Shown piece by piece: positions 1 through 64,000 of a stretch of DNA of 64,000 nt. Below the pieces are notes generated by a model that saw nothing but the letters and a program-made list of their open reading frames with translations, searched no databases and had not been told where the DNA came from. Each line of letters begins with the position of its first letter. Position 1 is the stretch's first letter. Both the position numbers and the translations under genes were made by a program. Source of the stretch: an uncultured Gammaproteobacteria bacterium (GTDB lineage Bacteria; Pseudomonadota; Gammaproteobacteria; Steroidobacterales; JBCBZW01); assembly GCA_965369325.1 (NCBI GenBank), contig CBDUQI010000003.1:3639-67638 (forward strand), read 5' to 3'.

Positions 1-2992
1 GGCGCTGAGCATTGGCTTCCCGGTGATGCTTAAGGCCAGTTGGGGCGGCGGCGGGCGCGGAATGCGTGTGCTGGAAAATGAGGCCGACCTGCGCAGCCAG
101 CTGTCGGTAGCACGGCGCGAATCGAAGTCCGCCTTTGGTAACGATGAGATGTATCTGGAGAAGCTGGTGCGTAACGCGCGCCACGTGGAGGTGCAGATCC
201 TAGGCGATACTCACGGCAATCTGGTGCATTTGTTCGAGCGTGACTGCTCGGTGCAGCGTCGACATCAAAAAGTGGTAGAGCGGGCACCTGCCCCGTACCT
301 GGATGCGGCCCAGCGTGAGCAGATTTGCGCTGCGGCCCTGCGCTTGGGGCGCGCTGTGGAGTACAGCAACGCAGGCACGGTCGAATTTCTGCAGGATGTG
401 GATACCGGCGAGTTCTACTTCATTGAGGTAAATCCGCGCGTGCAGGTGGAGCATACGGTCACTGAGCAGGTGACCGGCCTTGATATCGTCAAGTCGCAGA
501 TCCGTATTGCTGCCGGTGCGGTGATAGGCACCGACGAATCCGGCGTGCCGGCGCAGGCGGAGATCCGCTGCGAGGGGGCCGCGCTTCAGTGCCGGGTCAC
601 CACCGAGGACCCGCGCAACAACTTTATTCCGGATTACGGGCAGATAGTGGCCTATCGCAGCCCTTCAGGTCCCGGCATCCGCCTGGATGCGGGCACTGCC
701 TATTCAGGCGCGGTGATCACGCGCCACTACGACTCACTACTGGTGAAGGTGACTGCTGCGGGGCGGACCGCCCCTGAGGCGATCGACCGGATGCAGCGCG
801 CCTTGCGCGAGTTTCGGGTGCGTGGGGTGGAAACCAATCTGGCCTTTCTGCAAAAACTGATCAGCCATGAGGATTTTTTGGAGGGCGGATACAATACGCG
901 CTTCATCGATGACACACCTGATCTGATGCGGGTGGGCAAGAGCGATGTGGGTGCGACCAAGTTGCTGCAGTACGTGGGCGATGTGATTGTTAACCAGCAT
1001 CCGCAGGTAAAGGGACGGCGCTCACCGAAGATCCGGCGCGAACCCGTGGCGCCGGCATTGCCGGTCGCGCCGGTGGTGGATGGTCTGCGTCAGATGCTGC
1101 TGGCACAGGGCCCACAGGCGGTGGCTCAGTGGCTGAAGCAACAGCCGCACCCGCTGGTCACCGACACCACCTTTCGTGATGCACACCAGTCGCTGCTGGC
1201 CACACGCATGCGCACTATCGATATGCTGCGCATCGCCCCGCATTACGCGCGCCTGATGCCCACGCTGTTTTCAGTTGAGTCCTGGGGCGGAGCCACGTTT
1301 GATGTGGCTTACCGGTTTTTACGCGAGGACCCGTGGGAGCGACTGGCCGAGCTGTCCGCCCGGATGCCTAACCTGATGCAGCAGATGTTGCTGCGCGCGT
1401 CCAACGGCGTCGGCTACAAAAATTATCCTGACAACGTGGTGCGGTTTTTTGTCGAGCAGGCGGCAGATGCCGGTGTTGATGTGTTCCGCATTTTCGATTG
1501 CCTGAACTGGGCGCAGAACATGCGGGTGGCGATTGATGCTGTGGCCGCCACCGGCAAGATCGCCGAAGCTGCCATTTGCTACACCGGCGATTTGCTCAAC
1601 CCGCAACGCAGCAAGTACGACCTGGCGTACTACGTGGGCCTGGCGCGCGAGTTGGAGGATGCTGGCGCGCACATTCTGGGTATTAAGGATATGGCTGGCC
1701 TGCTTAAGCCTGCCTCCGCCCGCGTGCTGATCGCCGCTCTGCGCGATGAAATCTCCTTGCCGATTCATTTACACACCCACGATACCAGTGGCGCGGCGGC
1801 CGCCACCGTGCTGGCCGCGGCCGAGGCCGGCGTTGATGTGTTCGATGCAGCGATGGACTCAATGAGTGGGCTCACATCGCAGCCCAATATGGGCTCGATC
1901 GTATCGGCGCTGCAGTTTACCGAGCAGGATACGGGGCTGCAGCCAGATGTGATTCGGTTGCTGTCGGAGTACTGGGAGCAGGCGCGCGAGCAATACGCCG
2001 CGTTCGAGCCGGATATCCGCGCGGGCGCCTCGGAGGTGTACTTGCATGAAATGCCCGGCGGCCAGTTTACTAATCTGAAAGAGCAGGCTGCCTCACTGGG
2101 CATTGGCAGACGCTGGCCGGAAGTGGCTCGCGCGTACGCCGATGTTAACCAGATGTTTGGCGACATCGTGAAGGTCACACCGTCCTCCAAGGTGGTTGGC
2201 GACATGGCGTTGATGATGGTCACCTCGGGGACGAGCCGCGAGGACGTGTTGAACCCGCAGATGGAGATCGCGTTCCCGGAATCGGTGGTATCGCTGTTCG
2301 CCGGCGAATTGGGCCAACCGCCCGGCGGGTTCCCCAAGGCGCTGCAACGCAAAGTGTTGCGCGACCGGCCCGCCAGTGTGCAACGCCCGGGCAGTTTGCT
2401 GCCGCCGGTGGACTTGGATGCTGAACGAGCGAGTCTTAAGGGTGAACTGGAATCACCTAACGACCGGCAACTGGCCAGTCATCTGATGTATCCGAAGGTT
2501 TACGCCGAGTACCTGAGCCATCTAAGCGAATATGGTGATGTGGGCCGGTTGCCGAGCCATGTGTTTTTTTACGGCATGCAATCCGGCGAGGAGATCACTG
2601 TCGTGTTCGACGATGGCCGCCAAGTGATCGTACGCTATCTGACCGCCGCGGATGCGGATCCCGATGGTTTGAGCCGCCTGTTCTTCGAGGTGAACGGGCA
2701 GCCGATTTCGGTGCGTATCGCCGACCGCCAACTGGCCAGTTCCGTGGCACGGCGTGAGCAGGCAGACCCGGGTAACGCCGGGCATGTGGCCGCGCCTATG
2801 CCGGGCGTGATTGCCACGGTGTCGGTGGAGGCAGGGCAAAAAGTGAATCGAGGTGATCCGCTACTGAGTATCGAGGCGATGAAAATGGAAACCGTGGTCG
2901 CCGCAGATGTGGCTGGCACAGTGCGACGTGTCGTCGCGGCCTCCGGCACCCAGGTGGATGCTAAGGATTTGCTGGTCGAACTGGACGTATAG
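1..2992 (+). CDS. pyc: pyruvate carboxylase, single-chain type (5' end cut off by window edge)
   Basis: ORF 23..2992 has no stop upstream to the window edge. The translation shows the biotin-carboxylase ATP-grasp core (FIEVNPRVQVEHTVTE), the carboxyltransferase site (GIKDMAGLL, IHLHTHDTSG) and the C-terminal biotinyl-lysine motif (IEAMKMET). Confidence 0.93.
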   Translation, partial: ALSIGFPVMLKASWGGGGRGMRVLENEADLRSQLSVARRESKSAFGNDEMYLEKLVRNARHVEVQILGDTHGNLVHLFERDCSVQRRHQKVVERAPAPYLDAAQREQICAAALRLGRAVEYSNAGTVEFLQDVDTGEFYFIEVNPRVQVEHTVTEQVTGLDIVKSQIRIAAGAVIGTDESGVPAQAEIRCEGAALQCRVTTEDPRNNFIPDYGQIVAYRSPSGPGIRLDAGTAYSGAVITRHYDSLLVKVTAAGRTAPEAIDRMQRALREFRVRGVETNLAFLQKLISHEDFLEGGYNTRFIDDTPDLMRVGKSDVGATKLLQYVGDVIVNQHPQVKGRRSPKIRREPVAPALPVAPVVDGLRQMLLAQGPQAVAQWLKQQPHPLVTDTTFRDAHQSLLATRMRTIDMLRIAPHYARLMPTLFSVESWGGATFDVAYRFLREDPWERLAELSARMPNLMQQMLLRASNGVGYKNYPDNVVRFFVEQAADAGVDVFRIFDCLNWAQNMRVAIDAVAATGKIAEAAICYTGDLLNPQRSKYDLAYYVGLARELEDAGAHILGIKDMAGLLKPASARVLIAALRDEISLPIHLHTHDTSGAAAATVLAAAEAGVDVFDAAMDSMSGLTSQPNMGSIVSALQFTEQDTGLQPDVIRLLSEYWEQAREQYAAFEPDIRAGASEVYLHEMPGGQFTNLKEQAASLGIGRRWPEVARAYADVNQMFGDIVKVTPSSKVVGDMALMMVTSGTSREDVLNPQMEIAFPESVVSLFAGELGQPPGGFPKALQRKVLRDRPASVQRPGSLLPPVDLDAERASLKGELESPNDRQLASHLMYPKVYAEYLSHLSEYGDVGRLPSHVFFYGMQSGEEITVVFDDGRQVIVRYLTAADADPDGLSRLFFEVNGQPISVRIADRQLASSVARREQADPGNAGHVAAPMPGVIATVSVEAGQKVNRGDPLLSIEAMKMETVVAADVAGTVRRVVAASGTQVDAKDLLVELDV

Positions 2993-4254
2993 TGGTGGCG
3001 CTAAAACCAAGTCAGTTTGCGGATTCTGGGCTTGCCCCTTCGGGGCAAATCAAAATCGACTGGGTACGGCGTAATATGCCTATCCTAAATCAGATTAAGG
3101 CACGGTTCGTCGCGGAGCAGCCCTTTGCGGGCCTGAACGTGCTTTGCTGCCTGCACCTAGAAGCGAAGACGGCGTATCTGGCCCAGATACTGGCGGCGGG
3201 TGGCGCGCGGGTGGCCGTATGCGGCAGCAATGCACATTCCACCAAAGATGATGTGGCGGCGGCGCTGGCGACATCCGGCGTGCGTGTGTATGCGCATCAT
3301 GGGGCCAGCGATGCGCAAATGCACCAGTATATGAACGACGCGCTGGATATCGAGCCCAATATTATTATCGACGATGGTGGCGACATCGTGGAAATATTGC
3401 ACACCGAAAGGCGTGAGCTGCTGACGCAAATATGGGGCGCGTGCGAGGAGACGACCAGTGGCGTGGTGCGGGCGCAGGCGCGTGAGCAAGCTGGCGAGCT
3501 GGCTTTCCCTGTAGTGTTAATCAACGACGCGCGTTGTAAGTATCTGTTCGATAACTACCACGGCACCGGGCAGTCGGTGTGGGACGGTTTTATGCGGGCG
3601 ACCAATTTGTCGATATGTGGTCGTACGGTGGTGGTGATCGGTTACGGCTGGTGCGGTAAAGGGTGTGCCGACCGCGCGCGCGGCCTGGGCGCCCGCGTCA
3701 TTGTGTGCGAGGTGGATCCGGTCAGCGCGGTGGAGGCGCACTTACAGGGTTTTGAGGTGATGCCCCTGCGCGAGGCGGTAACTCATGGCGATGTGTTGCT
3801 AACGGTTACTGGCGGAAAACATGCGCTGGATGCCGCACACTTTCCGCTGATGAAAGATGGCGTTGTGTTAGCCAACGCCGGGCACTTTGCGCGAGAGATT
3901 AATCTGGGCGCGTTGCGTGAGCAGGCGGTCGCGGTGCAGGAACTGCGGGAAAATGTGCAGGGCTTTGAGATGTCGGATGGGCGCTGGCTCTATTTGCTGG
4001 GCAACGGTGGACTGGTGAACATCTCCTGCGCGGATGGACATCCGGCAGATATCATGGATACCAGTTTTGCGTTACAGGCCTTGTCGGCGCAGTATCTGGT
4101 ACGCCAGCGCGGCCAGTCGCGCGCGGGCACCGTGGTGGTGCCGGAGCAGATCGATCTGCAGGTGGCCAGTTTGCGGCTCAGTGGGCTGGGAGTTCAAATC
4201 GATACGCTCACGGAGCAGCAACGCGATTACCTGATTTGCGTACCTGACGCCTGA
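2992..4254 (+). CDS. ahcY: S-adenosyl-L-homocysteine hydrolase, short archaeal/Thermotoga-like type
   Basis: The GTG start overlaps the pyc TAG (TAGTG). Motifs present: HLEAKTAYL, GSNAHSTKDDVAAAL, IIDDGGD, CEETTSGV, NDARCKYLFDNYHGTGQS, Rossmann GYGWCGKGCA and GHFAREI. Length is 420 aa. Confidence 0.8.
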   Translation: MVALKPSQFADSGLAPSGQIKIDWVRRNMPILNQIKARFVAEQPFAGLNVLCCLHLEAKTAYLAQILAAGGARVAVCGSNAHSTKDDVAAALATSGVRVYAHHGASDAQMHQYMNDALDIEPNIIIDDGGDIVEILHTERRELLTQIWGACEETTSGVVRAQAREQAGELAFPVVLINDARCKYLFDNYHGTGQSVWDGFMRATNLSICGRTVVVIGYGWCGKGCADRARGLGARVIVCEVDPVSAVEAHLQGFEVMPLREAVTHGDVLLTVTGGKHALDAAHFPLMKDGVVLANAGHFAREINLGALREQAVAVQELRENVQGFEMSDGRWLYLLGNGGLVNISCADGHPADIMDTSFALQALSAQYLVRQRGQSRAGTVVVPEQIDLQVASLRLSGLGVQIDTLTEQQRDYLICVPDA

Positions 4255-4681
4255 TGGGCGAATTTTCGCTGAATTTCATGGTCAGACGGTTGATCCTGCC
4301 ATCGCGAACATAGTCCACGTCATCGGCAACCATTTTGATAATGCACAGGCCCATGCCGCCCTCGGGTAGTGCCTGGACATCGGTGCTGTCGAAGTCAAGT
4401 TCCGCCGGCGCTTGACGAAAATCGATCGGGTCCATGCCGCGCCCGTGGTCCTGAATCTGCAAGACAATTTTGTCCTGCTCAAAATGAAGCTTCACATCCA
4501 CCGTATCCTGAGTGTCATTAGGATAGCTGTGTTCGATGACATTGTTGAGCGCCTCGCCCATGGCGCTCTCCAAGATGCCCGTGTCCTCACCCAGTTTGTC
4601 CCCAACCAGCATTGCTACGCATCGACTTATGAGCCCGACGTGGTCGTACTTATTGGGGATGCTAAGTGTCAGCGTTTGCAT
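4208..4681 (-). CDS. RsbW/SpoIIAB-type serine protein kinase (anti-sigma regulatory factor family)
   Basis: 157 aa with N-box EALNNVIEH, G1 DHGRGMD and G2 GGMGLCIIK. It starts 12 nt after the stop of the upstream nucleotidyltransferase gene. Its last 47 nt overlap the ahcY 3' end convergently. Confidence 0.8.
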   Translation of the reverse strand: MQTLTLSIPNKYDHVGLISRCVAMLVGDKLGEDTGILESAMGEALNNVIEHSYPNDTQDTVDVKLHFEQDKIVLQIQDHGRGMDPIDFRQAPAELDFDSTDVQALPEGGMGLCIIKMVADDVDYVRDGRINRLTMKFSENSPIRRQVRKSGNRVAAP

Positions 4682-4693
4682 CTTCGGACCGCG

Positions 4694-5866
4694 TTACGCT
4701 GATTTTCTCACCATAGCAGCGTCACGCAATGCCCGCTGCCACGGATCCAGCGGATTTTCGCAGCGAGCGTCATCAATCAGCCACTGGCACTGTAGTTCCT
4801 TCAGATCCAGCGCAGATCCGTTGCGAGAGATTACATATTGGTCAATCAGCATTAGATCGCAAATCTCAGCAGTCTCCTGAATACGTTTGAAATCATCAAT
4901 GTGACAGCGCTCAATGCGTGCCCCGGATTCAATTACGCAATTACTGCCGATCGACGTGGGCCCGATAATGGTTGCACCGGGTTCAATTCGGGTACCGCTC
5001 CCGATGTAGACGGGCCCTTGAATGTTGACCGCATCCAGATCGACCCTGAGACTAATTCCACCGAATACGCCCGGCGCCAGCACCTGACCGGGGCGCTTGA
5101 AAGTACTGACCTCACCGCGCAGCAACCGTTCCATGCAGTGGAAGTACTCGGCAACAGAGCCGATGTCCAGCCAATTGAACTGCATCGGCAAGCCGTAGAG
5201 TGGGTGCCCTTGCTCGACCAGCATCGGGAGCAGCTCGCTGCCGATATCATAGTGCTGCCCGCCCGGGATGAGGTCGAGTACTTGCGGCTCAAACATGTAG
5301 ATGCCGGTATTGATGGTGGTGGAGACGGTTTCCTGCGGGCTGGGTTTATCCTGGGACTGCACAATGCGTCCTTCGACATCGGTTTTAACTACACCGTATC
5401 TGGATGCTTCGGATGGATCGACATCGCGCAAGACAATTGTGGCCACTGAGCCGCGGGCCTTGTGGAAGCGATACAGCTCCTCAATATCGAAGTCCAAATA
5501 GGCATCGCCGCACAGCACCATGAATGTATCATCGAAGAAGCCAGAGAAGTTCTGGATCTTCTTCATCCCGCCGGCGGATCCCAGCGCGTCTCCCTTGAGC
5601 TCATCACCCACCATGCTGCCTTCGAACGAGTATGAAAGATTAACCCCAAACCGCTCCCCATCACGAAAGTAGTTCTGGATCATCGGCGACATGTAGCTGG
5701 TGTTCACTACAATATCTTCCACGCCGAAATTTTGTAGATGCGCGATGATGGTTTCCATCACTGGTTTGCGTAGCAATGGAATCATCGGTTTGGGCATGGC
5801 GAGTGTGATTGGACGCATCCGCATGCCCTTTCCAGCGGCAAGTATCATAGCTTTCATACGATTCAT
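4694..5866 (-). CDS. sugar-1-phosphate nucleotidyltransferase with C-terminal left-handed beta-helix domain
   Basis: The N-terminus MKAMILAAGKGMRMRPIT..PKPM matches the GxGxRxxP nucleotidyltransferase signature. The C-terminal half has hexapeptide-like repeats (IGSGTRIEPGATIIGPTSIGSNCVIESGARI). The start may be ATG 5857 instead of 5866. Confidence 0.8.
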   Translation of the reverse strand: MNRMKAMILAAGKGMRMRPITLAMPKPMIPLLRKPVMETIIAHLQNFGVEDIVVNTSYMSPMIQNYFRDGERFGVNLSYSFEGSMVGDELKGDALGSAGGMKKIQNFSGFFDDTFMVLCGDAYLDFDIEELYRFHKARGSVATIVLRDVDPSEASRYGVVKTDVEGRIVQSQDKPSPQETVSTTINTGIYMFEPQVLDLIPGGQHYDIGSELLPMLVEQGHPLYGLPMQFNWLDIGSVAEYFHCMERLLRGEVSTFKRPGQVLAPGVFGGISLRVDLDAVNIQGPVYIGSGTRIEPGATIIGPTSIGSNCVIESGARIERCHIDDFKRIQETAEICDLMLIDQYVISRNGSALDLKELQCQWLIDDARCENPLDPWQRALRDAAMVRKSA

Positions 5867-5898
5867 CTGTTGTGATTGGCAGGGGTATGAAGTGGCTT

Positions 5899-6228
5899 TT
5901 AGGCCGCGAGGGCTCCTTCAACGGTGCCGTAGATCGAGAACACGTTGTTCATGCAAGTGAGTTCAAACACCGACATTACACACTCATTCAGGTTGCATAG
6001 CTTGATGCTGCCGGTGTGCCCGATGCTCTTCAGCACGGCGACAATTGCACCAAGACCGCTACTATCGATGAAATGCACGCTTGTCAGATCCAGTACAATC
6101 TGACGCTCACCGGCGTCGATGTAGTCCACCATGGCATCCTTGAAGTCGACCGCAATGGCGGCGTCTAGACGCTCGTCGTGAACGCTTACCACTAGAACAT
6201 CGTCAACCTTACGGTCTTGAATCAGCAT
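5899..6228 (-). CDS. STAS-domain anti-sigma-factor antagonist (SpoIIAA/RsbV family)
   Basis: 109 aa counted from the internal ATG at 6228, which is preceded by GGAGAA. It carries the conserved phosphorylatable-serine context LDLTSVHFIDSSGLGAIV. The longer ORF to 6345 has a non-homologous N-extension. Confidence 0.85.
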   Translation of the reverse strand: MLIQDRKVDDVLVVSVHDERLDAAIAVDFKDAMVDYIDAGERQIVLDLTSVHFIDSSGLGAIVAVLKSIGHTGSIKLCNLNECVMSVFELTCMNNVFSIYGTVEGALAA

Positions 6229-6391
6229 TTGTGTTCTCCACAGCGGTTGCAAAAAAAGAAGGTCTAGTTGGATGTCGGCGGCATTACAGTGCGCTTTAGC
6301 GCACAGTGTGACCCAGGTCGCACTGTTCAACGCAAAAAGGACCATGGACGACAGCGATCTCCTCTGCCTTGCGGTTTCAAGCGTGTGAACT

Positions 6392-8863
6392 CTAGGCGAC
6401 GTTGGTCTTCGAGCGATTTTTGCCGCTCAGGTGCCAGATTTGCGAGGCGTACTCCGCAATCGTGCGGTCGCTTGAGAACTTGCCGGTTCGCGCCACGTTC
6501 AATATTGCCCGCCGTGCCCACTCCTCCGGTTGGCGGTAGTCCTCGCTAACGGTATCTTGCACCCGCACATAGTCTTCAAAGTCAGCCAGGTGCATGTAGT
6601 AGTCGCCACCACTGGTCAGAAGATCGAAGATGGGTCGGAATAGGCCAGGATCGCCGGGCGCGAAGGTGTCGCCCGCCAAGCTGTCCAGTACGCGACGGAT
6701 GTCCGCGTTGCGCTCGTAGTATGCCCAAGGGTTGTAGCCGTCCTGGCGGAAAGCTTTTACTTGATCGCCCGTGAGACCGAAGATGTAGATGTTCTCATCA
6801 CCCACCTCTTCACGAATCTCAACGTTGGCGCCATCCAGCGTGCCCACAGTGAGTGCGCCGTTCAAGGCGAGCTTCATGTTGCCTGTGCCTGAGGCTTCAT
6901 ATCCAGCAGTGGATACCTGCTCGCTGACATCAGCCGCAGGAATGATCTTCTCTGCAGAGGACACTTTGTAGTCCGGGAAGAACACGACTCTTAGTTGATC
7001 ACGTGCTTCGGGCTCGCGCTCGATCGCCTCGCCCAGGCTGTTAATAAACTTGATAATCAGCTTGGCAATGTCGTAGCCCGGTGCGGCCTTGCCGGCGAAG
7101 ATGAAGGTGCGTGGCGTGTTCAATCGAGCGCCATCGTGTACCACGCGGTGGTACAGATGGGCGATATGCAGCGCGTTCAGAAGCTGCCGTTTGTACTCGT
7201 GAATCCGCTTAATTTGCACGTCGAAAAGAGTGCTGGGATCGACTTCAGTTTGGGTAACGCGCTTGATCTGTTGCGCCAGTGCCCGTTTGTTGGCCAGTTT
7301 AACCTGTTGGAAGGCGTGGATGAACTCAGGGTTGCCGGCCACCGCCTCAAGTTCGCGCAGCTCATCTAATTGAGTAATCCAGCCGTCGCCGATGTGCTCG
7401 GTAATAAGACTTGAAAGACCGGGGTTGCACAGAGCCAGCCAACGTCGTTGGGTGACGCCGTTGGTTTTGTTGCAGAACTTATCCGGCCACATCTGGTAGA
7501 AGTCCGGCACCAAATCTGTCTTGACCAGTTCGGTGTGCATCGCGGCAACGCCGTTAACTTTGTGGCTCCCGACAATTGACAGGTTAGCCATGTGCACCTG
7601 CCGATGCTCGCCTTCTTCGAGGATGGACATGCGCTGTAGTTTGCCCGGATCATTCGGGAACCGGTCCTCCACCTGCGCTAAGAAGCGCGCATTGATCTCG
7701 TAGATAATCTGGATGTGGCGGGGCAGAAGATACTCAACAAGCCCGACCGGCCATTTTTCCAGCGCTTCCGGCAGCAATGTGTGGTTGGTGTACGCCAGTG
7801 TACGTGTGGTGATGCTCCACGCCGCGTCCCAGCTAACGCTGTGCTCATCGACCAGAATCCGCATCAGCTCCGCAACCGCCATTGCAGGATGGGTATCGTT
7901 CAGCTGAATAGCCGCTCGGTCGGGGAGCTCGCTGACACGGTAACCCTTGGCCAGATGCTGACGCAGAATATCGCGGATCGCGCAGGCAACAAAAAAGTAC
8001 TCCTGGGTGAGGCGCAGCTCTTTGCCGGCCTCAGCGGCATCGGAAGGGTACAAAAGCTTGGAGACAGTCTCGGAGGAGATCTTCTGCTGCACCGCACGCA
8101 CATAGTCGCCAGAGTTGAAAATACTCATGTCAAATTCATCGGAGGAGCGGGCCGAGAACAGGCGCAGATAGTTTACCGTGCCGCCTCCGTAGCCGACGAT
8201 GGGCATGTCGTACGGCACGCCCACCAGAACATCCCAGTTAACCCATTGAGGCGTGTAGCTGCCGTGGGTGTCGTACCCGTGCTGGATGCGTCCGTGCAAA
8301 GGCACCACACAACTGTGTTCCACGCGTTCAATTTGCCAATGCGTGCCGTTGACCGTCCAATGGTCTGGCCGTTCGCGCTGGTAACCATTCACAAACGACT
8401 GTCTGAACAGGCCGTACTCGTAATTGATGCCGTATCCATACCCGGGATAACCGAGGGTGGCCAGCGAGTCCAAAAAGCATGCGGCTAGACGCCCAAGGCC
8501 ACCGTTGCCCAGCGCGGGATCCAGCTCGTTTTCCAACACATCGCTAAGTTGCCACCCGAGGCGATCACAAGCCTCTTCAAACAGGCCCAGCAAGCCGAGA
8601 TTGCACAAGTTATTATGCAGCAATCGCCCGATTAGGAACTCCAGCGACAAGTAGTAAACGGCCTTCTCACCTTGATTGCTGTGCGCCGTGTTCAGCAATC
8701 CGCTGAGGACGAATTCCCGCGCGCTCATGGTCACCGCCGCGGTGCAGTCGGTCAGGGTTGCCTCCGATGGGTACTTGCCCAGGCTGTAGCGCAGGTGGTA
8801 CTCGATTGAGTGCATGACTGACTTAACGTCTTTACGCGGCTGCAATCGGGTGTTTATCGCCAT
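6392..8863 (-). CDS. glgP: glycogen/maltodextrin phosphorylase
   Basis: 823 aa with the pyridoxal-phosphate lysine motif EASGTGNMKLALNGALTVGTLDGANVEI and typical phosphorylase blocks (LGNGGLGRLAACFLDS, RIHEYKRQLLN). Confidence 0.93.
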   Translation of the reverse strand: MAINTRLQPRKDVKSVMHSIEYHLRYSLGKYPSEATLTDCTAAVTMSAREFVLSGLLNTAHSNQGEKAVYYLSLEFLIGRLLHNNLCNLGLLGLFEEACDRLGWQLSDVLENELDPALGNGGLGRLAACFLDSLATLGYPGYGYGINYEYGLFRQSFVNGYQRERPDHWTVNGTHWQIERVEHSCVVPLHGRIQHGYDTHGSYTPQWVNWDVLVGVPYDMPIVGYGGGTVNYLRLFSARSSDEFDMSIFNSGDYVRAVQQKISSETVSKLLYPSDAAEAGKELRLTQEYFFVACAIRDILRQHLAKGYRVSELPDRAAIQLNDTHPAMAVAELMRILVDEHSVSWDAAWSITTRTLAYTNHTLLPEALEKWPVGLVEYLLPRHIQIIYEINARFLAQVEDRFPNDPGKLQRMSILEEGEHRQVHMANLSIVGSHKVNGVAAMHTELVKTDLVPDFYQMWPDKFCNKTNGVTQRRWLALCNPGLSSLITEHIGDGWITQLDELRELEAVAGNPEFIHAFQQVKLANKRALAQQIKRVTQTEVDPSTLFDVQIKRIHEYKRQLLNALHIAHLYHRVVHDGARLNTPRTFIFAGKAAPGYDIAKLIIKFINSLGEAIEREPEARDQLRVVFFPDYKVSSAEKIIPAADVSEQVSTAGYEASGTGNMKLALNGALTVGTLDGANVEIREEVGDENIYIFGLTGDQVKAFRQDGYNPWAYYERNADIRRVLDSLAGDTFAPGDPGLFRPIFDLLTSGGDYYMHLADFEDYVRVQDTVSEDYRQPEEWARRAILNVARTGKFSSDRTIAEYASQIWHLSGKNRSKTNVA

Positions 8864-9147
8864 AGCACGTATTCCTCGGGTAGGGGCGGCGTCCGGGATG
8901 ATCCGGTAGTCCTGCCCTTATCGGCGTCTGCGTGCTGCGCTTTAGAGAATCGGTGATGCTGGCACCGCGGTAAATGGCGCGTGCCGCGGACAAACTCGCC
9001 CGATAACGGCATCTTGAGGGCAAGTGGTGCGGCTACAATTAGCGCTTAGGGTCATGCACTGCTCAATTGTGGGTGTTGTACCGGCCGACGATCGGGCACA
9101 ATCTCGCCATCGCGCGTCAACCTCGCCAACCCAGTTTAAGAATAGGC

Positions 9148-10110
9148 ATGAAACCAGTGAATTCATCCCGCCCTGAGGCGCAGTGCGCGCCAGCCGTCAT
9201 GATGGTCCGCCCCGCTGCGTTTGCCTCCAACCCGCTTACCGCCGCCAGCAATAGTTTCCAAGCAAGCGGTGCGCAGGCTGCGGGCGCCGCGCAGGTGCAG
9301 TCGGTGGCGCTGAATGAATTTGATCGCATGGTTGCTCAACTCATCGGTGCCGGTGTCCGGGTGGAGGTGGTGCAGGATACTGTCGAGCCAACCAAACCCG
9401 ATGCAATATTCCCGAACAACTGGTTCAGTACCCACAGTGATGGCACGGTGGTGCAGTACCCCATGATGGCGATCAACCGTCGTGCGGAGCGACGCGCTGA
9501 TGTGGTAGAACAGTTGCTGCCGGCGGCGGGCTATGCTATCGCTCAGCAGGTCGACTTGAGCGCTAGCGAGGCGCGCGGACAATATTTGGAGGGCACCGGC
9601 TCAATGGTGCTGGACCGGATGCACCGGGTGGCCTATGCATGCTTGTCGCCGCGTACCGATGTGCAGGTGCTGGATGAGTTTGCGCAGCGTTTGCATTACG
9701 AGGTGGTGAGCTTTGACGCGCTGGACGCGGCTGGCGCGTCCATATATCACACCAACGTGATGATGAGTATCGGTGAGCGCTTTGCTGTGGTGTGTGCTGA
9801 TTCCATCGTGGGTGCGGATCAACGCACCCAGGTGTGCGATCGTCTTGCGGCGACGGGGCGCGAGGTGATTTTGATCGACCATCCCCAGATGAATGCATTC
9901 GCCGGTAATATTCTACAGCTGGCGAGCGCAGATGGCGGGCGTTGTGTGGCAATGTCCGCGCGCGCATGGGCCGCGTTTTTGCCGGCCCAACGGGGGGTGC
10001 TGTCGGCAAATAGCGTTATCGTCAGTAGCCCATGCAATACTATTGAGGACAACTCCGGGGGCAGTGTGCGCTGCATGCTGGCCGAACTGCATTTACCAAC
10101 AAAGGTTTGA
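9148..10110 (+). CDS. amidinotransferase/arginine-deiminase-fold protein (CtlX-like)
   Basis: The N-terminal block MMVRPAAFASNPLTAASNSFQ and the C-terminal catalytic-Cys context GGSVRCMLAELHL fit the guanidino-group-modifying enzyme fold. ATG 9148 was chosen over the upstream in-frame start. Confidence 0.6.
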   Translation: MKPVNSSRPEAQCAPAVMMVRPAAFASNPLTAASNSFQASGAQAAGAAQVQSVALNEFDRMVAQLIGAGVRVEVVQDTVEPTKPDAIFPNNWFSTHSDGTVVQYPMMAINRRAERRADVVEQLLPAAGYAIAQQVDLSASEARGQYLEGTGSMVLDRMHRVAYACLSPRTDVQVLDEFAQRLHYEVVSFDALDAAGASIYHTNVMMSIGERFAVVCADSIVGADQRTQVCDRLAATGREVILIDHPQMNAFAGNILQLASADGGRCVAMSARAWAAFLPAQRGVLSANSVIVSSPCNTIEDNSGGSVRCMLAELHLPTKV

Positions 10111-10200
10111 GCGATGGGACGAAACAGGGGACGTCCGGGTAAAGGGTTTATCAAAGTCGTCACCGATGGGGACGGCAACCAATCTTCCAGGGAGAAATTT

Positions 10201-11100
10201 ATGGCCAATGCAAGCCGAACACCAATTTATATCTTTGTCGCGCTTGCCGTGGCAGGCCTGCTGGTCAGCAAGATATTTAAGACCGTGCCGCCGGGGCACG
10301 TGGCCGTCGCCAGTTTGTTTGGCGATGTGCGGGATGTTGCGTTTCCGGAGGGTTTACATTTCCCGGTAAACCCGTTGTATGACTGGTACATGTTTGATGG
10401 GCGCCAGAAGACGCACAAAGAAGTGGCCAATGTACCCTCGCAGGATCAGCTGCAAACACGGCTTGAAGTGAGTGTGCAATATCGTCTGACCGGGAGCGAG
10501 GCACCTAAGATATTGCAGGACACCGGCTCGGCGACGCAGGCAGTCGAGGTGCACCTGATTCCCAAACTGCGCTCACTGTTGCGTGAGCAGGGCAAGAGTA
10601 TTCGCCGGGCAGAAGATTTCTTCCTGGAAGAAACCCAGGAGCGCTTGCAGGACAATCTGCTGATAGGCATGGGAGAGTACATGGCGCCCAAGGGTATTCT
10701 CGTCTCAGCAGTGCTGATTCGCGACATTAACCTGCCGCCGTTTATAACCAAGGCGATTGAGGCGAAAAAAGAGCGCGAGCAGGAAGTGGAAAAACAGAAG
10801 GCCGAGCTTGAGCGTTTTCGTACCGAGCAGCAGCAAAAGATCGCCACGGCTGAGGCGGAGCGAAATGCCGCTGCAGAGCAGGCGCAGAAACAGCGTATTC
10901 TGGCCGACGCGCAGGCCTACGAGATCGCCGAAATCAACAAAGCGATTGCCAGCAATCCGGCCTACCTGCAGTTGCAGGCGATGGAGGCGTTAAAGGAAAT
11001 CGCCAAGGACCCGGCCGCCAAAGTGTATTTTCTTGACGGCAGCAGCCCAATGCCGCTGCCGCTGATGCATTTGGGCGAGGACCGGGTTTCCGGGCGCTAG
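10201..11100 (+). CDS. SPFH/band-7 (prohibitin-like) membrane protein
   Basis: One N-terminal TM (IYIFVALAVAGLLVSKI), an SPFH core, and a C-terminal coiled-coil rich in E/K/A/Q. ATG 10201 is preceded by GGGAGA. Confidence 0.8.
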   Translation: MANASRTPIYIFVALAVAGLLVSKIFKTVPPGHVAVASLFGDVRDVAFPEGLHFPVNPLYDWYMFDGRQKTHKEVANVPSQDQLQTRLEVSVQYRLTGSEAPKILQDTGSATQAVEVHLIPKLRSLLREQGKSIRRAEDFFLEETQERLQDNLLIGMGEYMAPKGILVSAVLIRDINLPPFITKAIEAKKEREQEVEKQKAELERFRTEQQQKIATAEAERNAAAEQAQKQRILADAQAYEIAEINKAIASNPAYLQLQAMEALKEIAKDPAAKVYFLDGSSPMPLPLMHLGEDRVSGR

Positions 11101-11113
11101 CAGGCGGGTATTA

Positions 11114-12904
11114 ATGAGCGACGCAGCAGTACACTATCGTGTGAGTCCCGCTAGCCCTGGGGCTCACGTGTTTGAGGTGAGCATGACCATCAACGAGCCC
11201 GCGCAAGACGGGCAACGCGTGCGCATGCCGGCCTGGATTCCAGGCAGCTATCTTATTCGCGATTTTTCCCGGCACGTGCTAGATCTGCAGGCCTCTTGCC
11301 AGCGTGGTCCGGTGGCGGTGAGTAAATCCGATAAATCCACCTGGAAGTGCGCCCCGTGCGCTGGACCGCTAACGTTGGTGTATCGGTTGTATGCTTACGA
11401 TCTGAGCGTGCGAGGCGCGTATCTGGATACCACGCGGGCGTACTTCAACGGCGTGTGCGTGTTTATGGCGGCGCTCGGGCAGGAGCAGACAGCCTGCACG
11501 CTGGTGCTTGCCGGCGATGCGTATCCTGCTGGCTGGGAGGTGGCGACATCGATGAACCCGGTGGAGGCAGATACCCGTGGCTTCGGCGCCTATGAGGCGG
11601 CCGATTACGATGAACTGATTGATCATCCGGTGGAGATTGCGCCGCTGGATACCGCGCGGTTTGATGTAGACGGGGTAGCACACCACATTGCGCTCAGCGG
11701 GGATGAGCGTTGCCACATGCCACGCCTGCGTCAGGATCTGTCGAAGATCTGCGCGCAGCACAGCGCCATGTTCGGGGCGAACATGCCTATCGATCGCTAC
11801 CTTTTTTTGGTGTACGCCACGGACAAAAACGGTGGTGGGCTGGAGCACCGTTGGTCCAACAGCATCATTATCGGGCGTGATCACCTGCCTAGCACAATGG
11901 ATGCGCCGGTGGATAAGCGTTACTGCCGTTTTCTGGGCGTGCTGAGCCACGAGTACTTTCATCTATGGAACGTCAAGCGGATAAAACCGGCCGCTTTCGA
12001 GCCGTTTGATTTAAGCCGCGAACAACACACTACCCTGCTGTGGGTGTTCGAGGGCATCACTTCTTACTACGACGATCTGGCGATGGTACGGGCCGGCGTC
12101 ATCGACGTCGCCACTTATCTGGGCCTGCTTGGCGAGGCGATCACGGGTGTGTGGCAAACGCCGGGTCGCCATCGTATGAGCCTGGCCGAGTCCAGTTTTG
12201 ATGCGTGGACCAAACTGTACAAGCGCGATGAGAACGCGCCTAACGCACTGATCAGTTACTACAGCAAAGGCTCACTGGTGGCGCTGGCGCTGGACCTGAG
12301 CATACGCGAGCAAAGCGCCGGAAAGTACTGCCTGGACGATGTGATGCGAGCGTTCTGGGCTCGCTACGGCGAGGGCAGCGGCGGGGTGGCGGAGGATGGC
12401 TTCGAAGCGTTGGCCGCCGAGGTCACCGGGCTTGCGTTGGATGGGTTTTTTGATGCCATGATACGCGGGACACAAGACCCACCGCTGGCCAGTTTGTTAA
12501 GTCACGTCGGGGTAGACATGCGACTGTCCAGTGCGCGCCCCACAGCGGGCAGCGCGGCGGGCCAGTACCTGCCGGCACTCGGTATTCGGTGTCGTGGCGA
12601 ACAAACTGGCGCGAGTATCATGCACGTGCTGGATGGTGGCGCCGCGCAGGCGGCCGGGCTTTCGGCCGGGGATAAACTGTTGGCAGTGAATGGATTGCGC
12701 GTGGGTCGCGCCAATCTGGTGGACTTGCTTGGCGCTCCCGCCGCGGGGGAGGCGCTGCATCTGCATGTGTTTCGCCGCGACCAGTTGCTTACCTTCGATC
12801 TTAGCCCGAGTGAACCGGTGAAGGATGTGGCTACCCTGAGCCTGGACGCACAGGCGAGCGAGGGCGCGCTGCACGCGCGCCAGGCATGGCTGGCAAGTTG
12901 TTGA
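11114..12904 (+). CDS. M61 family glycyl aminopeptidase with C-terminal PDZ domain
   Basis: Has the HExxH zinc site (LSHEYFHLWNVKRI). The C-terminal PDZ-like segment is GASIMHVLDGGAAQAAGLSAGDKLLAVNG. Confidence 0.85.
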   Translation: MSDAAVHYRVSPASPGAHVFEVSMTINEPAQDGQRVRMPAWIPGSYLIRDFSRHVLDLQASCQRGPVAVSKSDKSTWKCAPCAGPLTLVYRLYAYDLSVRGAYLDTTRAYFNGVCVFMAALGQEQTACTLVLAGDAYPAGWEVATSMNPVEADTRGFGAYEAADYDELIDHPVEIAPLDTARFDVDGVAHHIALSGDERCHMPRLRQDLSKICAQHSAMFGANMPIDRYLFLVYATDKNGGGLEHRWSNSIIIGRDHLPSTMDAPVDKRYCRFLGVLSHEYFHLWNVKRIKPAAFEPFDLSREQHTTLLWVFEGITSYYDDLAMVRAGVIDVATYLGLLGEAITGVWQTPGRHRMSLAESSFDAWTKLYKRDENAPNALISYYSKGSLVALALDLSIREQSAGKYCLDDVMRAFWARYGEGSGGVAEDGFEALAAEVTGLALDGFFDAMIRGTQDPPLASLLSHVGVDMRLSSARPTAGSAAGQYLPALGIRCRGEQTGASIMHVLDGGAAQAAGLSAGDKLLAVNGLRVGRANLVDLLGAPAAGEALHLHVFRRDQLLTFDLSPSEPVKDVATLSLDAQASEGALHARQAWLASC

Positions 12905-14028
12905 TGGCAGGATGGCGCGAGTTTTCACGCACGTACCGGTGTGGCGGGTTAATCGCCGGTGTGTGCCTTGGGTTGGCTTTAGCGGCTTGCGCTTCAACCG
13001 GCCCGGGCAAGGCCCTGCAGATGTCGAAACCGGCGCCAGATCTGCCGATCGCAGTCTCGAACAACGCAGTGGCGGCGCTTCGCGCGCCCGACGGCCAGGT
13101 GTGGCTGTATTCCTTTATGGGCCTGAAGGCGGGCAAAAGCTGGCGTGACACCACCTCTGCGGCGTTTGTATTGCCACCCGATGCGGATGGCTGGTCAGCA
13201 CTGGCCGACGTGCCCGGCGGTGAGGGGCGTTTGGCTGGGGTAGCGGCGGCGGCAGCAGGTTCGGTGTACATATTTGGCGGCTACACCGTGAAAGAAGATC
13301 ATTCCGAAGTATCGGTGGCGAGCGTGCATGCATTGCGCCAGGGCGCTAACGCGTATGTGCGGCGCGCCGCAATGCCAGTGCCCGTGGACGATGCGGTGGC
13401 GGTGGTGTATCAGGATCGTTACATCTACCTGATCAGTGGCTGGCATGATTTTGCGAACGTGAACCTGGTACAAATGTACGATACCCGCACGGACAGTTGG
13501 GCCCAGGCAACCGCATTCCCCGGTACACCGGTGTTCGGACACGCTGGCGGGATGGTGGACGATACCATCATCGTATGCGATGGCGTTGGCATCCACACGC
13601 CGGATGTTGGCGCCCGGCGTTTTGTCCCGGTGGATGCGTGCTATTCCGGTGAGGTGGATGCCGGCAATCCGCGGCGCATTACCTGGCATCGTCTGCCCTC
13701 ACATCCGGGGCCAGCGCGCTACCGCATGGCCGCGACCGGCGTGACGGGTGCACCCGCCAGGGTAGTCTTCGCGGGCGGCAGCGATAACCCCTACAACTAC
13801 AACGGTATCGGCTACAACGGGGAGCCGTCGGCCGCTTCCGATGAGGTGTTCGCCTTTGATGTGTCTGCGCGCGCGTGGCAGCGCCTCGGGCACCTGCCCG
13901 TGGCCACTATGGACCATCGCGGACTGCTTACTACCGATGCCGGGCTGGTGCTGGTAGGGGGGATGCGCGAGGGGCAACGTGTGAGTGCGCAGGTGCTGCA
14001 TTTTTCCCTTAATACCAGCGCGCAATGA
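12904..14028 (+). CDS. Kelch-repeat lipoprotein (NanM/galactose-oxidase-like beta-propeller)
   Basis: Has a lipobox (GLALAACAS) and repeated Kelch-like blades (YIFGGYT, IYLISGW, VVFAGGSDNP, LVLVGGM). ATG 12904 overlaps the M61 stop (ATGA). Confidence 0.6.
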   Translation: MAGWREFSRTYRCGGLIAGVCLGLALAACASTGPGKALQMSKPAPDLPIAVSNNAVAALRAPDGQVWLYSFMGLKAGKSWRDTTSAAFVLPPDADGWSALADVPGGEGRLAGVAAAAAGSVYIFGGYTVKEDHSEVSVASVHALRQGANAYVRRAAMPVPVDDAVAVVYQDRYIYLISGWHDFANVNLVQMYDTRTDSWAQATAFPGTPVFGHAGGMVDDTIIVCDGVGIHTPDVGARRFVPVDACYSGEVDAGNPRRITWHRLPSHPGPARYRMAATGVTGAPARVVFAGGSDNPYNYNGIGYNGEPSAASDEVFAFDVSARAWQRLGHLPVATMDHRGLLTTDAGLVLVGGMREGQRVSAQVLHFSLNTSAQ

Positions 14029-14945
14029 TCTCACTCAACACGCCTGAGCACGCCGTATGGCGACTGCTCGCGGGCGCGCTGATGATTAGCTTTTCGGCCG
14101 TGTTCGTGCGCCTGACCAGCGTTGCGCCGGACGTCTCCGGATTTTATCGGGTGATGATTGGCGGCGCGGTTCTGTTAGGCATCGTGTTGTGGCGGCGTGA
14201 GCGTCTGCTGCCCTCGCGCGCGGCCATCGGTGCCATCGGTGCCGCCAGTGTTTTCTTTGCGCTTGATCTGGCTGCATGGCATCGCTCGATCGACTACGTC
14301 GGCCCAGGGCTGGCAACCTTGCTGGCGAACTTTCAGGTATTCGCGCTGGGCGCGGTGGGCATCCTGGTGTTTGGCGAGCGGGTGCGGTGGCCGGTGTTGC
14401 TAAGTGTGCCGGTGGCGTTTGTGGGCGTCGCCATGATTGTCGGATTCGACTGGTCAGCGCTGCGCCCGACGGACCGGCTTGGGGTGATATTCGGACTGGC
14501 CACGGCGGTGTTTTACACAGGATATATTCTGACCCTGCGGCGAGTCAGCTATACCGGTGGTATCTCCGCGGCGGTCACCATTATGTGGGTATCGCTGGCC
14601 GCTGCGGGTTTGCTGATGATCGCTGTGCCGTTAACGGGCGATTCGCTGGCGATTCCAAGCCAGCGTGATGGCCTGCTGCTATTCGCCTACGGCGTATGTG
14701 GGCAGGCGTTAGGCTGGCTGCTGATCTCAAGTGCGCTGGGGTATTTGCGTGCCAGCCAGATCGGGCTGGTACTGCTGATACAGCCGGTGTGCTCGTATCT
14801 GTGGGATATCCTGTTGTTTGATTTGCCGCTCACCACCCGCCAGATCGCGGGCGCGTTGATCGCGCTCGCTGCCATCTACGTGGGATCGAGCATGGCCTCG
14901 CCCCAGCCGGCGTTGCCGCCTGATCCCGGCGCGTCGGCCCGCTAG
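14025..14945 (+). CDS. EamA/DMT-family transporter
   Basis: 306 aa with about 10 hydrophobic helices arranged as two similar halves. It overlaps the upstream stop by 4 nt. Confidence 0.75.
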   Translation: MISLNTPEHAVWRLLAGALMISFSAVFVRLTSVAPDVSGFYRVMIGGAVLLGIVLWRRERLLPSRAAIGAIGAASVFFALDLAAWHRSIDYVGPGLATLLANFQVFALGAVGILVFGERVRWPVLLSVPVAFVGVAMIVGFDWSALRPTDRLGVIFGLATAVFYTGYILTLRRVSYTGGISAAVTIMWVSLAAAGLLMIAVPLTGDSLAIPSQRDGLLLFAYGVCGQALGWLLISSALGYLRASQIGLVLLIQPVCSYLWDILLFDLPLTTRQIAGALIALAAIYVGSSMASPQPALPPDPGASAR

Positions 14946-15061
14946 CATGAGTGCCTAGCGCGCGCCGCGCTCGATCATAAAATGCGCCAACACTCGCCCA
15001 CGCTCACGGTATTCGCGGTAAACTTCAACGCATACGATCTTGGAACGGCGCGGACAGGGTT

Positions 15062-15709
15062 ATGTTGGAACTTGGTGTCAAACTACTGCTTTCGTACTTG
15101 TTGGGCTCCTGTAACGGCGCCTTGTTGCTGGGCAGGCTGCGCGGCATAGATATTCGAAACCAGGGCAGCGGCAACGCTGGCGGAACCAACGCGCTGCGCA
15201 CCCAGGGACTGGGCTTTGCTTTTACCGTGGTGGTAATCGATGTCGGCAAAGGCGCACTGGCTGTGCTGCTGGTGGCGGCACTTGCGCTGCCCGGCCTTAT
15301 GCCCTCGAGCGTAGTGCCGGCCAGTTGGGTCCCCCCGTTGTGCGGGGCCGCAGCTATCCTTGGACACGTATATCCATTTTGGTTTCAGATGCGTGGCGGC
15401 AAGGGAGCGGGCACCCTGGTTGGCGCGTACGCCGCGTTGATGCCGAGCGCACTCATCCCGTTGCTACTGGTTTGGGTTGTGGTGTTAATCACCAGCGGCT
15501 TTGTTGGCCTATCGACCATGTTGGCGGCCATTTCGGTGCCGCTGTATCTAAATTTAAGTGGATCAGTCGCTGCGGATAGCGCGCTGGCGGTGTTTGCGGT
15601 GGCCATGGCAGCACTGATCGTCCTTACCCATCGCAGCAACATCCAGCGCATGCTGCAAGGGACTGAGGATAAGAAGCGGCGTGTGATGCTGTTCAGTCGC
15701 GGGCGTTGA
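15062..15709 (+). CDS. plsY: glycerol-3-phosphate acyltransferase PlsY
   Basis: Has the GSGNAGGTNALR motif and is a multi-TM protein of about 215 aa. Confidence 0.9.
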   Translation: MLELGVKLLLSYLLGSCNGALLLGRLRGIDIRNQGSGNAGGTNALRTQGLGFAFTVVVIDVGKGALAVLLVAALALPGLMPSSVVPASWVPPLCGAAAILGHVYPFWFQMRGGKGAGTLVGAYAALMPSALIPLLLVWVVVLITSGFVGLSTMLAAISVPLYLNLSGSVAADSALAVFAVAMAALIVLTHRSNIQRMLQGTEDKKRRVMLFSRGR

Positions 15710-15719
15710 CTGGCTGGCC

Positions 15720-16748
15720 ATGCGCGCGGGCGGACAAACGGCAGTTGTGGGCACTGAGCGCTACGATGATGCGGCGCAGCTTGCGCGCGCGCTCGCCGAC
15801 GGGCAATGGCATCCTCTGCCGGCATCGTGCGCCGGTGCCACGGTTGCTCTGCCTGAGGCTGCCGGACTGGCTGAGCTGCTTGGTTTGCAATTGCAATGCA
15901 ACGATGGCCGTTGCCGGCTGCCTACAGCGATCACCCTGCTGCGTTCAAGCGCGATACGCCAGCATCTGACGTGCACCGGGATCGGCCTTCAGGTGCATGA
16001 CCTACTGGATTCCACTAACAACCGGGCGTCATTGGTACTGCGAAAGTGCGGCGAGCGGACGGCTGTGTTGGCGGAGTTTCAAACGGCGGGGCGCGGCCAG
16101 CACGGTCGCCAGTGGATTGCGCCGTTCGGCAGCGGCATGTGCCTCTCGCTGGCCTGGCTTGGGCAGGGCCCGCTTGAGGCTTACGCCTGTATCACGCTCG
16201 TGGCGGGTGTTGCGGTAAGCGAAGCGCTGAGCACGCTGGGTGTCCACGACGTGCGGCTGAAATGGCCAAATGATCTGTTCTTGGGCGATGCCAAACTCGG
16301 CGGTATTCTGGTGCAGAGCCGGATACAGGAGAGCGCAGCGGGAGCCCCGTCGATTCAACTGGTGGCAGGTGTCGGCATTAACGCGGACCTGTCCAACGCG
16401 GCGTCGGCGCAATTGTCTGCAACCGACTACCCGGTGGCAGATTTGCGCGCGTACGCACGGCAGCTGCCGGTTGACCGTAACCGTCTGGCGGCGCAGGTAA
16501 TTGATTCGCTGGCAATTGCCTTCCAGGAGTTTTCGCAGCAGGGCTTCTCGGCGTTTCATGCACGTTGGGCGCAACGTGACTATCTGGCAGGGCGGTGGGT
16601 TCGAAGTGTTGCCCATGAGGGTGCTACCGAAGGCATCGCCTGTGGTGTTGACAGCGACGGCGCGCTGTTGATTGAGCACGCCGGCACACGGCATCGGGTG
16701 GTGAGTGCAAGTGGCTCGGTACGCGTGCTGGCGCAGGAGCGCGCATGA
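15720..16748 (+). CDS. birA: biotin--[acetyl-CoA-carboxylase] ligase
   Basis: Has the GRGQHGRQW biotin/ATP-binding loop and KWPNDLFL. It is directly followed by coaX, a common pairing. Confidence 0.85.
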   Translation: MRAGGQTAVVGTERYDDAAQLARALADGQWHPLPASCAGATVALPEAAGLAELLGLQLQCNDGRCRLPTAITLLRSSAIRQHLTCTGIGLQVHDLLDSTNNRASLVLRKCGERTAVLAEFQTAGRGQHGRQWIAPFGSGMCLSLAWLGQGPLEAYACITLVAGVAVSEALSTLGVHDVRLKWPNDLFLGDAKLGGILVQSRIQESAAGAPSIQLVAGVGINADLSNAASAQLSATDYPVADLRAYARQLPVDRNRLAAQVIDSLAIAFQEFSQQGFSAFHARWAQRDYLAGRWVRSVAHEGATEGIACGVDSDGALLIEHAGTRHRVVSASGSVRVLAQERA

Positions 16749-17497
16749 GTGTCATGTTGGTGGATGCCGGCAATTCGGTTATCAAATGGGCGCGCTACGA
16801 GCAGGGGACAATCGGGCAGATGCATCAGATCTGGCATCGCGATGAACAGCCGCTGGTGGCACTACGTGCACTTGATGCGGTGGACTTTGCCCCGCAACGG
16901 CTGGTGGTGGGGAATGTTGCCGGCGAGCCGGTCGCGCAAGCGATAAGGCACTACGCCGGCGTATCATTCGACTGCAAAGCCGAGTTTGCGCAGGTGCAGG
17001 ATGGTTTCGACGGCTTGACGTTGGCTTACGCGCAGCCCAAGCGGCTCGGGGTGGACCGCTGGCTGGCGATGCTGGGGGCGTTGCGTGCCGGCACTGCGCC
17101 CGCGGTGATTGCCGATTTCGGTACGGCGGTCACCATCGATGCGATTGACAGCGAACGGCGCCATCTGGGTGGCGCCATTGTTCCAGGGCGCCGACTGATG
17201 CCACAGGCGTTGCGTGCTGGCACCGCGCGCATCCGCTCACAGGAGCGCGATGATGCTGCATCCAGTGTGTTCGCGCACGATACTGGCCCGGCATTGCGAG
17301 CCGGCGCGGATCATGCGCTGGCGGCGCTGGTGGAGCGTGCTCTGCACGAATTGGGCGCCGAGGGCATAATTGCCCCAATGCTGCTGTTGACCGGAGGGGA
17401 TGCGCAGGTGTTGTCGCCGCTAATTCATTGCCCGCATCGCACAGAACCCGCGCTAGTGTTGCACGGGCTGGCGCATTGGCTGGAGCGGCTCGCATGA
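16745..17497 (+). CDS. coaX: type III pantothenate kinase
   Basis: The N-terminus is MLVDAGNSVIKWA (ASKHA phosphate-1 motif). Length is 250 aa. It overlaps birA by 4 nt. Confidence 0.88.
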   Translation: MSVMLVDAGNSVIKWARYEQGTIGQMHQIWHRDEQPLVALRALDAVDFAPQRLVVGNVAGEPVAQAIRHYAGVSFDCKAEFAQVQDGFDGLTLAYAQPKRLGVDRWLAMLGALRAGTAPAVIADFGTAVTIDAIDSERRHLGGAIVPGRRLMPQALRAGTARIRSQERDDAASSVFAHDTGPALRAGADHALAALVERALHELGAEGIIAPMLLLTGGDAQVLSPLIHCPHRTEPALVLHGLAHWLERLA

Positions 17498-18741
17498 GAG
17501 AGATGGCGCTGGTATTTATTGTGGCCAATCTTCTGCTGGCGTTGTGGGGAGTATGGATCAAGCCCGACCCCAACGTGGGGAGCGCGGCGGAACTGCCGGC
17601 CGCCGCCACCCGTCTCGCGTTGACGGATATGCCACCAATCGCGCAAGCCCCTGGCGCGACCGAGACGCCTGATGTGGTACAAGCGCAAACGGCGCCAGAT
17701 GCCGTGCCGCCCGGACAGATTCAGATTGGGAGCGCGCTCGAGTCTGCATCGCACGCAGATGGTGATCTGGTGCAAGCGGTATTGTCACCATCTGATGATG
17801 CGTTGACCGATAGCTCCGCTGCTGATGCATTAGCCGAATCATCAGCGGCCACGACGGAACCAGTGATTATCCCGGCCGCCGGATTTACCGAAGCACTGCC
17901 GCCAGCGCAAAGCGCGGATGAGCGCGCTGGACAGGCATCAACACTGGCGCCTGATGCTGGCGGACTTGAAGCGACGGCGGATGTGCCGTCCGAGGGTTCC
18001 GACGCAGCTCGCATCGCACAGATTACGCCGGCAGAGGATTCGGCGGCAGATAGTGAGCAGGTACCCTCCGCGAACACCGCGCCGGAAGCGGGCGCGCAAA
18101 CATCTGCGCTCGACGAGCCCAGCGGGACTCAGGCGCCGGAGGCCGAGGCGGGCGGCCTATCGGATGTCGAGGCGATCGAGCCTGTCGCGCTCGCGCAGGG
18201 CCCCGACAACAACGCCTTATCGGACGATGTAGGTGCCGCCCCCCTCGAGGGCGATGCGCAGATACAGGCTGCGCCGGGTGTGCGTTGCAGGAGCGTTGGT
18301 CCATTCCTGGATTTGCCCGAGGCTGCGGATGCGGCAGGCAAGCTGCGTGATGCTGGGTATTCGCCGGCTCAGCATCTGCTGGAATCAGAAATCTGGATTG
18401 GTCACTGGGTGTTGTTGCCGCCGTTGGGCAGCCGCGAGGAGGCGATCGAAGTGGTCGAGCGTCTGCGTGGCCTGGGGGTGAATGATCTGTACATCGAGCC
18501 GGCCGGTGCCGTGCGCAACGGCATCTCGCTGGGTTTGTTCAGCGAGCTAACCCACGCCGAAACTCGCGTCGCAACCATTCGCCAGCACGGTTACGAGCCC
18601 GTGGTTCGCGATCGCAGCCGCACTGCAGACGTGTACTGGATAGACATCAATTCGGCGGATCCGATTGATCTGAACGACTTCGAGTTTAATCCAAATCGTA
18701 ATATCAGCATCGAATACGGTCTGTGTTCTGAGCCAAACTGA
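17494..18741 (+). CDS. SPOR-domain membrane protein with long acidic low-complexity linker
   Basis: ATG 17494 overlaps the coaX stop (ATGA). It has an N-terminal TM (ALVFIVANLLLALWGVW) and about 250 aa of A/D/E/S/P-rich sequence. Two C-terminal SPOR-like units are present (CRSVGPFLDLPEAADAAGKLRDAGY and ISLGLFSELTHAETRVATIRQHGY). Confidence 0.7.
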   Translation: MREMALVFIVANLLLALWGVWIKPDPNVGSAAELPAAATRLALTDMPPIAQAPGATETPDVVQAQTAPDAVPPGQIQIGSALESASHADGDLVQAVLSPSDDALTDSSAADALAESSAATTEPVIIPAAGFTEALPPAQSADERAGQASTLAPDAGGLEATADVPSEGSDAARIAQITPAEDSAADSEQVPSANTAPEAGAQTSALDEPSGTQAPEAEAGGLSDVEAIEPVALAQGPDNNALSDDVGAAPLEGDAQIQAAPGVRCRSVGPFLDLPEAADAAGKLRDAGYSPAQHLLESEIWIGHWVLLPPLGSREEAIEVVERLRGLGVNDLYIEPAGAVRNGISLGLFSELTHAETRVATIRQHGYEPVVRDRSRTADVYWIDINSADPIDLNDFEFNPNRNISIEYGLCSEPN

Positions 18742-18757
18742 CTCCCAGCCCATCCGG

Positions 18758-18768
18758 GGGTTCTAACT
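18758..18768. repeat. direct repeat copy 1, GGGTTCTAACT
   Basis: This exact 11-mer is repeated 120 bp downstream. It lies in the AT-rich spacer after the SPOR gene. Confidence 0.6.
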
Positions 18769-18877
18769 ACGTATTGACGTTTAGCATTTCGTTTTGTCAT
18801 TTCTTAACCTTTATCAGCAAAACTAGGAATTCTCCCGGACCAAAAACAGGTTATCCCTGATTGGCCAGGTGGCGTTA

Positions 18878-18888
18878 GGGTTCTAACT
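18878..18888. repeat. direct repeat copy 2, GGGTTCTAACT
   Basis: Exact copy of 18758..18768. A third, partial copy (GGGTTCTA) lies at 19228..19235 across the stop codon of the small ORF. Confidence 0.6.
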
Positions 18889-19047
18889 TGGTCTAGTAAG
18901 CATCAGAATTGTCAAGGTATTGGGTCACAAAACACCCAATCCAAGCATCGCGGTCTTCAGATGCCATTCCGGCCATCGAAGGCCTCCCCCAAAGACAATC
19001 TGGTGACAACGTCGACAACGTTCGGTCCAATATAGGGAGAGGCAGCA

Positions 19048-19236
19048 ATGCACAAGAGAAATGTCGTTTTGGCGCTGGTCGCGGTTTTGTGTTTAGGGTC
19101 GGCCAGTAATGCGCTAGCCGTAGGCGAACCGCTCGATCCACTTGATCCGAGGTATACCGTGCAACGTGATGCCGGTGATCAGACCGGGTTTTTCGGGTCC
19201 TGGCGGGTTTTGATGTACTTTTTTACCGGGTTCTAG
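19048..19236 (+). CDS. small secreted protein/peptide (62 aa precursor, predicted 38-aa mature part)
   Basis: A strong SD (GGGAGAGG) lies 6 nt before the ATG. The signal peptide is MHKRNVVLALVAVLCLGSASNALA|VG. The mature part ends in an aromatic-rich tail, FFGSWRVLMYFFTGF. Codon usage is atypical (AGA, TTA, CTA, AGG). Confidence 0.45.
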   Translation: MHKRNVVLALVAVLCLGSASNALAVGEPLDPLDPRYTVQRDAGDQTGFFGSWRVLMYFFTGF

Positions 19237-19269
19237 AAGGCGACGAGTCTGATCCTGGATTGCCATCGG

Positions 19270-19293
19270 CTGGCCTCATATTCGCGAGGCCAG
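19270..19293. terminator. hairpin between convergent genes (possible bidirectional terminator)
   Basis: CTGGCCTC-atattcgc-GAGGCCAG forms an 8-bp perfect stem. It has only a weak T tract. Confidence 0.3.
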
Positions 19294-19382
19294 TTGATGG
19301 GAGCGCAATGATGGGATTCGGGACTATGGGCCCGTCTGCCAAACGCGCTGGACGGTGGCCGCATCATCAATGCGGCTGCCGT

Positions 19383-22300
19383 TTAACCGCTTGCCCGGCG
19401 CGGTTGATAGTACGGGTGCCCCGGAGCGTGCAGTTCGCTGGTTAGCGAGTCGGGCGGCTGGGCTAACGCTGAGAGCCGTCGCTCATCCGGGAATAGGGGC
19501 ACGGAGATCTCGATGCGTGTGCCCATGTTCGGCTCAGAGTAAATATTAAACGTACCGCCGATGAGCGAGATCCGCTCGCGGCTGCTGAACAGCCCAAAGC
19601 CGTGCTCGTTGTCCGGGCTGTGCACTTCGGTCGGTGCGAAACCCAAGCCTTTGTCCGCAACGCTTATCATCAAGTGCTGCGTGGTTTCTGACAGCGTGAC
19701 GCTTACCTCATCCACACCAGCGTGTTTGGTGACGTTGTGCAAAAGCTCTCGGATGGTGCGATAGAGCACTACCCTTAGCTGAGGGCTCAAGATACGCTCG
19801 CTGCCTTCATCCAGAATGTTGCAGGTAAGCCCGTATTGTTCCTGCATTCGCTCACCCAGCCAGCCCAACGCGGGCGCCAGCCCCAGGTCATAGAGCATGG
19901 GCGGGCTGAGCTCCAAGGTGATTGATCGAGTGGCGGCGATGGCCTCGTTCAGCAGATCCTGCAATTCATTAAGCGACTTGTGATTAGGGTCGCGAATTTT
20001 CGGGCGTAATGTCTCCAGCCGCATCTTGCACACCGCTAGCAGCTGGGCAACGCCATCGTGCAGATCTTCTGCCGTGCTACGCCGCGCCCTTTCCTCTGCG
20101 TGCGATAACTCAAATGCCATTGCACGGAGTTTTTTCTGGTACACCAGCAAATTACGCTGGTTGCGCTCGCGCTGCGCAATTTGCCGGTGTAACTCGCTCA
20201 CCTTAAACCGCTGGATCAACGCGCTGATCGCAAGTAGCAGCCCAATGGCGTAAATGGCGTAGGCCCACCAGGAGCGGAACCAAGGTGGCACAATGCGTAG
20301 GGAGAACACCGCGGGGGGTGTTTCGTGTAGGGCATCGCTGCGTGCCCGCACCTGAAACTGATAGTATCCTTCGGTTAACAATGGGTACTCACGCATCGTC
20401 TCAGTGGACCAGCCAGACCAGCGTTGATCCAGGCCCAGCATGCGCGTTTGATATTGCACCTTGTCCTGTGCAGCGTGGTGCGGTAGGGAGTAGTTAAAGC
20501 GCAATGCGCGTTGAGCAAACGGCAGCCGCAACTGATTGGAATGGGTGGTTTGTGTGCCGCGATGCAGCGTTTGCCCCTCAATAACACTCACGCTGGCGAG
20601 CACCACGTTCGCAGGCAGATTCAGATGATTGTCGAATGCGCGCAGTTCTCGTCTGACCAGGCGACCATCGAGTGTGCCGGCCCACATCGCCCTGTCATCG
20701 GCGACTAGCGCCGAGTAACGAATGCTCTGAACGCGTTGGAGAGGGAAATGTAGCTCGTACGGATTGCCGCGACGATTGAGTGCGGCCACCTGCCCGTCGC
20801 GGTACTGAAACCAGAGGTTTCCGTTGGCATCCACTTGCGGGTGCCCGGCGGCGGTGGTCGGCAGGTTTGCATCAGCTTCGAAACTGTTGTGCGCCGGATG
20901 GAATTCAAACAATCCGTCGGATGATCCAACCACCAGTCGGCCATCCCAGACCGCTGTTTGCAGGTCGGCGCTGACAAGACCCTGCGCCACTCCGTAGGAT
21001 TCAATGACCGGCTTGCTGAGCACCCCGTCAGGAAAACGCAACCGTTGCAATTTGTCCTGCTGATTACTAAACGGGGGTTGGAGCCATACCTCCTCGTTAA
21101 GCAGGGTAATCGCGCGCACCTCAGCGTAAGTCCCGGGAATGCGTGCAGCCCGGTACCAATTGCCGTCTGTGCGACGGTAGATCTGCAGCCCGTTGCGCAG
21201 AGTGCCAACGAACAAAGAGTTGGTCCCGGGTGACCAGGCCAGCGACATAGTGTGCTGGTTATGCAGCTTCTGCAGCTGCCCGTCGGGCATGATGGCAAAC
21301 AACCCCATTTGAGTGGCGGCGATCAGATCGGGCCCCGCGAATTCTAGATCCCAGGCGAACTGGCGAATCGAGGGGTCCGGACGGTGGAAACGCGCGGTGC
21401 TGATCATGCGCTGCCCCTCGGCAGAGACGAACAAGCCCTTGGTCGTGGCGACATACAGCCGGTTGTTATACGAGGCGACATCCAGCAGTCCGCCGTCGAG
21501 CCCGTCATCTATCCCGAAAATCTGTAGCGGCGAGCTGATATCTATGCGTGCGATACCGTAGATTAGTGGCAGCCAGAGCCCTCCCTGAGCATCGATAAAC
21601 CCTCGGTTAGAGACGCCGTTGTCGGGCAAGCCAATCGATTTGTCGAAACGCCGTAGCAACTTGCCGTTGGCATCAACTACCACGGCGCCGCCACTACTGG
21701 TGGACAGCAGCAGGTTGCCGTCGGGCAGACGCATCAGACCTGAGCCATGCTCGCGTTTGGCGAAGACGCTGGCGGGCGTCTCCCAGGCACTGGTACCCTC
21801 CGGCCCCACCTGGTACAGCCCCTGGTGGCGGCTTAACAACAGCAGTTGGCCGTCGTCCCATTCGATCATATCCACCATGCCGGTGGCTGGCAGAAGATCA
21901 GGGGACAGCTCGGAGACATGGTCGCCGTCAATGTAACGCAGGGGATCACCGCTGCGCGCTACAAACAAACGCTTGTTTACCAGAGCGGTGGCGTAAGCGT
22001 AGGCCGGCAGGTTCTCATCGTCCTCGAAAAACCACCAGGACAATTGCTCCTGATTGGCGGCCGGTGGGTCGGGCGTCCAACGAAACAGATATTCGCGGTG
22101 CTGAAAAAACACACCCTCATCGGTGATGACAATCCGCCGGATCTGGCCAAAGTCTCGATGCTCCGGAGGGACTAGGCGGACCAGGCTGTGGAAGACGTGC
22201 TCGCCGGTGTGGTCGGGTGCCAGATAGCCGAATTCCCCCTCCGCACCGACGTATATATTGCCGTTCTCACCAGCCGCGACCGAAAAAACTTTGAGCCCTT

Positions 22301-22577
22301 CCACCGGTATCTGGCGCCAGTTGGTGCCATCAAAGGACTGTATACCGGAGGAATTGGCGATGTAGATAACGCCATCAGGGCCTTGGGATACATCCCAGTT
22401 CTGCGAGTGCCCGTCGTACTCCAGCGGGGTAAATGTGCGCAGCGGGAGACGGCCAAGAATAGAAGGATCGGCATGGGCAAGGCTGCCGAACGCGCAATAC
22501 GCCCAGGCAATTGCGGCGCACAATAGCATCGCAAAGCTGTTCGTCGATCGCGTTGACTGGGGTAGACAAGTGGCCAT
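19383..22577 (-). CDS. sensor histidine kinase with periplasmic two-component-regulator propeller repeats and Y_Y_Y domain (HisKA_3/NarL-class)
   Basis: The roughly 750-aa N-terminal region has repeated beta-propeller blades, then a Y_Y_Y-like block (VQYQTRMLGLDQRWSGW...GYYQFQVRA) and one TM (WWAYAIYAIGLLLAISALI). The H-box is DLHDGVAQLL and a HATPase_c domain follows (DKGLGF, HGFGL). No response regulator is adjacent. Confidence 0.85.
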   Translation of the reverse strand: MATCLPQSTRSTNSFAMLLCAAIAWAYCAFGSLAHADPSILGRLPLRTFTPLEYDGHSQNWDVSQGPDGVIYIANSSGIQSFDGTNWRQIPVEGLKVFSVAAGENGNIYVGAEGEFGYLAPDHTGEHVFHSLVRLVPPEHRDFGQIRRIVITDEGVFFQHREYLFRWTPDPPAANQEQLSWWFFEDDENLPAYAYATALVNKRLFVARSGDPLRYIDGDHVSELSPDLLPATGMVDMIEWDDGQLLLLSRHQGLYQVGPEGTSAWETPASVFAKREHGSGLMRLPDGNLLLSTSSGGAVVVDANGKLLRRFDKSIGLPDNGVSNRGFIDAQGGLWLPLIYGIARIDISSPLQIFGIDDGLDGGLLDVASYNNRLYVATTKGLFVSAEGQRMISTARFHRPDPSIRQFAWDLEFAGPDLIAATQMGLFAIMPDGQLQKLHNQHTMSLAWSPGTNSLFVGTLRNGLQIYRRTDGNWYRAARIPGTYAEVRAITLLNEEVWLQPPFSNQQDKLQRLRFPDGVLSKPVIESYGVAQGLVSADLQTAVWDGRLVVGSSDGLFEFHPAHNSFEADANLPTTAAGHPQVDANGNLWFQYRDGQVAALNRRGNPYELHFPLQRVQSIRYSALVADDRAMWAGTLDGRLVRRELRAFDNHLNLPANVVLASVSVIEGQTLHRGTQTTHSNQLRLPFAQRALRFNYSLPHHAAQDKVQYQTRMLGLDQRWSGWSTETMREYPLLTEGYYQFQVRARSDALHETPPAVFSLRIVPPWFRSWWAYAIYAIGLLLAISALIQRFKVSELHRQIAQRERNQRNLLVYQKKLRAMAFELSHAEERARRSTAEDLHDGVAQLLAVCKMRLETLRPKIRDPNHKSLNELQDLLNEAIAATRSITLELSPPMLYDLGLAPALGWLGERMQEQYGLTCNILDEGSERILSPQLRVVLYRTIRELLHNVTKHAGVDEVSVTLSETTQHLMISVADKGLGFAPTEVHSPDNEHGFGLFSSRERISLIGGTFNIYSEPNMGTRIEISVPLFPDERRLSALAQPPDSLTSELHAPGHPYYQPRRASG

Positions 22578-22651
22578 CTAGTGCCGTCGGGCGGAGTCTT
22601 GCAAGCCGAACTATGCCCTTTCCTGGCAATGCGCGCGCAACCCAACCAGTT

Positions 22652-22668
22652 ATATTTCAAAGAAATAT
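22652..22668. promoter_or_regulatory. 17-bp palindrome ATATTTC-AAA-GAAATAT upstream of the histidine kinase gene
   Basis: A perfect 7-bp inverted repeat in an AT-rich patch, about 75-90 nt upstream of the kinase start at 22577. Confidence 0.3.
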
Positions 22669-22814
22669 TGCTTTTGTTTTGCCATGCTGACTGTTATTGC
22701 GGCCCGCCGCAGTTAGTTGGCGATGCCCCTGTGGCAACAGATTCAGCTCACGTAACGCCCCCAAGCGTGCACGTGAGCGCTAGAGCATAGCGCATGGGGG
22801 ATCAAAGCAGAAGC

Positions 22815-22841
22815 AAAAAAAGCGCCGGCAGAGACCGGCGC
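22815..22841 (-). terminator. rho-independent terminator downstream of the giant surface protein gene
   Basis: The minus strand reads GCGCCGG-tctctg-CCGGCGC followed by TTTTTTT, 66 nt past the stop at 22907. Confidence 0.7.
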
Positions 22842-22871
22842 AAGACCATTGGGCGCTCAGCCCGGGGAGAA

Positions 22872-22898
22872 CCAGCCCGGTTGCCTCAACCGGGCTGG
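22872..22898 (-). terminator. additional strong hairpin immediately after the giant gene
   Basis: CCAGCCCGGTT-gcctc-AACCGGGCTGG is an 11-bp perfect stem. It has no clean U tract. Confidence 0.35.
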
Positions 22899-22906
22899 TC
22901 TGGTTG

Positions 22907-25900
22907 CTATGGCACTGCCAGTTCGAGCTCGGTGGCGCCGTAGTTGGGCACGAACGGCGCCGTGCTGGTGCTGCCGAACGCGGTACCCAGTGAGTCGTAT
23001 AGCACCGCGTCGAAGGCGTCGCCCGAGAGCGGCGTGTAGCCACCATCGATGTCCAGACTCAGGCTGGCCCCACCAAGATCGGCAGCCCCCTGGATTTCCA
23101 GCTGACCGAACTGAGTGGCGCTCAGCACGCCAAGGCTCAGGGTGCCATTGAAGTCCACATCGTTGGCGACGATGATGTCGGCGCTGGGCACGGCGCTGAG
23201 GTCGCCGTTAATCACCACCGTGCTACCGGTGATGACCAGGTCGCTGGAACTGCCATCATTCGCATTGATGTCGCCGTTGACGGTCAACGGCAGTGACGCT
23301 GTACCGATGGTCCCTTTGTCACCACTAATGGTGATGGCAGCGCCCACCGTGAGACTGCCCGCGCTGGGGCGTATCTGCGGCTCGGAGGGGATGTTGCCCG
23401 GATTGTCGAACACGATCTCGCCGTTGCCGCCCAGCGTTTGATTGCCGGCGATGAACACAAACCCGGTGTTGACGCTGGTGCCGTTGATCACAGAGACCGA
23501 GTTGTCGTTCAACGTGAGGTTGTTGCTCACGTCAATCAACGCGCCGTTGTTCAGGCGCAAGCCAGCTCCGGAGGTGACGCCGTCGAAGATGGCGCCCGGG
23601 CTGAATACACGCACTTCCGTCACCAAGGGGTCCACTGAACCGTCGTTGAGGATCACGTTGGCCAGGGTCGGATCGCCTTCCAGTTCGATCGTGCCGCCCG
23701 CACCGTCCAGCGTGACCGCGGCGCCGCCGTTGTCCATGCTGCCGCGCAGACTCAGTCGGGCGTTGTTTTCCGCCCGCAAGGTGCCGGTGGCCTGCCAGCC
23801 AGTGCCGTGGATCTCGATCTCCGTGTTGGCCACGTCGGCCGCGACCGTGCCCTGGATGATGGTCTGCAAGCCAGCCAGTCCTACACTTCCGTAGCCACCG
23901 CGGATCAGTACCGAGGGAGCGATGGTGAGCGAGCCGGCAACCGGTTGGATGCGCGGTTCCGTCGCGATCCCGTTACCCGGGGCATTGAAGATGTAGGTGC
24001 CGCTGCCCGCCAGCGTCTGTGAGCCACCGTCGAACTCAAACCCGCTGGGTGTGCTGGAGGCGTTGATGCTGACCGTGCCATTCAGTGTGAGGCTGTCGGT
24101 GACGGTGACAATGCCGCCGTTGTCGATGGTCATGTCGGCAGTCACCGTAATGCTGTCCATCGAGGCATCGCTGCTGGTCACACGGATGTTGGTGCCGCCG
24201 GTGCCGTTGATGGTGGCATCGTTAATCGAGAATCCGCTACCAAATGTCACGTTGCCAGTCGCACCATCCAGAGCGAAGGACTGGTTAGCGTTGTTCATCG
24301 TGCCGAACAATTCCAGCGTGCCGTTGTTCTCTGCCCGCAGCGTGTTGTTGGCACTCCAGTCAGCACCGCGGATCTCGATGCGGGTGCCACTGACGTCGGC
24401 CGCCACTGTGCCAAGCAGCGTAAGCCCGGCATCGTCGATGCCGACACTGCCGTAGCCGCCGTGAATGAACACGTTCGCGCCGATGGTAAGGTTGCCAGCG
24501 TTGATCGAATGTACCCGCGGTTCGGTGGCGACACCATTGCCTGGTGCGTTGAACAGGATCTCGGCCATGCCGGTGAGGCTCTGAGAGCCACCATCGAACT
24601 CGAACCCGGTGGGTGAGCTGCTGCCATTCACGTTGGCCAGGCCGTTCAGCGTGAGATCATCCACGACCGTCACGATCGCAGCATTGTCCAGCCGCAGATC
24701 GGCGTTGATGATCAGTCCGTCAAACAACGCATTGGAGCTTGGAACGATCAGCGTGGTGCCCGGCGTGCCGTTGAAGGTGATATCGAACAGGCTGATGCCG
24801 CCGCCGAGGGTGACGGTGCCGCCGGCCCCATCGACTGCGACGGCGGAGCCGGCGTTGTCCATGGTGCCGAGAAACTCCAGGCGTCCGCCGTTGGTAGCGG
24901 TGAGGGTGCCGGTCGCACTGAACGGATTGCCCGCGATCTCGATCTCAGTGGCGTTGACATCTGCGCTGACATTGCCGGCGATGCTCAGCGGTAGCGCCGG
25001 ATCACCAATGCGTCCGTAGCCTCCGAAGAAGTCGACGTTGGGTCCAACGGTGAGGTTGCCTCCGTCGGTCGGGCGCACTTGTGGCTCGCTGGTGGCCCCG
25101 TTGCCGGGTGCGTTGAAAAACACATCGGCATCACCGTCGAAGGTCTGATTGCCGCTGACGAACTGCAACCCGGTTGGCGAGCTGGTGCCATCGATGTGCA
25201 CTTCACCGTTGAGCGTCAGCCCGCCGGTCACGGTCACAATGGCGGAGTTGACCATGCGCAGACTGGCGTTGATGTCGACATTGTTAAACGCCGAATCGCT
25301 GGTGGATACCACAATGCTCGAAGCGCTTGTTTGATTGAAGGTGATGTTGTTCAGGCTGGATAGAACTGTCCCGGCGGGTACCACAGTAAAGGTGCCGCCA
25401 GCCGCATCCAGGGCGACCGCACTGCCCATGTTGTCAAACGAGCCGGCCAGCTCCAGGCGTCCGCCATTGCTGGCGCGCAGGGTGCCGGTGACTTTTGAGT
25501 TGGTCCCTGCAATCTGAATCAAGGTGCCATTGACGTCGGCAGAGACCTCGCCTGCGACGGTGGTGACAAGCTCAGGTGAGCCGATGGTGCCGTAGCCGCC
25601 ACGGAAGTCGATGTCCGGGCCGATGCTCAGCGAGCCCATATTAGTCGGGCGCACGCGGGGCTCGGCTACAGCGCCGTTGCCGGGTGCGTCAAACACCACC
25701 AGACCGGTGCCATCGAGCACCTGTGCGCCGCCGTTGAAGTCGAAACCTGTCGGGCTGCTGGTGCCGGCAATGGTGGCCATCCCGTTCAGCGTCAGGTCGC
25801 CGGTGATCGTCACGATGGCGGCGTTATCCATGCGGATATTGGTGTTCAGCAATACGTTGTTAAAGTTGGCGTCGGCGGAGTTCACGGTCAGCGTGGAGCC

Positions 25901-28000
25901 GGTGCCCTGGTCGTCAAAGTTGACGTCATTGATAGTTGGCGTGTTCTCCATTCGCACAATCCCCTCTGCTGCATCCACCAACGCGCTGGCACCACCGTTG
26001 CTCATGGTGTCGCGCAGGGTGATGATGCCGCCGTTCAGCGCCTGCAGGGTGCCGGTCATCGAGTACGGATTGCCGCGCAACTCAATGCGAGCGCCACCGA
26101 AATCTGCCGAGACGGTCGCGGCAATATCAGTGACCAGCGTAGCGTCGCCAATGGTGCCGTAGCCGCCGCGGATGGTGATACCGGATGCGATGGTCAGGGC
26201 GCCGCCATTGATCGGGCGCACCTGGGGCTCGTTGGCGGCGCCATTGCCAGGCGCGTTGAAGAACACATCGCCAACGCCTGCCAGTGTCTGGCTGCCACCA
26301 TCAAACTGCAGTCCGGAGGGTGAGCTGCTGGCCTGGATTTCGACCGTCTCGTTGACGAACAGATCGCCAGTCACCGTCACGATGCCGTCATTCTGAATCA
26401 CCACATCGGCATTCAGGGTGATGCTGTCGAAGGCAGCGTCTACAGAAGTCACGGTAACTGTGCCCGCGCTGTTGATCGACTGCACGTTGGCGCCGGTCAG
26501 GCTACCGCCTGCAATCACCAGTGAATCGTTCAGCAGCAGGTTGCCGGCACTGGCAGCCACGCCTGAGCCAATGGTCACTGTCACATCTGGTGCCAGATCG
26601 ATAATGGCAGCAGCCGGGAATACGGGGACCACATTGGGTGCCCAACTGGTGTTGTCGTTCCAGTTACCGCCTGCGCCGTTGATCCATGTGATAGTGCCTG
26701 GGGGGCCAGGGGGCAGGAAGAAGAAATCTTTCATGAGCTGCAGATCGATGAAGTTAACCGTGCCATCGCCGTTAAAGTCCGCGTCCGGGTCACCTGAGAA
26801 GAACACCGCCTTGAGGATGGCCAGATCTTCGAAGTTGGTAACGCCGTCGCCATTCAGGTCAGGGTCACAGAAGTTGCCGATGCCATCGCCGTCGGTATCG
26901 CGCTGGTTGGGGTTTTCCACGCCGACGCAGTTGTCGATGGGATCAGCAATGCCATCCGCATCAAAGTCCTGTTCGCCGAGTTCCGGGAACATCTCCATCA
27001 CATCCTCTGCCTGCAGCGGTGGATGCTCCGGCTGCGGCTGGATCTCAACCACGATGGTTGCGGGGGCGCTGTCTAGGGTGCCGTCGTTGACCATCAGTTG
27101 CGCCAGATACACGCCGGGCACGGTAGTGGAGAATTGCGGGTTGGGTGTGTTGGCCGCCTGCAACTGCGCGTCGTGGTCGACCGGGCCGTGCAGCAGCGTC
27201 CACTGGAAGGCAAGCAGATCGCCGTTGGCGTCGAGTGACTGTGTGCCATCCAGTTCGACAGCATCCCCTACCAGGCCGCGCACGCGGTAACCGGACTCAG
27301 CGATCGGTGCAAGGTTGCCGGTGCTGACAATCACCTTATCGACCTCACTGGCGCCGTTGCCATCCGTGACGGTCAGGCTCATCGTGTAGTCGCCCGCCAG
27401 ATCGACGTTCAGCGCAGGGGTGGGGGAAGCGGGCTGAAACAAGCGTGCCTGGCTGCCGTCCGGCGCGCTCTGCAGGCGCCATGTATAGACGAGTGTGTCG
27501 CCATCCGGGTCGCCAGAGCGGGTGCCGTCCACAAGTGCAACGTCGCCGATCCGCGCCAGTACATCGGCGCCGGCGTTAGCCACCGGGCGGCTGTTGCTGG
27601 TATTGATGAGCACCTCATCGTAGGACTGATTGCCATCACGGTCGGTGACGGTGAGTTGGGCCACGTACTGGCCGGCCAGATCTACCTCAAAGCTGCCGTA
27701 CAGGCTGTGCGCGTCACGCACTTGCACCTGACTGCCTTCGGGGGCGCTGATGATCTCCCAGCGCAGTGCCAGGGGCATGGCTTGCCTGTGTGCGGAGCGA
27801 CTCGCATCCAGTCGCACAACCTCACCAATGGCCACAGTGCGGTCGGTACCGGCGTGGGCGTAGGGTGTGACCGGCGCCTCTAGGGCCAGTTCAACATCCG
27901 TCGCCGCCGCGTTGGCCGCGGTTGCGATTATCAGCATGCCCGCAGCACGCAGAGCGGCTAGCGCCATGCGGTGATTAGGCGTTCGGGTGAGCGTGTTCAT
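22907..28000 (-). CDS. giant secreted repeat protein: signal peptide, 3 PKD-like Ig repeats, TSP type-3 plus dockerin-like Ca-binding module, 6 x ~190-aa beta-helix-like repeats (putative adhesin)
   Basis: ATG 28000 is preceded by GGGGA and yields the signal peptide MNTLTRTPNHRMALAALRAAGMLIIATAANAAA. PKD-like units include VANAGADV..DGDTLVYTWRL. TSP3: DADGIADPIDNCVGVENPNQRDTDGDGIGNFCD. Dockerin-like pair: DLNGDGVTNFEDLAILKAVFF and DFNGDGTVNFIDLQLMKDFFF. A landmark recurs about every 187-192 residues: RGGYGTIG x2, GGYGRIG, HGGYGSVG, RGGYGSVG, SGDKGTIG. Confidence 0.85.
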   Translation of the reverse strand: MNTLTRTPNHRMALAALRAAGMLIIATAANAAATDVELALEAPVTPYAHAGTDRTVAIGEVVRLDASRSAHRQAMPLALRWEIISAPEGSQVQVRDAHSLYGSFEVDLAGQYVAQLTVTDRDGNQSYDEVLINTSNSRPVANAGADVLARIGDVALVDGTRSGDPDGDTLVYTWRLQSAPDGSQARLFQPASPTPALNVDLAGDYTMSLTVTDGNGASEVDKVIVSTGNLAPIAESGYRVRGLVGDAVELDGTQSLDANGDLLAFQWTLLHGPVDHDAQLQAANTPNPQFSTTVPGVYLAQLMVNDGTLDSAPATIVVEIQPQPEHPPLQAEDVMEMFPELGEQDFDADGIADPIDNCVGVENPNQRDTDGDGIGNFCDPDLNGDGVTNFEDLAILKAVFFSGDPDADFNGDGTVNFIDLQLMKDFFFLPPGPPGTITWINGAGGNWNDNTSWAPNVVPVFPAAAIIDLAPDVTVTIGSGVAASAGNLLLNDSLVIAGGSLTGANVQSINSAGTVTVTSVDAAFDSITLNADVVIQNDGIVTVTGDLFVNETVEIQASSSPSGLQFDGGSQTLAGVGDVFFNAPGNGAANEPQVRPINGGALTIASGITIRGGYGTIGDATLVTDIAATVSADFGGARIELRGNPYSMTGTLQALNGGIITLRDTMSNGGASALVDAAEGIVRMENTPTINDVNFDDQGTGSTLTVNSADANFNNVLLNTNIRMDNAAIVTITGDLTLNGMATIAGTSSPTGFDFNGGAQVLDGTGLVVFDAPGNGAVAEPRVRPTNMGSLSIGPDIDFRGGYGTIGSPELVTTVAGEVSADVNGTLIQIAGTNSKVTGTLRASNGGRLELAGSFDNMGSAVALDAAGGTFTVVPAGTVLSSLNNITFNQTSASSIVVSTSDSAFNNVDINASLRMVNSAIVTVTGGLTLNGEVHIDGTSSPTGLQFVSGNQTFDGDADVFFNAPGNGATSEPQVRPTDGGNLTVGPNVDFFGGYGRIGDPALPLSIAGNVSADVNATEIEIAGNPFSATGTLTATNGGRLEFLGTMDNAGSAVAVDGAGGTVTLGGGISLFDITFNGTPGTTLIVPSSNALFDGLIINADLRLDNAAIVTVVDDLTLNGLANVNGSSSPTGFEFDGGSQSLTGMAEILFNAPGNGVATEPRVHSINAGNLTIGANVFIHGGYGSVGIDDAGLTLLGTVAADVSGTRIEIRGADWSANNTLRAENNGTLELFGTMNNANQSFALDGATGNVTFGSGFSINDATINGTGGTNIRVTSSDASMDSITVTADMTIDNGGIVTVTDSLTLNGTVSINASSTPSGFEFDGGSQTLAGSGTYIFNAPGNGIATEPRIQPVAGSLTIAPSVLIRGGYGSVGLAGLQTIIQGTVAADVANTEIEIHGTGWQATGTLRAENNARLSLRGSMDNGGAAVTLDGAGGTIELEGDPTLANVILNDGSVDPLVTEVRVFSPGAIFDGVTSGAGLRLNNGALIDVSNNLTLNDNSVSVINGTSVNTGFVFIAGNQTLGGNGEIVFDNPGNIPSEPQIRPSAGSLTVGAAITISGDKGTIGTASLPLTVNGDINANDGSSSDLVITGSTVVINGDLSAVPSADIIVANDVDFNGTLSLGVLSATQFGQLEIQGAADLGGASLSLDIDGGYTPLSGDAFDAVLYDSLGTAFGSTSTAPFVPNYGATELELAVP
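23130..26450 (-). repeat. six diverged tandem intragenic repeats of about 570 bp (about 190 aa each)
   Basis: Periodicity was read from the translation. Each unit contains IVTVTG-LTLNG, SSPTGF-FDGG-Q, FNAPGNG--EP-VRP and GGYG-IG. Boundaries are approximate. Confidence 0.75.
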
Positions 28001-28091
28001 GGAGTCCCCCAAGTGGTTATTACATAAGCATCCAGGGCCAGCGGGTCGCGGTGGGTGCGGCCCCAATGGCGTTGTCTGACTTAGTAAGGCG

Positions 28092-28113
28092 AAAAAGGCA
28101 CGCGGATCGTGCC
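28092..28113 (-). promoter_or_regulatory. terminator-like hairpin plus T5 inside the 5' leader of the giant gene (possible attenuator)
   Basis: The minus strand reads GGCACG-atccg-CGTGCC followed by TTTTT, about 90-110 nt upstream of ATG 28000. No upstream co-directional gene exists that it could terminate. Confidence 0.35.
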
Positions 28114-28263
28114 ATCGAATGTGCACACACCAGCTCCGGGGCAACCCGGCGTCGGCCAGGACTGGCGTGATCATGGGCATTGCGTCGGGCCGTGGGTGCA
28201 CCTTGCTTGAGCGATCCCGCGCTGCAGACTAAGCTTAGTGACAGGCTGTGGTGACCAGCCCTA

Positions 28264-28776
28264 ATGGGCGCTGCGATGACTCAGATCGAACGAAAACTGC
28301 ACTGTTGGAAATGTTCGGCGCGTTTGCAAGAGGTGCAGATGCCGGTGAGCCGTTTTGATCGCTGTCCGCGGTGCCTGTGCGATTTGCGTGTATGCCGCGC
28401 GTGCAACTACTTTGATCCTAAAGTACTGGGGCAGTGCCGGCACGAGCGGGCCGAACGGCTGGTGGATAAGCAATTGGCAAATTTCTGCACGTACTTTCGC
28501 GCTCATCTGGGTGAATTCGCGGCGCTTGAACTGTCCGCGGCCGAGCAAGCCCAACAGGCCCTCGATGCTTTGTTTGATGCACCAGCAGGTGCACCTGATG
28601 CGCCGGCCTCAGAGGCGGGCCCCGAACCAGAGCAAAGCGTGGCATTGGATAGCCTGTTCCGTGGCGGCGCCGCAGACAAGGCGCCGGATGCAGTGGCGCC
28701 GGGCGCTAAGAGTGAGGCGGAGCTTGCGCAGGAGCAACTGGATCGACTGTTCGCGGGGCCCGACAAGCCCGTGTAG
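28264..28776 (+). CDS. Cys-rich zinc-ribbon protein with Ala/Asp/Glu-rich low-complexity tail (unknown function)
   Basis: Cys pairs are CWKC..(16)..CPRC..C..(4)..CRAC..(13)..C..(19)..C, followed by about 90 aa of low-complexity sequence. The start could be ATG 28264 or 28276. Confidence 0.6.
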   Translation: MGAAMTQIERKLHCWKCSARLQEVQMPVSRFDRCPRCLCDLRVCRACNYFDPKVLGQCRHERAERLVDKQLANFCTYFRAHLGEFAALELSAAEQAQQALDALFDAPAGAPDAPASEAGPEPEQSVALDSLFRGGAADKAPDAVAPGAKSEAELAQEQLDRLFAGPDKPV

Positions 28777-28803
28777 TGGCGCGATAGCTGCCGTACCGCT
28801 CGA

Positions 28804-29829
28804 TTAGTTGGCGTTGCCTCCGGCCAGCTGTTGTTCAACCAGCCAACCTTCCAGCAAACGCCGGGTATGGGCAGGCACGGTGTCATCCCACATGGCGGCC
28901 TCGATGGTGCTGCTGACGGCGCGCACAGCCAACGCCTGGTCCAATCCGCGCAGAAACTCAATGGACGCCTGCACGACACGCGGCGCGTTGGATCTGAGCA
29001 ATGCCGTTATGCGGGCCTCATCGGAGGTTTTGGCGGTGTGTTGCAGTGTGATGACGGACTGGGAGAGCAATCGCGGCTCATGCGTCGCAAGATCTACCTG
29101 CGCCCCCGTCTGATCAATAATCCCGCGCAGAATGTCACCCATCCAGGTCTGCTCGGAAGCGCCGTCGAATCCGCCAGCGGTCTCGACGAGATAGGATTTT
29201 AGTTCGGCGTTCAGCGCCGGATCGTTAATCACGCGCCCGACCAAGCGGGCCTGCCGCTCGCTAACGTGGCTGCGTATGGGTTCGCGCAGAAAGAACTCGC
29301 CGATCACTAGGGTACGGGTACGCGCGTCCTGACGCTGCATCAGGCGCACCAGAGTGCCTGTCAGCGCCTGTTCCCCGGCCTTGTTAAGCGGCGTTCGGGC
29401 TGTTCTGAACAGTTGGCGAATGTCTGGCAGATCTTCGAACAGGGCAGTGGTGCCTAGCCCACGGATGCTGACGATACGCGAGCCCTTCGGGTCGATGAGC
29501 TTTTCCTCGCGTCGCTGCGGATTGCTGATGACGTTGGAATGCGCCAGCACATACGTTTGGCCCAACTCAATATCAGCTAGGGTTTGCGCGTCTGTGCGGA
29601 TGCTCATTCGGGCATCACTTTGCCCAGTGAGGTTTTCCACGCATTCAAATACCACGCTGCTGCCTGGCCCACGGGCCAGCGCACGCGCGGCCATGACATG
29701 GGTTTGTTGACGGGTCAGCTCGGTGAGTGGTGGCAAGATGGGGCGCGCTGCGAAACTGCTAAGCGGCAGCCATAATACCAACAAGCACAGCAGGGGAGCG
29801 CAGAGTGAGGGAAGGCGTTTGCGGTTCAC
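28804..29829 (-). CDS. secreted protein of unknown function
   Basis: The GTG 29829 start (GAGAGG upstream) gives VNRKRLPSLCAPLLCLLVLWLPLSSFAARP, a signal peptide. The longer ORF to 29871 would run through the upstream terminator hairpin. I recognise no motif. Confidence 0.6.
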   Translation of the reverse strand: MNRKRLPSLCAPLLCLLVLWLPLSSFAARPILPPLTELTRQQTHVMAARALARGPGSSVVFECVENLTGQSDARMSIRTDAQTLADIELGQTYVLAHSNVISNPQRREEKLIDPKGSRIVSIRGLGTTALFEDLPDIRQLFRTARTPLNKAGEQALTGTLVRLMQRQDARTRTLVIGEFFLREPIRSHVSERQARLVGRVINDPALNAELKSYLVETAGGFDGASEQTWMGDILRGIIDQTGAQVDLATHEPRLLSQSVITLQHTAKTSDEARITALLRSNAPRVVQASIEFLRGLDQALAVRAVSSTIEAAMWDDTVPAHTRRLLEGWLVEQQLAGGNAN

Positions 29830-29871
29830 GCTGGGGGAGCCTCTCGGTAAGAATGGTGGATAAAAAAACAA

Positions 29872-29903
29872 AGAGGCCCTCGCGATGAGGGCCCCTTTGC
29901 TCG
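29872..29903 (-). terminator. rho-independent terminator between two co-directional secreted-protein genes
   Basis: The minus strand reads GGCCCTC-atcgc-GAGGGCC then TCTTTGTTTTTTT, starting 13 nt after the stop at 29916. Confidence 0.6.
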
Positions 29904-29915
29904 TACTACACGCGC

Positions 29916-31874
29916 TTAGAACGTGGTGGTGCTGATGTTACTCAGATCGCAGCTGGCCAGATCAAGTGCCTGGAAGCTCACCACACGCCCGGCGATACCG
30001 CCCGGAATGTTACGCGAGAAGGTAGCGTCGCCATTGCCGTTGCCGGTGCCAGAGCCAATGATGCGCGCATTGGACAGGCCGACATTGACCGAGCAACTGC
30101 CCACGCTTACCGCAGTGGAGCCAGTGCTGAAACCGAAGTACAGCAGCTGCAGCGTGTTGGCGCTGCCATCGGTGCTGCCCCAGGTATTTACCTGGCCGGC
30201 AACGCCGGGGCTGGCTTGGCCCAGGGTGTACTCATCTACCGGCGGTGGGTCATCGCCACAGCTCGGGAAGTTGAAGGCACACACGCGGGTGTTCCACTCG
30301 AAGCTGCCGGTCTGTACGACATACTCCTGGAAGGAGTAGAAGGTGCACTGGTCCTCCGGATCGAGACTGGTGCTGGAGTAATCACCCCAACGACCGCCAC
30401 CGGTCTGCGCGCCCGTGCCAACCACACAAGCCGTTTCGTTCTGCAGGGTGCCTGCGGGATCGCCAACTTCGCGGCCGGTAACATAAACCGACGGGAACTC
30501 GTTGTTGGCGGCGCGGGTGTAGCCCATGCCAAGGTTACCGTTCTGATCCAGCGTCACCGAACCCATCCAGCGCTCACGGCCATCATTCGGCGCATAAGTG
30601 CCGGTGTCGATGATGCTGATCGCGTTGTAGTTGTCCACGTCCAGAATCGCCCAGCGCATGCCGGCACGATCGCCACCCGCGTCCACGGTGTGAGCGACAG
30701 CCAGCTGATGCTCGCCACCGATGTCAGAGTGCGCTGCACGGTACATGGTGAAGAAGGCCAACGTGTCCAGTGAGGAGCCACCCGGTACCGAAACATTGCC
30801 CAGGTTGTCGTCAAAGTTAGGCACGCTCAGGTTGGGCAGACTGCTAAAGCTACCGGCCGCAGGGAAGTTCTCGCAGAACTCGAAGAAGCGGTAGGTAGAG
30901 GGCGCCTGAGCAACGGTAAACAGCGGGCACGCGCCGCCCGGTGCGAGCGAGCCGTTTTCAACGTGACCGGGCTGGATGCCATCGTACTGGCTGAAACCGC
31001 CGGGCAGGGCAACGGTGGTGAAACCGGCTGATCCTGGGCTGGCGCCTAGCATGTCGTCGCGATCGAACAGAACCGCGGTGATGTCACGCGACTGGAACGG
31101 GTTCGATTGCGGGGTGAAGTTACGACCGGTGTAGGTGTAGGCGCTCTGGCTGCCATCGGCGCTTACCCACATGCCAATTTTGGGGTAATCGTTGAACGCG
31201 TTAGGCTCAACGGTAAACTCGAAGCGGGTGTAACCGCTGGTCGGGTCTTCGCCGTCAGAGATGGCAAAACACTGCACACCATCAAACGGGGCGAATTGAC
31301 TGAATACCCAGCGGCCGGCTTCGTGATCGTAGATCACAATCGGGTCGCCAGAGTTGTTGGTCTGGCAAGGGCCACCAAAGCCTGCCCAGAAGGTGTTGCC
31401 GGCAAACGGACCCTGCGGGTTGCTGCCATCTTTGTTGGATACACGCCAGACCAGGTTCACGTAAGACACGGCGTGGACCATGCCCACATCGCCATTGGTG
31501 TCCGGCGGCTGTACGCGCCCGCCGATAACAGCCTGGTTGTCGTCACTGGAGGGACCGGCGAAACTGGCGACCAGGCCAGGAGCGCGCGTGGGGTTGTGGC
31601 CGCGTGCCGCCAGGGGATCTTCTACATCAACCGCCCGGTTCGGGTCTTTGAAGACGCGTTCCAGCTGGTTAGGAATTTCGTAGGTGGTGCCGCGGCGCTC
31701 CGGCGCGGGCAGCATGGCAGACAGCTCTGCCAGCGATTTGGAGGTGTGATCAACACGTGTGACCTTACCTACCGACGCCTCCTGCGCGAGCGCAGGTGTA
31801 GCGATAGCGCACGCGGTGGCCAGCGCCGTCAGCGCAAGCCCGCGTATCGCGGTTATCTGTAGCGGATTTTTCAT
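29916..31874 (-). CDS. secreted protein of unknown function, probable beta-propeller (sialidase-fold-like) with C-terminal beta-sandwich
   Basis: Signal peptide MKNPLQITAIRGLALTALATACAIATPALAQE. The blocks PPDTNGDVG and GGGRWGDYSS resemble propeller proteins, so the fold call is tentative. Confidence 0.7.
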   Translation of the reverse strand: MKNPLQITAIRGLALTALATACAIATPALAQEASVGKVTRVDHTSKSLAELSAMLPAPERRGTTYEIPNQLERVFKDPNRAVDVEDPLAARGHNPTRAPGLVASFAGPSSDDNQAVIGGRVQPPDTNGDVGMVHAVSYVNLVWRVSNKDGSNPQGPFAGNTFWAGFGGPCQTNNSGDPIVIYDHEAGRWVFSQFAPFDGVQCFAISDGEDPTSGYTRFEFTVEPNAFNDYPKIGMWVSADGSQSAYTYTGRNFTPQSNPFQSRDITAVLFDRDDMLGASPGSAGFTTVALPGGFSQYDGIQPGHVENGSLAPGGACPLFTVAQAPSTYRFFEFCENFPAAGSFSSLPNLSVPNFDDNLGNVSVPGGSSLDTLAFFTMYRAAHSDIGGEHQLAVAHTVDAGGDRAGMRWAILDVDNYNAISIIDTGTYAPNDGRERWMGSVTLDQNGNLGMGYTRAANNEFPSVYVTGREVGDPAGTLQNETACVVGTGAQTGGGRWGDYSSTSLDPEDQCTFYSFQEYVVQTGSFEWNTRVCAFNFPSCGDDPPPVDEYTLGQASPGVAGQVNTWGSTDGSANTLQLLYFGFSTGSTAVSVGSCSVNVGLSNARIIGSGTGNGNGDATFSRNIPGGIAGRVVSFQALDLASCDLSNISTTTF

Positions 31875-31893
31875 CCCCGGACCCCTTGTATAT

Positions 31894-31920
31894 TAGAGAG
31901 TAGGTTTATGTAGAGAGTAG
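31894..31920. repeat. direct repeat TAGAGAGTAG x2 with 7-nt spacer
   Basis: Exact 10-mers at 31894..31903 and 31911..31920, lying 20-46 nt upstream of the start of the 652-aa secreted protein gene. Confidence 0.5.
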
Positions 31921-32256
31921 TGTGTTACTGGATACAACGACATGCAGACGCCTCCGCTGTTTCTCAGGGTCGGTCATGGTACCGGAATGTTTGAACAGGT
32001 GCTGACGCGCCCGTTATGTCTATCCGCCTGTCGTTACGTCCCGACAGCAACGGCCCCAAAATTCCGTCCAGCCTCGCCTGAGTTGTGTGAACAGCTTGAG
32101 CGGTCTGCAATCGCAGACGCAGCTTGCGCCAAATTCACGGGCAAGTGGTTTCCGAAGTGTTTCCGGAAGGACACATTTGTATCCGCAGCCGTCGCGGCAA
32201 GCATCCGGCGGGGCGTATGCCCACGGCGGGCTGCGATCAACCGCCACCCACGCGAA

Positions 32257-32264
32257 GGGGGGGG
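32257..32264. repeat. G8 homopolymer tract in a long intergenic spacer
   Basis: The sequence reads cgcgaaGGGGGGGGctcc and lies within the 551-nt non-coding region 31875..32425. Confidence 0.6.
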
Positions 32265-32425
32265 CTCCGCCGGCAGCGCCGCTGCGGAGCAGGCGCCACG
32301 GGGCAGGCGGTGGCCGCGTGCAATCGGCCGTTATCCGGGCTAGGGTGTGCGCTGGCTGCGCTTTGCCCGCCGATGGGGCGCTGTGCGAAGCACCCCGTAC
32401 TGATCTTTGAGCTGAGGAGTGATCT

Positions 32426-33688
32426 GTGCCATTCATGAATTCTCTGTCTGGGCGCGAATGCGCGCATTTGCCTCCCGCCGTGCTGGGGCGCACAACCAAA
32501 CGTCTCGGGTCGGGCGCCTTGGCCGTGCTGGTAAGTCTGCCGGTGCTGGCGCAGCCCTCGCAGCAGGCGCTGGATATCGCCAGTAAGTACCTGCTGGTGG
32601 ATACGCATATCGACGTGCCATATCGGCTGGAGGATGAGTGGGCGGACGTCACCAATGCCACGGAAAGTGGGGACTTTGATTTCCCACGTGCGCAGGCCGG
32701 TGGCCTGGACGTGCCCTTTATGTCCATCTATATTCCGGCGAGCCTGGAGGCCACAGGTGGCGGCAACGCGTTGGCGAACAAACTGATTGATTCGGTTGAG
32801 GCGATGGTCGGGCGTGCGCCCGACCGATTCGCGCTCGCGTACAGCACGCGGGACGTGCAGCGAAACTTCCAGGCCGGGCGCATGTCACTGGCGATGGGGA
32901 TGGAGAACGGGACGCCGATTGAGGGCGATCTGGCTAACCTGCAGCACTTTTTCGATCGCGGCATCCGCTACATCACCCTGGCCCACTCCAAGGCCAACCA
33001 CATCAGCGATTCCTCTTACGATGAGCATCGTTTGTGGGGTGGCCTGAGCCCCTTTGGCAAAGAATTGGTGGCGGACATGAACCGTCTCGGCATCATGATT
33101 GACGTCTCGCACCTGTCAGATGCGGCGGCCGAGCAGGCCATTGGCCTGAGCGTCGTGCCGGTGATTGCTTCGCATTCCTCGGTCCGCCGCTTCACCACCG
33201 ACTGGGAGCGGAACATGAGCGATGAGTTGATTCGCGCGCTGGCTGCCAAAGGCGGTGTGTTGCAGATTAACTTTGGCTCGACCTTCGTCAGCCAGGTGTC
33301 GCATGAGTATCAGCAACTGTTAAGCGAGAAGCGCAAACGGTTTATGCAAGACAACGGCTACACCGACTCCAGCGATCCAGCGGTCGAAGCGTTTACCGAG
33401 CAGTACAAAGAAGTACTCCCCTTCCCGTTCGCGGGTCTGGAGGATGTGCTGGTGCACTTCGACCACGTGGTGAACTTGGTGGGCGTTGAATACGTGGGGA
33501 TTGGTTCGGACTACGATGGCGTCGGCGATTCGCTGCCGGTCGGGCTGAAGGACGCCGCCAGCTATCCCAACCTGATTGATGGTCTGCTGCAGCGCGGATA
33601 CAGCGAGGCGCAGATCGCCGCCATTATGGGCGGCAACCTGATGCGCGTCTGGGCGCAGGTGGAGGCGCACGCGCTGGGTGCTAGATAA
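32426..33688 (+). CDS. membrane/periplasmic dipeptidase, peptidase family M19
   Basis: Family blocks VDTHIDVPYRL, ITLAHSKANHISDSS, MIDVSHLSD and IGSDYDG, plus an N-terminal signal sequence. GTG 32426 lies 6 nt after GAGGAG, and ATG 32435 is an alternative start. Confidence 0.88.
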   Translation: MPFMNSLSGRECAHLPPAVLGRTTKRLGSGALAVLVSLPVLAQPSQQALDIASKYLLVDTHIDVPYRLEDEWADVTNATESGDFDFPRAQAGGLDVPFMSIYIPASLEATGGGNALANKLIDSVEAMVGRAPDRFALAYSTRDVQRNFQAGRMSLAMGMENGTPIEGDLANLQHFFDRGIRYITLAHSKANHISDSSYDEHRLWGGLSPFGKELVADMNRLGIMIDVSHLSDAAAEQAIGLSVVPVIASHSSVRRFTTDWERNMSDELIRALAAKGGVLQINFGSTFVSQVSHEYQQLLSEKRKRFMQDNGYTDSSDPAVEAFTEQYKEVLPFPFAGLEDVLVHFDHVVNLVGVEYVGIGSDYDGVGDSLPVGLKDAASYPNLIDGLLQRGYSEAQIAAIMGGNLMRVWAQVEAHALGAR

Positions 33689-33722
33689 CGAGGTGGTAAC
33701 CGCCCGGCGTACGGCGCGCTGT

Positions 33723-33743
33723 GGGCCTGTTGCGCGCAGGCCC
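33723..33743. terminator. hairpin between convergent genes
   Basis: GGGCCTG-ttgcgcg-CAGGCCC is a 7-bp stem with no T tract. Confidence 0.3.
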
Positions 33744-33770
33744 CTGGATCGGACGACTGCGGGATGTCGC

Positions 33771-34397
33771 CTATAGGCCCGCGGCGTTTGCCAGTTCGCG
33801 CCGCACGCGTGCCGGAATCTCATCCAGCTCGTCCACAAAATCTCGCGCTTCTTCGCGGGTGGCGCCGCGCACGATCACCAGACCGCCTTCCTGCTGATGA
33901 TCGGCATCCGCGTGAATACGCACAGCGGGCGAGGCTTTATGGGCCTTGGCAGTGTGCCCGGCATCATTCTCACCGAATGAGAAACTGAAGTTGTTCTCGC
34001 CGTCGCTGCCGCCGACCAGCACGATGCTGTTGCCGATGACGATCCTCACCTCTTCACCGTCCTCACCTTGGGCCTGGATGTCCAGCCCGTCGGTTGCGCC
34101 TTTGTCCACCTCCACCACGGCCACTGTTTGATTTTCCAACTGCTGGTCCAGGTGACGAAGGGCTTTTTCTGCGGCGCGGTCCGAGAGCAGTGCCGCGTCC
34201 TCCTCACGCCCGTTGATGCCGTAGACATCATCGTCCACGTCAATCAGGGTCACCCGCTCGCCCGTGTCTTCGTTGTGGTAGGTCCACAGTGTGTAAGGGC
34301 CGACAGCGTCGTCAACGTTCAGCTCGTCTGCCAGCAATGGCGTACTGAGCAAGCCCAGCAGTGCGCAGCCGGTGGCAAAGGATGAGAGTGAGGGCAT
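33771..34397 (-). CDS. acidic secreted/periplasmic protein of unknown function
   Basis: ATG 34397 is preceded by GGAG. The signal peptide is MPSLSSFATGCALLGLLSTPLLA. The mature part is very D/E-rich. The longer ORF to 34541 lacks coding character. Confidence 0.6.
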   Translation of the reverse strand: MPSLSSFATGCALLGLLSTPLLADELNVDDAVGPYTLWTYHNEDTGERVTLIDVDDDVYGINGREEDAALLSDRAAEKALRHLDQQLENQTVAVVEVDKGATDGLDIQAQGEDGEEVRIVIGNSIVLVGGSDGENNFSFSFGENDAGHTAKAHKASPAVRIHADADHQQEGGLVIVRGATREEARDFVDELDEIPARVRRELANAAGL

Positions 34398-34732
34398 AGG
34401 AGCTCCACGTAAGTGACAAACAATAGCGGTACAGTACACGGCTCTGTGGAGAATTCCGATTCCTCGGCCAGTTAGGTATCGGGCCGATGGCGTTGCGTGC
34501 GCGCCACGGCACGGTGCTTGGCCAAGCGCATTGAACCTCAAACGTACTAAGGTGATCGCCGCGTATCTAAAGCGCGTTCGCCGCGGGCCTTACGCCTGCA
34601 CTCACGTGGCCCGGGGCTGGATAGTTTAGTTGGAAACCGATCCGGCGAGCGCTGGTAGGGGCGCTTGAAGTAAGCTGAGTACCAAACGAACGGAATCGCG
34701 CAGTGTCTTGCATTGAACCGGGGAGGGACTCA

Positions 34733-36469
34733 GTGGCGCAGCAGGGGCAGGGGCAGAGTTGGCCGCAAGAGCTGGTCAAGCAGGTTGCCTATGATGTGTG
34801 TTTTGATTTTGTCAGCTACAACTCCGAGTTCCGATCGATTACCCAGCGCGCAAAATTCCGCTTCGAGCGGCGGGAATGGGCGCAAAGCCAACTGGACGCG
34901 GTGGAACGGATAGAGCTGTGGGACAAGTGCGTCAACGCCACCGTGGCCAGAATGCGCGAAGAGCTGGGGCCGGCGCCGCCGGTGCCCGCGTTCTGGCAGG
35001 AAGTAAAAGCGCGTTATGCGCAAATCGTCCACAGTTACCGGGACGTTGAGTTTACCCGCACCTACTTTAACTCGGTGGTCCGACGGATGTTTGACCGTGC
35101 GGATGCCAGCACCGCTTGTTTGTTTAACGACGACCGCGCCAGGCCTATGGCAGCGCTGGCTCAATCGCTGCAACTGAACAGCTACACCCGCGACGGCCTG
35201 CTGACCCACTTGTTTACCATACTGCTGGCCGACTACTCATTTGCGGTGACCTACCGGGATATCGGCGCGAGTGGTGAGCAGCTGGCGCGGGCGGTTGCCC
35301 GGCGATTCTCGAGCGAGGATGAGGGGCGCGTCAGCCGGGTGGACATGATTCGCTCGGTATTTTTTCGGGATACGCGCGCCTATCTAGTGGGTCGGGTGCG
35401 GCTGGGGCGACGCAGCGAGCCGATTATCATCGCGCTGAAGAATACCGAGGACGGTATCGTGCTGGATGCGGTGGTTATGGATGAGTATCACATCAGCACG
35501 ATTTTCGGCTTTGCGCGCTCTTACTTCCACGTGGATGAAGAGAACGTGACCAGTCTGGCAGTGTTTCTCAAATCAATGTTGCCGCTAAAAAACCCGATGG
35601 AACTGTTTACCATGCTGGGGCGCGCCAAGCAGGCCAAAACCCAACGCTATCGCGACATCATGCATCGCTTGCAAGTGACCACCGAGAAATTCGAAGATGT
35701 TGCGCTGGATCGCGGGATGGTCATGATCGTGTTTACGCTGCCCTCCTACGATGGTGTGCTGAAGGTTATCCGTGATCAGTTCGCTTATCCTAAAACAACC
35801 GTGCGCGAAGACGTGCTGGAAAAATACCATCTGGTGTTCACTCGCGATCGGGTGGGGCGCTTGGTGGAGGCACAGGAGTTCAAGCGACTGAAGTTCCCGC
35901 GTGAGCGTTTCCACCCCGGGCTGCTGGATGAATTGGTAAAAGAGGCCGGCAATACCGTGAGTGTTGAGCCGGACGGCTCCGTGCTCATTCGCCATGCCTA
36001 CGTGGAACGGCGGCTGATTCCGCTTAATCAGTATCTGCGCGAGGCCAGCAAAGAGCAGGCCATTGCGGCAGTGCTTGAGTACGGGCAGGCCATTCGCGAT
36101 CTGGCTGCTGCGAATATTTTCCCGGGCGATCTGTTGCTAAAGAACTTTGGTGTCAGCGGACATGGCCGAGTGATTTTCTACGATTATGATGAGTTGTGTC
36201 TAGTTACCGAGTGCAATTTTCGCGACATGGTGCAGCCGCAGTACGAGGAGGATGAGATGCGTGGCGGGGAGTGGTTTTACGTGGCGGAAAACGATATTTT
36301 CCCAGAGCAGTTTAGTTCTTTCCTAGGCTTCGACGGGCCATTGCGCGAGGCTTTCATGGCTGCCCACTCAGACTTGCTTACCGCGCACTGGTGGCGGCAG
36401 ATAAAAACCCGTCACGAGCAGGGCGAGATCTTCGAGCTGGTACCATATACACCCCAGCAGTTCGCGTAA
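34733..36469 (+). CDS. aceK: isocitrate dehydrogenase kinase/phosphatase
   Basis: Family blocks FPGDLLLKNFGVSGHGRVIFYDYDELC and NDIFPEQF. GTG 34733 lies 4 nt after GGGAGGGA and gives 578 aa. Confidence 0.92.
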   Translation: MAQQGQGQSWPQELVKQVAYDVCFDFVSYNSEFRSITQRAKFRFERREWAQSQLDAVERIELWDKCVNATVARMREELGPAPPVPAFWQEVKARYAQIVHSYRDVEFTRTYFNSVVRRMFDRADASTACLFNDDRARPMAALAQSLQLNSYTRDGLLTHLFTILLADYSFAVTYRDIGASGEQLARAVARRFSSEDEGRVSRVDMIRSVFFRDTRAYLVGRVRLGRRSEPIIIALKNTEDGIVLDAVVMDEYHISTIFGFARSYFHVDEENVTSLAVFLKSMLPLKNPMELFTMLGRAKQAKTQRYRDIMHRLQVTTEKFEDVALDRGMVMIVFTLPSYDGVLKVIRDQFAYPKTTVREDVLEKYHLVFTRDRVGRLVEAQEFKRLKFPRERFHPGLLDELVKEAGNTVSVEPDGSVLIRHAYVERRLIPLNQYLREASKEQAIAAVLEYGQAIRDLAAANIFPGDLLLKNFGVSGHGRVIFYDYDELCLVTECNFRDMVQPQYEEDEMRGGEWFYVAENDIFPEQFSSFLGFDGPLREAFMAAHSDLLTAHWWRQIKTRHEQGEIFELVPYTPQQFA

Positions 36470-36477
36470 TCTGCGCG

Positions 36478-37242
36478 CTACGGCCACATCAACTTGATGA
36501 CGAAGAGCACAAGTACGGCGTTAAACACCCATCGGATCAGTTGCTCACCGCGCGTAATGGTGGAGCGCGCGCCCAACCAGCCGCCGATGGCGTTGCCCAA
36601 CGCTAAGAATGCGCCCAGCAGCCATTCGATGCGCACCGTCGCCGCGTAGATACCTAAAGCGACTACTGAGTAAACGAGCACAATAAAACACTTGTGCATA
36701 TTGACGCGGACCAAGTCCAGATGCATGACCCGATGCAGGATCGGCATCAGGATAAAGCCGACGCCTATATGGATAAAACCGCCCCAGAAACCTGCCCCCA
36801 ACATGCACAGATGCCCGGCCAGCAGACGTTGCGGCTGACCCGTGCTGTGTGTTGGGTCCACCGCGGGTTTTTTCCCTGTTACCATCAGCAGAAAAACCCC
36901 AAGCATAATCAATGCCAGCACCCGCCGGAACCAAGGGCCATCCAGGTGGACGCCGATCAATGCGCCGGCGATCGCGCCGGGTAATGAGGCCAACGCCAGT
37001 GTCACGCTCAGGCGCAGATCGGAGATTCCCGAGCGCCAGAAGGTGAGGACTGCCACGATGTTCTGAGCGACAATCGCGATGCGGTTGGTGCCGTTGGCCA
37101 CCGGTCCTGGCAAGCCCATAAACACCATCGCAGGCACGCTCAGTAGCGAGCCCCCGCCAGCCATCACGTTAATCCACCCTGCGAGCACGCCGATGCAAGT
37201 CAGCATCAGCCCCTGGCCGCCGGTAGTTTGTAAAAACTCCAT
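36478..37242 (-). CDS. TauE/SafE-family sulfite/anion exporter
   Basis: 254 aa with 7-8 TM helices and the typical glycine-rich helices (VMAGGGSLLSVP, GAGFWGGF). Confidence 0.8.
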   Translation of the reverse strand: MEFLQTTGGQGLMLTCIGVLAGWINVMAGGGSLLSVPAMVFMGLPGPVANGTNRIAIVAQNIVAVLTFWRSGISDLRLSVTLALASLPGAIAGALIGVHLDGPWFRRVLALIMLGVFLLMVTGKKPAVDPTHSTGQPQRLLAGHLCMLGAGFWGGFIHIGVGFILMPILHRVMHLDLVRVNMHKCFIVLVYSVVALGIYAATVRIEWLLGAFLALGNAIGGWLGARSTITRGEQLIRWVFNAVLVLFVIKLMWP

Positions 37243-37335
37243 GTCCCGCTCTCCGCCGACCGATAGTGCTTGTCAGCCCGCACGCATTGTGCGACAAAGC
37301 GGGCATCGGCGCGAATCGCCAACGAGGATAACAAC

Positions 37336-38808
37336 ATGCGACGACATTTTTTATCGGTTAGGGCGATCGCCGGAGCACTGGCGATGGTCGTACTGTTAGG
37401 CGCAGGGGTTGCGCACGCGCGCAAAGCTACACCACCGGCAGGTGCCGGCGCCGCTGAACTGCTCAATGCGGTGCAGGCGCGTGCCTCGGCCGATGGCGAG
37501 TTGGCGATGCAGATCTACGATTTGGCTGAACTGGGGTATCTCGAGCAGCGCAGCAGCGAGCTACTGCGCCAGGCGCTGGAACAGGCAGGCTTTCGTCTGC
37601 AATTTCCCGTTGCCGGGCTGCCCACCGCGTTTGTTGCCGAGTACGGGCGTGGGCAACCGGTGATCGCGTTACTCGCTGAGTTTGACGCCTTGCCTGGCAT
37701 TAGTCAGTCGCCGGTCCCGCACCGGCAGGTATCGCCAGAGCACGACAGTGGCCACGCCTGTGGCCACCACCTGCTGGGAACCGCGTCGGTATCGGCCGGC
37801 ATTGTGCTCGCCGAGTGGTTAGCCGAATCCGGGCAGGCTGGCACTGTGCGGGTGTACGGCACACCGGCCGAGGAGGGCGGTTCGGGCAAGGTCTACATGG
37901 TGCGTGACGGCTTGTTCGACGATGTGTCCGCCAGTCTCACTTGGCACCCAGGCGACCGTAATGAGGCAAGCGCGCGAACCTCACTCGCCAATCGTTCAGC
38001 AATTTTTCGCTTTTCCGGCGTGTCGGCGCACGCTGCGCAGGCGCCTGAAAAGGCGCGTTCCGCGTTGGACGGGGTGGAAGCGTTCAATCATATGGTGAAC
38101 CTTATGCGTGAGCATGTACCGCAACAAACACGTATTCACTATGTGATTACTGCCGGCGGGTTGGCGCCGAATGTGGTGCCGGACAACGCGGAGGTTTATT
38201 ACTACGTGCGTCATCCAGATGCGCGAGAACTGCAGCGCATCTGGCAGCGGGTGGCGCTGGCCGCGCAGGGCGCCGCCATGGGCACGGGCACCTCGGTGGA
38301 TGCGGAGATTATGCACGGCAACCTCTCCTTACTCCCCAACGAGCGGCTCGCCCGTGCGATGTATCAGCGGCTGGCGCAGATCGGCGGCATTGCCTACACC
38401 GCGCAGGAGCGCAGCTTCGCTGGCGAGGTGTACGAGACGTTAAATAGCCCCGATCTGGGCCTCGGCAGCGAAGCGCAAGTACAACCGTTCACCAGTAAGA
38501 TGTCGCAGGGCTCCACCGACGTTGGCGATGTAAGCTGGACGACACCAACGGCAGAGTTACGGACTGCTACCTGGGTGGCGGGCACCAATGCACACACCTG
38601 GCAGGCGATTGCCGCGGGTGGAACCAGTATCGGGATCAAAGGCATGCAACTGGCCACCAAGACGATGGTGTTGACGGCAATGGACCTGTATACCCAGCCG
38701 CAATTGCTCAAGGAGATTCAAGCAGAGTTCGAGCAACGCGTGGGCGACTATGACTACACCCCGTTACTGGGCGACCGCGATCCGCCGCTGGACTATCGGC
38801 TGCGATAG
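37336..38808 (+). CDS. secreted M20-family amidohydrolase (AbgB/hippurate-hydrolase-like)
   Basis: ATG 37336 lies after GAGGA. It has a signal peptide (MRRHFLSVRAIAGALAMVVLLGAGVAHA) and the blocks GHACGHHLLG and GTPAEEGGSGK. Confidence 0.8.
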   Translation: MRRHFLSVRAIAGALAMVVLLGAGVAHARKATPPAGAGAAELLNAVQARASADGELAMQIYDLAELGYLEQRSSELLRQALEQAGFRLQFPVAGLPTAFVAEYGRGQPVIALLAEFDALPGISQSPVPHRQVSPEHDSGHACGHHLLGTASVSAGIVLAEWLAESGQAGTVRVYGTPAEEGGSGKVYMVRDGLFDDVSASLTWHPGDRNEASARTSLANRSAIFRFSGVSAHAAQAPEKARSALDGVEAFNHMVNLMREHVPQQTRIHYVITAGGLAPNVVPDNAEVYYYVRHPDARELQRIWQRVALAAQGAAMGTGTSVDAEIMHGNLSLLPNERLARAMYQRLAQIGGIAYTAQERSFAGEVYETLNSPDLGLGSEAQVQPFTSKMSQGSTDVGDVSWTTPTAELRTATWVAGTNAHTWQAIAAGGTSIGIKGMQLATKTMVLTAMDLYTQPQLLKEIQAEFEQRVGDYDYTPLLGDRDPPLDYRLR

Positions 38809-38813
38809 CCCAC

Positions 38814-40022
38814 TTGAGTGATGAGTTGCATGTGAGCGATGAGCCGGAAAGCGGCGAGCACCGCTGGCCGTGGTTTGGTCAGGCGCATCTTGAGGCGGTG
38901 AGCCGGGTGCTGCGCAGCGGCAGGGTGAATTACCGCGGCGGCGTCGAGGGGCCGGCCTTCGAGCAGGAGTTCTCGGCCCGTATGGATGTCCGACATGCGC
39001 TGGCGCTCAGCAATGGCACCGTCGCCTTGGAGCTGGCGCTGCGTGCTTGCAAGGCAGGCGCAGGGGATGAGGTCATTGTGCCTGCGCGCGGGTTTGTGGC
39101 CTGTGCGTCCGCCGCCGTGATGTGTGGCGCGCGTCCGGTGTTTGCGGATGTGGACCCGGTGACCGGGAACCTTCGAGCTGAAGATGTGGCGCCCTTGCTT
39201 GGGCCGCGTACGCGCGCAGTGCTGTGTGTGCATATTGGTGGCTGGCCGTGCGAAATGGCAGCGCTGTCTGCGCTCTGCGAGGCGAATAATGTTGCACTGA
39301 TTGAAGATTGTGCGCAGGCGCACGGTGCGTGCTTTGAAGGGCGCCCGGTCGGTGGGCATGGCGATCTTGGTGCGTTTTCTTTTTGCCAGGACAAAATAAT
39401 TACGACTGGCGGCGAAGGCGGCATGCTAAGCACCAACGACGATGCACTGGCGCAGACGTTGCTTGCGCTCAGAGATCACGGTAAATCGCCCGCATTATTG
39501 GCAGCGCCCGCCGAAGCTGGCAAGGCATCCACTTACCGGTGGTTGCATACCAGCGCCGGGACCAACGCGCGGCTGACCGAGCTGCAATCCGCGCTGGGGC
39601 GCGTGGGTCTGGCGGAGTTGGATGCGCGCCTGGCCGTTCGCCAGCAGTATGCACAAACACTGCGCGACACGCTCCGCGAGCAGCCCGGCGTTTTGGTCCC
39701 ACGTTTGGATCAAGCCCGCATGCAGCCCGCGTGGTATCGCACCTATATCGCGTTGGATCCGCGCGCGCTGCGCCCCGGTTATCACCGTGACCGCCTACTG
39801 CTGGCGCTGGCGCGCCAGGGCATTGACGCGGGCAGTGGGGTGTGTCCCGAGTTGTACCGTGAGCAGGCCTTTGCAGCCTGTGCGCCCGAACGTCCTTGCG
39901 TCAACGCGCATCACCTTGGCCAGAACAGCGTTATGTTTGATCTTCACCATCGTCGCGCCGCCGGGTATGCCGAACGTGTAGGCGAGGTGGTATCAGACTG
40001 GCTAAGGCGTGCCCAACGCTGA
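38814..40022 (+). CDS. DegT/DnrJ/EryC1/StrS-family PLP-dependent aminotransferase
   Basis: Has the PLP-lysine context FSFCQDKIITTGGEGGM and the N-terminal fold-type-I pattern. The exact start is uncertain (TTG 38814 or GTG 38832). Confidence 0.78.
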   Translation: MSDELHVSDEPESGEHRWPWFGQAHLEAVSRVLRSGRVNYRGGVEGPAFEQEFSARMDVRHALALSNGTVALELALRACKAGAGDEVIVPARGFVACASAAVMCGARPVFADVDPVTGNLRAEDVAPLLGPRTRAVLCVHIGGWPCEMAALSALCEANNVALIEDCAQAHGACFEGRPVGGHGDLGAFSFCQDKIITTGGEGGMLSTNDDALAQTLLALRDHGKSPALLAAPAEAGKASTYRWLHTSAGTNARLTELQSALGRVGLAELDARLAVRQQYAQTLRDTLREQPGVLVPRLDQARMQPAWYRTYIALDPRALRPGYHRDRLLLALARQGIDAGSGVCPELYREQAFAACAPERPCVNAHHLGQNSVMFDLHHRRAAGYAERVGEVVSDWLRRAQR

Positions 40023-40122
40023 GTCAGGTGCAGGAGCTTAAAGCTAGACTTGGTCGCAGGTTATGCCGCACGGGCATGGTTAAGCTTGCCGTTCACAGTC
40101 AGACCCCAAGGATGGCACCCCT

Positions 40123-41886
40123 GTGCTGCGCAACACCCGCTCCGCGCGGATTGATCACGAACGTATTCTGCAAACCTTACCGGACACGGTGTTGCTGGTG
40201 GACCGCCGTGGTTTGATACAAGCTCGCCTGGGTGCACAATCCGACAAGTACGGCCCGCTGCGCGAGGCTAGCGCCGGTATCAGCCTGAAGCAGCTGTGGC
40301 CAGAGAAGGCGGACGACGTGATGCGCTTGATACGGCGCACGTTGACCGCACGGCAATCGCAGACGACCCGACTGGCACTGTTCGATGAGGCGCGGGCCGA
40401 CGATGCCAACGATCGTCGCTACGAGGTTCGTATTCGCGTATTCGGCCGTGAGCAGGTGCTGATGGTGCTGCGTGACATCACCCAGGCGGGCGTGCAAGGC
40501 GCGACGCATGGCACTCGTGTGGATCCAGCCACGGGTTTGCCCACGCGTGAGCGGTTTATCGAACAACTCTCAGATTGTATCGGGCAGGCACACCTCAAAG
40601 AGCGCGCCCTGGCCGTGCTACATATCGACATCGACGATTTTGCGAACGTGTTTCAGACCTTCGGCCGAGATGTCGCTGACGCGCTGCTGAGTGAAGTTGC
40701 TGTGCGGTTGAAAGACTGCCTGCGCGCGTGCGACCACGTGAGCGCGGTCGGGCGCGGCGTTGACGCCCGCCGGGCGGCGGCCATTGGCGGCGCGGGGTTC
40801 GGTGTCATCCTGACGGACGTCGACCGGCGTGAGTATGCCGGCGATGTGGCTGCGCGGGCACGCGCCGCGTTTATGCATTACTTCAATGTGATGGGGCAGC
40901 AGATCCGTCTAACGCCATCGGTCGGCATTGCCCTGTACCCCAAGGACGCACGGGATGCGGACAGCCTGGTAAAAGCGGCGACCGCCGCCGTGGCTGAGGC
41001 GCGAATGCACGCCACACATGGCCAGAAATTTTACTCCGACACTATTCCCATGCGCGCGGAGAAGCGCCTGGACCTGGGATCAGAACTGCGCTGGGCAATG
41101 GAGCACGAGCAGCTGGATCTGCATTATCAGCCGCGTTTTTCTTTACCAGACTTGCGCTTAGTGGCGGTTGATGCGCTGCTGCGTTGGGAGCATCCGGTGC
41201 GCGGCTTTGTGCCGTTGGAAGAGTTGATCCCCCTGGCCGAATCCACCGGCTTGCTGCAGAGCATAGGCAACTGGGTGTTACGCAAGGCCTGTGAGCAACT
41301 ACGCAGCTGGCGCGCGAGCGGGCATTGCTCAGAGCGGGTGTCGGTGAATCTGGCGCGCCAACAGTTGTCTTGTGATCAGCTAAGCCAGCGAGTACTGAAT
41401 TTATTGCAGGAGCTTGATCTACCCGGCGAGTGCCTGGAGCTTGAACTCACCGAGAAGATGCTGCTCAAAGTTCGAGGTGGGCACACGCAGCTCTCGACAA
41501 TACAACAGGCGGGTGTTGGTATCACACTGGACAGTTTTGGTACCGGATATTCCTCGCTGCGGGAGTTCTACTCGCTGCCTCTGAAGGCGGTGAAGATTGA
41601 TCGCTCCTTTGTCACCTGCCTTGAGTCCGGTGCGCAAGCCGCATCAATCTGCACAGCAGCCTCGGCGATAGCGCGAGCGTTTGGGCTGAAAGTGATGGCT
41701 GAGGGCGTAGAGTCGCTGGCCCAGCTTGAGCACCTGCGTGCGCTTGGTTGTGACGAGGTGCAGGGATTTTGGTTGAGCCGGCCACTACCCGCCGCGCAGA
41801 TGCTTGAGTTGTTTGAGCGGCAGGCTCGGGGCGAGCGTTGCGTGGCGCTGGCCTCGGACGAGCCCGTGGCCGCGTACGTTAGGTAA
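40123..41886 (+). CDS. PAS-GGDEF-EAL protein with degenerate GGDEF (GGAGF) and altered EAL (DAL, DSFG) motifs
   Basis: GGDEF-domain entry DPATGLPTRERF. The active-site position reads AIGGAGFGVIL. The EAL domain reads YQPRF..AVDALLRWEHP, ELELTEK, LDSFGTGYSSL, VKIDRSFV, MAEGVES and VQGFWLSRP. Confidence 0.88.
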   Translation: MLRNTRSARIDHERILQTLPDTVLLVDRRGLIQARLGAQSDKYGPLREASAGISLKQLWPEKADDVMRLIRRTLTARQSQTTRLALFDEARADDANDRRYEVRIRVFGREQVLMVLRDITQAGVQGATHGTRVDPATGLPTRERFIEQLSDCIGQAHLKERALAVLHIDIDDFANVFQTFGRDVADALLSEVAVRLKDCLRACDHVSAVGRGVDARRAAAIGGAGFGVILTDVDRREYAGDVAARARAAFMHYFNVMGQQIRLTPSVGIALYPKDARDADSLVKAATAAVAEARMHATHGQKFYSDTIPMRAEKRLDLGSELRWAMEHEQLDLHYQPRFSLPDLRLVAVDALLRWEHPVRGFVPLEELIPLAESTGLLQSIGNWVLRKACEQLRSWRASGHCSERVSVNLARQQLSCDQLSQRVLNLLQELDLPGECLELELTEKMLLKVRGGHTQLSTIQQAGVGITLDSFGTGYSSLREFYSLPLKAVKIDRSFVTCLESGAQAASICTAASAIARAFGLKVMAEGVESLAQLEHLRALGCDEVQGFWLSRPLPAAQMLELFERQARGERCVALASDEPVAAYVR

Positions 41887-41945
41887 AAGCGAGTGAATAA
41901 CGGGGCGAGCATAGGGGTGTCGTAGTTCACGATTTCAGGCGGTGC

Positions 41946-41965
41946 TCACCGCCTGCGCTACTGGT
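41946..41965 (+). terminator. hairpin after the GGDEF-EAL gene
   Basis: CAGGCGG-tgctca-CCGCCTG is a 7-bp stem with no T tract. Confidence 0.3.
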
Positions 41966-42014
41966 CGTGGCGAATTTGTGATTCGGTATCGCGGGCGGAC
42001 GCCCGAGGTGTGGT

Positions 42015-42035
42015 CCACTTAGGAGTCTTAAGTGG
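42015..42035. promoter_or_regulatory. inverted repeat CCACTTA-N7-TAAGTGG upstream of the propeller diguanylate cyclase gene
   Basis: Perfect 7-bp arms lying about 72 nt upstream of the TTG start at 42107. Confidence 0.35.
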
Positions 42036-42106
42036 CGGACATCGTACGCCAATATGCAGGAGCTTAGTCAACCAGTGTGCACACGGATGTGTGAAGGATC
42101 GATCAT

Positions 42107-45100
42107 TTGAGGCGGCCGGCGCAACGCCTGTGGCTGTATTGCACCATCGCGCTTGTGAGTGCGGCGTGGGTCAGTTTTGGTACGTTGGCCAGCGCGGCGA
42201 CTCAGAGCGGAAAACCCATCCGGTTTGAAGCATTGTCACTGGACGACGGGCTGTCCCAAAGCACCGTCCTTAGTATTCATCAAGATTCTGCGGGCTTTGT
42301 CTGGTTTGGTACTGAGGATGGGCTCAACCGCTACGATGGTTATGAGTTCGTGCAATACAAACAGGACCGGCGCGACACCAACTCATTGCCTAACGATTAC
42401 ATTATGGCGTTGGCCGAGGATGCCACCGGTGATATGTGGATTGGCACCGATGGCGGCGGGCTTGTGCACTGGGGGCGTGAATCACGCCAGTTCGCAGCGC
42501 TGCGGGCGGATCCGCAAAGCGACGCCCTGAGCCTTTCTGGCAATGCGGTGCGTGCGCTTGCCGTCGGTCAGGATGGTGTGTTGTGGGCGGGCACGTTACG
42601 TAACGGACTCAACCAGGTTGATATCGCCAGCCGTCGGGTGATGCAGCAGTACCGGCACACGCCGGGCGACCCGCAAACGTTGAGTAGCGATGAAGTGTAC
42701 GCCGTGCACATCGACCGCCTTGGTCGACTGTGGGTGGGCACCAACCAGGGTTTGAACTGGCTGGACCCATCCACCGGGCAGATCCGCCAGTACGTCTTCG
42801 ATCCGGACAACGATCAGTCGTTGAGTGATAACCGGGTGCGCGCCATCGTGGAGGACAGCGCTGGCATCTTTTGGATCGGCACCCGCAAAGGGCTCAATCG
42901 ACTGGATCCGGGCACAGGGGAAATTACCCGTTTCGTGCACGACCCCAACGACCCGAGTAGCCTGAGCCATGACCGTGTGCGCACCATATTTGAAGACAAT
43001 TACGGGCGTCTTTGGGTGGGCACCGCACGAGGCCTGAACCTGTTTCATGACGGTGACGGCACGTTTAGCATTTACCGTGCCGATCCGGCCGATCAGTTTA
43101 GTTTGCCGGACAGTCATATTGTGCAGGTACGCCAGGATGCCGCTGGCATTTTATGGATCGGCACCAACTCGGGCGGTGTCGCCAAATGGAATCCACGCGC
43201 CTGGTCGTTGGGGCACTATCGCCTGGACGCACTGGGCGGCGGCGAGGGTTCGCGGAACGTGACCTCCTTTGCCGAGGACGCTAACGGCGACCTCTGGGTG
43301 GGCAGTTTCGGCGGCGGCTTTGGTCGGTTACACATGTCCGGGATGCCCGGCGATGGGGTATCTGCGTTTGAGCCCTACACCCACGATCAACTTAGCGACA
43401 ACCGGATTATGGCGTTGTTGTTCGATCGCCAGGGGCAGCTGTGGGCAGGCACGTTGGCGGGCGGGCTGAATCGGATTACTCGCGCCTCCGAGCCGGACGG
43501 TGAAGATCAGGTGAGTGTGTTCAAGGCCGACGATGCCAAGCCGCATGCGCTGGGCGCCAACGGCATTATGGGATTGTACGAAGACCATCGTGGTTATATT
43601 TGGGCGGGCACTTTTGGTGGTGGCGTTAGTCGCTTCGATCCGCGCACCGAGACCTTCGAGGTACATCGCCACGACCCGCAGGACGAGCACTCGCTCTCCA
43701 GCATGCGGGCGACCGCATTACTCGAAGATACCGAAGGTACTTTGTGGGTCGGCACCGATTCGGGCGGTCTTAACTACCTGGAGCGCGACGGACAGCAATG
43801 GGCGCACTTGCGTCACGATCCGGCGGATGTGACGAGCCTCAGCGCAGACACAGTGTATGCCCTGCATGTGGATGGGGACGGCACCCTGTGGGTAGGTACG
43901 CGTGCAGGGCTGGACCGTATGGTGCGTGGTCCGCGTGGCGTGTATTTTGACAATCTGTCTTCCGCCGACGGTTTGGACAACGATGTTATCTACGGCATTC
44001 GCCCGGACGAGCGGGGCAATTTGTGGCTTAGCACCAACCACGGTTTGTCACGCTACGATCCCTCTACCGGGCAGGTCAAGAACTATCACCGCGAGCACGG
44101 GCTGCAAAAAGGCGAGTTTAACTTCGGCGCCCACTTTCGCACCCGCGCTGGCAAGTTGGCGTTCGGCGGGGCCAACGGGTTTAACCTGTTTGATCCGCGT
44201 GCCCTGGATGTTAACCAATCACCGCCGCCGGTGGTGCTCACCGCCGTGTCGGTGCTCAACACCCCGGTGAAGACAGAGCAACCACTGGAGCTTTTCGATT
44301 CACTGACGCTTGGGCATCGCGACGATGTGGTGACCTTTGAGTTTGCGGCACTGGACTTTGCCGCGCCCATTCGCAACAACTATGCTTACCGACTTGAGGG
44401 GTTTGACGGTGAGTGGGTGCCTGCCGAAGGTCGCCGCCGGGTGACGTACACTAACCTGGACGCCGGTCACTATCGCTTTCGTGTGCGTGCCTCTAACAGC
44501 GATGGCGTGTGGAACAACGAGGCGCTGGATGTCGCAGTTACCGTGGAGCCGGCGCCATGGCGCACGTGGTGGGCCTATCTGGTGTACTCGGTGGTGGGGC
44601 TGTTTGCTGTGTTTATGATTATGCGAGTGCCGCATATGCGTCTGCGCCGCGAGGAGCAATACAGCGCGCGGCTGGAAACCAAAGTGCAGGAGCGCACAGA
44701 AGATCTCCAGCGCAGCAACGATGAGTTGCATTTGCTTAACGACCGGCTGCAGGAGGCCAGTTTTACCGATCCGCTAACCGGTTTGCGCAATCGCCGCTAC
44801 TTGTTTGAAGAAGTGGCACGTGATATCGCGCTGGTCACGCGTGAGCGCGAGGCCGAACCCGGGGCGGATCTGCAGCAGCTTGTTTTCCTGATGATTGATC
44901 TGGATCACTTCAAACCAATCAATGATGGCCACGGGCACGCCGCTGGCGATCAGTTGCTGATTGATATCAGCCGTGCGCTTGATGGCGCCTGCCGCAGCTC
45001 AGACTTCACGATCCGCTGGGGTGGTGACGAATTCCTGGTCGCGGCCAGACGCACCACACCGGAGGAAGCCGAGGCACTAGCTCAACGCATCTGCACGACC

Positions 45101-45430
45101 ATATCGCAGTTGACGACGCAATTGGAGAACGGCGCGATGGCGCGCACCAGTTGCAGTATCGGCTATGCCTCTTACCCATTTGTTGCCGATGGCGTAGAGT
45201 TACTCAACTGGGAGCAAGTGCTGGGTGTTGCCGATCGTGCAATGTACGCTGCAAAGGATATGCGTAACGCGTACGTTGGGTTCGAGGCCAGCAGCAGCAA
45301 GTTGCACGGTGATGAACTGTACAGCGCCATCCAGGAAGATCCCGAGGCACTGATTGAGCGCGGCCTGATCCGTTGCCGAAGCAGTGTCGTGCGGCGTAGC
45401 TCCGACCAAGCCGCCAACGCGCACGGATAA
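42107..45430 (+). CDS. diguanylate cyclase with periplasmic propeller repeats and Y_Y_Y domain
   Basis: Signal/TM segment, then repeated blades (VWFGTEDGLNRYD, MWIGTDGGGLVHW and others) and Y_Y_Y (YAYRLEGFDGEWV..GHYRFRVRA). A TM follows, then an intact GGDEF domain: DPLTGLRNRR, I-site RSSD five residues before WGGDEF. Confidence 0.88.
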   Translation: MRRPAQRLWLYCTIALVSAAWVSFGTLASAATQSGKPIRFEALSLDDGLSQSTVLSIHQDSAGFVWFGTEDGLNRYDGYEFVQYKQDRRDTNSLPNDYIMALAEDATGDMWIGTDGGGLVHWGRESRQFAALRADPQSDALSLSGNAVRALAVGQDGVLWAGTLRNGLNQVDIASRRVMQQYRHTPGDPQTLSSDEVYAVHIDRLGRLWVGTNQGLNWLDPSTGQIRQYVFDPDNDQSLSDNRVRAIVEDSAGIFWIGTRKGLNRLDPGTGEITRFVHDPNDPSSLSHDRVRTIFEDNYGRLWVGTARGLNLFHDGDGTFSIYRADPADQFSLPDSHIVQVRQDAAGILWIGTNSGGVAKWNPRAWSLGHYRLDALGGGEGSRNVTSFAEDANGDLWVGSFGGGFGRLHMSGMPGDGVSAFEPYTHDQLSDNRIMALLFDRQGQLWAGTLAGGLNRITRASEPDGEDQVSVFKADDAKPHALGANGIMGLYEDHRGYIWAGTFGGGVSRFDPRTETFEVHRHDPQDEHSLSSMRATALLEDTEGTLWVGTDSGGLNYLERDGQQWAHLRHDPADVTSLSADTVYALHVDGDGTLWVGTRAGLDRMVRGPRGVYFDNLSSADGLDNDVIYGIRPDERGNLWLSTNHGLSRYDPSTGQVKNYHREHGLQKGEFNFGAHFRTRAGKLAFGGANGFNLFDPRALDVNQSPPPVVLTAVSVLNTPVKTEQPLELFDSLTLGHRDDVVTFEFAALDFAAPIRNNYAYRLEGFDGEWVPAEGRRRVTYTNLDAGHYRFRVRASNSDGVWNNEALDVAVTVEPAPWRTWWAYLVYSVVGLFAVFMIMRVPHMRLRREEQYSARLETKVQERTEDLQRSNDELHLLNDRLQEASFTDPLTGLRNRRYLFEEVARDIALVTREREAEPGADLQQLVFLMIDLDHFKPINDGHGHAAGDQLLIDISRALDGACRSSDFTIRWGGDEFLVAARRTTPEEAEALAQRICTTISQLTTQLENGAMARTSCSIGYASYPFVADGVELLNWEQVLGVADRAMYAAKDMRNAYVGFEASSSKLHGDELYSAIQEDPEALIERGLIRCRSSVVRRSSDQAANAHG

Positions 45431-45468
45431 CTCAATAAAAACTAACCGCTTGCAGCGCGCGCGACAGC

Positions 45469-45497
45469 GTTATCGCGTGCGGTTATAAGGCGATAAC
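45469..45497. promoter_or_regulatory. inverted repeat GTTATCGC-N13-GCGATAAC in the cysJ upstream region
   Basis: Perfect 8-bp arms. It could be a terminator stem for the upstream gene or a regulator site. No T tract is present. Confidence 0.3.
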
Positions 45498-45573
45498 AAC
45501 AAATACGTTCCGTCCCGTGCCGGCCCTGCGTACAGTGGCTTTTCACAGTACTAACCGTGAGAAGGAGCCCCTC

Positions 45574-47460
45574 GTGGCAACGCCAGGCAGAGTGATTATC
45601 GGTGATGTCGGGCCGTTGCCCGCCGCGCAAGCGCACGAGCTGAGCGCAATGCTCGCGCAATTGTCGAGCGATCAGATGCAATGGGTGAGCGGCTACATTG
45701 CCGGGCTTGCGGCGCAGGAGCCCGTCGTGCGTGCGCCGGTTGCCGCGTGGCCCGAGACCGTGGCTCCCGCCGCGGCGATGCCACTGCCAGGGGCGGTGAG
45801 CGCTACACCACAGAGCCCTGCGTTCACCGTGTTGTACGGTTCGCAAACCGGCAATGCTGAGCAGGTGGCAGGCGATCTGCATGCACGACTGGGCGAGCGT
45901 GGCCTGGCGAGCACGCTCGCTAGCATGGCCGACTATCAGCCTCGGCAGTTGGCTCGCGAGCGCCAGCTGTTACTAGTGGTGAGCACGCATGGGGAGGGCG
46001 ATGCGCCTGACGATGCGCAGGAATTGCATGAGTTTCTAGCCAGCTCGCGCGCGCCGGATCTCAGCGGGGTTGGTTATGCTGTACTCGCACTGGGCGATAG
46101 TAGCTACGAGAATTTCTGTCAGACAGGTCGGGAGTTTGATGATCGTTTGTCAGCGCTCGGCGCCACCCGGCTGCTCGAGCGGGTAGACTGCGATGTGGAT
46201 TTTGAGGATCCCGCGCAGGGTTGGGTGATGGCGTTAGCGCAGAAGGCTGAAACCTTGAAGCCAAGGTTGCAAGCAACGCCGGCATCTGTACTCCCGGCAG
46301 GGCCTGCGCCACTGCAGATGGTGCACAGCGCAACGTCCCGCTACGATCGAAAACATCCGTTCGCCGCCAAGCTGTTGGGCCGGCGGCGCCTCACAGACGA
46401 GCAATCGAGCTGGGATGTGCGCCATCTGGAGTTTTCGCTGGAGGGCTCCGGCTTGAACTACGAGCCGGGTGACGCGCTGGCCGTGCTGCCGGCCAACGCA
46501 CCCGCGCTAGTGCAGCGCGTCGCGGATACTTTAGCGCTCGACTTGCAGAGTAAGGTACCCGGCCCAGGTGGCGAGCCGCGGAGTCTGAAACGCGCTCTAA
46601 CCTACGAGCACGAACTCACCCAACTTAACCGCGCTTTCATCACCCAGTGGGCGGCACACAGTGGGTCATCGCGGTTGCAGGGGCTGCTGGCGTCCGAGCG
46701 CTCAAAGGACTTAAGCGCGTACCTTCGCACCCACCAACTCATTGATGTGCTGCATGAGGTGCCCGCCTCGATTGATGCGCCAGCGTTGCTGGCGATGCTG
46801 AGAGGTCTCACCCCGCGGCAGTACTCGATCGCCTCAAGTGCGCTCGCAACGCCGGGCGAAGTGCATGTGACGGTGGCAAATCTGGTCTGGGAGGCATTCG
46901 GTTTTGAGCACCAGGGCGTCGCCTCCGGCTTTCTGGCGCGACGTGTTGAGGAGGGGGCGAGCGCGCCGGTTTATGTTCAGAGCAATCGCCGTTTTCGTCT
47001 GCCGCAGGATACCGACCGGCCGATCGTGATGATCGGTCCCGGGACCGGTATCGCCCCGTTCCGTGCATTTGTGGAGCATCGCGAAGCGCAGGGTGCGCGC
47101 GGGCGCAGTTGGTTGTTTTTTGGTGCGCGGCACTTCGCGAGCGATTTCCTGTATCAGACCGAATGGCTCGCGCGACTGCGTCGCGGTGCGCTCACACGAA
47201 TGGATGTTGCATTCTCGCGCGATCAGGCTGACAAGATTTACGTGCAGCAGCGCATGGCGGAGCAGGCGCGCGATTTGTACGCCTGGCTGCAGGAGGGGGC
47301 ACACCTGTACGTGTGCGGTGATGCCAGCCGCATGGCTTCGGATGTGCATCAGCAATTGCTGTCGGTGGTGGCAGGTGAGGGGGCGATGAGTGCTTCCGCG
47401 GCTGATGAGTATCTGCAACAGTTAAAACACGACGGGCGCTATCAGCGCGACGTCTACTGA
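45574..47460 (+). CDS. cysJ: assimilatory sulfite reductase (NADPH) flavoprotein alpha subunit
   Basis: GTG 45574 lies after GAAGGAG. It has a flavodoxin domain (TVLYGSQTGNAE), an FAD/NADPH domain (RQYSIASS, MIGPGTGIAPFR) and the C-terminal YQRDVY. Confidence 0.9.
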   Translation: MATPGRVIIGDVGPLPAAQAHELSAMLAQLSSDQMQWVSGYIAGLAAQEPVVRAPVAAWPETVAPAAAMPLPGAVSATPQSPAFTVLYGSQTGNAEQVAGDLHARLGERGLASTLASMADYQPRQLARERQLLLVVSTHGEGDAPDDAQELHEFLASSRAPDLSGVGYAVLALGDSSYENFCQTGREFDDRLSALGATRLLERVDCDVDFEDPAQGWVMALAQKAETLKPRLQATPASVLPAGPAPLQMVHSATSRYDRKHPFAAKLLGRRRLTDEQSSWDVRHLEFSLEGSGLNYEPGDALAVLPANAPALVQRVADTLALDLQSKVPGPGGEPRSLKRALTYEHELTQLNRAFITQWAAHSGSSRLQGLLASERSKDLSAYLRTHQLIDVLHEVPASIDAPALLAMLRGLTPRQYSIASSALATPGEVHVTVANLVWEAFGFEHQGVASGFLARRVEEGASAPVYVQSNRRFRLPQDTDRPIVMIGPGTGIAPFRAFVEHREAQGARGRSWLFFGARHFASDFLYQTEWLARLRRGALTRMDVAFSRDQADKIYVQQRMAEQARDLYAWLQEGAHLYVCGDASRMASDVHQQLLSVVAGEGAMSASAADEYLQQLKHDGRYQRDVY

Positions 47461-47471
47461 GAGGCGCCAAC

Positions 47472-49268
47472 ATGAACCCTACAGTGAACCCTACAGTGAA
47501 CGATACCCCCTCACAGAAGCTGTCCGACGTCGAGCGGATAAAGACCCGCAGTAATTACCTGCGTGGTAGCCTGATTGAGAGCCTGCGCGCGCCCCTCACA
47601 GGCGCGCTGGCCGACGAGGATACCCAGTTGTCCAAGTTTCATGGCATCTACCAGCAGGATGACCGCGATGTGCGTGCGAAGCGAAAACGCGCATTGCTGG
47701 AACCGCTGTACAGTTTTATGGTGCGCGTGCGGGTGCCCGGTGGGGTGTGCACGCCAGTACAGTGGCTTAGCCTGGATGACTTGGCCGACCGTCACGCCAA
47801 CGGCACGTTGCGCCTGACCACACGGCAAGCCGTTCAGTTTCACGGCATCGACAAGCGCCAACTCAAACAAAGCATTGCGGATATCAATGCGACCCTGCTG
47901 GATACCATCGCGGCCTGTGGCGACGTGAACCGCAATGTCATGTGCACGGTGAACCCGCAGTCAAGCGCCGCGCACGCACAAGTGTTCGACTGGACCCGCA
48001 AGATTAGCGATCACCTTACGCCTGCCAGCAATGCGTATCACGAGATCTGGTTAGACGGAAAAAAGGCACACAGCTCCGAGGAGCCTATCTACGGGCCCAC
48101 CTATCTGCCGCGCAAATTCAAAACCGCGCTGGTGATCCCGCCGAGTAACGATGTGGATGTGTTTGCCCACGATCTGGGATTTATCGCGATCATCGAGGAC
48201 GAGCAACTGCTCGGCTTTAACGTGACCGTCGGCGGCGGCATGGGAATGACCCACGGCGAGCCTGGTACCTATCCACGCCTGGCGGACGTGATCGGCTTTG
48301 CCGGCCTGGATCAGGTGTTGGAGGTTGCTGAGCATGTCGTGGGGGTGCAGCGGGACTTTGGCAATCGTGCCGATCGCAAGAACGCGCGCTTGAAGTACAC
48401 CATCGATCGCATGGGGTTGGCGTCGTTTGTGCAAGAGTTACATGCGCGTTTGGGTTACACGCTGGCCCCCGCCAGGGAATTCGTTTTGACGAGCACCGGG
48501 GACGCATTCGGCTGGACGCCTCGCGAGGACGGCAAGTGGAACTACAATTTGTTCATCGAGAATGGACGCGTTGCCGATACCCCCGCCATGCAGTTGCGAA
48601 CGGCGCTGCGCGAGGTGGCACAATTTCACACTGGCGAGTTTCGGCTCACGCCGAACCAGAATCTGAGCATTGCCGGCGTTGACGCCGAGGCACGTGAACG
48701 CGTGGTTGAGGTGTTGCGCGCCCGGCAGGTGTTGGGCCCACCTGCGCCGTCGCGATTGCGCTCGGCGTCTATCGCCTGCGTGGCCTTCCCTACATGCAGT
48801 CAGGCGATGGCTGAGGCCGAGCGCTACATGCCTGATTTCATCTCGCGACTGGAATTGCTGATGCGTCGTCACGGGATTGAAGATCAACCGATTATCACGC
48901 GGATGACCGGTTGCCCTAACGGGTGCGCACGCCCGTATCTAGGCGAGATCGGATTGGTCGGCAAGGGGCCCGGCCGATACAACCTGTATCTGGGCGCTTC
49001 GCCTGACGGACGTCGCCTGAATACCTTGTACAGGGAAAACGTAAACCAAGCGCAGATACTCGCCGCGCTGGACGGGGTCCTGGCCCGCTACGCAGTGGAA
49101 GGCCAGCCGAATGAGGCGTTTGGCGACTTCGTCGTGCGTGCAGGCATTGTGTTGGCTGTACGTTCTGGGCAAGAATTTCACGCGCGTGCACGGCTCCCCA
49201 GCGCTAAGTCTGCAGATGCGTCGCCGGCGCGGAATCAGCCCGCCCATGATAAGGAGGCGCAGGTATGA
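47472..49268 (+). CDS. cysI: assimilatory sulfite reductase (NADPH) hemoprotein beta subunit
   Basis: Siroheme/4Fe-4S cysteines are present ([29 protein letters not shown]), along with SNYLRG near the N-terminus. Confidence 0.93.
47475..47498 (+). repeat. perfect 12-bp tandem duplication (AACCCTACAGTG x2) in codons 2-9 of cysI
   Basis: Read directly from the DNA. It encodes NPTV-NPTV in frame. Confidence 0.9.
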
Positions 49269-50053
49269 GTGCCGGCCGGGAGTGCTCGCCGCCATCACCC
49301 GTGTGCGCACCGCAAATACCGCCTGACGAGGCAGCCAGGCACGTCGCTGAACACCTGAGCGGATTGAGCGCGCCGTTGCGCGTATCCTGGGCGCTGGAGA
49401 ACCTCCCCGGCCCATTTGTGATGTCCTCAAGCTTCGGTGCTCAGTCGGCGGTGATGCTGCACATGGTGAGCCGGCAGAGGCGGGACATCCCGGTGATTCT
49501 GATCGATACGGGCTACCTGTTTGCCCAGACTTACCAGTTTATCGATCAGTTGACCGCGCGGTTGAATCTGAATCTGCAGATCTTTCGCCCGCAGCTAAGC
49601 CCAGCCTGGCAGGAGGCACGTTTTGGCAAACGTTGGGAGCAGGGCGCACAGGGCATCCGTCAGTACAACCTGCAGAACAAAGTGCAGCCGTTCGAGCGGG
49701 CACTGAAACAACTGGGTGCCAACACCTGGTTCGCCGGATTGCGCCGTACACAGGCCACAACACGCGCCGGGCTGCCGATCGTTTCGGGGCAGGATGGTCG
49801 GTGGAAAGTGCACCCCATCGTGGACTGGAGCGATCGGGATATTTATGGTTACCTGAGCGCGCATCAGCTGCCCTACCATCCGCTGTGGGAACAGGGCTAT
49901 ATTTCAATCGGTGATGTGCATACTACTGCGCGCCTAGTTGATGCAGGCGATGAGGAAAGTACCCGATTCTTTGGTCTGTTGCGCGAGTGCGGTATTCACG
50001 AGATCGATTTCGGCCAGGCAGGATCACCGGGAGCTTCGGCGCCGATGCGGTAA
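49265..50053 (+). CDS. cysH: phosphoadenosine phosphosulfate (PAPS) reductase
   Basis: Has the PP-loop region ([15 protein letters not shown]) and the C-terminal ECGIH motif. It lacks the CC..CxxC Fe-S motif of APS reductases. ATGA overlap with cysI. Confidence 0.9.
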
Positions 50054-50076
50054 CGGCCCCGCACGACAGCGTGGGT

Positions 50077-51093
50077 TCAAGCGGTGGTTGCCACCGTCTC
50101 AGCACATCGGCCTTTTATTGGTAATTCGACGTGGGCAAACAGCTGCTCGACGGCCGCTTGGTGTCGCATCTCGGCGGCGCGTGCCGTAAGTTCGGGGCTC
50201 AGGTGCGGCGCGAACAATTCGATAAAGTCGAACATGTATCGTCGCAGCACCGTGTCGGTTGGAAACCCCAACCACGTCGTACAGCGCGGAAACAAGTTGG
50301 TAGCCTCCAATGCTACCAGATCACCATGCTCCCCACAGTCCTGGGCCATGCTGGCAACGATGCCCACGCCCATGCCAATGCGTACATAGGTTTTGATCAC
50401 ATCGGCATCGCGGGCGGTAAACACCACCTCGGGTTCTAGTTGCTGCTGCGCGAAGGCTTTTTTAAGCGATGACTCACCCGCGAAGCTGAACACATAAGTG
50501 ATCAGCGGAAATCGCGCTAGCTCCTGCAGCGTGAGCGGGCCTTCAAGTGCCGCCAGTTCATGGTCGTTGGGCGCGATCACGACGCGGTCCCAGCGATAGC
50601 ACGGCAACGCCGTCATGTCGGAAAACATGATCGGTGCCGAGGTGGCGCTGGAAATGGCGAAATCTATCTCGCGCGTCTTGGCTAGTTGCTGGATCTGCTC
50701 TGAGGTGCCCTGATGCAAGTCCAACGTTACCCCTGGGTAGCGTTCGCGAAATTGTTTGATCACCGGGGGCAGTACGTAGCGGGCCTGGGTGTGGGTGGTG
50801 CCGATGGCCAGACGCCCGGTTTGCTGCTCGCGACTGTCAGCAGCCAGATGTCGGATGTTCTCCACCTCACGCATTATAACGCGCGCCCGCGAGATCACCT
50901 CACTGCCGGCTGGAGTGATATCCCCGAGGCTTTTGCCGTGGCGTGTGAAAACCTGAATGCCCAGTTCTTCTTCCAGCAGCTTGAGTTGCTTGCTGACCCC
51001 GGGTTGAGAGGTGTAAAGGCGCTCTGCGGCCGCTGTAATGTTTAGTTCATTGTCAACGATCGCGAGCAAATAACGCAGTTGCTGGAGCTTCAT
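50077..51093 (-). CDS. cysB: LysR-family transcriptional regulator, CysB-like
   Basis: The N-terminal HTH MKLQQLRYLLAIVDNELNITAAAERLYTSQPGVSKQLKLLEEELGIQVF closely follows the CysB/Cbl pattern. It lies convergent to cysJIH. Confidence 0.82.
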   Translation of the reverse strand: MKLQQLRYLLAIVDNELNITAAAERLYTSQPGVSKQLKLLEEELGIQVFTRHGKSLGDITPAGSEVISRARVIMREVENIRHLAADSREQQTGRLAIGTTHTQARYVLPPVIKQFRERYPGVTLDLHQGTSEQIQQLAKTREIDFAISSATSAPIMFSDMTALPCYRWDRVVIAPNDHELAALEGPLTLQELARFPLITYVFSFAGESSLKKAFAQQQLEPEVVFTARDADVIKTYVRIGMGVGIVASMAQDCGEHGDLVALEATNLFPRCTTWLGFPTDTVLRRYMFDFIELFAPHLSPELTARAAEMRHQAAVEQLFAHVELPIKGRCAETVATTA

Positions 51094-51363
51094 TGGGGTT
51101 CCATTGAAAACGGAGTGTTCTACAACGCCGCCGAACAATCATACATCAAACAGGCCTTTCGGTTAGTGCGTGTCCAGGGCGAATCATACTCAGTTGCGCA
51201 TCGTTGGCGGTGCCTACTGTTCTGCAATCGAGGTGATATCTAAAGATCCGAGCGCTGCTGCCGTTAGATGAGCTGACACCTGTCCAGCGACCGGCGACGC
51301 ACTAATGCAAATCAGTGCCTGCCGAGCTGCGGACGATAGCGTTACTCAAGGCAGTTCGAGTAG

Positions 51364-52320
51364 ATGTTGGACGGCACGCGGCCTAAAGCTTTACGAATAC
51401 TGGCGGTTCAATCTGAAGGGACAGATAGCGATGAGATGATCGTTGCATTGTCTGCTCATGGGGCGTTGGTTCAGTGCGCGGGCACGGCGCCACAGGCGCT
51501 GGATCAGTATCTGGCGTTTGAGCCGGACGTTGTGCTGGTCTGCGCTGGTCTGCACAGTCCGCGGGAGGCGGCCGAGGCCGGGTGGCCCCGGCAGGCCGCA
51601 ATCCAGTTGTGCCGCCGGGTAGCGGCATTGCCGGGTTCGGATACGACGGTTCTCGTGCTGACGGGCAAAGGGCTGGATGGGGATCTTATCCAGCGGGCGT
51701 TCGCCAGTGGCGCTGACGATATTCTCGAGTGCCCCTGCAGCCCTCGGGTGTTGTGCTATCGCTTTGAACACTTGGTGGAATCAAAGCGCGTGGCCTCCAG
51801 GTTGCGCGCCAGTCGCGCGCGCTTGGTGCGCGCACAACAGGTTGCACAACTGGGCCATTGGGAGTGGTCGGCGGACTCTCAAGTGCTGCGTTGCTCTGCT
51901 CAGGTGAGGCGATTGTTAGCGCTTCCCGAGCCGCAAACTCACAGTCAGCAGATTGCGGTATTCTGCCGCTATGTGTACCCGCAAGACGTCCAGTACGTGA
52001 TGGGCACCATCGCCGAGGCATTGAATGCGGGGGCTACCTACAGCGTGGAGTACCGGCTGGTTAGTCGGAACGGGCAGGTGAGAACCGTGCAGGAGAAAGC
52101 TCGTGCAGACCGCGGTGCCAACGGGCAGGTGATCGCATTGGTGGGCACGCTTCAGGATATCACCGATCGTCGCGAGACACCGGATCGCTCGCCTAACCTA
52201 GCCAGCGTTGATGAGGCCACCCAGTTGCCGAACCGGGCCGGCGTTGATGCTGAGGCGCTGATGCAGCACGCGGATGCCGTGTTGTGTCAGGCGAAGAGTG
52301 AGGGCAGCACAACTGCGTAG
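51364..52320 (+). CDS. pseudo-receiver - PAS protein ending in a collapsed GGDEF-domain remnant (possibly a decaying gene)
   Basis: The REC-like fold has non-canonical residues at key positions (ILAVQSEG, PDVVLVCAGL, GADDILECP). The PAS block runs HWEWSADSQ..YSVEYRLVSRNGQVRTVQEKA. The C-terminus joins a GGDEF entry motif (DEATQLPNR) directly to a GGDEF exit motif (LMQHADAVLCQAKSEG). Confidence 0.6.
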   Translation: MLDGTRPKALRILAVQSEGTDSDEMIVALSAHGALVQCAGTAPQALDQYLAFEPDVVLVCAGLHSPREAAEAGWPRQAAIQLCRRVAALPGSDTTVLVLTGKGLDGDLIQRAFASGADDILECPCSPRVLCYRFEHLVESKRVASRLRASRARLVRAQQVAQLGHWEWSADSQVLRCSAQVRRLLALPEPQTHSQQIAVFCRYVYPQDVQYVMGTIAEALNAGATYSVEYRLVSRNGQVRTVQEKARADRGANGQVIALVGTLQDITDRRETPDRSPNLASVDEATQLPNRAGVDAEALMQHADAVLCQAKSEGSTTA

Positions 52321-52473
52321 GGCGTTTTCGCAGGCGATGGCTGAACAGGGACGGCATCCTCTGCGTTGCCGCTTCACACCAGAGCACCGGGCACAACCAG
52401 ACCGAGTGCCGTGAGTGGCTGCGGTGTTGTATGGTGCGCACTTCCTGCTGATCATTATTGAGGAAGCGCTGGC

Positions 52474-53322
52474 GTGCAACGCAGCAGCCCCACCAAGCGC
52501 ATTGTTATCCACACCGAATCTGGTGAGCAATGCCTGGAGTACTATCTGCACGGCGAACCGTCCGAAAGCACTCCGACGGCCGTGTTTTTGCATGAAGGTC
52601 TCGGCAGCGTTGCCAGTTGGCAAGACCTGCCGCAGCAGCTGGCGCGCCGCTGCGGGTGCGCTACGCTGACGTATTCGCGTGCTGGCTACGGGCGCTCGCG
52701 CCCACTTGTGCCGCGCCGTAAGCCTCGCTATTTGCACGATGAAGCTCTGCTGGTGTTGCCGGCGTTGCTCAAAGCACTGAACATTGGTGACACTTGGCTG
52801 ATTGGCCACAGCGACGGGGCGAGCATCGCGCTGCTGCACGCGGCGGCCGCCGCTGGGGCGGCGACGCACTGCCGGGCGCTAGTCGCTATTGCTCCCCACG
52901 TGCTGGTTGAAGCTCTGTCACTGCAGGGTATCGAGCGTGCCGTGGCGGAGTATGAGCAGGGGCCGCTGCGGCTGCTGCTCGCTCGGCTGCATGACGATGT
53001 AGAGGGCTGTTTTTATTCATGGGCCGATGTTTGGCGCAGTGATGGGTTCAATCAGTGGAGCATCGAGGCTGACTTGATCGGTATACGTTGCCCGATGCTG
53101 TTGATTCAAGGGGAGGATGACCCCTATGGATCGCTACATCAGCTGTCGGCGATCGAGGCGGCGGTGACAGCCCGTATCCGGGTAGATCGTCTGGTGCTGG
53201 CGGGCGTACGTCATGCGCCCCACCTGGAATCGCGCGCGCCAGTGATGGACCGGATAGCCGAGTTTGTTATGTCTGCTATGGACGACAGTCCGACAGAATT
53301 CGATGATTATGTAAAAAAATAG
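52474..53322 (+). CDS. alpha/beta-fold hydrolase
   Basis: Has the nucleophile elbow LIGHSDGASIAL and an HEGLGS oxyanion region. The GTG start lies after GAGGAA. Confidence 0.75.
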   Translation: MQRSSPTKRIVIHTESGEQCLEYYLHGEPSESTPTAVFLHEGLGSVASWQDLPQQLARRCGCATLTYSRAGYGRSRPLVPRRKPRYLHDEALLVLPALLKALNIGDTWLIGHSDGASIALLHAAAAAGAATHCRALVAIAPHVLVEALSLQGIERAVAEYEQGPLRLLLARLHDDVEGCFYSWADVWRSDGFNQWSIEADLIGIRCPMLLIQGEDDPYGSLHQLSAIEAAVTARIRVDRLVLAGVRHAPHLESRAPVMDRIAEFVMSAMDDSPTEFDDYVKK

Positions 53323-53550
53323 ATCAACGCATCGCGCGGAAACACTATGTTTTTGCTGTTTTTCGCTCGCGCAGGCGAAACTCCTGTGTCATGATGGATT
53401 TCTGCACGTAGGGCGTCGCGTCGCGACTGACTGCGCCAGAAAAAACAGCGCTAACCGGGGAACTGACTGTTGGAGTCTGGAGGCTGTGCGCCACTGCACT
53501 TTACCAGCACCTGCGCACGACAGGTCACAATAAATCCCCACTGGCATCAA

Positions 53551-53604
53551 CAACAATAGATTTGCACATTCGGGTAGATAGTGTGTGTAAATCCAACAAT
53601 AGAT
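53551..53604. repeat. direct repeat CAACAATAGAT x2 (43-bp period) upstream of the PEP-CTERM gene
   Basis: Exact 11-mers at 53551..53561 and 53594..53604, lying 50-105 nt upstream of ATG 53655. Confidence 0.5.
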
Positions 53605-53654
53605 ATCCCCCAAGAACACCCTGACTGGTGTTCAAGGAAATAAGAGGGAAAAAA

Positions 53655-54269
53655 ATGAACACCTACTCAAGACCAGCAAGTGTCGTATGCGCACTGATGC
53701 TCTCAGTGTTTGCGGTTAGCGCAAGCGCTGTACCCGTCAGTGGCCTGATTGAAAACGACGGCGAGACCTTTTCTGTTGTGCACCCGGGTGCCAATCCTGG
53801 CGGTGCGGGTGATCCGGCGACCGACTGGTATTGGTTTAAGGATGGCGAGACGTTTAACTTTGATTTCACCGATGGCATCGTTACCACCGATGGCCTGCAG
53901 AGCTACGAGCTGATGTCAGGTGGCGGTACTGCCCGTATCTTCGACATCGTCTCGCTCATCCTCGATACTAATGGCGAGGGCGGCTTCGCTGGCGGCGAGA
54001 TGGAGTACCGGGTTGACGGCGGCAATGTGCGTACCTTCGTATTTGAAGATACCGGCCCGCAGCGCAATGCTGGCCCGGGCAACTCCTCATCGTTTGATGG
54101 CGTCAATTTCCAGGCCTTCCTGTGGTCGGGTGACATTGGTGCTGAATTGGGGATCGACTTCTCGTTTAGCGCGATTCTGGGTTCTACCCAGATTAACGAG
54201 CCGTCTGTACTCGCGCTGATGGGCTTGGGCCTGTTGGGGTTCGCAGCGGCCCGACGCCGTCGCCGCTAG
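53655..54269 (+). CDS. PEP-CTERM sorting-domain secreted protein
   Basis: SD AGAGGGA. Signal peptide MNTYSRPASVVCALMLSVFAVSASA. The C-terminus is INEPSVLALMGLGLLGFAAARRRRR, which gives a (P)EP motif, a TM helix and an Arg cluster. Confidence 0.8.
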   Translation: MNTYSRPASVVCALMLSVFAVSASAVPVSGLIENDGETFSVVHPGANPGGAGDPATDWYWFKDGETFNFDFTDGIVTTDGLQSYELMSGGGTARIFDIVSLILDTNGEGGFAGGEMEYRVDGGNVRTFVFEDTGPQRNAGPGNSSSFDGVNFQAFLWSGDIGAELGIDFSFSAILGSTQINEPSVLALMGLGLLGFAAARRRRR

Positions 54270-54308
54270 ATCACAGATGCCCGGGGCCCTCGGGCACGGT
54301 TAAGCAAT

Positions 54309-54336
54309 AACGGCGCCTGACGGCGCCGTTTTTTTT
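54309..54336 (+). terminator. rho-independent terminator of the PEP-CTERM gene
   Basis: AACGGCGCC-tgac-GGCGCCGTT is a 9-bp perfect stem running into a T8 tract. Confidence 0.85.
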
Positions 54337-54506
54337 ACCTTTGAGCCCATTTTTAGCTCATCTACTGCGCAAAACGCGCCATAACTACTGACGCATCCGG
54401 GCAAATTGTCAACTTGTCCGGTGGGATAAATGCGTTAATCACAGCACTTTACACGTGAAGCGACGTTTTATTGCGCTCGCAAATGCCGCCGAAGGAGAGG
54501 TGTGCC

Positions 54507-55064
54507 GTGTTGAATACCAGTGCCATAGTAGAGAGGCTGCCCGAAAGCATGAGACGCGAAATCAGTGAGCCTGAGAAGCTCTTTGCCGATCTGAAACGTG
54601 AGATTGCCCACACGGCCAGCACGCGTTACCTGCATCGATTGCATTGCGTGTGGTTGGTGCACAAATCCGGTAGCTGCCAGCGGGTGGCCGAGTGGTTTGG
54701 TGAAAGCCGTCGAACCATCGAGCGATGGGTTCGTGAGTACGAGGAACAGGGAGCGGACGGTCTGCTCGACCGGCGCAAGCCAGGGCGCCCGCCTAGAATC
54801 TCGAATGAGATGGCTTCCACGCTGATCGGCGAGCTGGCGATGAACCCGGAGCATCATGGGTATACCGCTAACACTTGGACCGGGCGGCTGTTGAAAAAAC
54901 ACCTTCATTCGAGCCATGAAGTGGATATGAGTCTGCGTCAGTGCCAGCGGCTGCTGCATAGGTTCGGTGCTGTGGATGAGCAGATTTCGCCGTCGAGCCC
55001 GCCAGCACGGCCGCCTGAACTTGCGCGACCTGCGCCTGAGGATGACTCAGAGGAAGATAATTAA
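54507..55064 (+). CDS. IS630-type transposase N-terminal (HTH / winged-helix) domain only; no DDE domain
   Basis: GTG 54507 lies 6 nt after AAGGAGAGG. The blocks RRTIERWVREYEEQGADGLLDRRKPGRPPRIS and WTGRLLKKHL..MSLRQCQRLLHRFG match the IS630/Tc1 ORF1 pattern. The protein ends in a P/E-rich tail with no catalytic domain. Confidence 0.6.
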   Translation: MLNTSAIVERLPESMRREISEPEKLFADLKREIAHTASTRYLHRLHCVWLVHKSGSCQRVAEWFGESRRTIERWVREYEEQGADGLLDRRKPGRPPRISNEMASTLIGELAMNPEHHGYTANTWTGRLLKKHLHSSHEVDMSLRQCQRLLHRFGAVDEQISPSSPPARPPELARPAPEDDSEEDN

Positions 55065-55072
55065 TACGTCAT

Positions 55073-55504
55073 CTATTTTGACGTAGGCGGCTTGTTGCAA
55101 CGCACTTGATCCACGGTCCAAAACCGGGCGACGGCTGCACTCTGGCGCAGTAGGTAGTCGTTTTGCACGGCCAACGCTTCGCGCTCCCGCTGGTGGCTGT
55201 CATCGCAGCTGTCGCTATCAAAGCGCCCGCTTTGATGCTGCAGGAAGTGCACAAACTCGTGCACCAGCAATGATTGCACCTCCACCGTATCGATCTCGCG
55301 ATAGCGTTGGTGTATGTAGATTATGCCGTTGTCGTCGTACCACCCCGCCACTTGGCAATCATGTTCACCGCACACCTGTTCAACAAAAAAACTGTGCGGC
55401 TGAAATTGCACCTGCGGTGGTTGTGCCGGCGCATCATAGCTTGACAACTGCACCGCCCAGCTGAGCAGGGTAAGCATCGTTTCGCTGAGTGCACTACTCA
55501 TCAT
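55073..55504 (-). CDS. small HExxH protein (putative zinc metallopeptidase-like), last gene of the kynurenine operon
   Basis: Carries LLVHEFVHFLQH. Its start (ATG 55504 or 55501) overlaps the kmo stop (55494-55496). The N-terminus is mildly hydrophobic. Confidence 0.55.
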   Translation of the reverse strand: MMSSALSETMLTLLSWAVQLSSYDAPAQPPQVQFQPHSFFVEQVCGEHDCQVAGWYDDNGIIYIHQRYREIDTVEVQSLLVHEFVHFLQHQSGRFDSDSCDDSHQREREALAVQNDYLLRQSAAVARFWTVDQVRCNKPPTSK

Positions 55505-56882
55505 CCGCTGCCGTTTGCCGGATATCGAGCGGCGGCAGCTGTTGCAGCACCAGCTGTGCGCCGTATTCAAAGTCCACATCTTCGATGCGCGAGGCGTGGT
55601 GCGTTATCTGCCTCAGAATCCGCTCTTGTATTTCCCCTCGGTGCAGGGCTTGCGCATAGGGGATATGGCGGAAAGAGATCATGGTGTAGCGGGGCACAAA
55701 CCGGGTCGGATGGCGCCGTTCCAGCTCCCATGCGAGCTGCTTGCGCAAGTGAAAGCCGGGGTCGCGCACCGAATCGCGCATTTCAATATAGTTCTCCAGC
55801 GCCATTTGCGCGATTGCGTCGGTGTTAGGTTTGCGTGCCGCCTGGAATCGGGAGAATACGCTTTCCCAAGTGCCCTGCGGATGTGTCAGGCAAGCATCCA
55901 GTTCGCGGCAATCCTCGAACGCCGCGTTCATCCCCTGGCCGTGAAACGGCACAATACCGTGCGCGGCATCACCAATAAGCAACGCGTTACCACCCACGTG
56001 CCAAGGGTAGGCGTGCACGGTTTGCATCCGCCCGGTTGGGTTGTCGAAGAACTCCTGCTCAAGCGCCGGGATCAATGGCGCAACGTCGGAAAACTCGCGA
56101 GCGAAAAACTCGCGTACCTCTGAAGGTGTATTGAGTCGGTCGAAGCCAGGATCGCCCCGCCTGGGCATGAATAACGTCACCGTAAAGCTGCCATCCAGAT
56201 TGGGCAGCGCAATCAGCATGTGCGATCCACGGGGCCAGATGTGCAACGCATCCGGTGCGATCCGGTGTGCGCCCTGCGGGCCAGCCGGCAACGTCAGCTC
56301 TTTGTAATCGTGAGGCAGGTACTCCACGCTTGCCTCGAAGCCATCGCGCGCCATCATCTGGCGACGAATCCGCGAAGTTGCGCCACCGGCACAGATTACC
56401 GGGCCGTGGGTGAATTCACGATGCTCACCGCTGTGTTTGTCTAGGACGCGCATGGCGCCGGTGTCGAAGTCCACCTGCTCCACACGATGCTCAAAGTACA
56501 ATCGCACGTGTTCGTGTGCGTCGGCCGCATGCAGCAGGAGTATGTTCAAGTGGGCGCGGGAGACGGAGTAAATTACCTCATCGGGCCGCTGTCCGTAAGG
56601 TTGCCGTCGCAGCTCGCCCTGTAAATCGTGCATCATGCGCCCGCGCATGGAAGTCAGCAGCGGCTGCACATCGTGCTCCAGGCCAACCTGTTGCAGGGCG
56701 GCTAGGCCGCGGTTCGCGAGCGCCAAGTTAATCGATCGGCCAGCGGGAATTGGCGTGTTGCGCATATCCACCCGCCGTTCAAACAAGTGCACCTCGATGC
56801 CTCGGCGGGCCAGGTAGATCGCCAGCAACGATCCGGCCAGACCGGCGCCGATAATATTTACCGGAGCATGCGGCAGCGGCAT
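55494..56882 (-). CDS. kmo: kynurenine 3-monooxygenase
   Basis: Has the FAD fingerprint NIIGAGLAGSLLAIYLARRG and the blocks LIGDAAHGIVPFHGQGMNAAFED. ATG 56882 lies 4 nt after the kynU stop. Confidence 0.9.
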   Translation of the reverse strand: MPLPHAPVNIIGAGLAGSLLAIYLARRGIEVHLFERRVDMRNTPIPAGRSINLALANRGLAALQQVGLEHDVQPLLTSMRGRMMHDLQGELRRQPYGQRPDEVIYSVSRAHLNILLLHAADAHEHVRLYFEHRVEQVDFDTGAMRVLDKHSGEHREFTHGPVICAGGATSRIRRQMMARDGFEASVEYLPHDYKELTLPAGPQGAHRIAPDALHIWPRGSHMLIALPNLDGSFTVTLFMPRRGDPGFDRLNTPSEVREFFAREFSDVAPLIPALEQEFFDNPTGRMQTVHAYPWHVGGNALLIGDAAHGIVPFHGQGMNAAFEDCRELDACLTHPQGTWESVFSRFQAARKPNTDAIAQMALENYIEMRDSVRDPGFHLRKQLAWELERRHPTRFVPRYTMISFRHIPYAQALHRGEIQERILRQITHHASRIEDVDFEYGAQLVLQQLPPLDIRQTAADDE

Positions 56883-56886
56883 GATG

Positions 56887-58224
56887 TCAGTCTCCGATGT
56901 GCGGCCCGGAGGCATCTGCAGGTGGCGTAAGATCGGGCAGCACTAGCTGGCGCAGGATGCTGACGAAGGCGAACACGTCTTCAAAGCGGTTATACAACGG
57001 GACCGGCGCGATACGAATAACGTCCGGTTCGCGCCAGTCGCCGATCACCCCGTGTGCCTCTAGCGCCTCAAACAGTGCGCGTCCCTGGCGGGCGCCCTGG
57101 CGTACCCGCAGCGATAGCTGGCACCCGCGCCGCGCAGGGTTCAGTGGCGTGATGATCTGTATCTGCTCGTCTAGTTGTTGGGTCAACAGCAACTGCAGGT
57201 AGCCGCTCAGTTGCAGCGACTTTGCGCGCAACGCCTCCATCCCCGTGTCGTCGAACATCTGCAGTGAGGCTAGTAGCGGCGCGAATGCCAGAATCGGCGG
57301 ATTGCTTAACTGCCAGCCTTCGGCGCTGTCAATCGGGCTGAAGTTAGGGCCCATTTGGAATCGCGTGGCTTTGTCGTGTCCCCACCATCCGGCCAGCCGG
57401 GGCAACGTGGCCTGGTGAGAATGGCGCTGGTGTACAAAACACCCGGCAACTGCGCCAGGGCCGGCGTTCAGGTACTTGTACGTGCACCAAACGGCAAAGT
57501 CTGCATTCCACTCATGCAGGGCCAAGGGGATATTGCCGATGGCGTGTGCAAGGTCGAAGCCGACGCGCGCGCCCGCCTTACGTGCGTGCCGAGTAATCGC
57601 CGCCATGTCATAGACTTCACCGGTGTAGTACTGCACGCCGGGTAGTAACACTAGAGCAATCTCGGGTCCCGCTTGGTCGATGTAGGTGAGCAGGTCTTCG
57701 GTGCGCACGGCCTGCTCGCCCGGGCGCGGGGCGATTTCGATCAGCCCTTGCTCGGCGTTGAGCCCGTGTAAATCCAGGTGTGACTGGACCGCGTAGCGGT
57801 CCGAAGGAAAGGCGTCTTGTTCGATGAGAATTTTACGCCGCGCTCCCTCCGGCCGGTAAAAAGTGGTCAACATCAGGTGCAGATTGACAGTGAGGGAGTT
57901 CATGCACACCACTTCGTCCTCATGTGCCCCCACCAGCGTGGCCGTAGGCCCGGCCGCCAACTCGTGGTATCGGGCCCACGGGCGCAGCCCCTTAAAGTGC
58001 CCCAGTACACCGAGGTTGCGCCATTCGTCCAGTTCCTGGTGGACGTAGGTTGCGGCCGCGTGTGGTTGCAGGCCCAGTGAGTTACCGCACAGGTAGATGC
58101 AGCGCTGCGTACCCAGCCGTGGGATATGAAACTGCTCGACCGTCTTGCGCAACGGATCGGCCTGGTCCAGGTCGCGGGCAACGCTCAGGGCTGCGCCCGG
58201 CATATCGGCAATTGACAAGCTCAC
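56887..58224 (-). CDS. kynU: kynureninase
   Basis: Has the PLP-lysine context WCTYKYLNAGPGAVAG and an N-terminal block similar to kynureninases (IYLCGNSLGLQP). Confidence 0.92.
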   Translation of the reverse strand: MSLSIADMPGAALSVARDLDQADPLRKTVEQFHIPRLGTQRCIYLCGNSLGLQPHAAATYVHQELDEWRNLGVLGHFKGLRPWARYHELAAGPTATLVGAHEDEVVCMNSLTVNLHLMLTTFYRPEGARRKILIEQDAFPSDRYAVQSHLDLHGLNAEQGLIEIAPRPGEQAVRTEDLLTYIDQAGPEIALVLLPGVQYYTGEVYDMAAITRHARKAGARVGFDLAHAIGNIPLALHEWNADFAVWCTYKYLNAGPGAVAGCFVHQRHSHQATLPRLAGWWGHDKATRFQMGPNFSPIDSAEGWQLSNPPILAFAPLLASLQMFDDTGMEALRAKSLQLSGYLQLLLTQQLDEQIQIITPLNPARRGCQLSLRVRQGARQGRALFEALEAHGVIGDWREPDVIRIAPVPLYNRFEDVFAFVSILRQLVLPDLTPPADASGPHIGD

Positions 58225-59036
58225 ACCAACTCCATCGGAAAAATCAACGGCCTGCTCGGCGCCGCATCGTTCATAAAAGGCGCCACCTGCAGGTTCAGTA
58301 CGTACAGCCCGTCGCCGATTTCGTTTGGTACATAAACCAACTCAGTAATGGTGGCCTGCAAACGCTGTACCTGATCCACTGCGTGGGTCTGCGGCGGCAT
58401 GCCGAAAAAAATGCGGTGCGTGGCCAGATGTCCCCCATCGTGCGCGCGGTCGATTGATGGGGTATCCACCAGCAGGTGCTCCACCCCGCGCCGTACCAGA
58501 TAGGTCATGGCGTCGCTGGAGAAGAAAGCGGTGGGGTTGTCGCCCTCGTATTTGCGCCGCGGTTTGCTGGCATCATTGGGCGTCGTACGCACGATTAGCG
58601 CTGGTACGCGAGGGAACTCGCCCAGCCCCTTACGCAACGCCTCGCAGGTGATCAGGCGATCGCTTTCAACCAGCGGATGGGCGGTGAGATCGCCCGTATC
58701 AATCGCTGGCGTGGGCCCGACCGTTAACAGCACCGCAGGCAGCAAGGTCTCGCTGGCCACTGAGCGGATCGCGACCCGCTCATCAGTGAGGTGTCCCGCG
58801 CACTCGGTATGGGTGCCGTTGCAGTGTGGGTTCAGGTGCAGCACCCGCGCGTTGCAGCTGCCGCCCTCGCGCGTGTCGCCGATGAACTCGCCGCTCACCA
58901 TCGGCTCACCGGTGGCGATACTGGCATCAAAATGATTGGGTTGTGGGCCATCGAATGCCAGCGGAATGGAGATGTCGTAGAGGCGATGCGTGTCAAAACG
59001 GTAACGCCGTCCGCGATGTGAAAACTGCAACTTCAA
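58221..59036 (-). CDS. cyclase-family protein, candidate kynurenine formamidase with variant metal motif
   Basis: Cyclase-family blocks LLVDTPSIDRAHDGGHLATHRIFF and the C-terminal DAAPSRPL. The metal motif reads HCNGTHTECAGH, whereas the canonical form is HxGTHxDxPxH. It has 4-nt overlaps inside the kynurenine operon. Confidence 0.55.
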   Translation of the reverse strand: MKLQFSHRGRRYRFDTHRLYDISIPLAFDGPQPNHFDASIATGEPMVSGEFIGDTREGGSCNARVLHLNPHCNGTHTECAGHLTDERVAIRSVASETLLPAVLLTVGPTPAIDTGDLTAHPLVESDRLITCEALRKGLGEFPRVPALIVRTTPNDASKPRRKYEGDNPTAFFSSDAMTYLVRRGVEHLLVDTPSIDRAHDGGHLATHRIFFGMPPQTHAVDQVQRLQATITELVYVPNEIGDGLYVLNLQVAPFMNDAAPSRPLIFPMELV

Positions 59037-59046
59037 CGCCGGCTCC

Positions 59047-59562
59047 TCAGTCGGGCACGCTCATTACCGTGGCGCATTCGCCGCACGTGCGCAGGGCCTC
59101 GCTGGCAAAGAATTTCTCGAACAGCGGGCTCAGTTGGGTCTCGATGTTCTCAAGCACAAAGTACTCGCTGTGCAGGCGATGGTTGCAACGCTCGCAATAC
59201 CACATGAAGCCGTCCAACTCGCCCGCGACTCGTTGACGTTCCACCACCAGCCCCACGGTGTCGGGGAAGCGTTGCGGTGAGTGTGGCACGTGGGCCGGCA
59301 GCAGAAACATCTCACCTTCGCAGATGGGGATATCTACCCGTTGCCCGTCCTGCATGGTCGCAAGCAACATGTCCCCTTGGATCTGATAGAACAGCTCCTC
59401 GCCGGGGTCATCATGATAGTCCTTGCGTGCGTTGGGCCCGCCCACCACCATCACGATGGTGTCGGCATCGGTAAAGATCCGCTTGTTACAAACCGGCGGA
59501 CGTAATGCCTCTCGGTGCTCGTCAATCCACTGCAAAAAATTAATCGGTTTGAGCGTCGCCAC
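59047..59562 (-). CDS. nbaC: 3-hydroxyanthranilate 3,4-dioxygenase
   Basis: Has the cupin blocks EELFYQIQGDM and FLLPAHVPHSPQR, plus C-terminal rubredoxin-like cysteines (CERCNHRL..CGEC). The GTG start lies after AAGGAGG. Confidence 0.9.
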   Translation of the reverse strand: MATLKPINFLQWIDEHREALRPPVCNKRIFTDADTIVMVVGGPNARKDYHDDPGEELFYQIQGDMLLATMQDGQRVDIPICEGEMFLLPAHVPHSPQRFPDTVGLVVERQRVAGELDGFMWYCERCNHRLHSEYFVLENIETQLSPLFEKFFASEALRTCGECATVMSVPD

Positions 59563-59664
59563 GCAGCCTCCTTATGATGAGTGCAAGCGTTGCCTGGGGC
59601 AACGTTGAGCAGCTAAGAGTATGCCGCGTGCGGGCGGGGTATGCAGTAGCAATTTGTTTCGTCC

Positions 59665-60483
59665 CTATCCGCATGCGACCCCCACCCAGGCCTCATGATC
59701 ATCATTCAGGTTGGCGGCCGACAGGGTGTTGCCCCAGACGCAACCGCTGTCCAGCCCGATCAAGCCCTGCTCGCGGTAGCGGCCGAGCGCTGCCCAATGC
59801 CCGAATACAACACGGGTGCCCGCCCAAGCGCGCTGGGGCAGGTCGAACCACGGCGTCAGGCCAGCTGCTTGCTCGCCTGGTGCGCCTTTGAACTTGTGCT
59901 CCAGCGTCCCATCGGCAAAACAAAAGCGCACACGCGTGAGGTAGGCCGTGGTAGTTACCAGACGAGTCATACCAGTTAGATCGTGGTGCCAGCGATCCGC
60001 CTGGTGGCGGTAGCACAAATCCAGAAACTCTTGTGCCTCATCGCTGCGCAGTACGGCTTGCACCTCATTGGCGCATTGTGTGGCATCGGCCAGCGTCCAT
60101 TGCGGTGCCAGCCCGGCGTGCACCAGCGTCCAGTCGGCGCTGGCATCGTGATGCAGCAGCGCCAGTCCGCGCAGCCAGTGGATCAACTCATCCCGGTCAG
60201 GCGCCTGCAACACGGGCAGCAAGGTGTCGCTGGCGCGATGTTTCGCGCTTGGCACTTCCAGCGCTAGCGCGATCAGATGCAGATCGTGATTGCCGAGCAC
60301 CACGTGTGCGCTGTCGCCCAGTTGTTTGACTGTGCGCAGTACCCTGAGTGAGTCGGGCCCGCGGTTGACCAAGTCGCCGCAGAACCACAACTGGTCCTGG
60401 GCGGGATCGAACGCTAGTGCGTCGAGCAGGCGGTGCAGTGGCTCGGCACAACCCTGCACGTCGCCAATCGCGTAAATACTCAC
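59665..60483 (-). CDS. apaH: bis(5'-nucleosyl)-tetraphosphatase (symmetrical)
   Basis: N-terminus MSIYAIGDVQGC, plus GDLVNRGPDS and GNHD metallophosphatase motifs. Confidence 0.92.
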   Translation of the reverse strand: MSIYAIGDVQGCAEPLHRLLDALAFDPAQDQLWFCGDLVNRGPDSLRVLRTVKQLGDSAHVVLGNHDLHLIALALEVPSAKHRASDTLLPVLQAPDRDELIHWLRGLALLHHDASADWTLVHAGLAPQWTLADATQCANEVQAVLRSDEAQEFLDLCYRHQADRWHHDLTGMTRLVTTTAYLTRVRFCFADGTLEHKFKGAPGEQAAGLTPWFDLPQRAWAGTRVVFGHWAALGRYREQGLIGLDSGCVWGNTLSAANLNDDHEAWVGVACG

Positions 60484-60562
60484 AACGCTCGCCGGCTAGA
60501 TGGCGCCGAGCGGCTGCGCACGTCGCTGGCGGCAGGCGGGGTGCTGGCGGAGCGATGCCGGT

Positions 60563-60946
60563 CTAGTGCAGCGATCCGGGGATGGCCAGCGTGAATGGGG
60601 AGATGGGGGCTTTGAAGCGTTTGCCGTCATCCGCGATCCACTGATAGTGCCCCTCCATTGCGCCGACGGGTGTTTCAAGTACCGCCCCGCTGCTGTATCG
60701 GAACCCCTCGCCGGGCTTAAGATAGGGCTTTTCTCCCACCACGCCCTCGCCGGCCACTTCCTGCACTTTGCCGTTGGCATCGGTGATAAGCCAGTGACGG
60801 GTGAGCAGACGAGCGGGTACATCGCCTTCGTTACGCATGGTGACGGTGTAGCCGAACACGTAGCGATCGTCCTCTGGGTTGGACTGATCGTCGATAAATC
60901 GCGTCTCGACCTGCACTTTGATGTCGTAGTCAGTATGTTCGCTCAT
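60563..60946 (-). CDS. apaG: ApaG protein
   Basis: 127 aa with the blocks YVFGYTVTMRNEG and RHWLITDANGKVQEVAGEGVVGEKP. Confidence 0.9.
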   Translation of the reverse strand: MSEHTDYDIKVQVETRFIDDQSNPEDDRYVFGYTVTMRNEGDVPARLLTRHWLITDANGKVQEVAGEGVVGEKPYLKPGEGFRYSSGAVLETPVGAMEGHYQWIADDGKRFKAPISPFTLAIPGSLH

Positions 60947-61159
60947 GGGTAACCCCTAAGCTCAAGCGGTGTCCAATTGTTATTCAGTACTTCCTTAGGC
61001 GGGCAGGCTGCTGAGGCAAGGGTGTGATTCAGCGTCAGTGACTGTGTCGCCTGTTCGAGAGGGTACCGCATTGCAGGTATGCAGCGACAGCCCCAACACC
61101 CGTAGATTCAGTGCATTATGTGGCGAATGCGTTCAAAAACATGAATATACAACCATCGA

Positions 61160-61966
61160 TCAAGGGGCAGGCGTGGAGGCGGCTAATGCCGCGCTGGCCG
61201 CATTCGCCAGCTGGGCAAACTGCTTAGGTAGCAGGCGCTCCGGGCGAATGCCCGGGTCGATGCCAAGCGCCACAATGGCCTCGCTGTTCAGGAGGCCGCG
61301 CAGGCCGTTGCGCAGAGTTTTGCGCCGCATGGAGAAGGTTTGGCGCACTAGGCGATCAAACATCGGCAGGTCGTCGACGGTGAAGGCCGGTTCGCGCCGC
61401 ACGTCAATACGTACGAGGCTTGAGTCTACTTTCGGCGGCGGTGTGAACGCGCTCGGGGCAATGTCAAACAAAGCACTGATGCGGCAACGCTGCGCCAGCA
61501 TAACCGTTAGGCGTCCGTAGGTTTTATCACCCGGGCTCGCCGCCATCCGCTGAACAACTTCTTTTTGCAACATGAAATGCATGTCCAGAATGTGCGCGTG
61601 AAAGCGCAGCAGGTGGAACAGCAGCGGGGTGGATATGTTATACGGCAGGTTTCCGGTCAACCGCAGCAGCGGCGCCTCTGGGGTTGAGCGCAAAGTGGCA
61701 AAGTCGAACCTCAGCGCGTCGGCTTGATGCACGGTCAGTTCGCCTGCGCTGGCCATCGACTTGATCAGGCCGGGCACAATGTCGCGGTCCAACTCGATGG
61801 CGGTGAGCCGTTGGCAGCGTTGCAGCATCGGGCGGGTAATCGCGCCGGGGCCCGGACCGATTTCTACGATTGTCTGATCTGGCATCGGGCTAATCGCCTG
61901 CACGATCGCTTCAATCACCGCGGGATCGCGCAGAAAGTGCTGGCCAAAGCGTTTACGTGTTTGCAT
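61160..61966 (-). CDS. rsmA: 16S rRNA (adenine1518/1519-N6)-dimethyltransferase
   Basis: MQTRKRFGQHFLRD plus the SAM motif VEIGPGPGAIT and NLPYNISTP. The start overlaps the pdxA 3' end. Confidence 0.92.
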   Translation of the reverse strand: MQTRKRFGQHFLRDPAVIEAIVQAISPMPDQTIVEIGPGPGAITRPMLQRCQRLTAIELDRDIVPGLIKSMASAGELTVHQADALRFDFATLRSTPEAPLLRLTGNLPYNISTPLLFHLLRFHAHILDMHFMLQKEVVQRMAASPGDKTYGRLTVMLAQRCRISALFDIAPSAFTPPPKVDSSLVRIDVRREPAFTVDDLPMFDRLVRQTFSMRRKTLRNGLRGLLNSEAIVALGIDPGIRPERLLPKQFAQLANAASAALAASTPAP

Positions 61967-62966
61967 GCGGTGCGGGCCCACTGCATGGCTGGGGTACGCC
62001 AGTCATCTGCGCGGCCATTTCAATCGCGGCGAACATACTGCCAGGGTGGGCGGTGCCGGTCAGTGCCAGATCGAGTGCGGTACCGTGATCCACGGAGGTG
62101 CGCACGAATGGGAGGCCGAGTGTCACGTTGACGGCTTCGCCAAAGCCACTGTGTTTGAGCACTGGCAGGCCCTGGTCATGATACATGGCAAGTACAGCGT
62201 CTACGCCCTGCAAGCGCTCACGGGTAAACGCCGTATCGGCCGGCAGTGGCCCGATTAACTGCATGCCCTGCTCACGCAACTGAGCCAGCGCCGGCTGGAT
62301 GACCTGGATCTCTTCCTGACCCAGGTGCCCGTCTTCGCCAGCGTGCGGGTTGAGCCCGCACACCAGGATGCGCGGGCGGGCAATACCAAAGCGGGTTTTC
62401 AGATCGCTGTGCAGAATGTTCAGCACCTCGTGCAGACGCTGCTCGGTAATCGCATCCGGCACCTCGCGAAGTGGCAGATGGGTGGTGGCTAGCGCCACGC
62501 GCAAGTGCGCGCTGGCCAGAATCATCACGGTGGTAGGCACGCCCGCGCCAGCCGCCAGAAACTCGGTATGCCCGGTAAAGGGGACGCCCGCCTCGTTGAT
62601 AACGCCTTTGTGCACCGGTGCGGTCACAATGCCGGCGTATCGTCCGCTCATGCACGCGCCGACGGTGTACCGAAGTACTTCCAGCACGTGTGCGGCATTC
62701 TCACGGTTTAGCTGTCCGGGCTCGACCGGGCATCGCACCGGCACGTGCACATACGGCAGATGGCCTGGTCGATGTACCTGCGGTGCTGGGTCTGCGTGCG
62801 CTTGGGCATGCAGCTTGATGTCCAGCCCCAGGTGCGCGGCGCGTGCCCGCAGCACCTGCTCATCGCCCACAGCGACCAGCGCGCAGGGCCAGGGTTTGGC
62901 GGCAGCGCGCAGGCATAGCTCCGGGCCGATACCTGCCGGCTCGCCGCAGCTCAGCAACAGCGCCAT
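61953..62966 (-). CDS. pdxA: 4-hydroxythreonine-4-phosphate dehydrogenase
   Basis: Blocks GEPAGIGPEL, FTGHTEFL, GLNPHAGE and VDHGTALD. Confidence 0.92.
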   Translation of the reverse strand: MALLLSCGEPAGIGPELCLRAAAKPWPCALVAVGDEQVLRARAAHLGLDIKLHAQAHADPAPQVHRPGHLPYVHVPVRCPVEPGQLNRENAAHVLEVLRYTVGACMSGRYAGIVTAPVHKGVINEAGVPFTGHTEFLAAGAGVPTTVMILASAHLRVALATTHLPLREVPDAITEQRLHEVLNILHSDLKTRFGIARPRILVCGLNPHAGEDGHLGQEEIQVIQPALAQLREQGMQLIGPLPADTAFTRERLQGVDAVLAMYHDQGLPVLKHSGFGEAVNVTLGLPFVRTSVDHGTALDLALTGTAHPGSMFAAIEMAAQMTGVPQPCSGPAPHANT

Positions 62967-62967
62967 G

Positions 62968-64000
62968 CTATAAGCGGACTTCTACGAACGCCTCATCGCG
63001 CAACTGGCGCAGCCAGCGCTCGGTTTCGATTTCTTGTTTTTCGCGGCGAATGGCCAGGAACACTTTATTGCGCTGAACATCGTCGGTGGAGTCGTAGTCT
63101 CGTTTGCCGAGCAACTCGATAATGTGCCAGCCGAATTCCGATCGCACCGGCTCGCTGATGGTGCCGGGGCTTAGCTGCGCCAGTGCCGCTTCAAATGGGG
63201 GCACGAAGGTATCGGGATTGGTCCAGTCCAGGTCGCCGCCGGCGTTGCCCGAGCCGCCGTCTTCGGAATGCTCTTTGGCCAGCGTGGCGAAATCCTCACC
63301 ATCCAGGATGCGCTGGCGCAGAGCTGCTGCCCGCTGGCGTGCCTGTTCGAGCGTGACCACTTCATTGGGTTTGATAAGAATGTGGCGCACGTGCCGCTGC
63401 TGCACGATCACCTTATCAGCGCCGCGCGTCTCCGCCAGTTTGACAATGTGGTACCCGCTGGGGCTTTCGAGCGCCTCGGACACTTGCCCTTCGCTCAGGC
63501 CGATGGCCACATTCACAAACAACGTGGGCATCTCGGAGGTGCGCATCCAGCCCAGGTCACCGCCCGACAAGGCAGTCTGCCCGGCCGAGTAGGCGACCGC
63601 CATGCGCGAGAAGTCCTCGCCGTCGCGCAGACGCTGCACCAGATCGCTGGCCTGATCGCGGGCCTCCGCGATGTCCTCTGCGCGGGCTGAGCTGGGGGTG
63701 GCAATCAGAATGTGCTGCAAGCGGTACTCGATGCTTTCATCACGCCCTTCCTGCTCGCGCATGCGTCGGTCTACCTCGGCTTGCGGAATTTGGATGCGGG
63801 CAGTGACGTCACGCGCGCGTAACTGCTCCAGGATCATCTCCCGGCGCATTTCCTCACGGTACTCGCCGTAGCCGATGCCTTGGGATTCCAGCGCTGCCGG
63901 CAGCTCATTAAATGCGATGTTATTACGTTCGGCGACGGCGGTCAGTGCCCGGTTCAGGGTATCGTCGTCCATGCGGATGCCCAGGCGTTCGGCCCGCTGT
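62968..64000 (-). CDS. surA: periplasmic chaperone / peptidyl-prolyl isomerase SurA (5' end beyond window)
   Basis: Two parvulin domains are present (HILI..GGDLGW and HILIK..GGDLDW). The ORF is open to the right window edge. The stop lies 1 nt from the pdxA start. Confidence 0.9.
   Translation of the reverse strand, partial: QRAERLGIRMDDDTLNRALTAVAERNNIAFNELPAALESQGIGYGEYREEMRREMILEQLRARDVTARIQIPQAEVDRRMREQEGRDESIEYRLQHILIATPSSARAEDIAEARDQASDLVQRLRDGEDFSRMAVAYSAGQTALSGGDLGWMRTSEMPTLFVNVAIGLSEGQVSEALESPSGYHIVKLAETRGADKVIVQQRHVRHILIKPNEVVTLEQARQRAAALRQRILDGEDFATLAKEHSEDGGSGNAGGDLDWTNPDTFVPPFEAALAQLSPGTISEPVRSEFGWHIIELLGKRDYDSTDDVQRNKVFLAIRREKQEIETERWLRQLRDEAFVEVRL

Follow-up and report, generated by a model that had tools for sequence, protein, structure and literature searches.

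A STAS-kinase gene pair around a CugP-type UDP-glucose pyrophosphorylase gene in an uncultured gammaproteobacterium: candidate control of UDP-glucose supply by a phospho-switch with no sigma factor

In the HptB-HsbR system, input passes through an Hpt phosphorelay to a receiver-PP2C. In Anabaena PCC 7120, All4160, a STAS-fused Bac_transf sugar transferase, is under direct control, being switched off via an RsbW-like kinase and on via the receiver-SpoIIE phosphatase HenR, and HenR/Alr3423/All4160-type regulation was held by its authors to be specific to cyanobacteria (Harada, Matsuoka, Ehira 2026, PMC13555669). A first-pass annotation of the locus considered here had taken partner-switching control of an NDP-sugar or storage-glucan step for an undescribed mechanism; for the mechanism class this does not hold, as the STAS-fused glycosyltransferase of that study is under such control, and it is for a UDP-glucose-making enzyme that this switch arrangement has not been described before. 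CugP is known from cyanobacteria as a UDP-glucose pyrophosphorylase distinct from GalU (Maeda et al. 2014, as cited in PMC8227023).

The locus was analyzed in a 64-kb window (the whole stretch of DNA considered, and the visible part of the genome), where four genes run in one direction on the minus strand in the order glgP, STAS, nucleotidyltransferase (NTase) and kinase, with spacers of 163, 32 and 12 nt (Table 1). The ORF list and our reading of the sequence gave the same coordinates, direction and spacers as the first-pass annotation, and its assignments of all four proteins were backed by Pfam and NCBIfam profile-HMM searches. Nothing above background was found in the 163-nt spacer for promoters, terminators or Rfam families; at its position, comparison with relatives (L161, L171, and L172) places a glgX/amylase gene, a gene for a ~300-aa protein without Pfam match, and a receiver-PP2C gene. 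The kinase gene begins 12 nt past the NTase stop codon in the same reading frame, and its 3' end shares 47 nt with a convergent AdoHcyase-like ORF. We consider the chances about even that this locus represents a reduced version of a module widespread in proteobacteria, whose partner-switch-type phospho-switch would serve UDP-glucose supply with no sigma factor involved.

Table 1 Features of the glgP-STAS-cugP-kinase locus (window coordinates)
Feature	Position	Strand	Description	Basis
glgP	6392..8863	minus	823 aa, glycogen/alpha-glucan phosphorylase	Pfam, TIGR02093
glgP-STAS spacer	6229..6391	minus	163 nt	sequence read
STAS protein	5899..6228 (ORF 5899-6345)	minus	109 aa, anti-sigma-antagonist type	Pfam, TIGR00377, PDB
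cugP (NTase)	4694..5866	minus	390 aa, UTP--glucose-1-phosphate uridylyltransferase	Pfam, PDB 8x7s
kinase	4208..4681	minus	157 aa, RsbW/SpoIIAB-type GHKL serine kinase	Pfam, NCBIfam, PDB

The STAS protein, read from ATG 6228, which a GGAG ribosome-binding site precedes by 7 nt, matches Pfam STAS (1.9e-16) and TIGR00377 (62 bits, cut-off 53) as well as TM1442, SpoIIAA, and RsbV in the PDB. Its phosphoserine context FIDSSGLG is intact, as previously described, and aligns with the DSSGLG of SpoIIAA, by which Ser56 is the predicted phosphorylatable serine of the single-domain anti-sigma-antagonist type; the DSSG serine is kept in 20 of 20 cugP-linked STAS proteins. The kinase matches Pfam HATPase_c_2 (1.2e-21), with RsbW and SpoIIAB as best NCBIfam similarities (both under their equivalog cut-offs) and also among its PDB matches (RsbW 6m36 at 1.5e-8). 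Its N-box (E43..N47..H51), G1 (DHGRG, residues 78-82, DxGxG), and G2 (GGMGL, residues 108-112, GxGL) are complete, as had been noticed earlier, and the ATP-binding boxes are conserved in all 21 cugP-linked kinases. The closest homologues of the kinase (49% identity) and of the STAS protein (54%) are paired in loci L167-169 without an NTase gene, thus the linkage of switch and NTase is not universal.

GlgP is assigned by Pfam Phosphorylase (E = 0) and TIGR02093 (1132.7 bits, cut-off 552.9), and is 69% identical to the glgP product of the closest syntenic locus (L161); its product, Glc-1-P, is the substrate of the nucleotidyltransferase encoded downstream. The latter combines Pfam NTP_transferase (4.5e-49) with Hexapep (left-handed beta-helix, LbH), matches PDB 8x7s, a UTP--glucose-1-phosphate uridylyltransferase, at E = 7e-126 over residues 1-367 (next-best PDB match GDP-mannose pyrophosphorylase, at only 1e-34), and shares 50-52% identity with a protein of ~387 aa that is widespread in cyanobacteria, including Prochlorococcus. 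By homology it is a CugP-type UDP-glucose pyrophosphorylase, and its identification as a storage-glucan enzyme was rejected on the 8x7s match. Of the two steps first proposed as the target, an NDP-sugar or a storage-glucan step, the former was therefore retained and the latter abandoned: the step under putative control would provide UDP-glucose to the synthesis of cellulose, beta-glucan, trehalose or EPS and not of storage glucan. The family start MKAMILAAGKG places the likely true start at ATG 5857, giving 387 aa instead of 390, while the protein of the public record has 376 aa, which cuts off this conserved N-terminal motif.

In 23 loci, cugP directly adjoins a STAS gene, a kinase gene or both; carriers include Thiothrix, Sphaerotilus, Ferrimonas, Chromatiales, and Zetaproteobacteria, and the genes come in three orders (STAS-NTase-kinase, NTase-STAS-kinase, and NTase-kinase-STAS), so that the synteny of the trio, on which the first-pass annotation had staked its reading, was found in relatives. 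Several of these loci are closely related (L162-164, L004/L066, L107/L111) and are thus not independent; they represent about 15 distinct lineages, and the recurrence of the arrangement in 22 further loci makes it more than chance. In the sampled closest long-contig NTase homologues, kinase and PP2C genes lie beside the NTase gene in 6 of 6 cases, and a STAS gene too in 5 of 6. A neighbor-joining tree of the 20 linked CugPs taken in places 16 of them in one clade. Linkage of glgP to the module was seen in 9 of the 23 loci only, and when starting from glgP homologues, two of three sampled led into the same STAS-CugP-kinase module.

The only non-signaling gene present throughout the module loci is cugP, while its other neighbors vary (BcsQ/BcsAB cellulose synthase, GT2 + DUF3131, OtsA/OtsB, inorganic pyrophosphatase, Wzx/GT4); the flanking cellulose synthase, GT2 + DUF3131, OtsA/B, and pyrophosphatase are UDP-glucose consumers or helpers. 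These neighborhoods bear on the alternative that the STAS-kinase pair has its target encoded elsewhere (a sigma factor, a diguanylate cyclase or a neighboring glucan synthase) and that cugP is co-transcribed cargo. Such a target is consistent with the NTase-free pairs formed by the closest kinase and STAS homologues, with the GGDEF and cellulose-synthase genes near the relatives' loci, with the S. meliloti partner switch that acts on a diguanylate cyclase and beta-glucan (Baena 2019, as cited in PMC13438883), and with a view limited to 64 kb of the genome. However, cugP stays constant within or beside the switch genes in all three orders as Bcs, GT2 + DUF3131, OtsAB, and Wzx/GT4 come and go, no sigma factor is encoded in the eight Pfam-annotated relative neighborhoods, and STAS-NTase fusions (below) point to a direct relationship; we regard this alternative as unlikely.

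The earlier statement that no sigma factor accompanies the pair stands for these eight neighborhoods and for the window, where a Pfam sweep of 30 further ORFs found neither sigma-factor nor SpoIIE/PP2C domains (the remaining ORFs of the 45-ORF non-overlapping set were assigned from translations only). The companion statement on the phosphatase is correct for the window but not in general: a receiver-PP2C (receiver-SpoIIE) gene lies in the cluster in 17 of the 20 loci with enough upstream sequence, the three exceptions being the window, L172, and L096. With no PP2C in the window, STAS would stay phosphorylated for good under an active kinase if the genome had no phosphatase gene in another place, which speaks against a working switch. 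Genes for sensor phosphorelays (H-NOX or MHYT kinase, Hpt) lie near the relatives' modules.

Given the syntenic trio, the missing sigma factor, the linkage to glgP and the STAS-NTase fusions, protein-level control of the sugar-nucleotide step is the most economical reading, and a partner-switch-like phospho-switch probably acts post-translationally on UDP-glucose synthesis for polysaccharide. In this mechanism, Glc-1-P freed from glycogen by GlgP would be converted with UTP to UDP-glucose by CugP, which unphosphorylated STAS, the effector, would bind and either activate or de-repress. The kinase, using ATP, would phosphorylate Ser56 and turn the effector off, and a PP2C phosphatase would turn it on again; in relatives, the receiver domain of this PP2C would take its input from a histidine-kinase/Hpt phosphorelay of the H-NOX or MHYT kind, while a PP2C of the window's genome, if existing at all, would have to be encoded beyond the window.

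Alternatively, the kinase itself could bind and inhibit CugP in place of a sigma factor, with unphosphorylated STAS serving as antagonist only, which competes for the kinase and frees CugP. This is the canonical partner-switch logic, in line with the RsbW and SpoIIAB similarities, with a kinase gene directly after cugP in 12 loci (by the 12-nt spacer in the window), and with two loci (L166 and L076) that have kinase and CugP but no adjacent STAS. Since a further locus (L001) has STAS and CugP together and the kinase 4 kb away, adjacency cannot tell which partner touches CugP. A kinase with two binding partners fits poorly with its being the least conserved component (mean identity 27%, compared with 39% for STAS, which is more conserved in 94% of locus pairs), and SypA, HsbA, and SiaC are STAS-like effectors in non-sigma systems. 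Among the top 150 NTase-family representatives, no kinase-NTase fusion was found, whereas in 13, each of ~495 aa, NTase and LbH are preceded by an N-terminal extension of ~118 aa, and Pfam detects STAS in 6 of these (E ≤ 1e-5). The canonical serine is never kept in these fused domains, hence the fusions support STAS-NTase contact, not phospho-control. Because of the fusions, the higher conservation of STAS, and the precedent of the STAS-like effector All4160 (PMC13555669), the effector acting on CugP is probably the STAS protein, and sequestration by the kinase seems improbable.

No docking site is evident on the switch-linked CugPs, as they lack additional domains and can be told from cyanobacterial CugPs by just five clade-specific positions. 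At none of these five is a Ser or Thr kept throughout, as expected of a dedicated phospho-site, which argues against direct phosphorylation of CugP or GlgP by the kinase with STAS as a competing pseudo-substrate. Although the ATP-binding motifs are complete and eukaryotic glycogen phosphorylase is under phosphorylation control, RsbW/SpoIIAB-type kinases are known to phosphorylate STAS partners only and glgP occurs in just 9 of 23 loci, making this very unlikely.

Compared with HenR/Alr3423/All4160, the window locus has in common an RsbW-like serine kinase and a STAS with a phosphorylatable serine, and its relatives also the receiver-SpoIIE phosphatase. In Anabaena the output is a polysaccharide-pathway enzyme and not a sigma factor, as is proposed for the window locus. 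However, STAS is fused to the enzyme in Anabaena and is a separate protein here, the enzyme is a Bac_transf sugar transferase there and a CugP-type UDP-glucose pyrophosphorylase, one pathway step upstream, here; the former system is cyanobacterial and has HenR, while the CugP-STAS-kinase module is proteobacterial and the window is without a phosphatase gene. Cyanobacterial CugP shares with the window protein ~50% identity along the full length, the NTP_transferase + LbH architecture and a size of ~387 aa, but its gene stands alone, with neither STAS nor kinase gene in ~60 loci, whereas the proteobacterial clade, including the window's, sits in a STAS/kinase/PP2C module.

The DSSG STAS antagonist and the GHKL kinase are clearly homologous to their counterparts in RsbU/RsbV/RsbW and SpoIIE/SpoIIAA/SpoIIAB, and most relatives have a PP2C partner as well. 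In contrast to these systems, neither the window nor any annotated relative co-encodes a sigma factor, a metabolic enzyme gene lies inside the module, and the relatives' phosphatase bears a response-regulator receiver domain. SypA/SypE (Vibrio fischeri) and HptB-HsbR-HsbA (Pseudomonas aeruginosa) are STAS phospho-switches with non-sigma outputs in polysaccharide production and biofilm (see PMC10120452 and PMC6482189). Kinase, receiver, and PP2C share one protein in SypE and HsbR, unlike the stand-alone 157-aa kinase of the window; HsbA targets FlgM and a cyclase, and neither the SypA nor the HsbA system is known to be linked to a nucleotide-sugar enzyme. In SiaABCD (P. aeruginosa) and BgrU/V/W (S. 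meliloti), a PP2C/kinase pair acts on a small switch protein, and post-translational control of an enzyme by this protein governs exopolysaccharide or beta-glucan output (see PMC8457831 and PMC7647112; Baena 2019, as cited in PMC13438883). The enzyme controlled there is a diguanylate cyclase, whereas the candidate in the window is the UDP-glucose-forming enzyme itself.

The feature consists of four co-directional minus-strand ORFs in the order glgP, STAS, nucleotidyltransferase (NTase) and kinase, with spacers of 163, 32 and 12 nt, the 32-nt spacer placing the STAS gene upstream of the NTase gene; in this respect the ORF coordinates (see the table) agree with the first-pass annotation. GlgP was matched over its full length and above the curated cut-off, as expected for a member of the phosphorylase family, and its homologues at ~60% identity are spread over too many phyla to place the genome taxonomically; the surA-pdxA-rsmA-apaH order at the end of the window hints at Gammaproteobacteria. 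In a PDB sequence search the STAS protein matched TM1442, SpoIIAA and RsbV, and its FIDSSGLG segment aligned on the DSSGLG of SpoIIAA, i.e., it is a single-domain antagonist with the phosphoserine context intact, as had been claimed; the DSSG serine is kept in 20/20 linked STAS proteins (those from loci where STAS and/or kinase genes adjoin the NTase gene).

Coordinates of the four genes and of other features in the window
Feature	Window position	Strand	Assignment and remarks
GlgP, glycogen/alpha-glucan phosphorylase (GT35), 823 aa	6392-8863	minus	PF00343 E=0, profile positions 3-713 of 713; TIGR02093 1132.7 bits, cut-off 552.9 (Pfam, NCBIfam)
STAS ORF	5899-6345	minus	109-aa protein from ATG 6228, preceded by GGAG; PF01740 1.9e-16; TIGR00377 62.2 bits, cut-off 53.45
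Nucleotidyltransferase (CugP-type), 390 aa	4694-5866	minus	NTP_transferase 4.5e-49 and C-terminal hexapeptide left-handed beta-helix (Pfam)
RsbW/SpoIIAB-type kinase, 157 aa, single domain	4208-4681	minus	HATPase_c_2 1.2e-21
S-adenosylhomocysteine-hydrolase-like ORF	2992-4254		convergent with the kinase ORF
Two very large sensors	19383-22577, 42107-45430		1107 aa and 1064 aa
PKD-domain protein, 1764 aa	22907-28201		
Five ORFs of 133-652 aa	28264-32343, 33771-34541		no Pfam match at E ≤ 0.001
AceK, isocitrate dehydrogenase kinase/phosphatase	34703-36469		
GGDEF-EAL protein	40123-41886		
Kynurenine-pathway cluster	55494-59562		upstream of apaH-rsmA-pdxA-surA

The kinase is most similar to RsbW and SpoIIAB among the NCBIfam models and matched RsbW (6m36) and SpoIIAB in the PDB sequence search, but it scores under the NCBIfam equivalog cut-offs and is thus not an orthologue of RsbW itself. 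Its N, G1 and G2 boxes (E43..N47..H51, D78xG80xG82 in DHGRG, and G109xG111L in GGMGL) are complete, as noted in the first-pass annotation, and 21/21 linked kinases retain their ATP-binding boxes. The kinase carries a basic C-terminal tail of 15-20 aa that is missing from most homologues, and the 3' end of its ORF overlaps the S-adenosylhomocysteine-hydrolase-like ORF by 47 nt (window 4208-4254). Counts of promoters and terminators between window positions 3900 and 9300 were at or under shuffle expectation, and no Rfam match was found at E ≤ 1 between 3900 and 9400. A reading of the three smaller proteins as anti-phage defence was rejected, as PADLOC gave no defence assignment for any of them.

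The NTase aligned over residues 1-367 with PDB 8x7s, deposited as a UTP--glucose-1-phosphate uridylyltransferase, at E=7e-126, and the next-best PDB matches were GDP-mannose pyrophosphorylases at only 1e-34. It is 50-52% identical to a ~387-aa protein that occurs across cyanobacteria, and a search with one genome per species returned a few proteobacteria and, at 48-52% identity, ~60 cyanobacterial loci, Prochlorococcus among them. This protein is CugP, known in cyanobacteria from a 2014 study as referenced in PMC8227023, and the assignment relies on 8x7s together with citations in other papers. The window enzyme has the CugP architecture and size and the N-terminal nucleotide-binding motif LAAGKGxRxRP, and G12, G14, R16, K26 and the G120-D121 pair are invariant in a 25-sequence alignment; it reaches no NCBIfam equivalog model. 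Judging from the 8x7s match and the cyanobacterial relatives, its product is most likely UDP-glucose, not ADP-glucose, and a specificity for UTP and Glc-1-P would follow from homology. With glgP followed by cugP, the genes are arranged along a path that leads from glycogen via Glc-1-P to UDP-glucose. The gene and its domains were thus as first described, but the length of 390 aa was not upheld, since the family begins with MKAMILAAGKG and the protein is therefore probably 387 aa long, starting at 5857. The public record of the contig (79,137 bp) gives the enzyme as 376 aa, which cuts off this conserved motif.

In order to examine whether the arrangement is conserved, the ORFs of 173 loci were called and searched with iterated profiles, for which the window proteins and Pfam-annotated neighbours served as seeds. 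Synteny of the STAS-NTase-kinase trio in relatives was borne out: STAS and/or small kinase genes adjoin cugP in 23 loci (window included), in three gene orders (STAS-NTase-kinase, NTase-STAS-kinase and NTase-kinase-STAS) with one variant (STAS-kinase-PP2C-ManC-NTase, where PP2C denotes a SpoIIE-type phosphatase). They include Thiothrix (loci L004 and L066), a Chromatiales MAG (L067), Sphaerotilus (L069), Ferrimonas (L071), a Zetaproteobacterium (L076), a MAG labelled Acidobacteriaceae (L001) and many metagenome contigs. As L162-164, L004/L066 and L107/L111 are close relatives, the 23 loci are not all independent and correspond to roughly 15 distinct lineages. Two samples were picked independently of gene context: among the six closest NTase homologues on long contigs, kinase and PP2C genes lie next to the NTase gene in all six and a STAS gene in five, and the same module was reached from 2/3 glgP homologues sampled. 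Neither a STAS nor a kinase gene was found near cugP in the ~60 cyanobacterial loci, and in a crude neighbour-joining tree 16 of the 20 linked CugPs included sit in one 17-leaf clade.

In L167-169 (e.g., L168:9544-10450), the closest homologues of the window kinase and STAS protein, at 49% and 54% identity, respectively, are encoded side by side without an NTase gene; the context is unrelated, with SIR2 and amine-oxidase-like genes alongside, and no PP2C or sigma gene occurs within 10 kb. Such a pair would be compatible with the STAS protein and kinase acting on an unlinked target, a reading that we consider unlikely for the window; CugP is the sole non-signalling gene common to all examined linked contexts, and the switch is probably dedicated functionally to CugP and UDP-glucose supply.

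The first-pass annotation had stressed the lack of both a phosphatase and a sigma factor. For the window this holds, with no SpoIIE/PP2C or sigma domain detected by Pfam in the four genes and 30 further ORFs (the remaining ORFs of the 45-ORF non-overlapping set were assigned from their translations by reading only). The absence of a phosphatase does not extend to most relatives: when the 20 loci with 2.9 kb or more of sequence ahead of cugP are considered, 17 clusters encode a SpoIIE/PP2C catalytic domain, usually on a separate protein of ~400 aa that also has a response-regulator receiver domain and whose gene lies directly upstream. The exceptions are the window, L172 (glgP-amylase-hypothetical-STAS-NTase-kinase) and L096, whose kinase domain is part of a fusion with PAS-HisKA-HATPase. 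No sigma factor was found in eight Pfam-annotated related neighbourhoods.

Cellulose, beta-glucans, trehalose, osmoregulated glucans and many exopolysaccharides are all made from UDP-glucose; cellulose synthase and OtsA consume it, and pyrophosphatase draws the UDP-glucose pyrophosphorylase (UGPase) reaction forward. Genes of such pathways occur among the neighbours in the linked loci. Linkage of glgP to the trio was confirmed in 9/23 loci, and further neighbours are glgX or amylase genes, inorganic pyrophosphatase (L001, L162-164), BcsQ with BcsA/B cellulose synthase genes (L162-164), OtsA/OtsB with glucokinase and a GH15 enzyme (L165), Wzx/GT4 exopolysaccharide genes (L166, L067, L107), and a GH2-GH9-GT2-DUF3131 set (L004, L069, L071, L161, L165, L171, L172). 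This last set, with a cellulose-synthase-like GT2 and one to three DUF3131 genes, follows the module at L004:13788-16948, L071:11636-16329 and L069:11374-14950 and lies downstream of the kinase gene in L161 and L165, often with OpgC encoded on the far side, upstream of glgP. The set has the look of a beta-glucan locus not yet characterised; the titles and abstracts of papers mentioning DUF3131 give no function for this domain. In seven linked loci (L161:7533-8429, L171:10544-11497, L172:12222-13124, and L069, L071, L165 and L004) the gene of a conserved ~300-aa protein without Pfam match separates glgP/glgX from the PP2C or STAS gene. This protein, which the window lacks, may belong to the module as a component not described before.

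Candidate inputs were also found among the neighbours. In Thiothrix (L004:5876-8178) and the Chromatiales MAG (L067:4908-7182), genes for H-NOX (haem NO-binding) and a hybrid histidine kinase, joined in L004 by an Hpt gene, are transcribed divergently from the receiver-PP2C/STAS/cugP/kinase operon, which suggests that NO or O2 is sensed as an input. The H-NOX set is replaced in L162-164 by an MHYT-PAS hybrid kinase, Hpt and a receiver-GGDEF protein. The window copy is a minimal version of the module, without phosphatase, sensor and consumer genes.

Elsewhere in the window, AceK provides a second example of post-translational control of central carbon metabolism. One of the two very large sensors (1107 aa) combines Reg_prop propeller repeats and a Y_Y_Y domain with a GGDEF output, and the other (1064 aa), for which no Reg_prop match was reported, pairs a Y_Y_Y domain with a HisKA_3 histidine kinase output; together with the GGDEF-EAL protein they indicate dense c-di-GMP signalling in the window. 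The 1764-aa protein combines PKD domains with a segment of dockerin-like or thrombospondin type, and its long C-terminal part is made up of ~190-aa repeats with the motif SSSPTGF(E/D)FDGG. The five ORFs without Pfam match are consecutive or nearby, and several start with hydrophobic, signal-peptide-like N-termini. The kynurenine-pathway cluster encodes kynurenine 3-monooxygenase-like, kynureninase-like, cyclase/formamidase-family (Pfam Cyclase) and 3-hydroxyanthranilate dioxygenase-like proteins, assigned, except for the cyclase, from reading the translations only.

As L166 and L076 hold only kinase and CugP genes, and L001 has STAS and CugP with the kinase 4 kb off, adjacency does not decide which partner contacts the enzyme. 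A HMMER search with the NTase against 1.84 billion representatives yielded, among the best 150 matches listed, 13 NTase-family proteins of ~495 aa in which the NTase match begins at ~residue 118 (P0269, P0282, P0325, P0347, P0359, P0402 and seven more; see also L173:450-1943). The N-terminal extensions were STAS domains at Pfam E ≤ 1e-5 in 6/11 tested, matched more weakly and under the gathering score in 4/11 and gave no match in 1/11, and the fused STAS extensions align over their full length with the stand-alone proteins. These fusions belong to a sister subfamily at 33-39% identity, and their canonical phosphoserine column is never Ser (F, E, H, L, R, Y, D, Q, A or K), so they argue for a STAS-NTase contact and not for phospho-control; the signal to which the fused domains respond may thus come from elsewhere than an RsbW-type kinase. 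Across loci, mean identities are 53% for the NTase, 39% for STAS, 34% for PP2C and 27% for the kinase, and in 94% of locus pairs the identity is higher for STAS than for the kinase.

The fusions, their STAS-type extensions and the conservation of STAS over the kinase favour STAS as the contact partner, and we tentatively regard it as the direct effector on CugP, an assignment that might well turn out otherwise. Sequestration of CugP by the kinase would suit the loci that hold these two genes only, yet we judge it improbable, and no kinase-NTase fusion was present among the best 150 NTase-family matches listed. Pairwise-distance correlations were 0.69 for NTase and kinase and 0.65 for NTase and STAS, values in which co-evolution and shared ancestry are not separable. 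A kinase with intact ATP-binding boxes could also phosphorylate CugP or GlgP directly, which seems very improbable. As for a docking site, linked CugPs have no extra domain and no insertion relative to the cyanobacterial enzymes, and their five conservative clade-specific positions are uninformative.

With STAS as the preferred effector, GlgP would supply Glc-1-P, from which CugP would make UDP-glucose; unphosphorylated STAS would bind and activate (or de-repress) CugP, the kinase would turn STAS off by phosphorylating Ser56, and PP2C, presumably under phosphorelay control in relatives and unlinked or absent in this genome, would restore it. Should the genome have no PP2C at all, the window copy may be a switch that is locked or in decay. 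This scheme is built on the observed protein identities, intact motifs, synteny and neighbourhood content. More broadly, and with somewhat less than even confidence, we propose that a proteobacterial module of receiver-PP2C, STAS and RsbW-like kinase adopted CugP as its output instead of a sigma factor, with a gas-sensing (H-NOX or MHYT) phosphorelay steering glycogen-derived Glc-1-P into UDP-glucose for cellulose, beta-glucan or trehalose at the protein level. To our knowledge, little has been described of how bacteria adjust their UDP-glucose supply post-translationally. If the enzyme that forms UDP-glucose has a phospho-switch of its own, control would set in one level above the activation of glucan synthases by c-di-GMP, which is well studied. 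The switch recurs in several proteobacterial orders, often with H-NOX or MHYT sensor kinases wired to it. Cultured carriers exist (Thiothrix, Sphaerotilus, Ferrimonas) and only three to four small soluble proteins are involved, which opens the hypothesis to direct tests.

With the RsbV/RsbW and SpoIIAA/SpoIIAB partner-switching systems the window shares a STAS antagonist with DSSG and a GHKL serine kinase, but not the co-encoded PP2C/SpoIIE phosphatase and sigma-factor target. Partner switches with non-sigma outputs are known (SypA/E, HsbA/R, SiaABCD, BgrUVW). SypE-like proteins unite kinase, receiver and PP2C in one polypeptide, whereas the window kinase is single-domain and the receiver-PP2C of relatives is separate. 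The first-pass claim that the mechanism is not a described one stands only for CugP or UGPase, for which no literature was found that links either to STAS, RsbW-type kinases, anti-sigma factors or partner switching; an enzyme-directed case exists in Anabaena, where All4160, a sugar transferase with a fused STAS domain, is under the control of the RsbW-like kinase Alr3423 and the receiver-SpoIIE phosphatase HenR via Ser74, phosphorylation inactivating the enzyme, and where the authors deemed such regulation specific to cyanobacteria (PMC13555669). In that system STAS is fused to the carbohydrate enzyme, whereas in the window it is a separate gene. The new features here are nucleotide-sugar synthesis as the target enzyme class, the proteobacterial distribution and the stand-alone STAS protein. 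If the proposed control is true, no partner switch before it would have been shown to govern a nucleotide-sugar pool, the cyanobacterial mechanism would have a counterpart in proteobacteria, and enzyme-directed STAS switching would not be confined to cyanobacteria.
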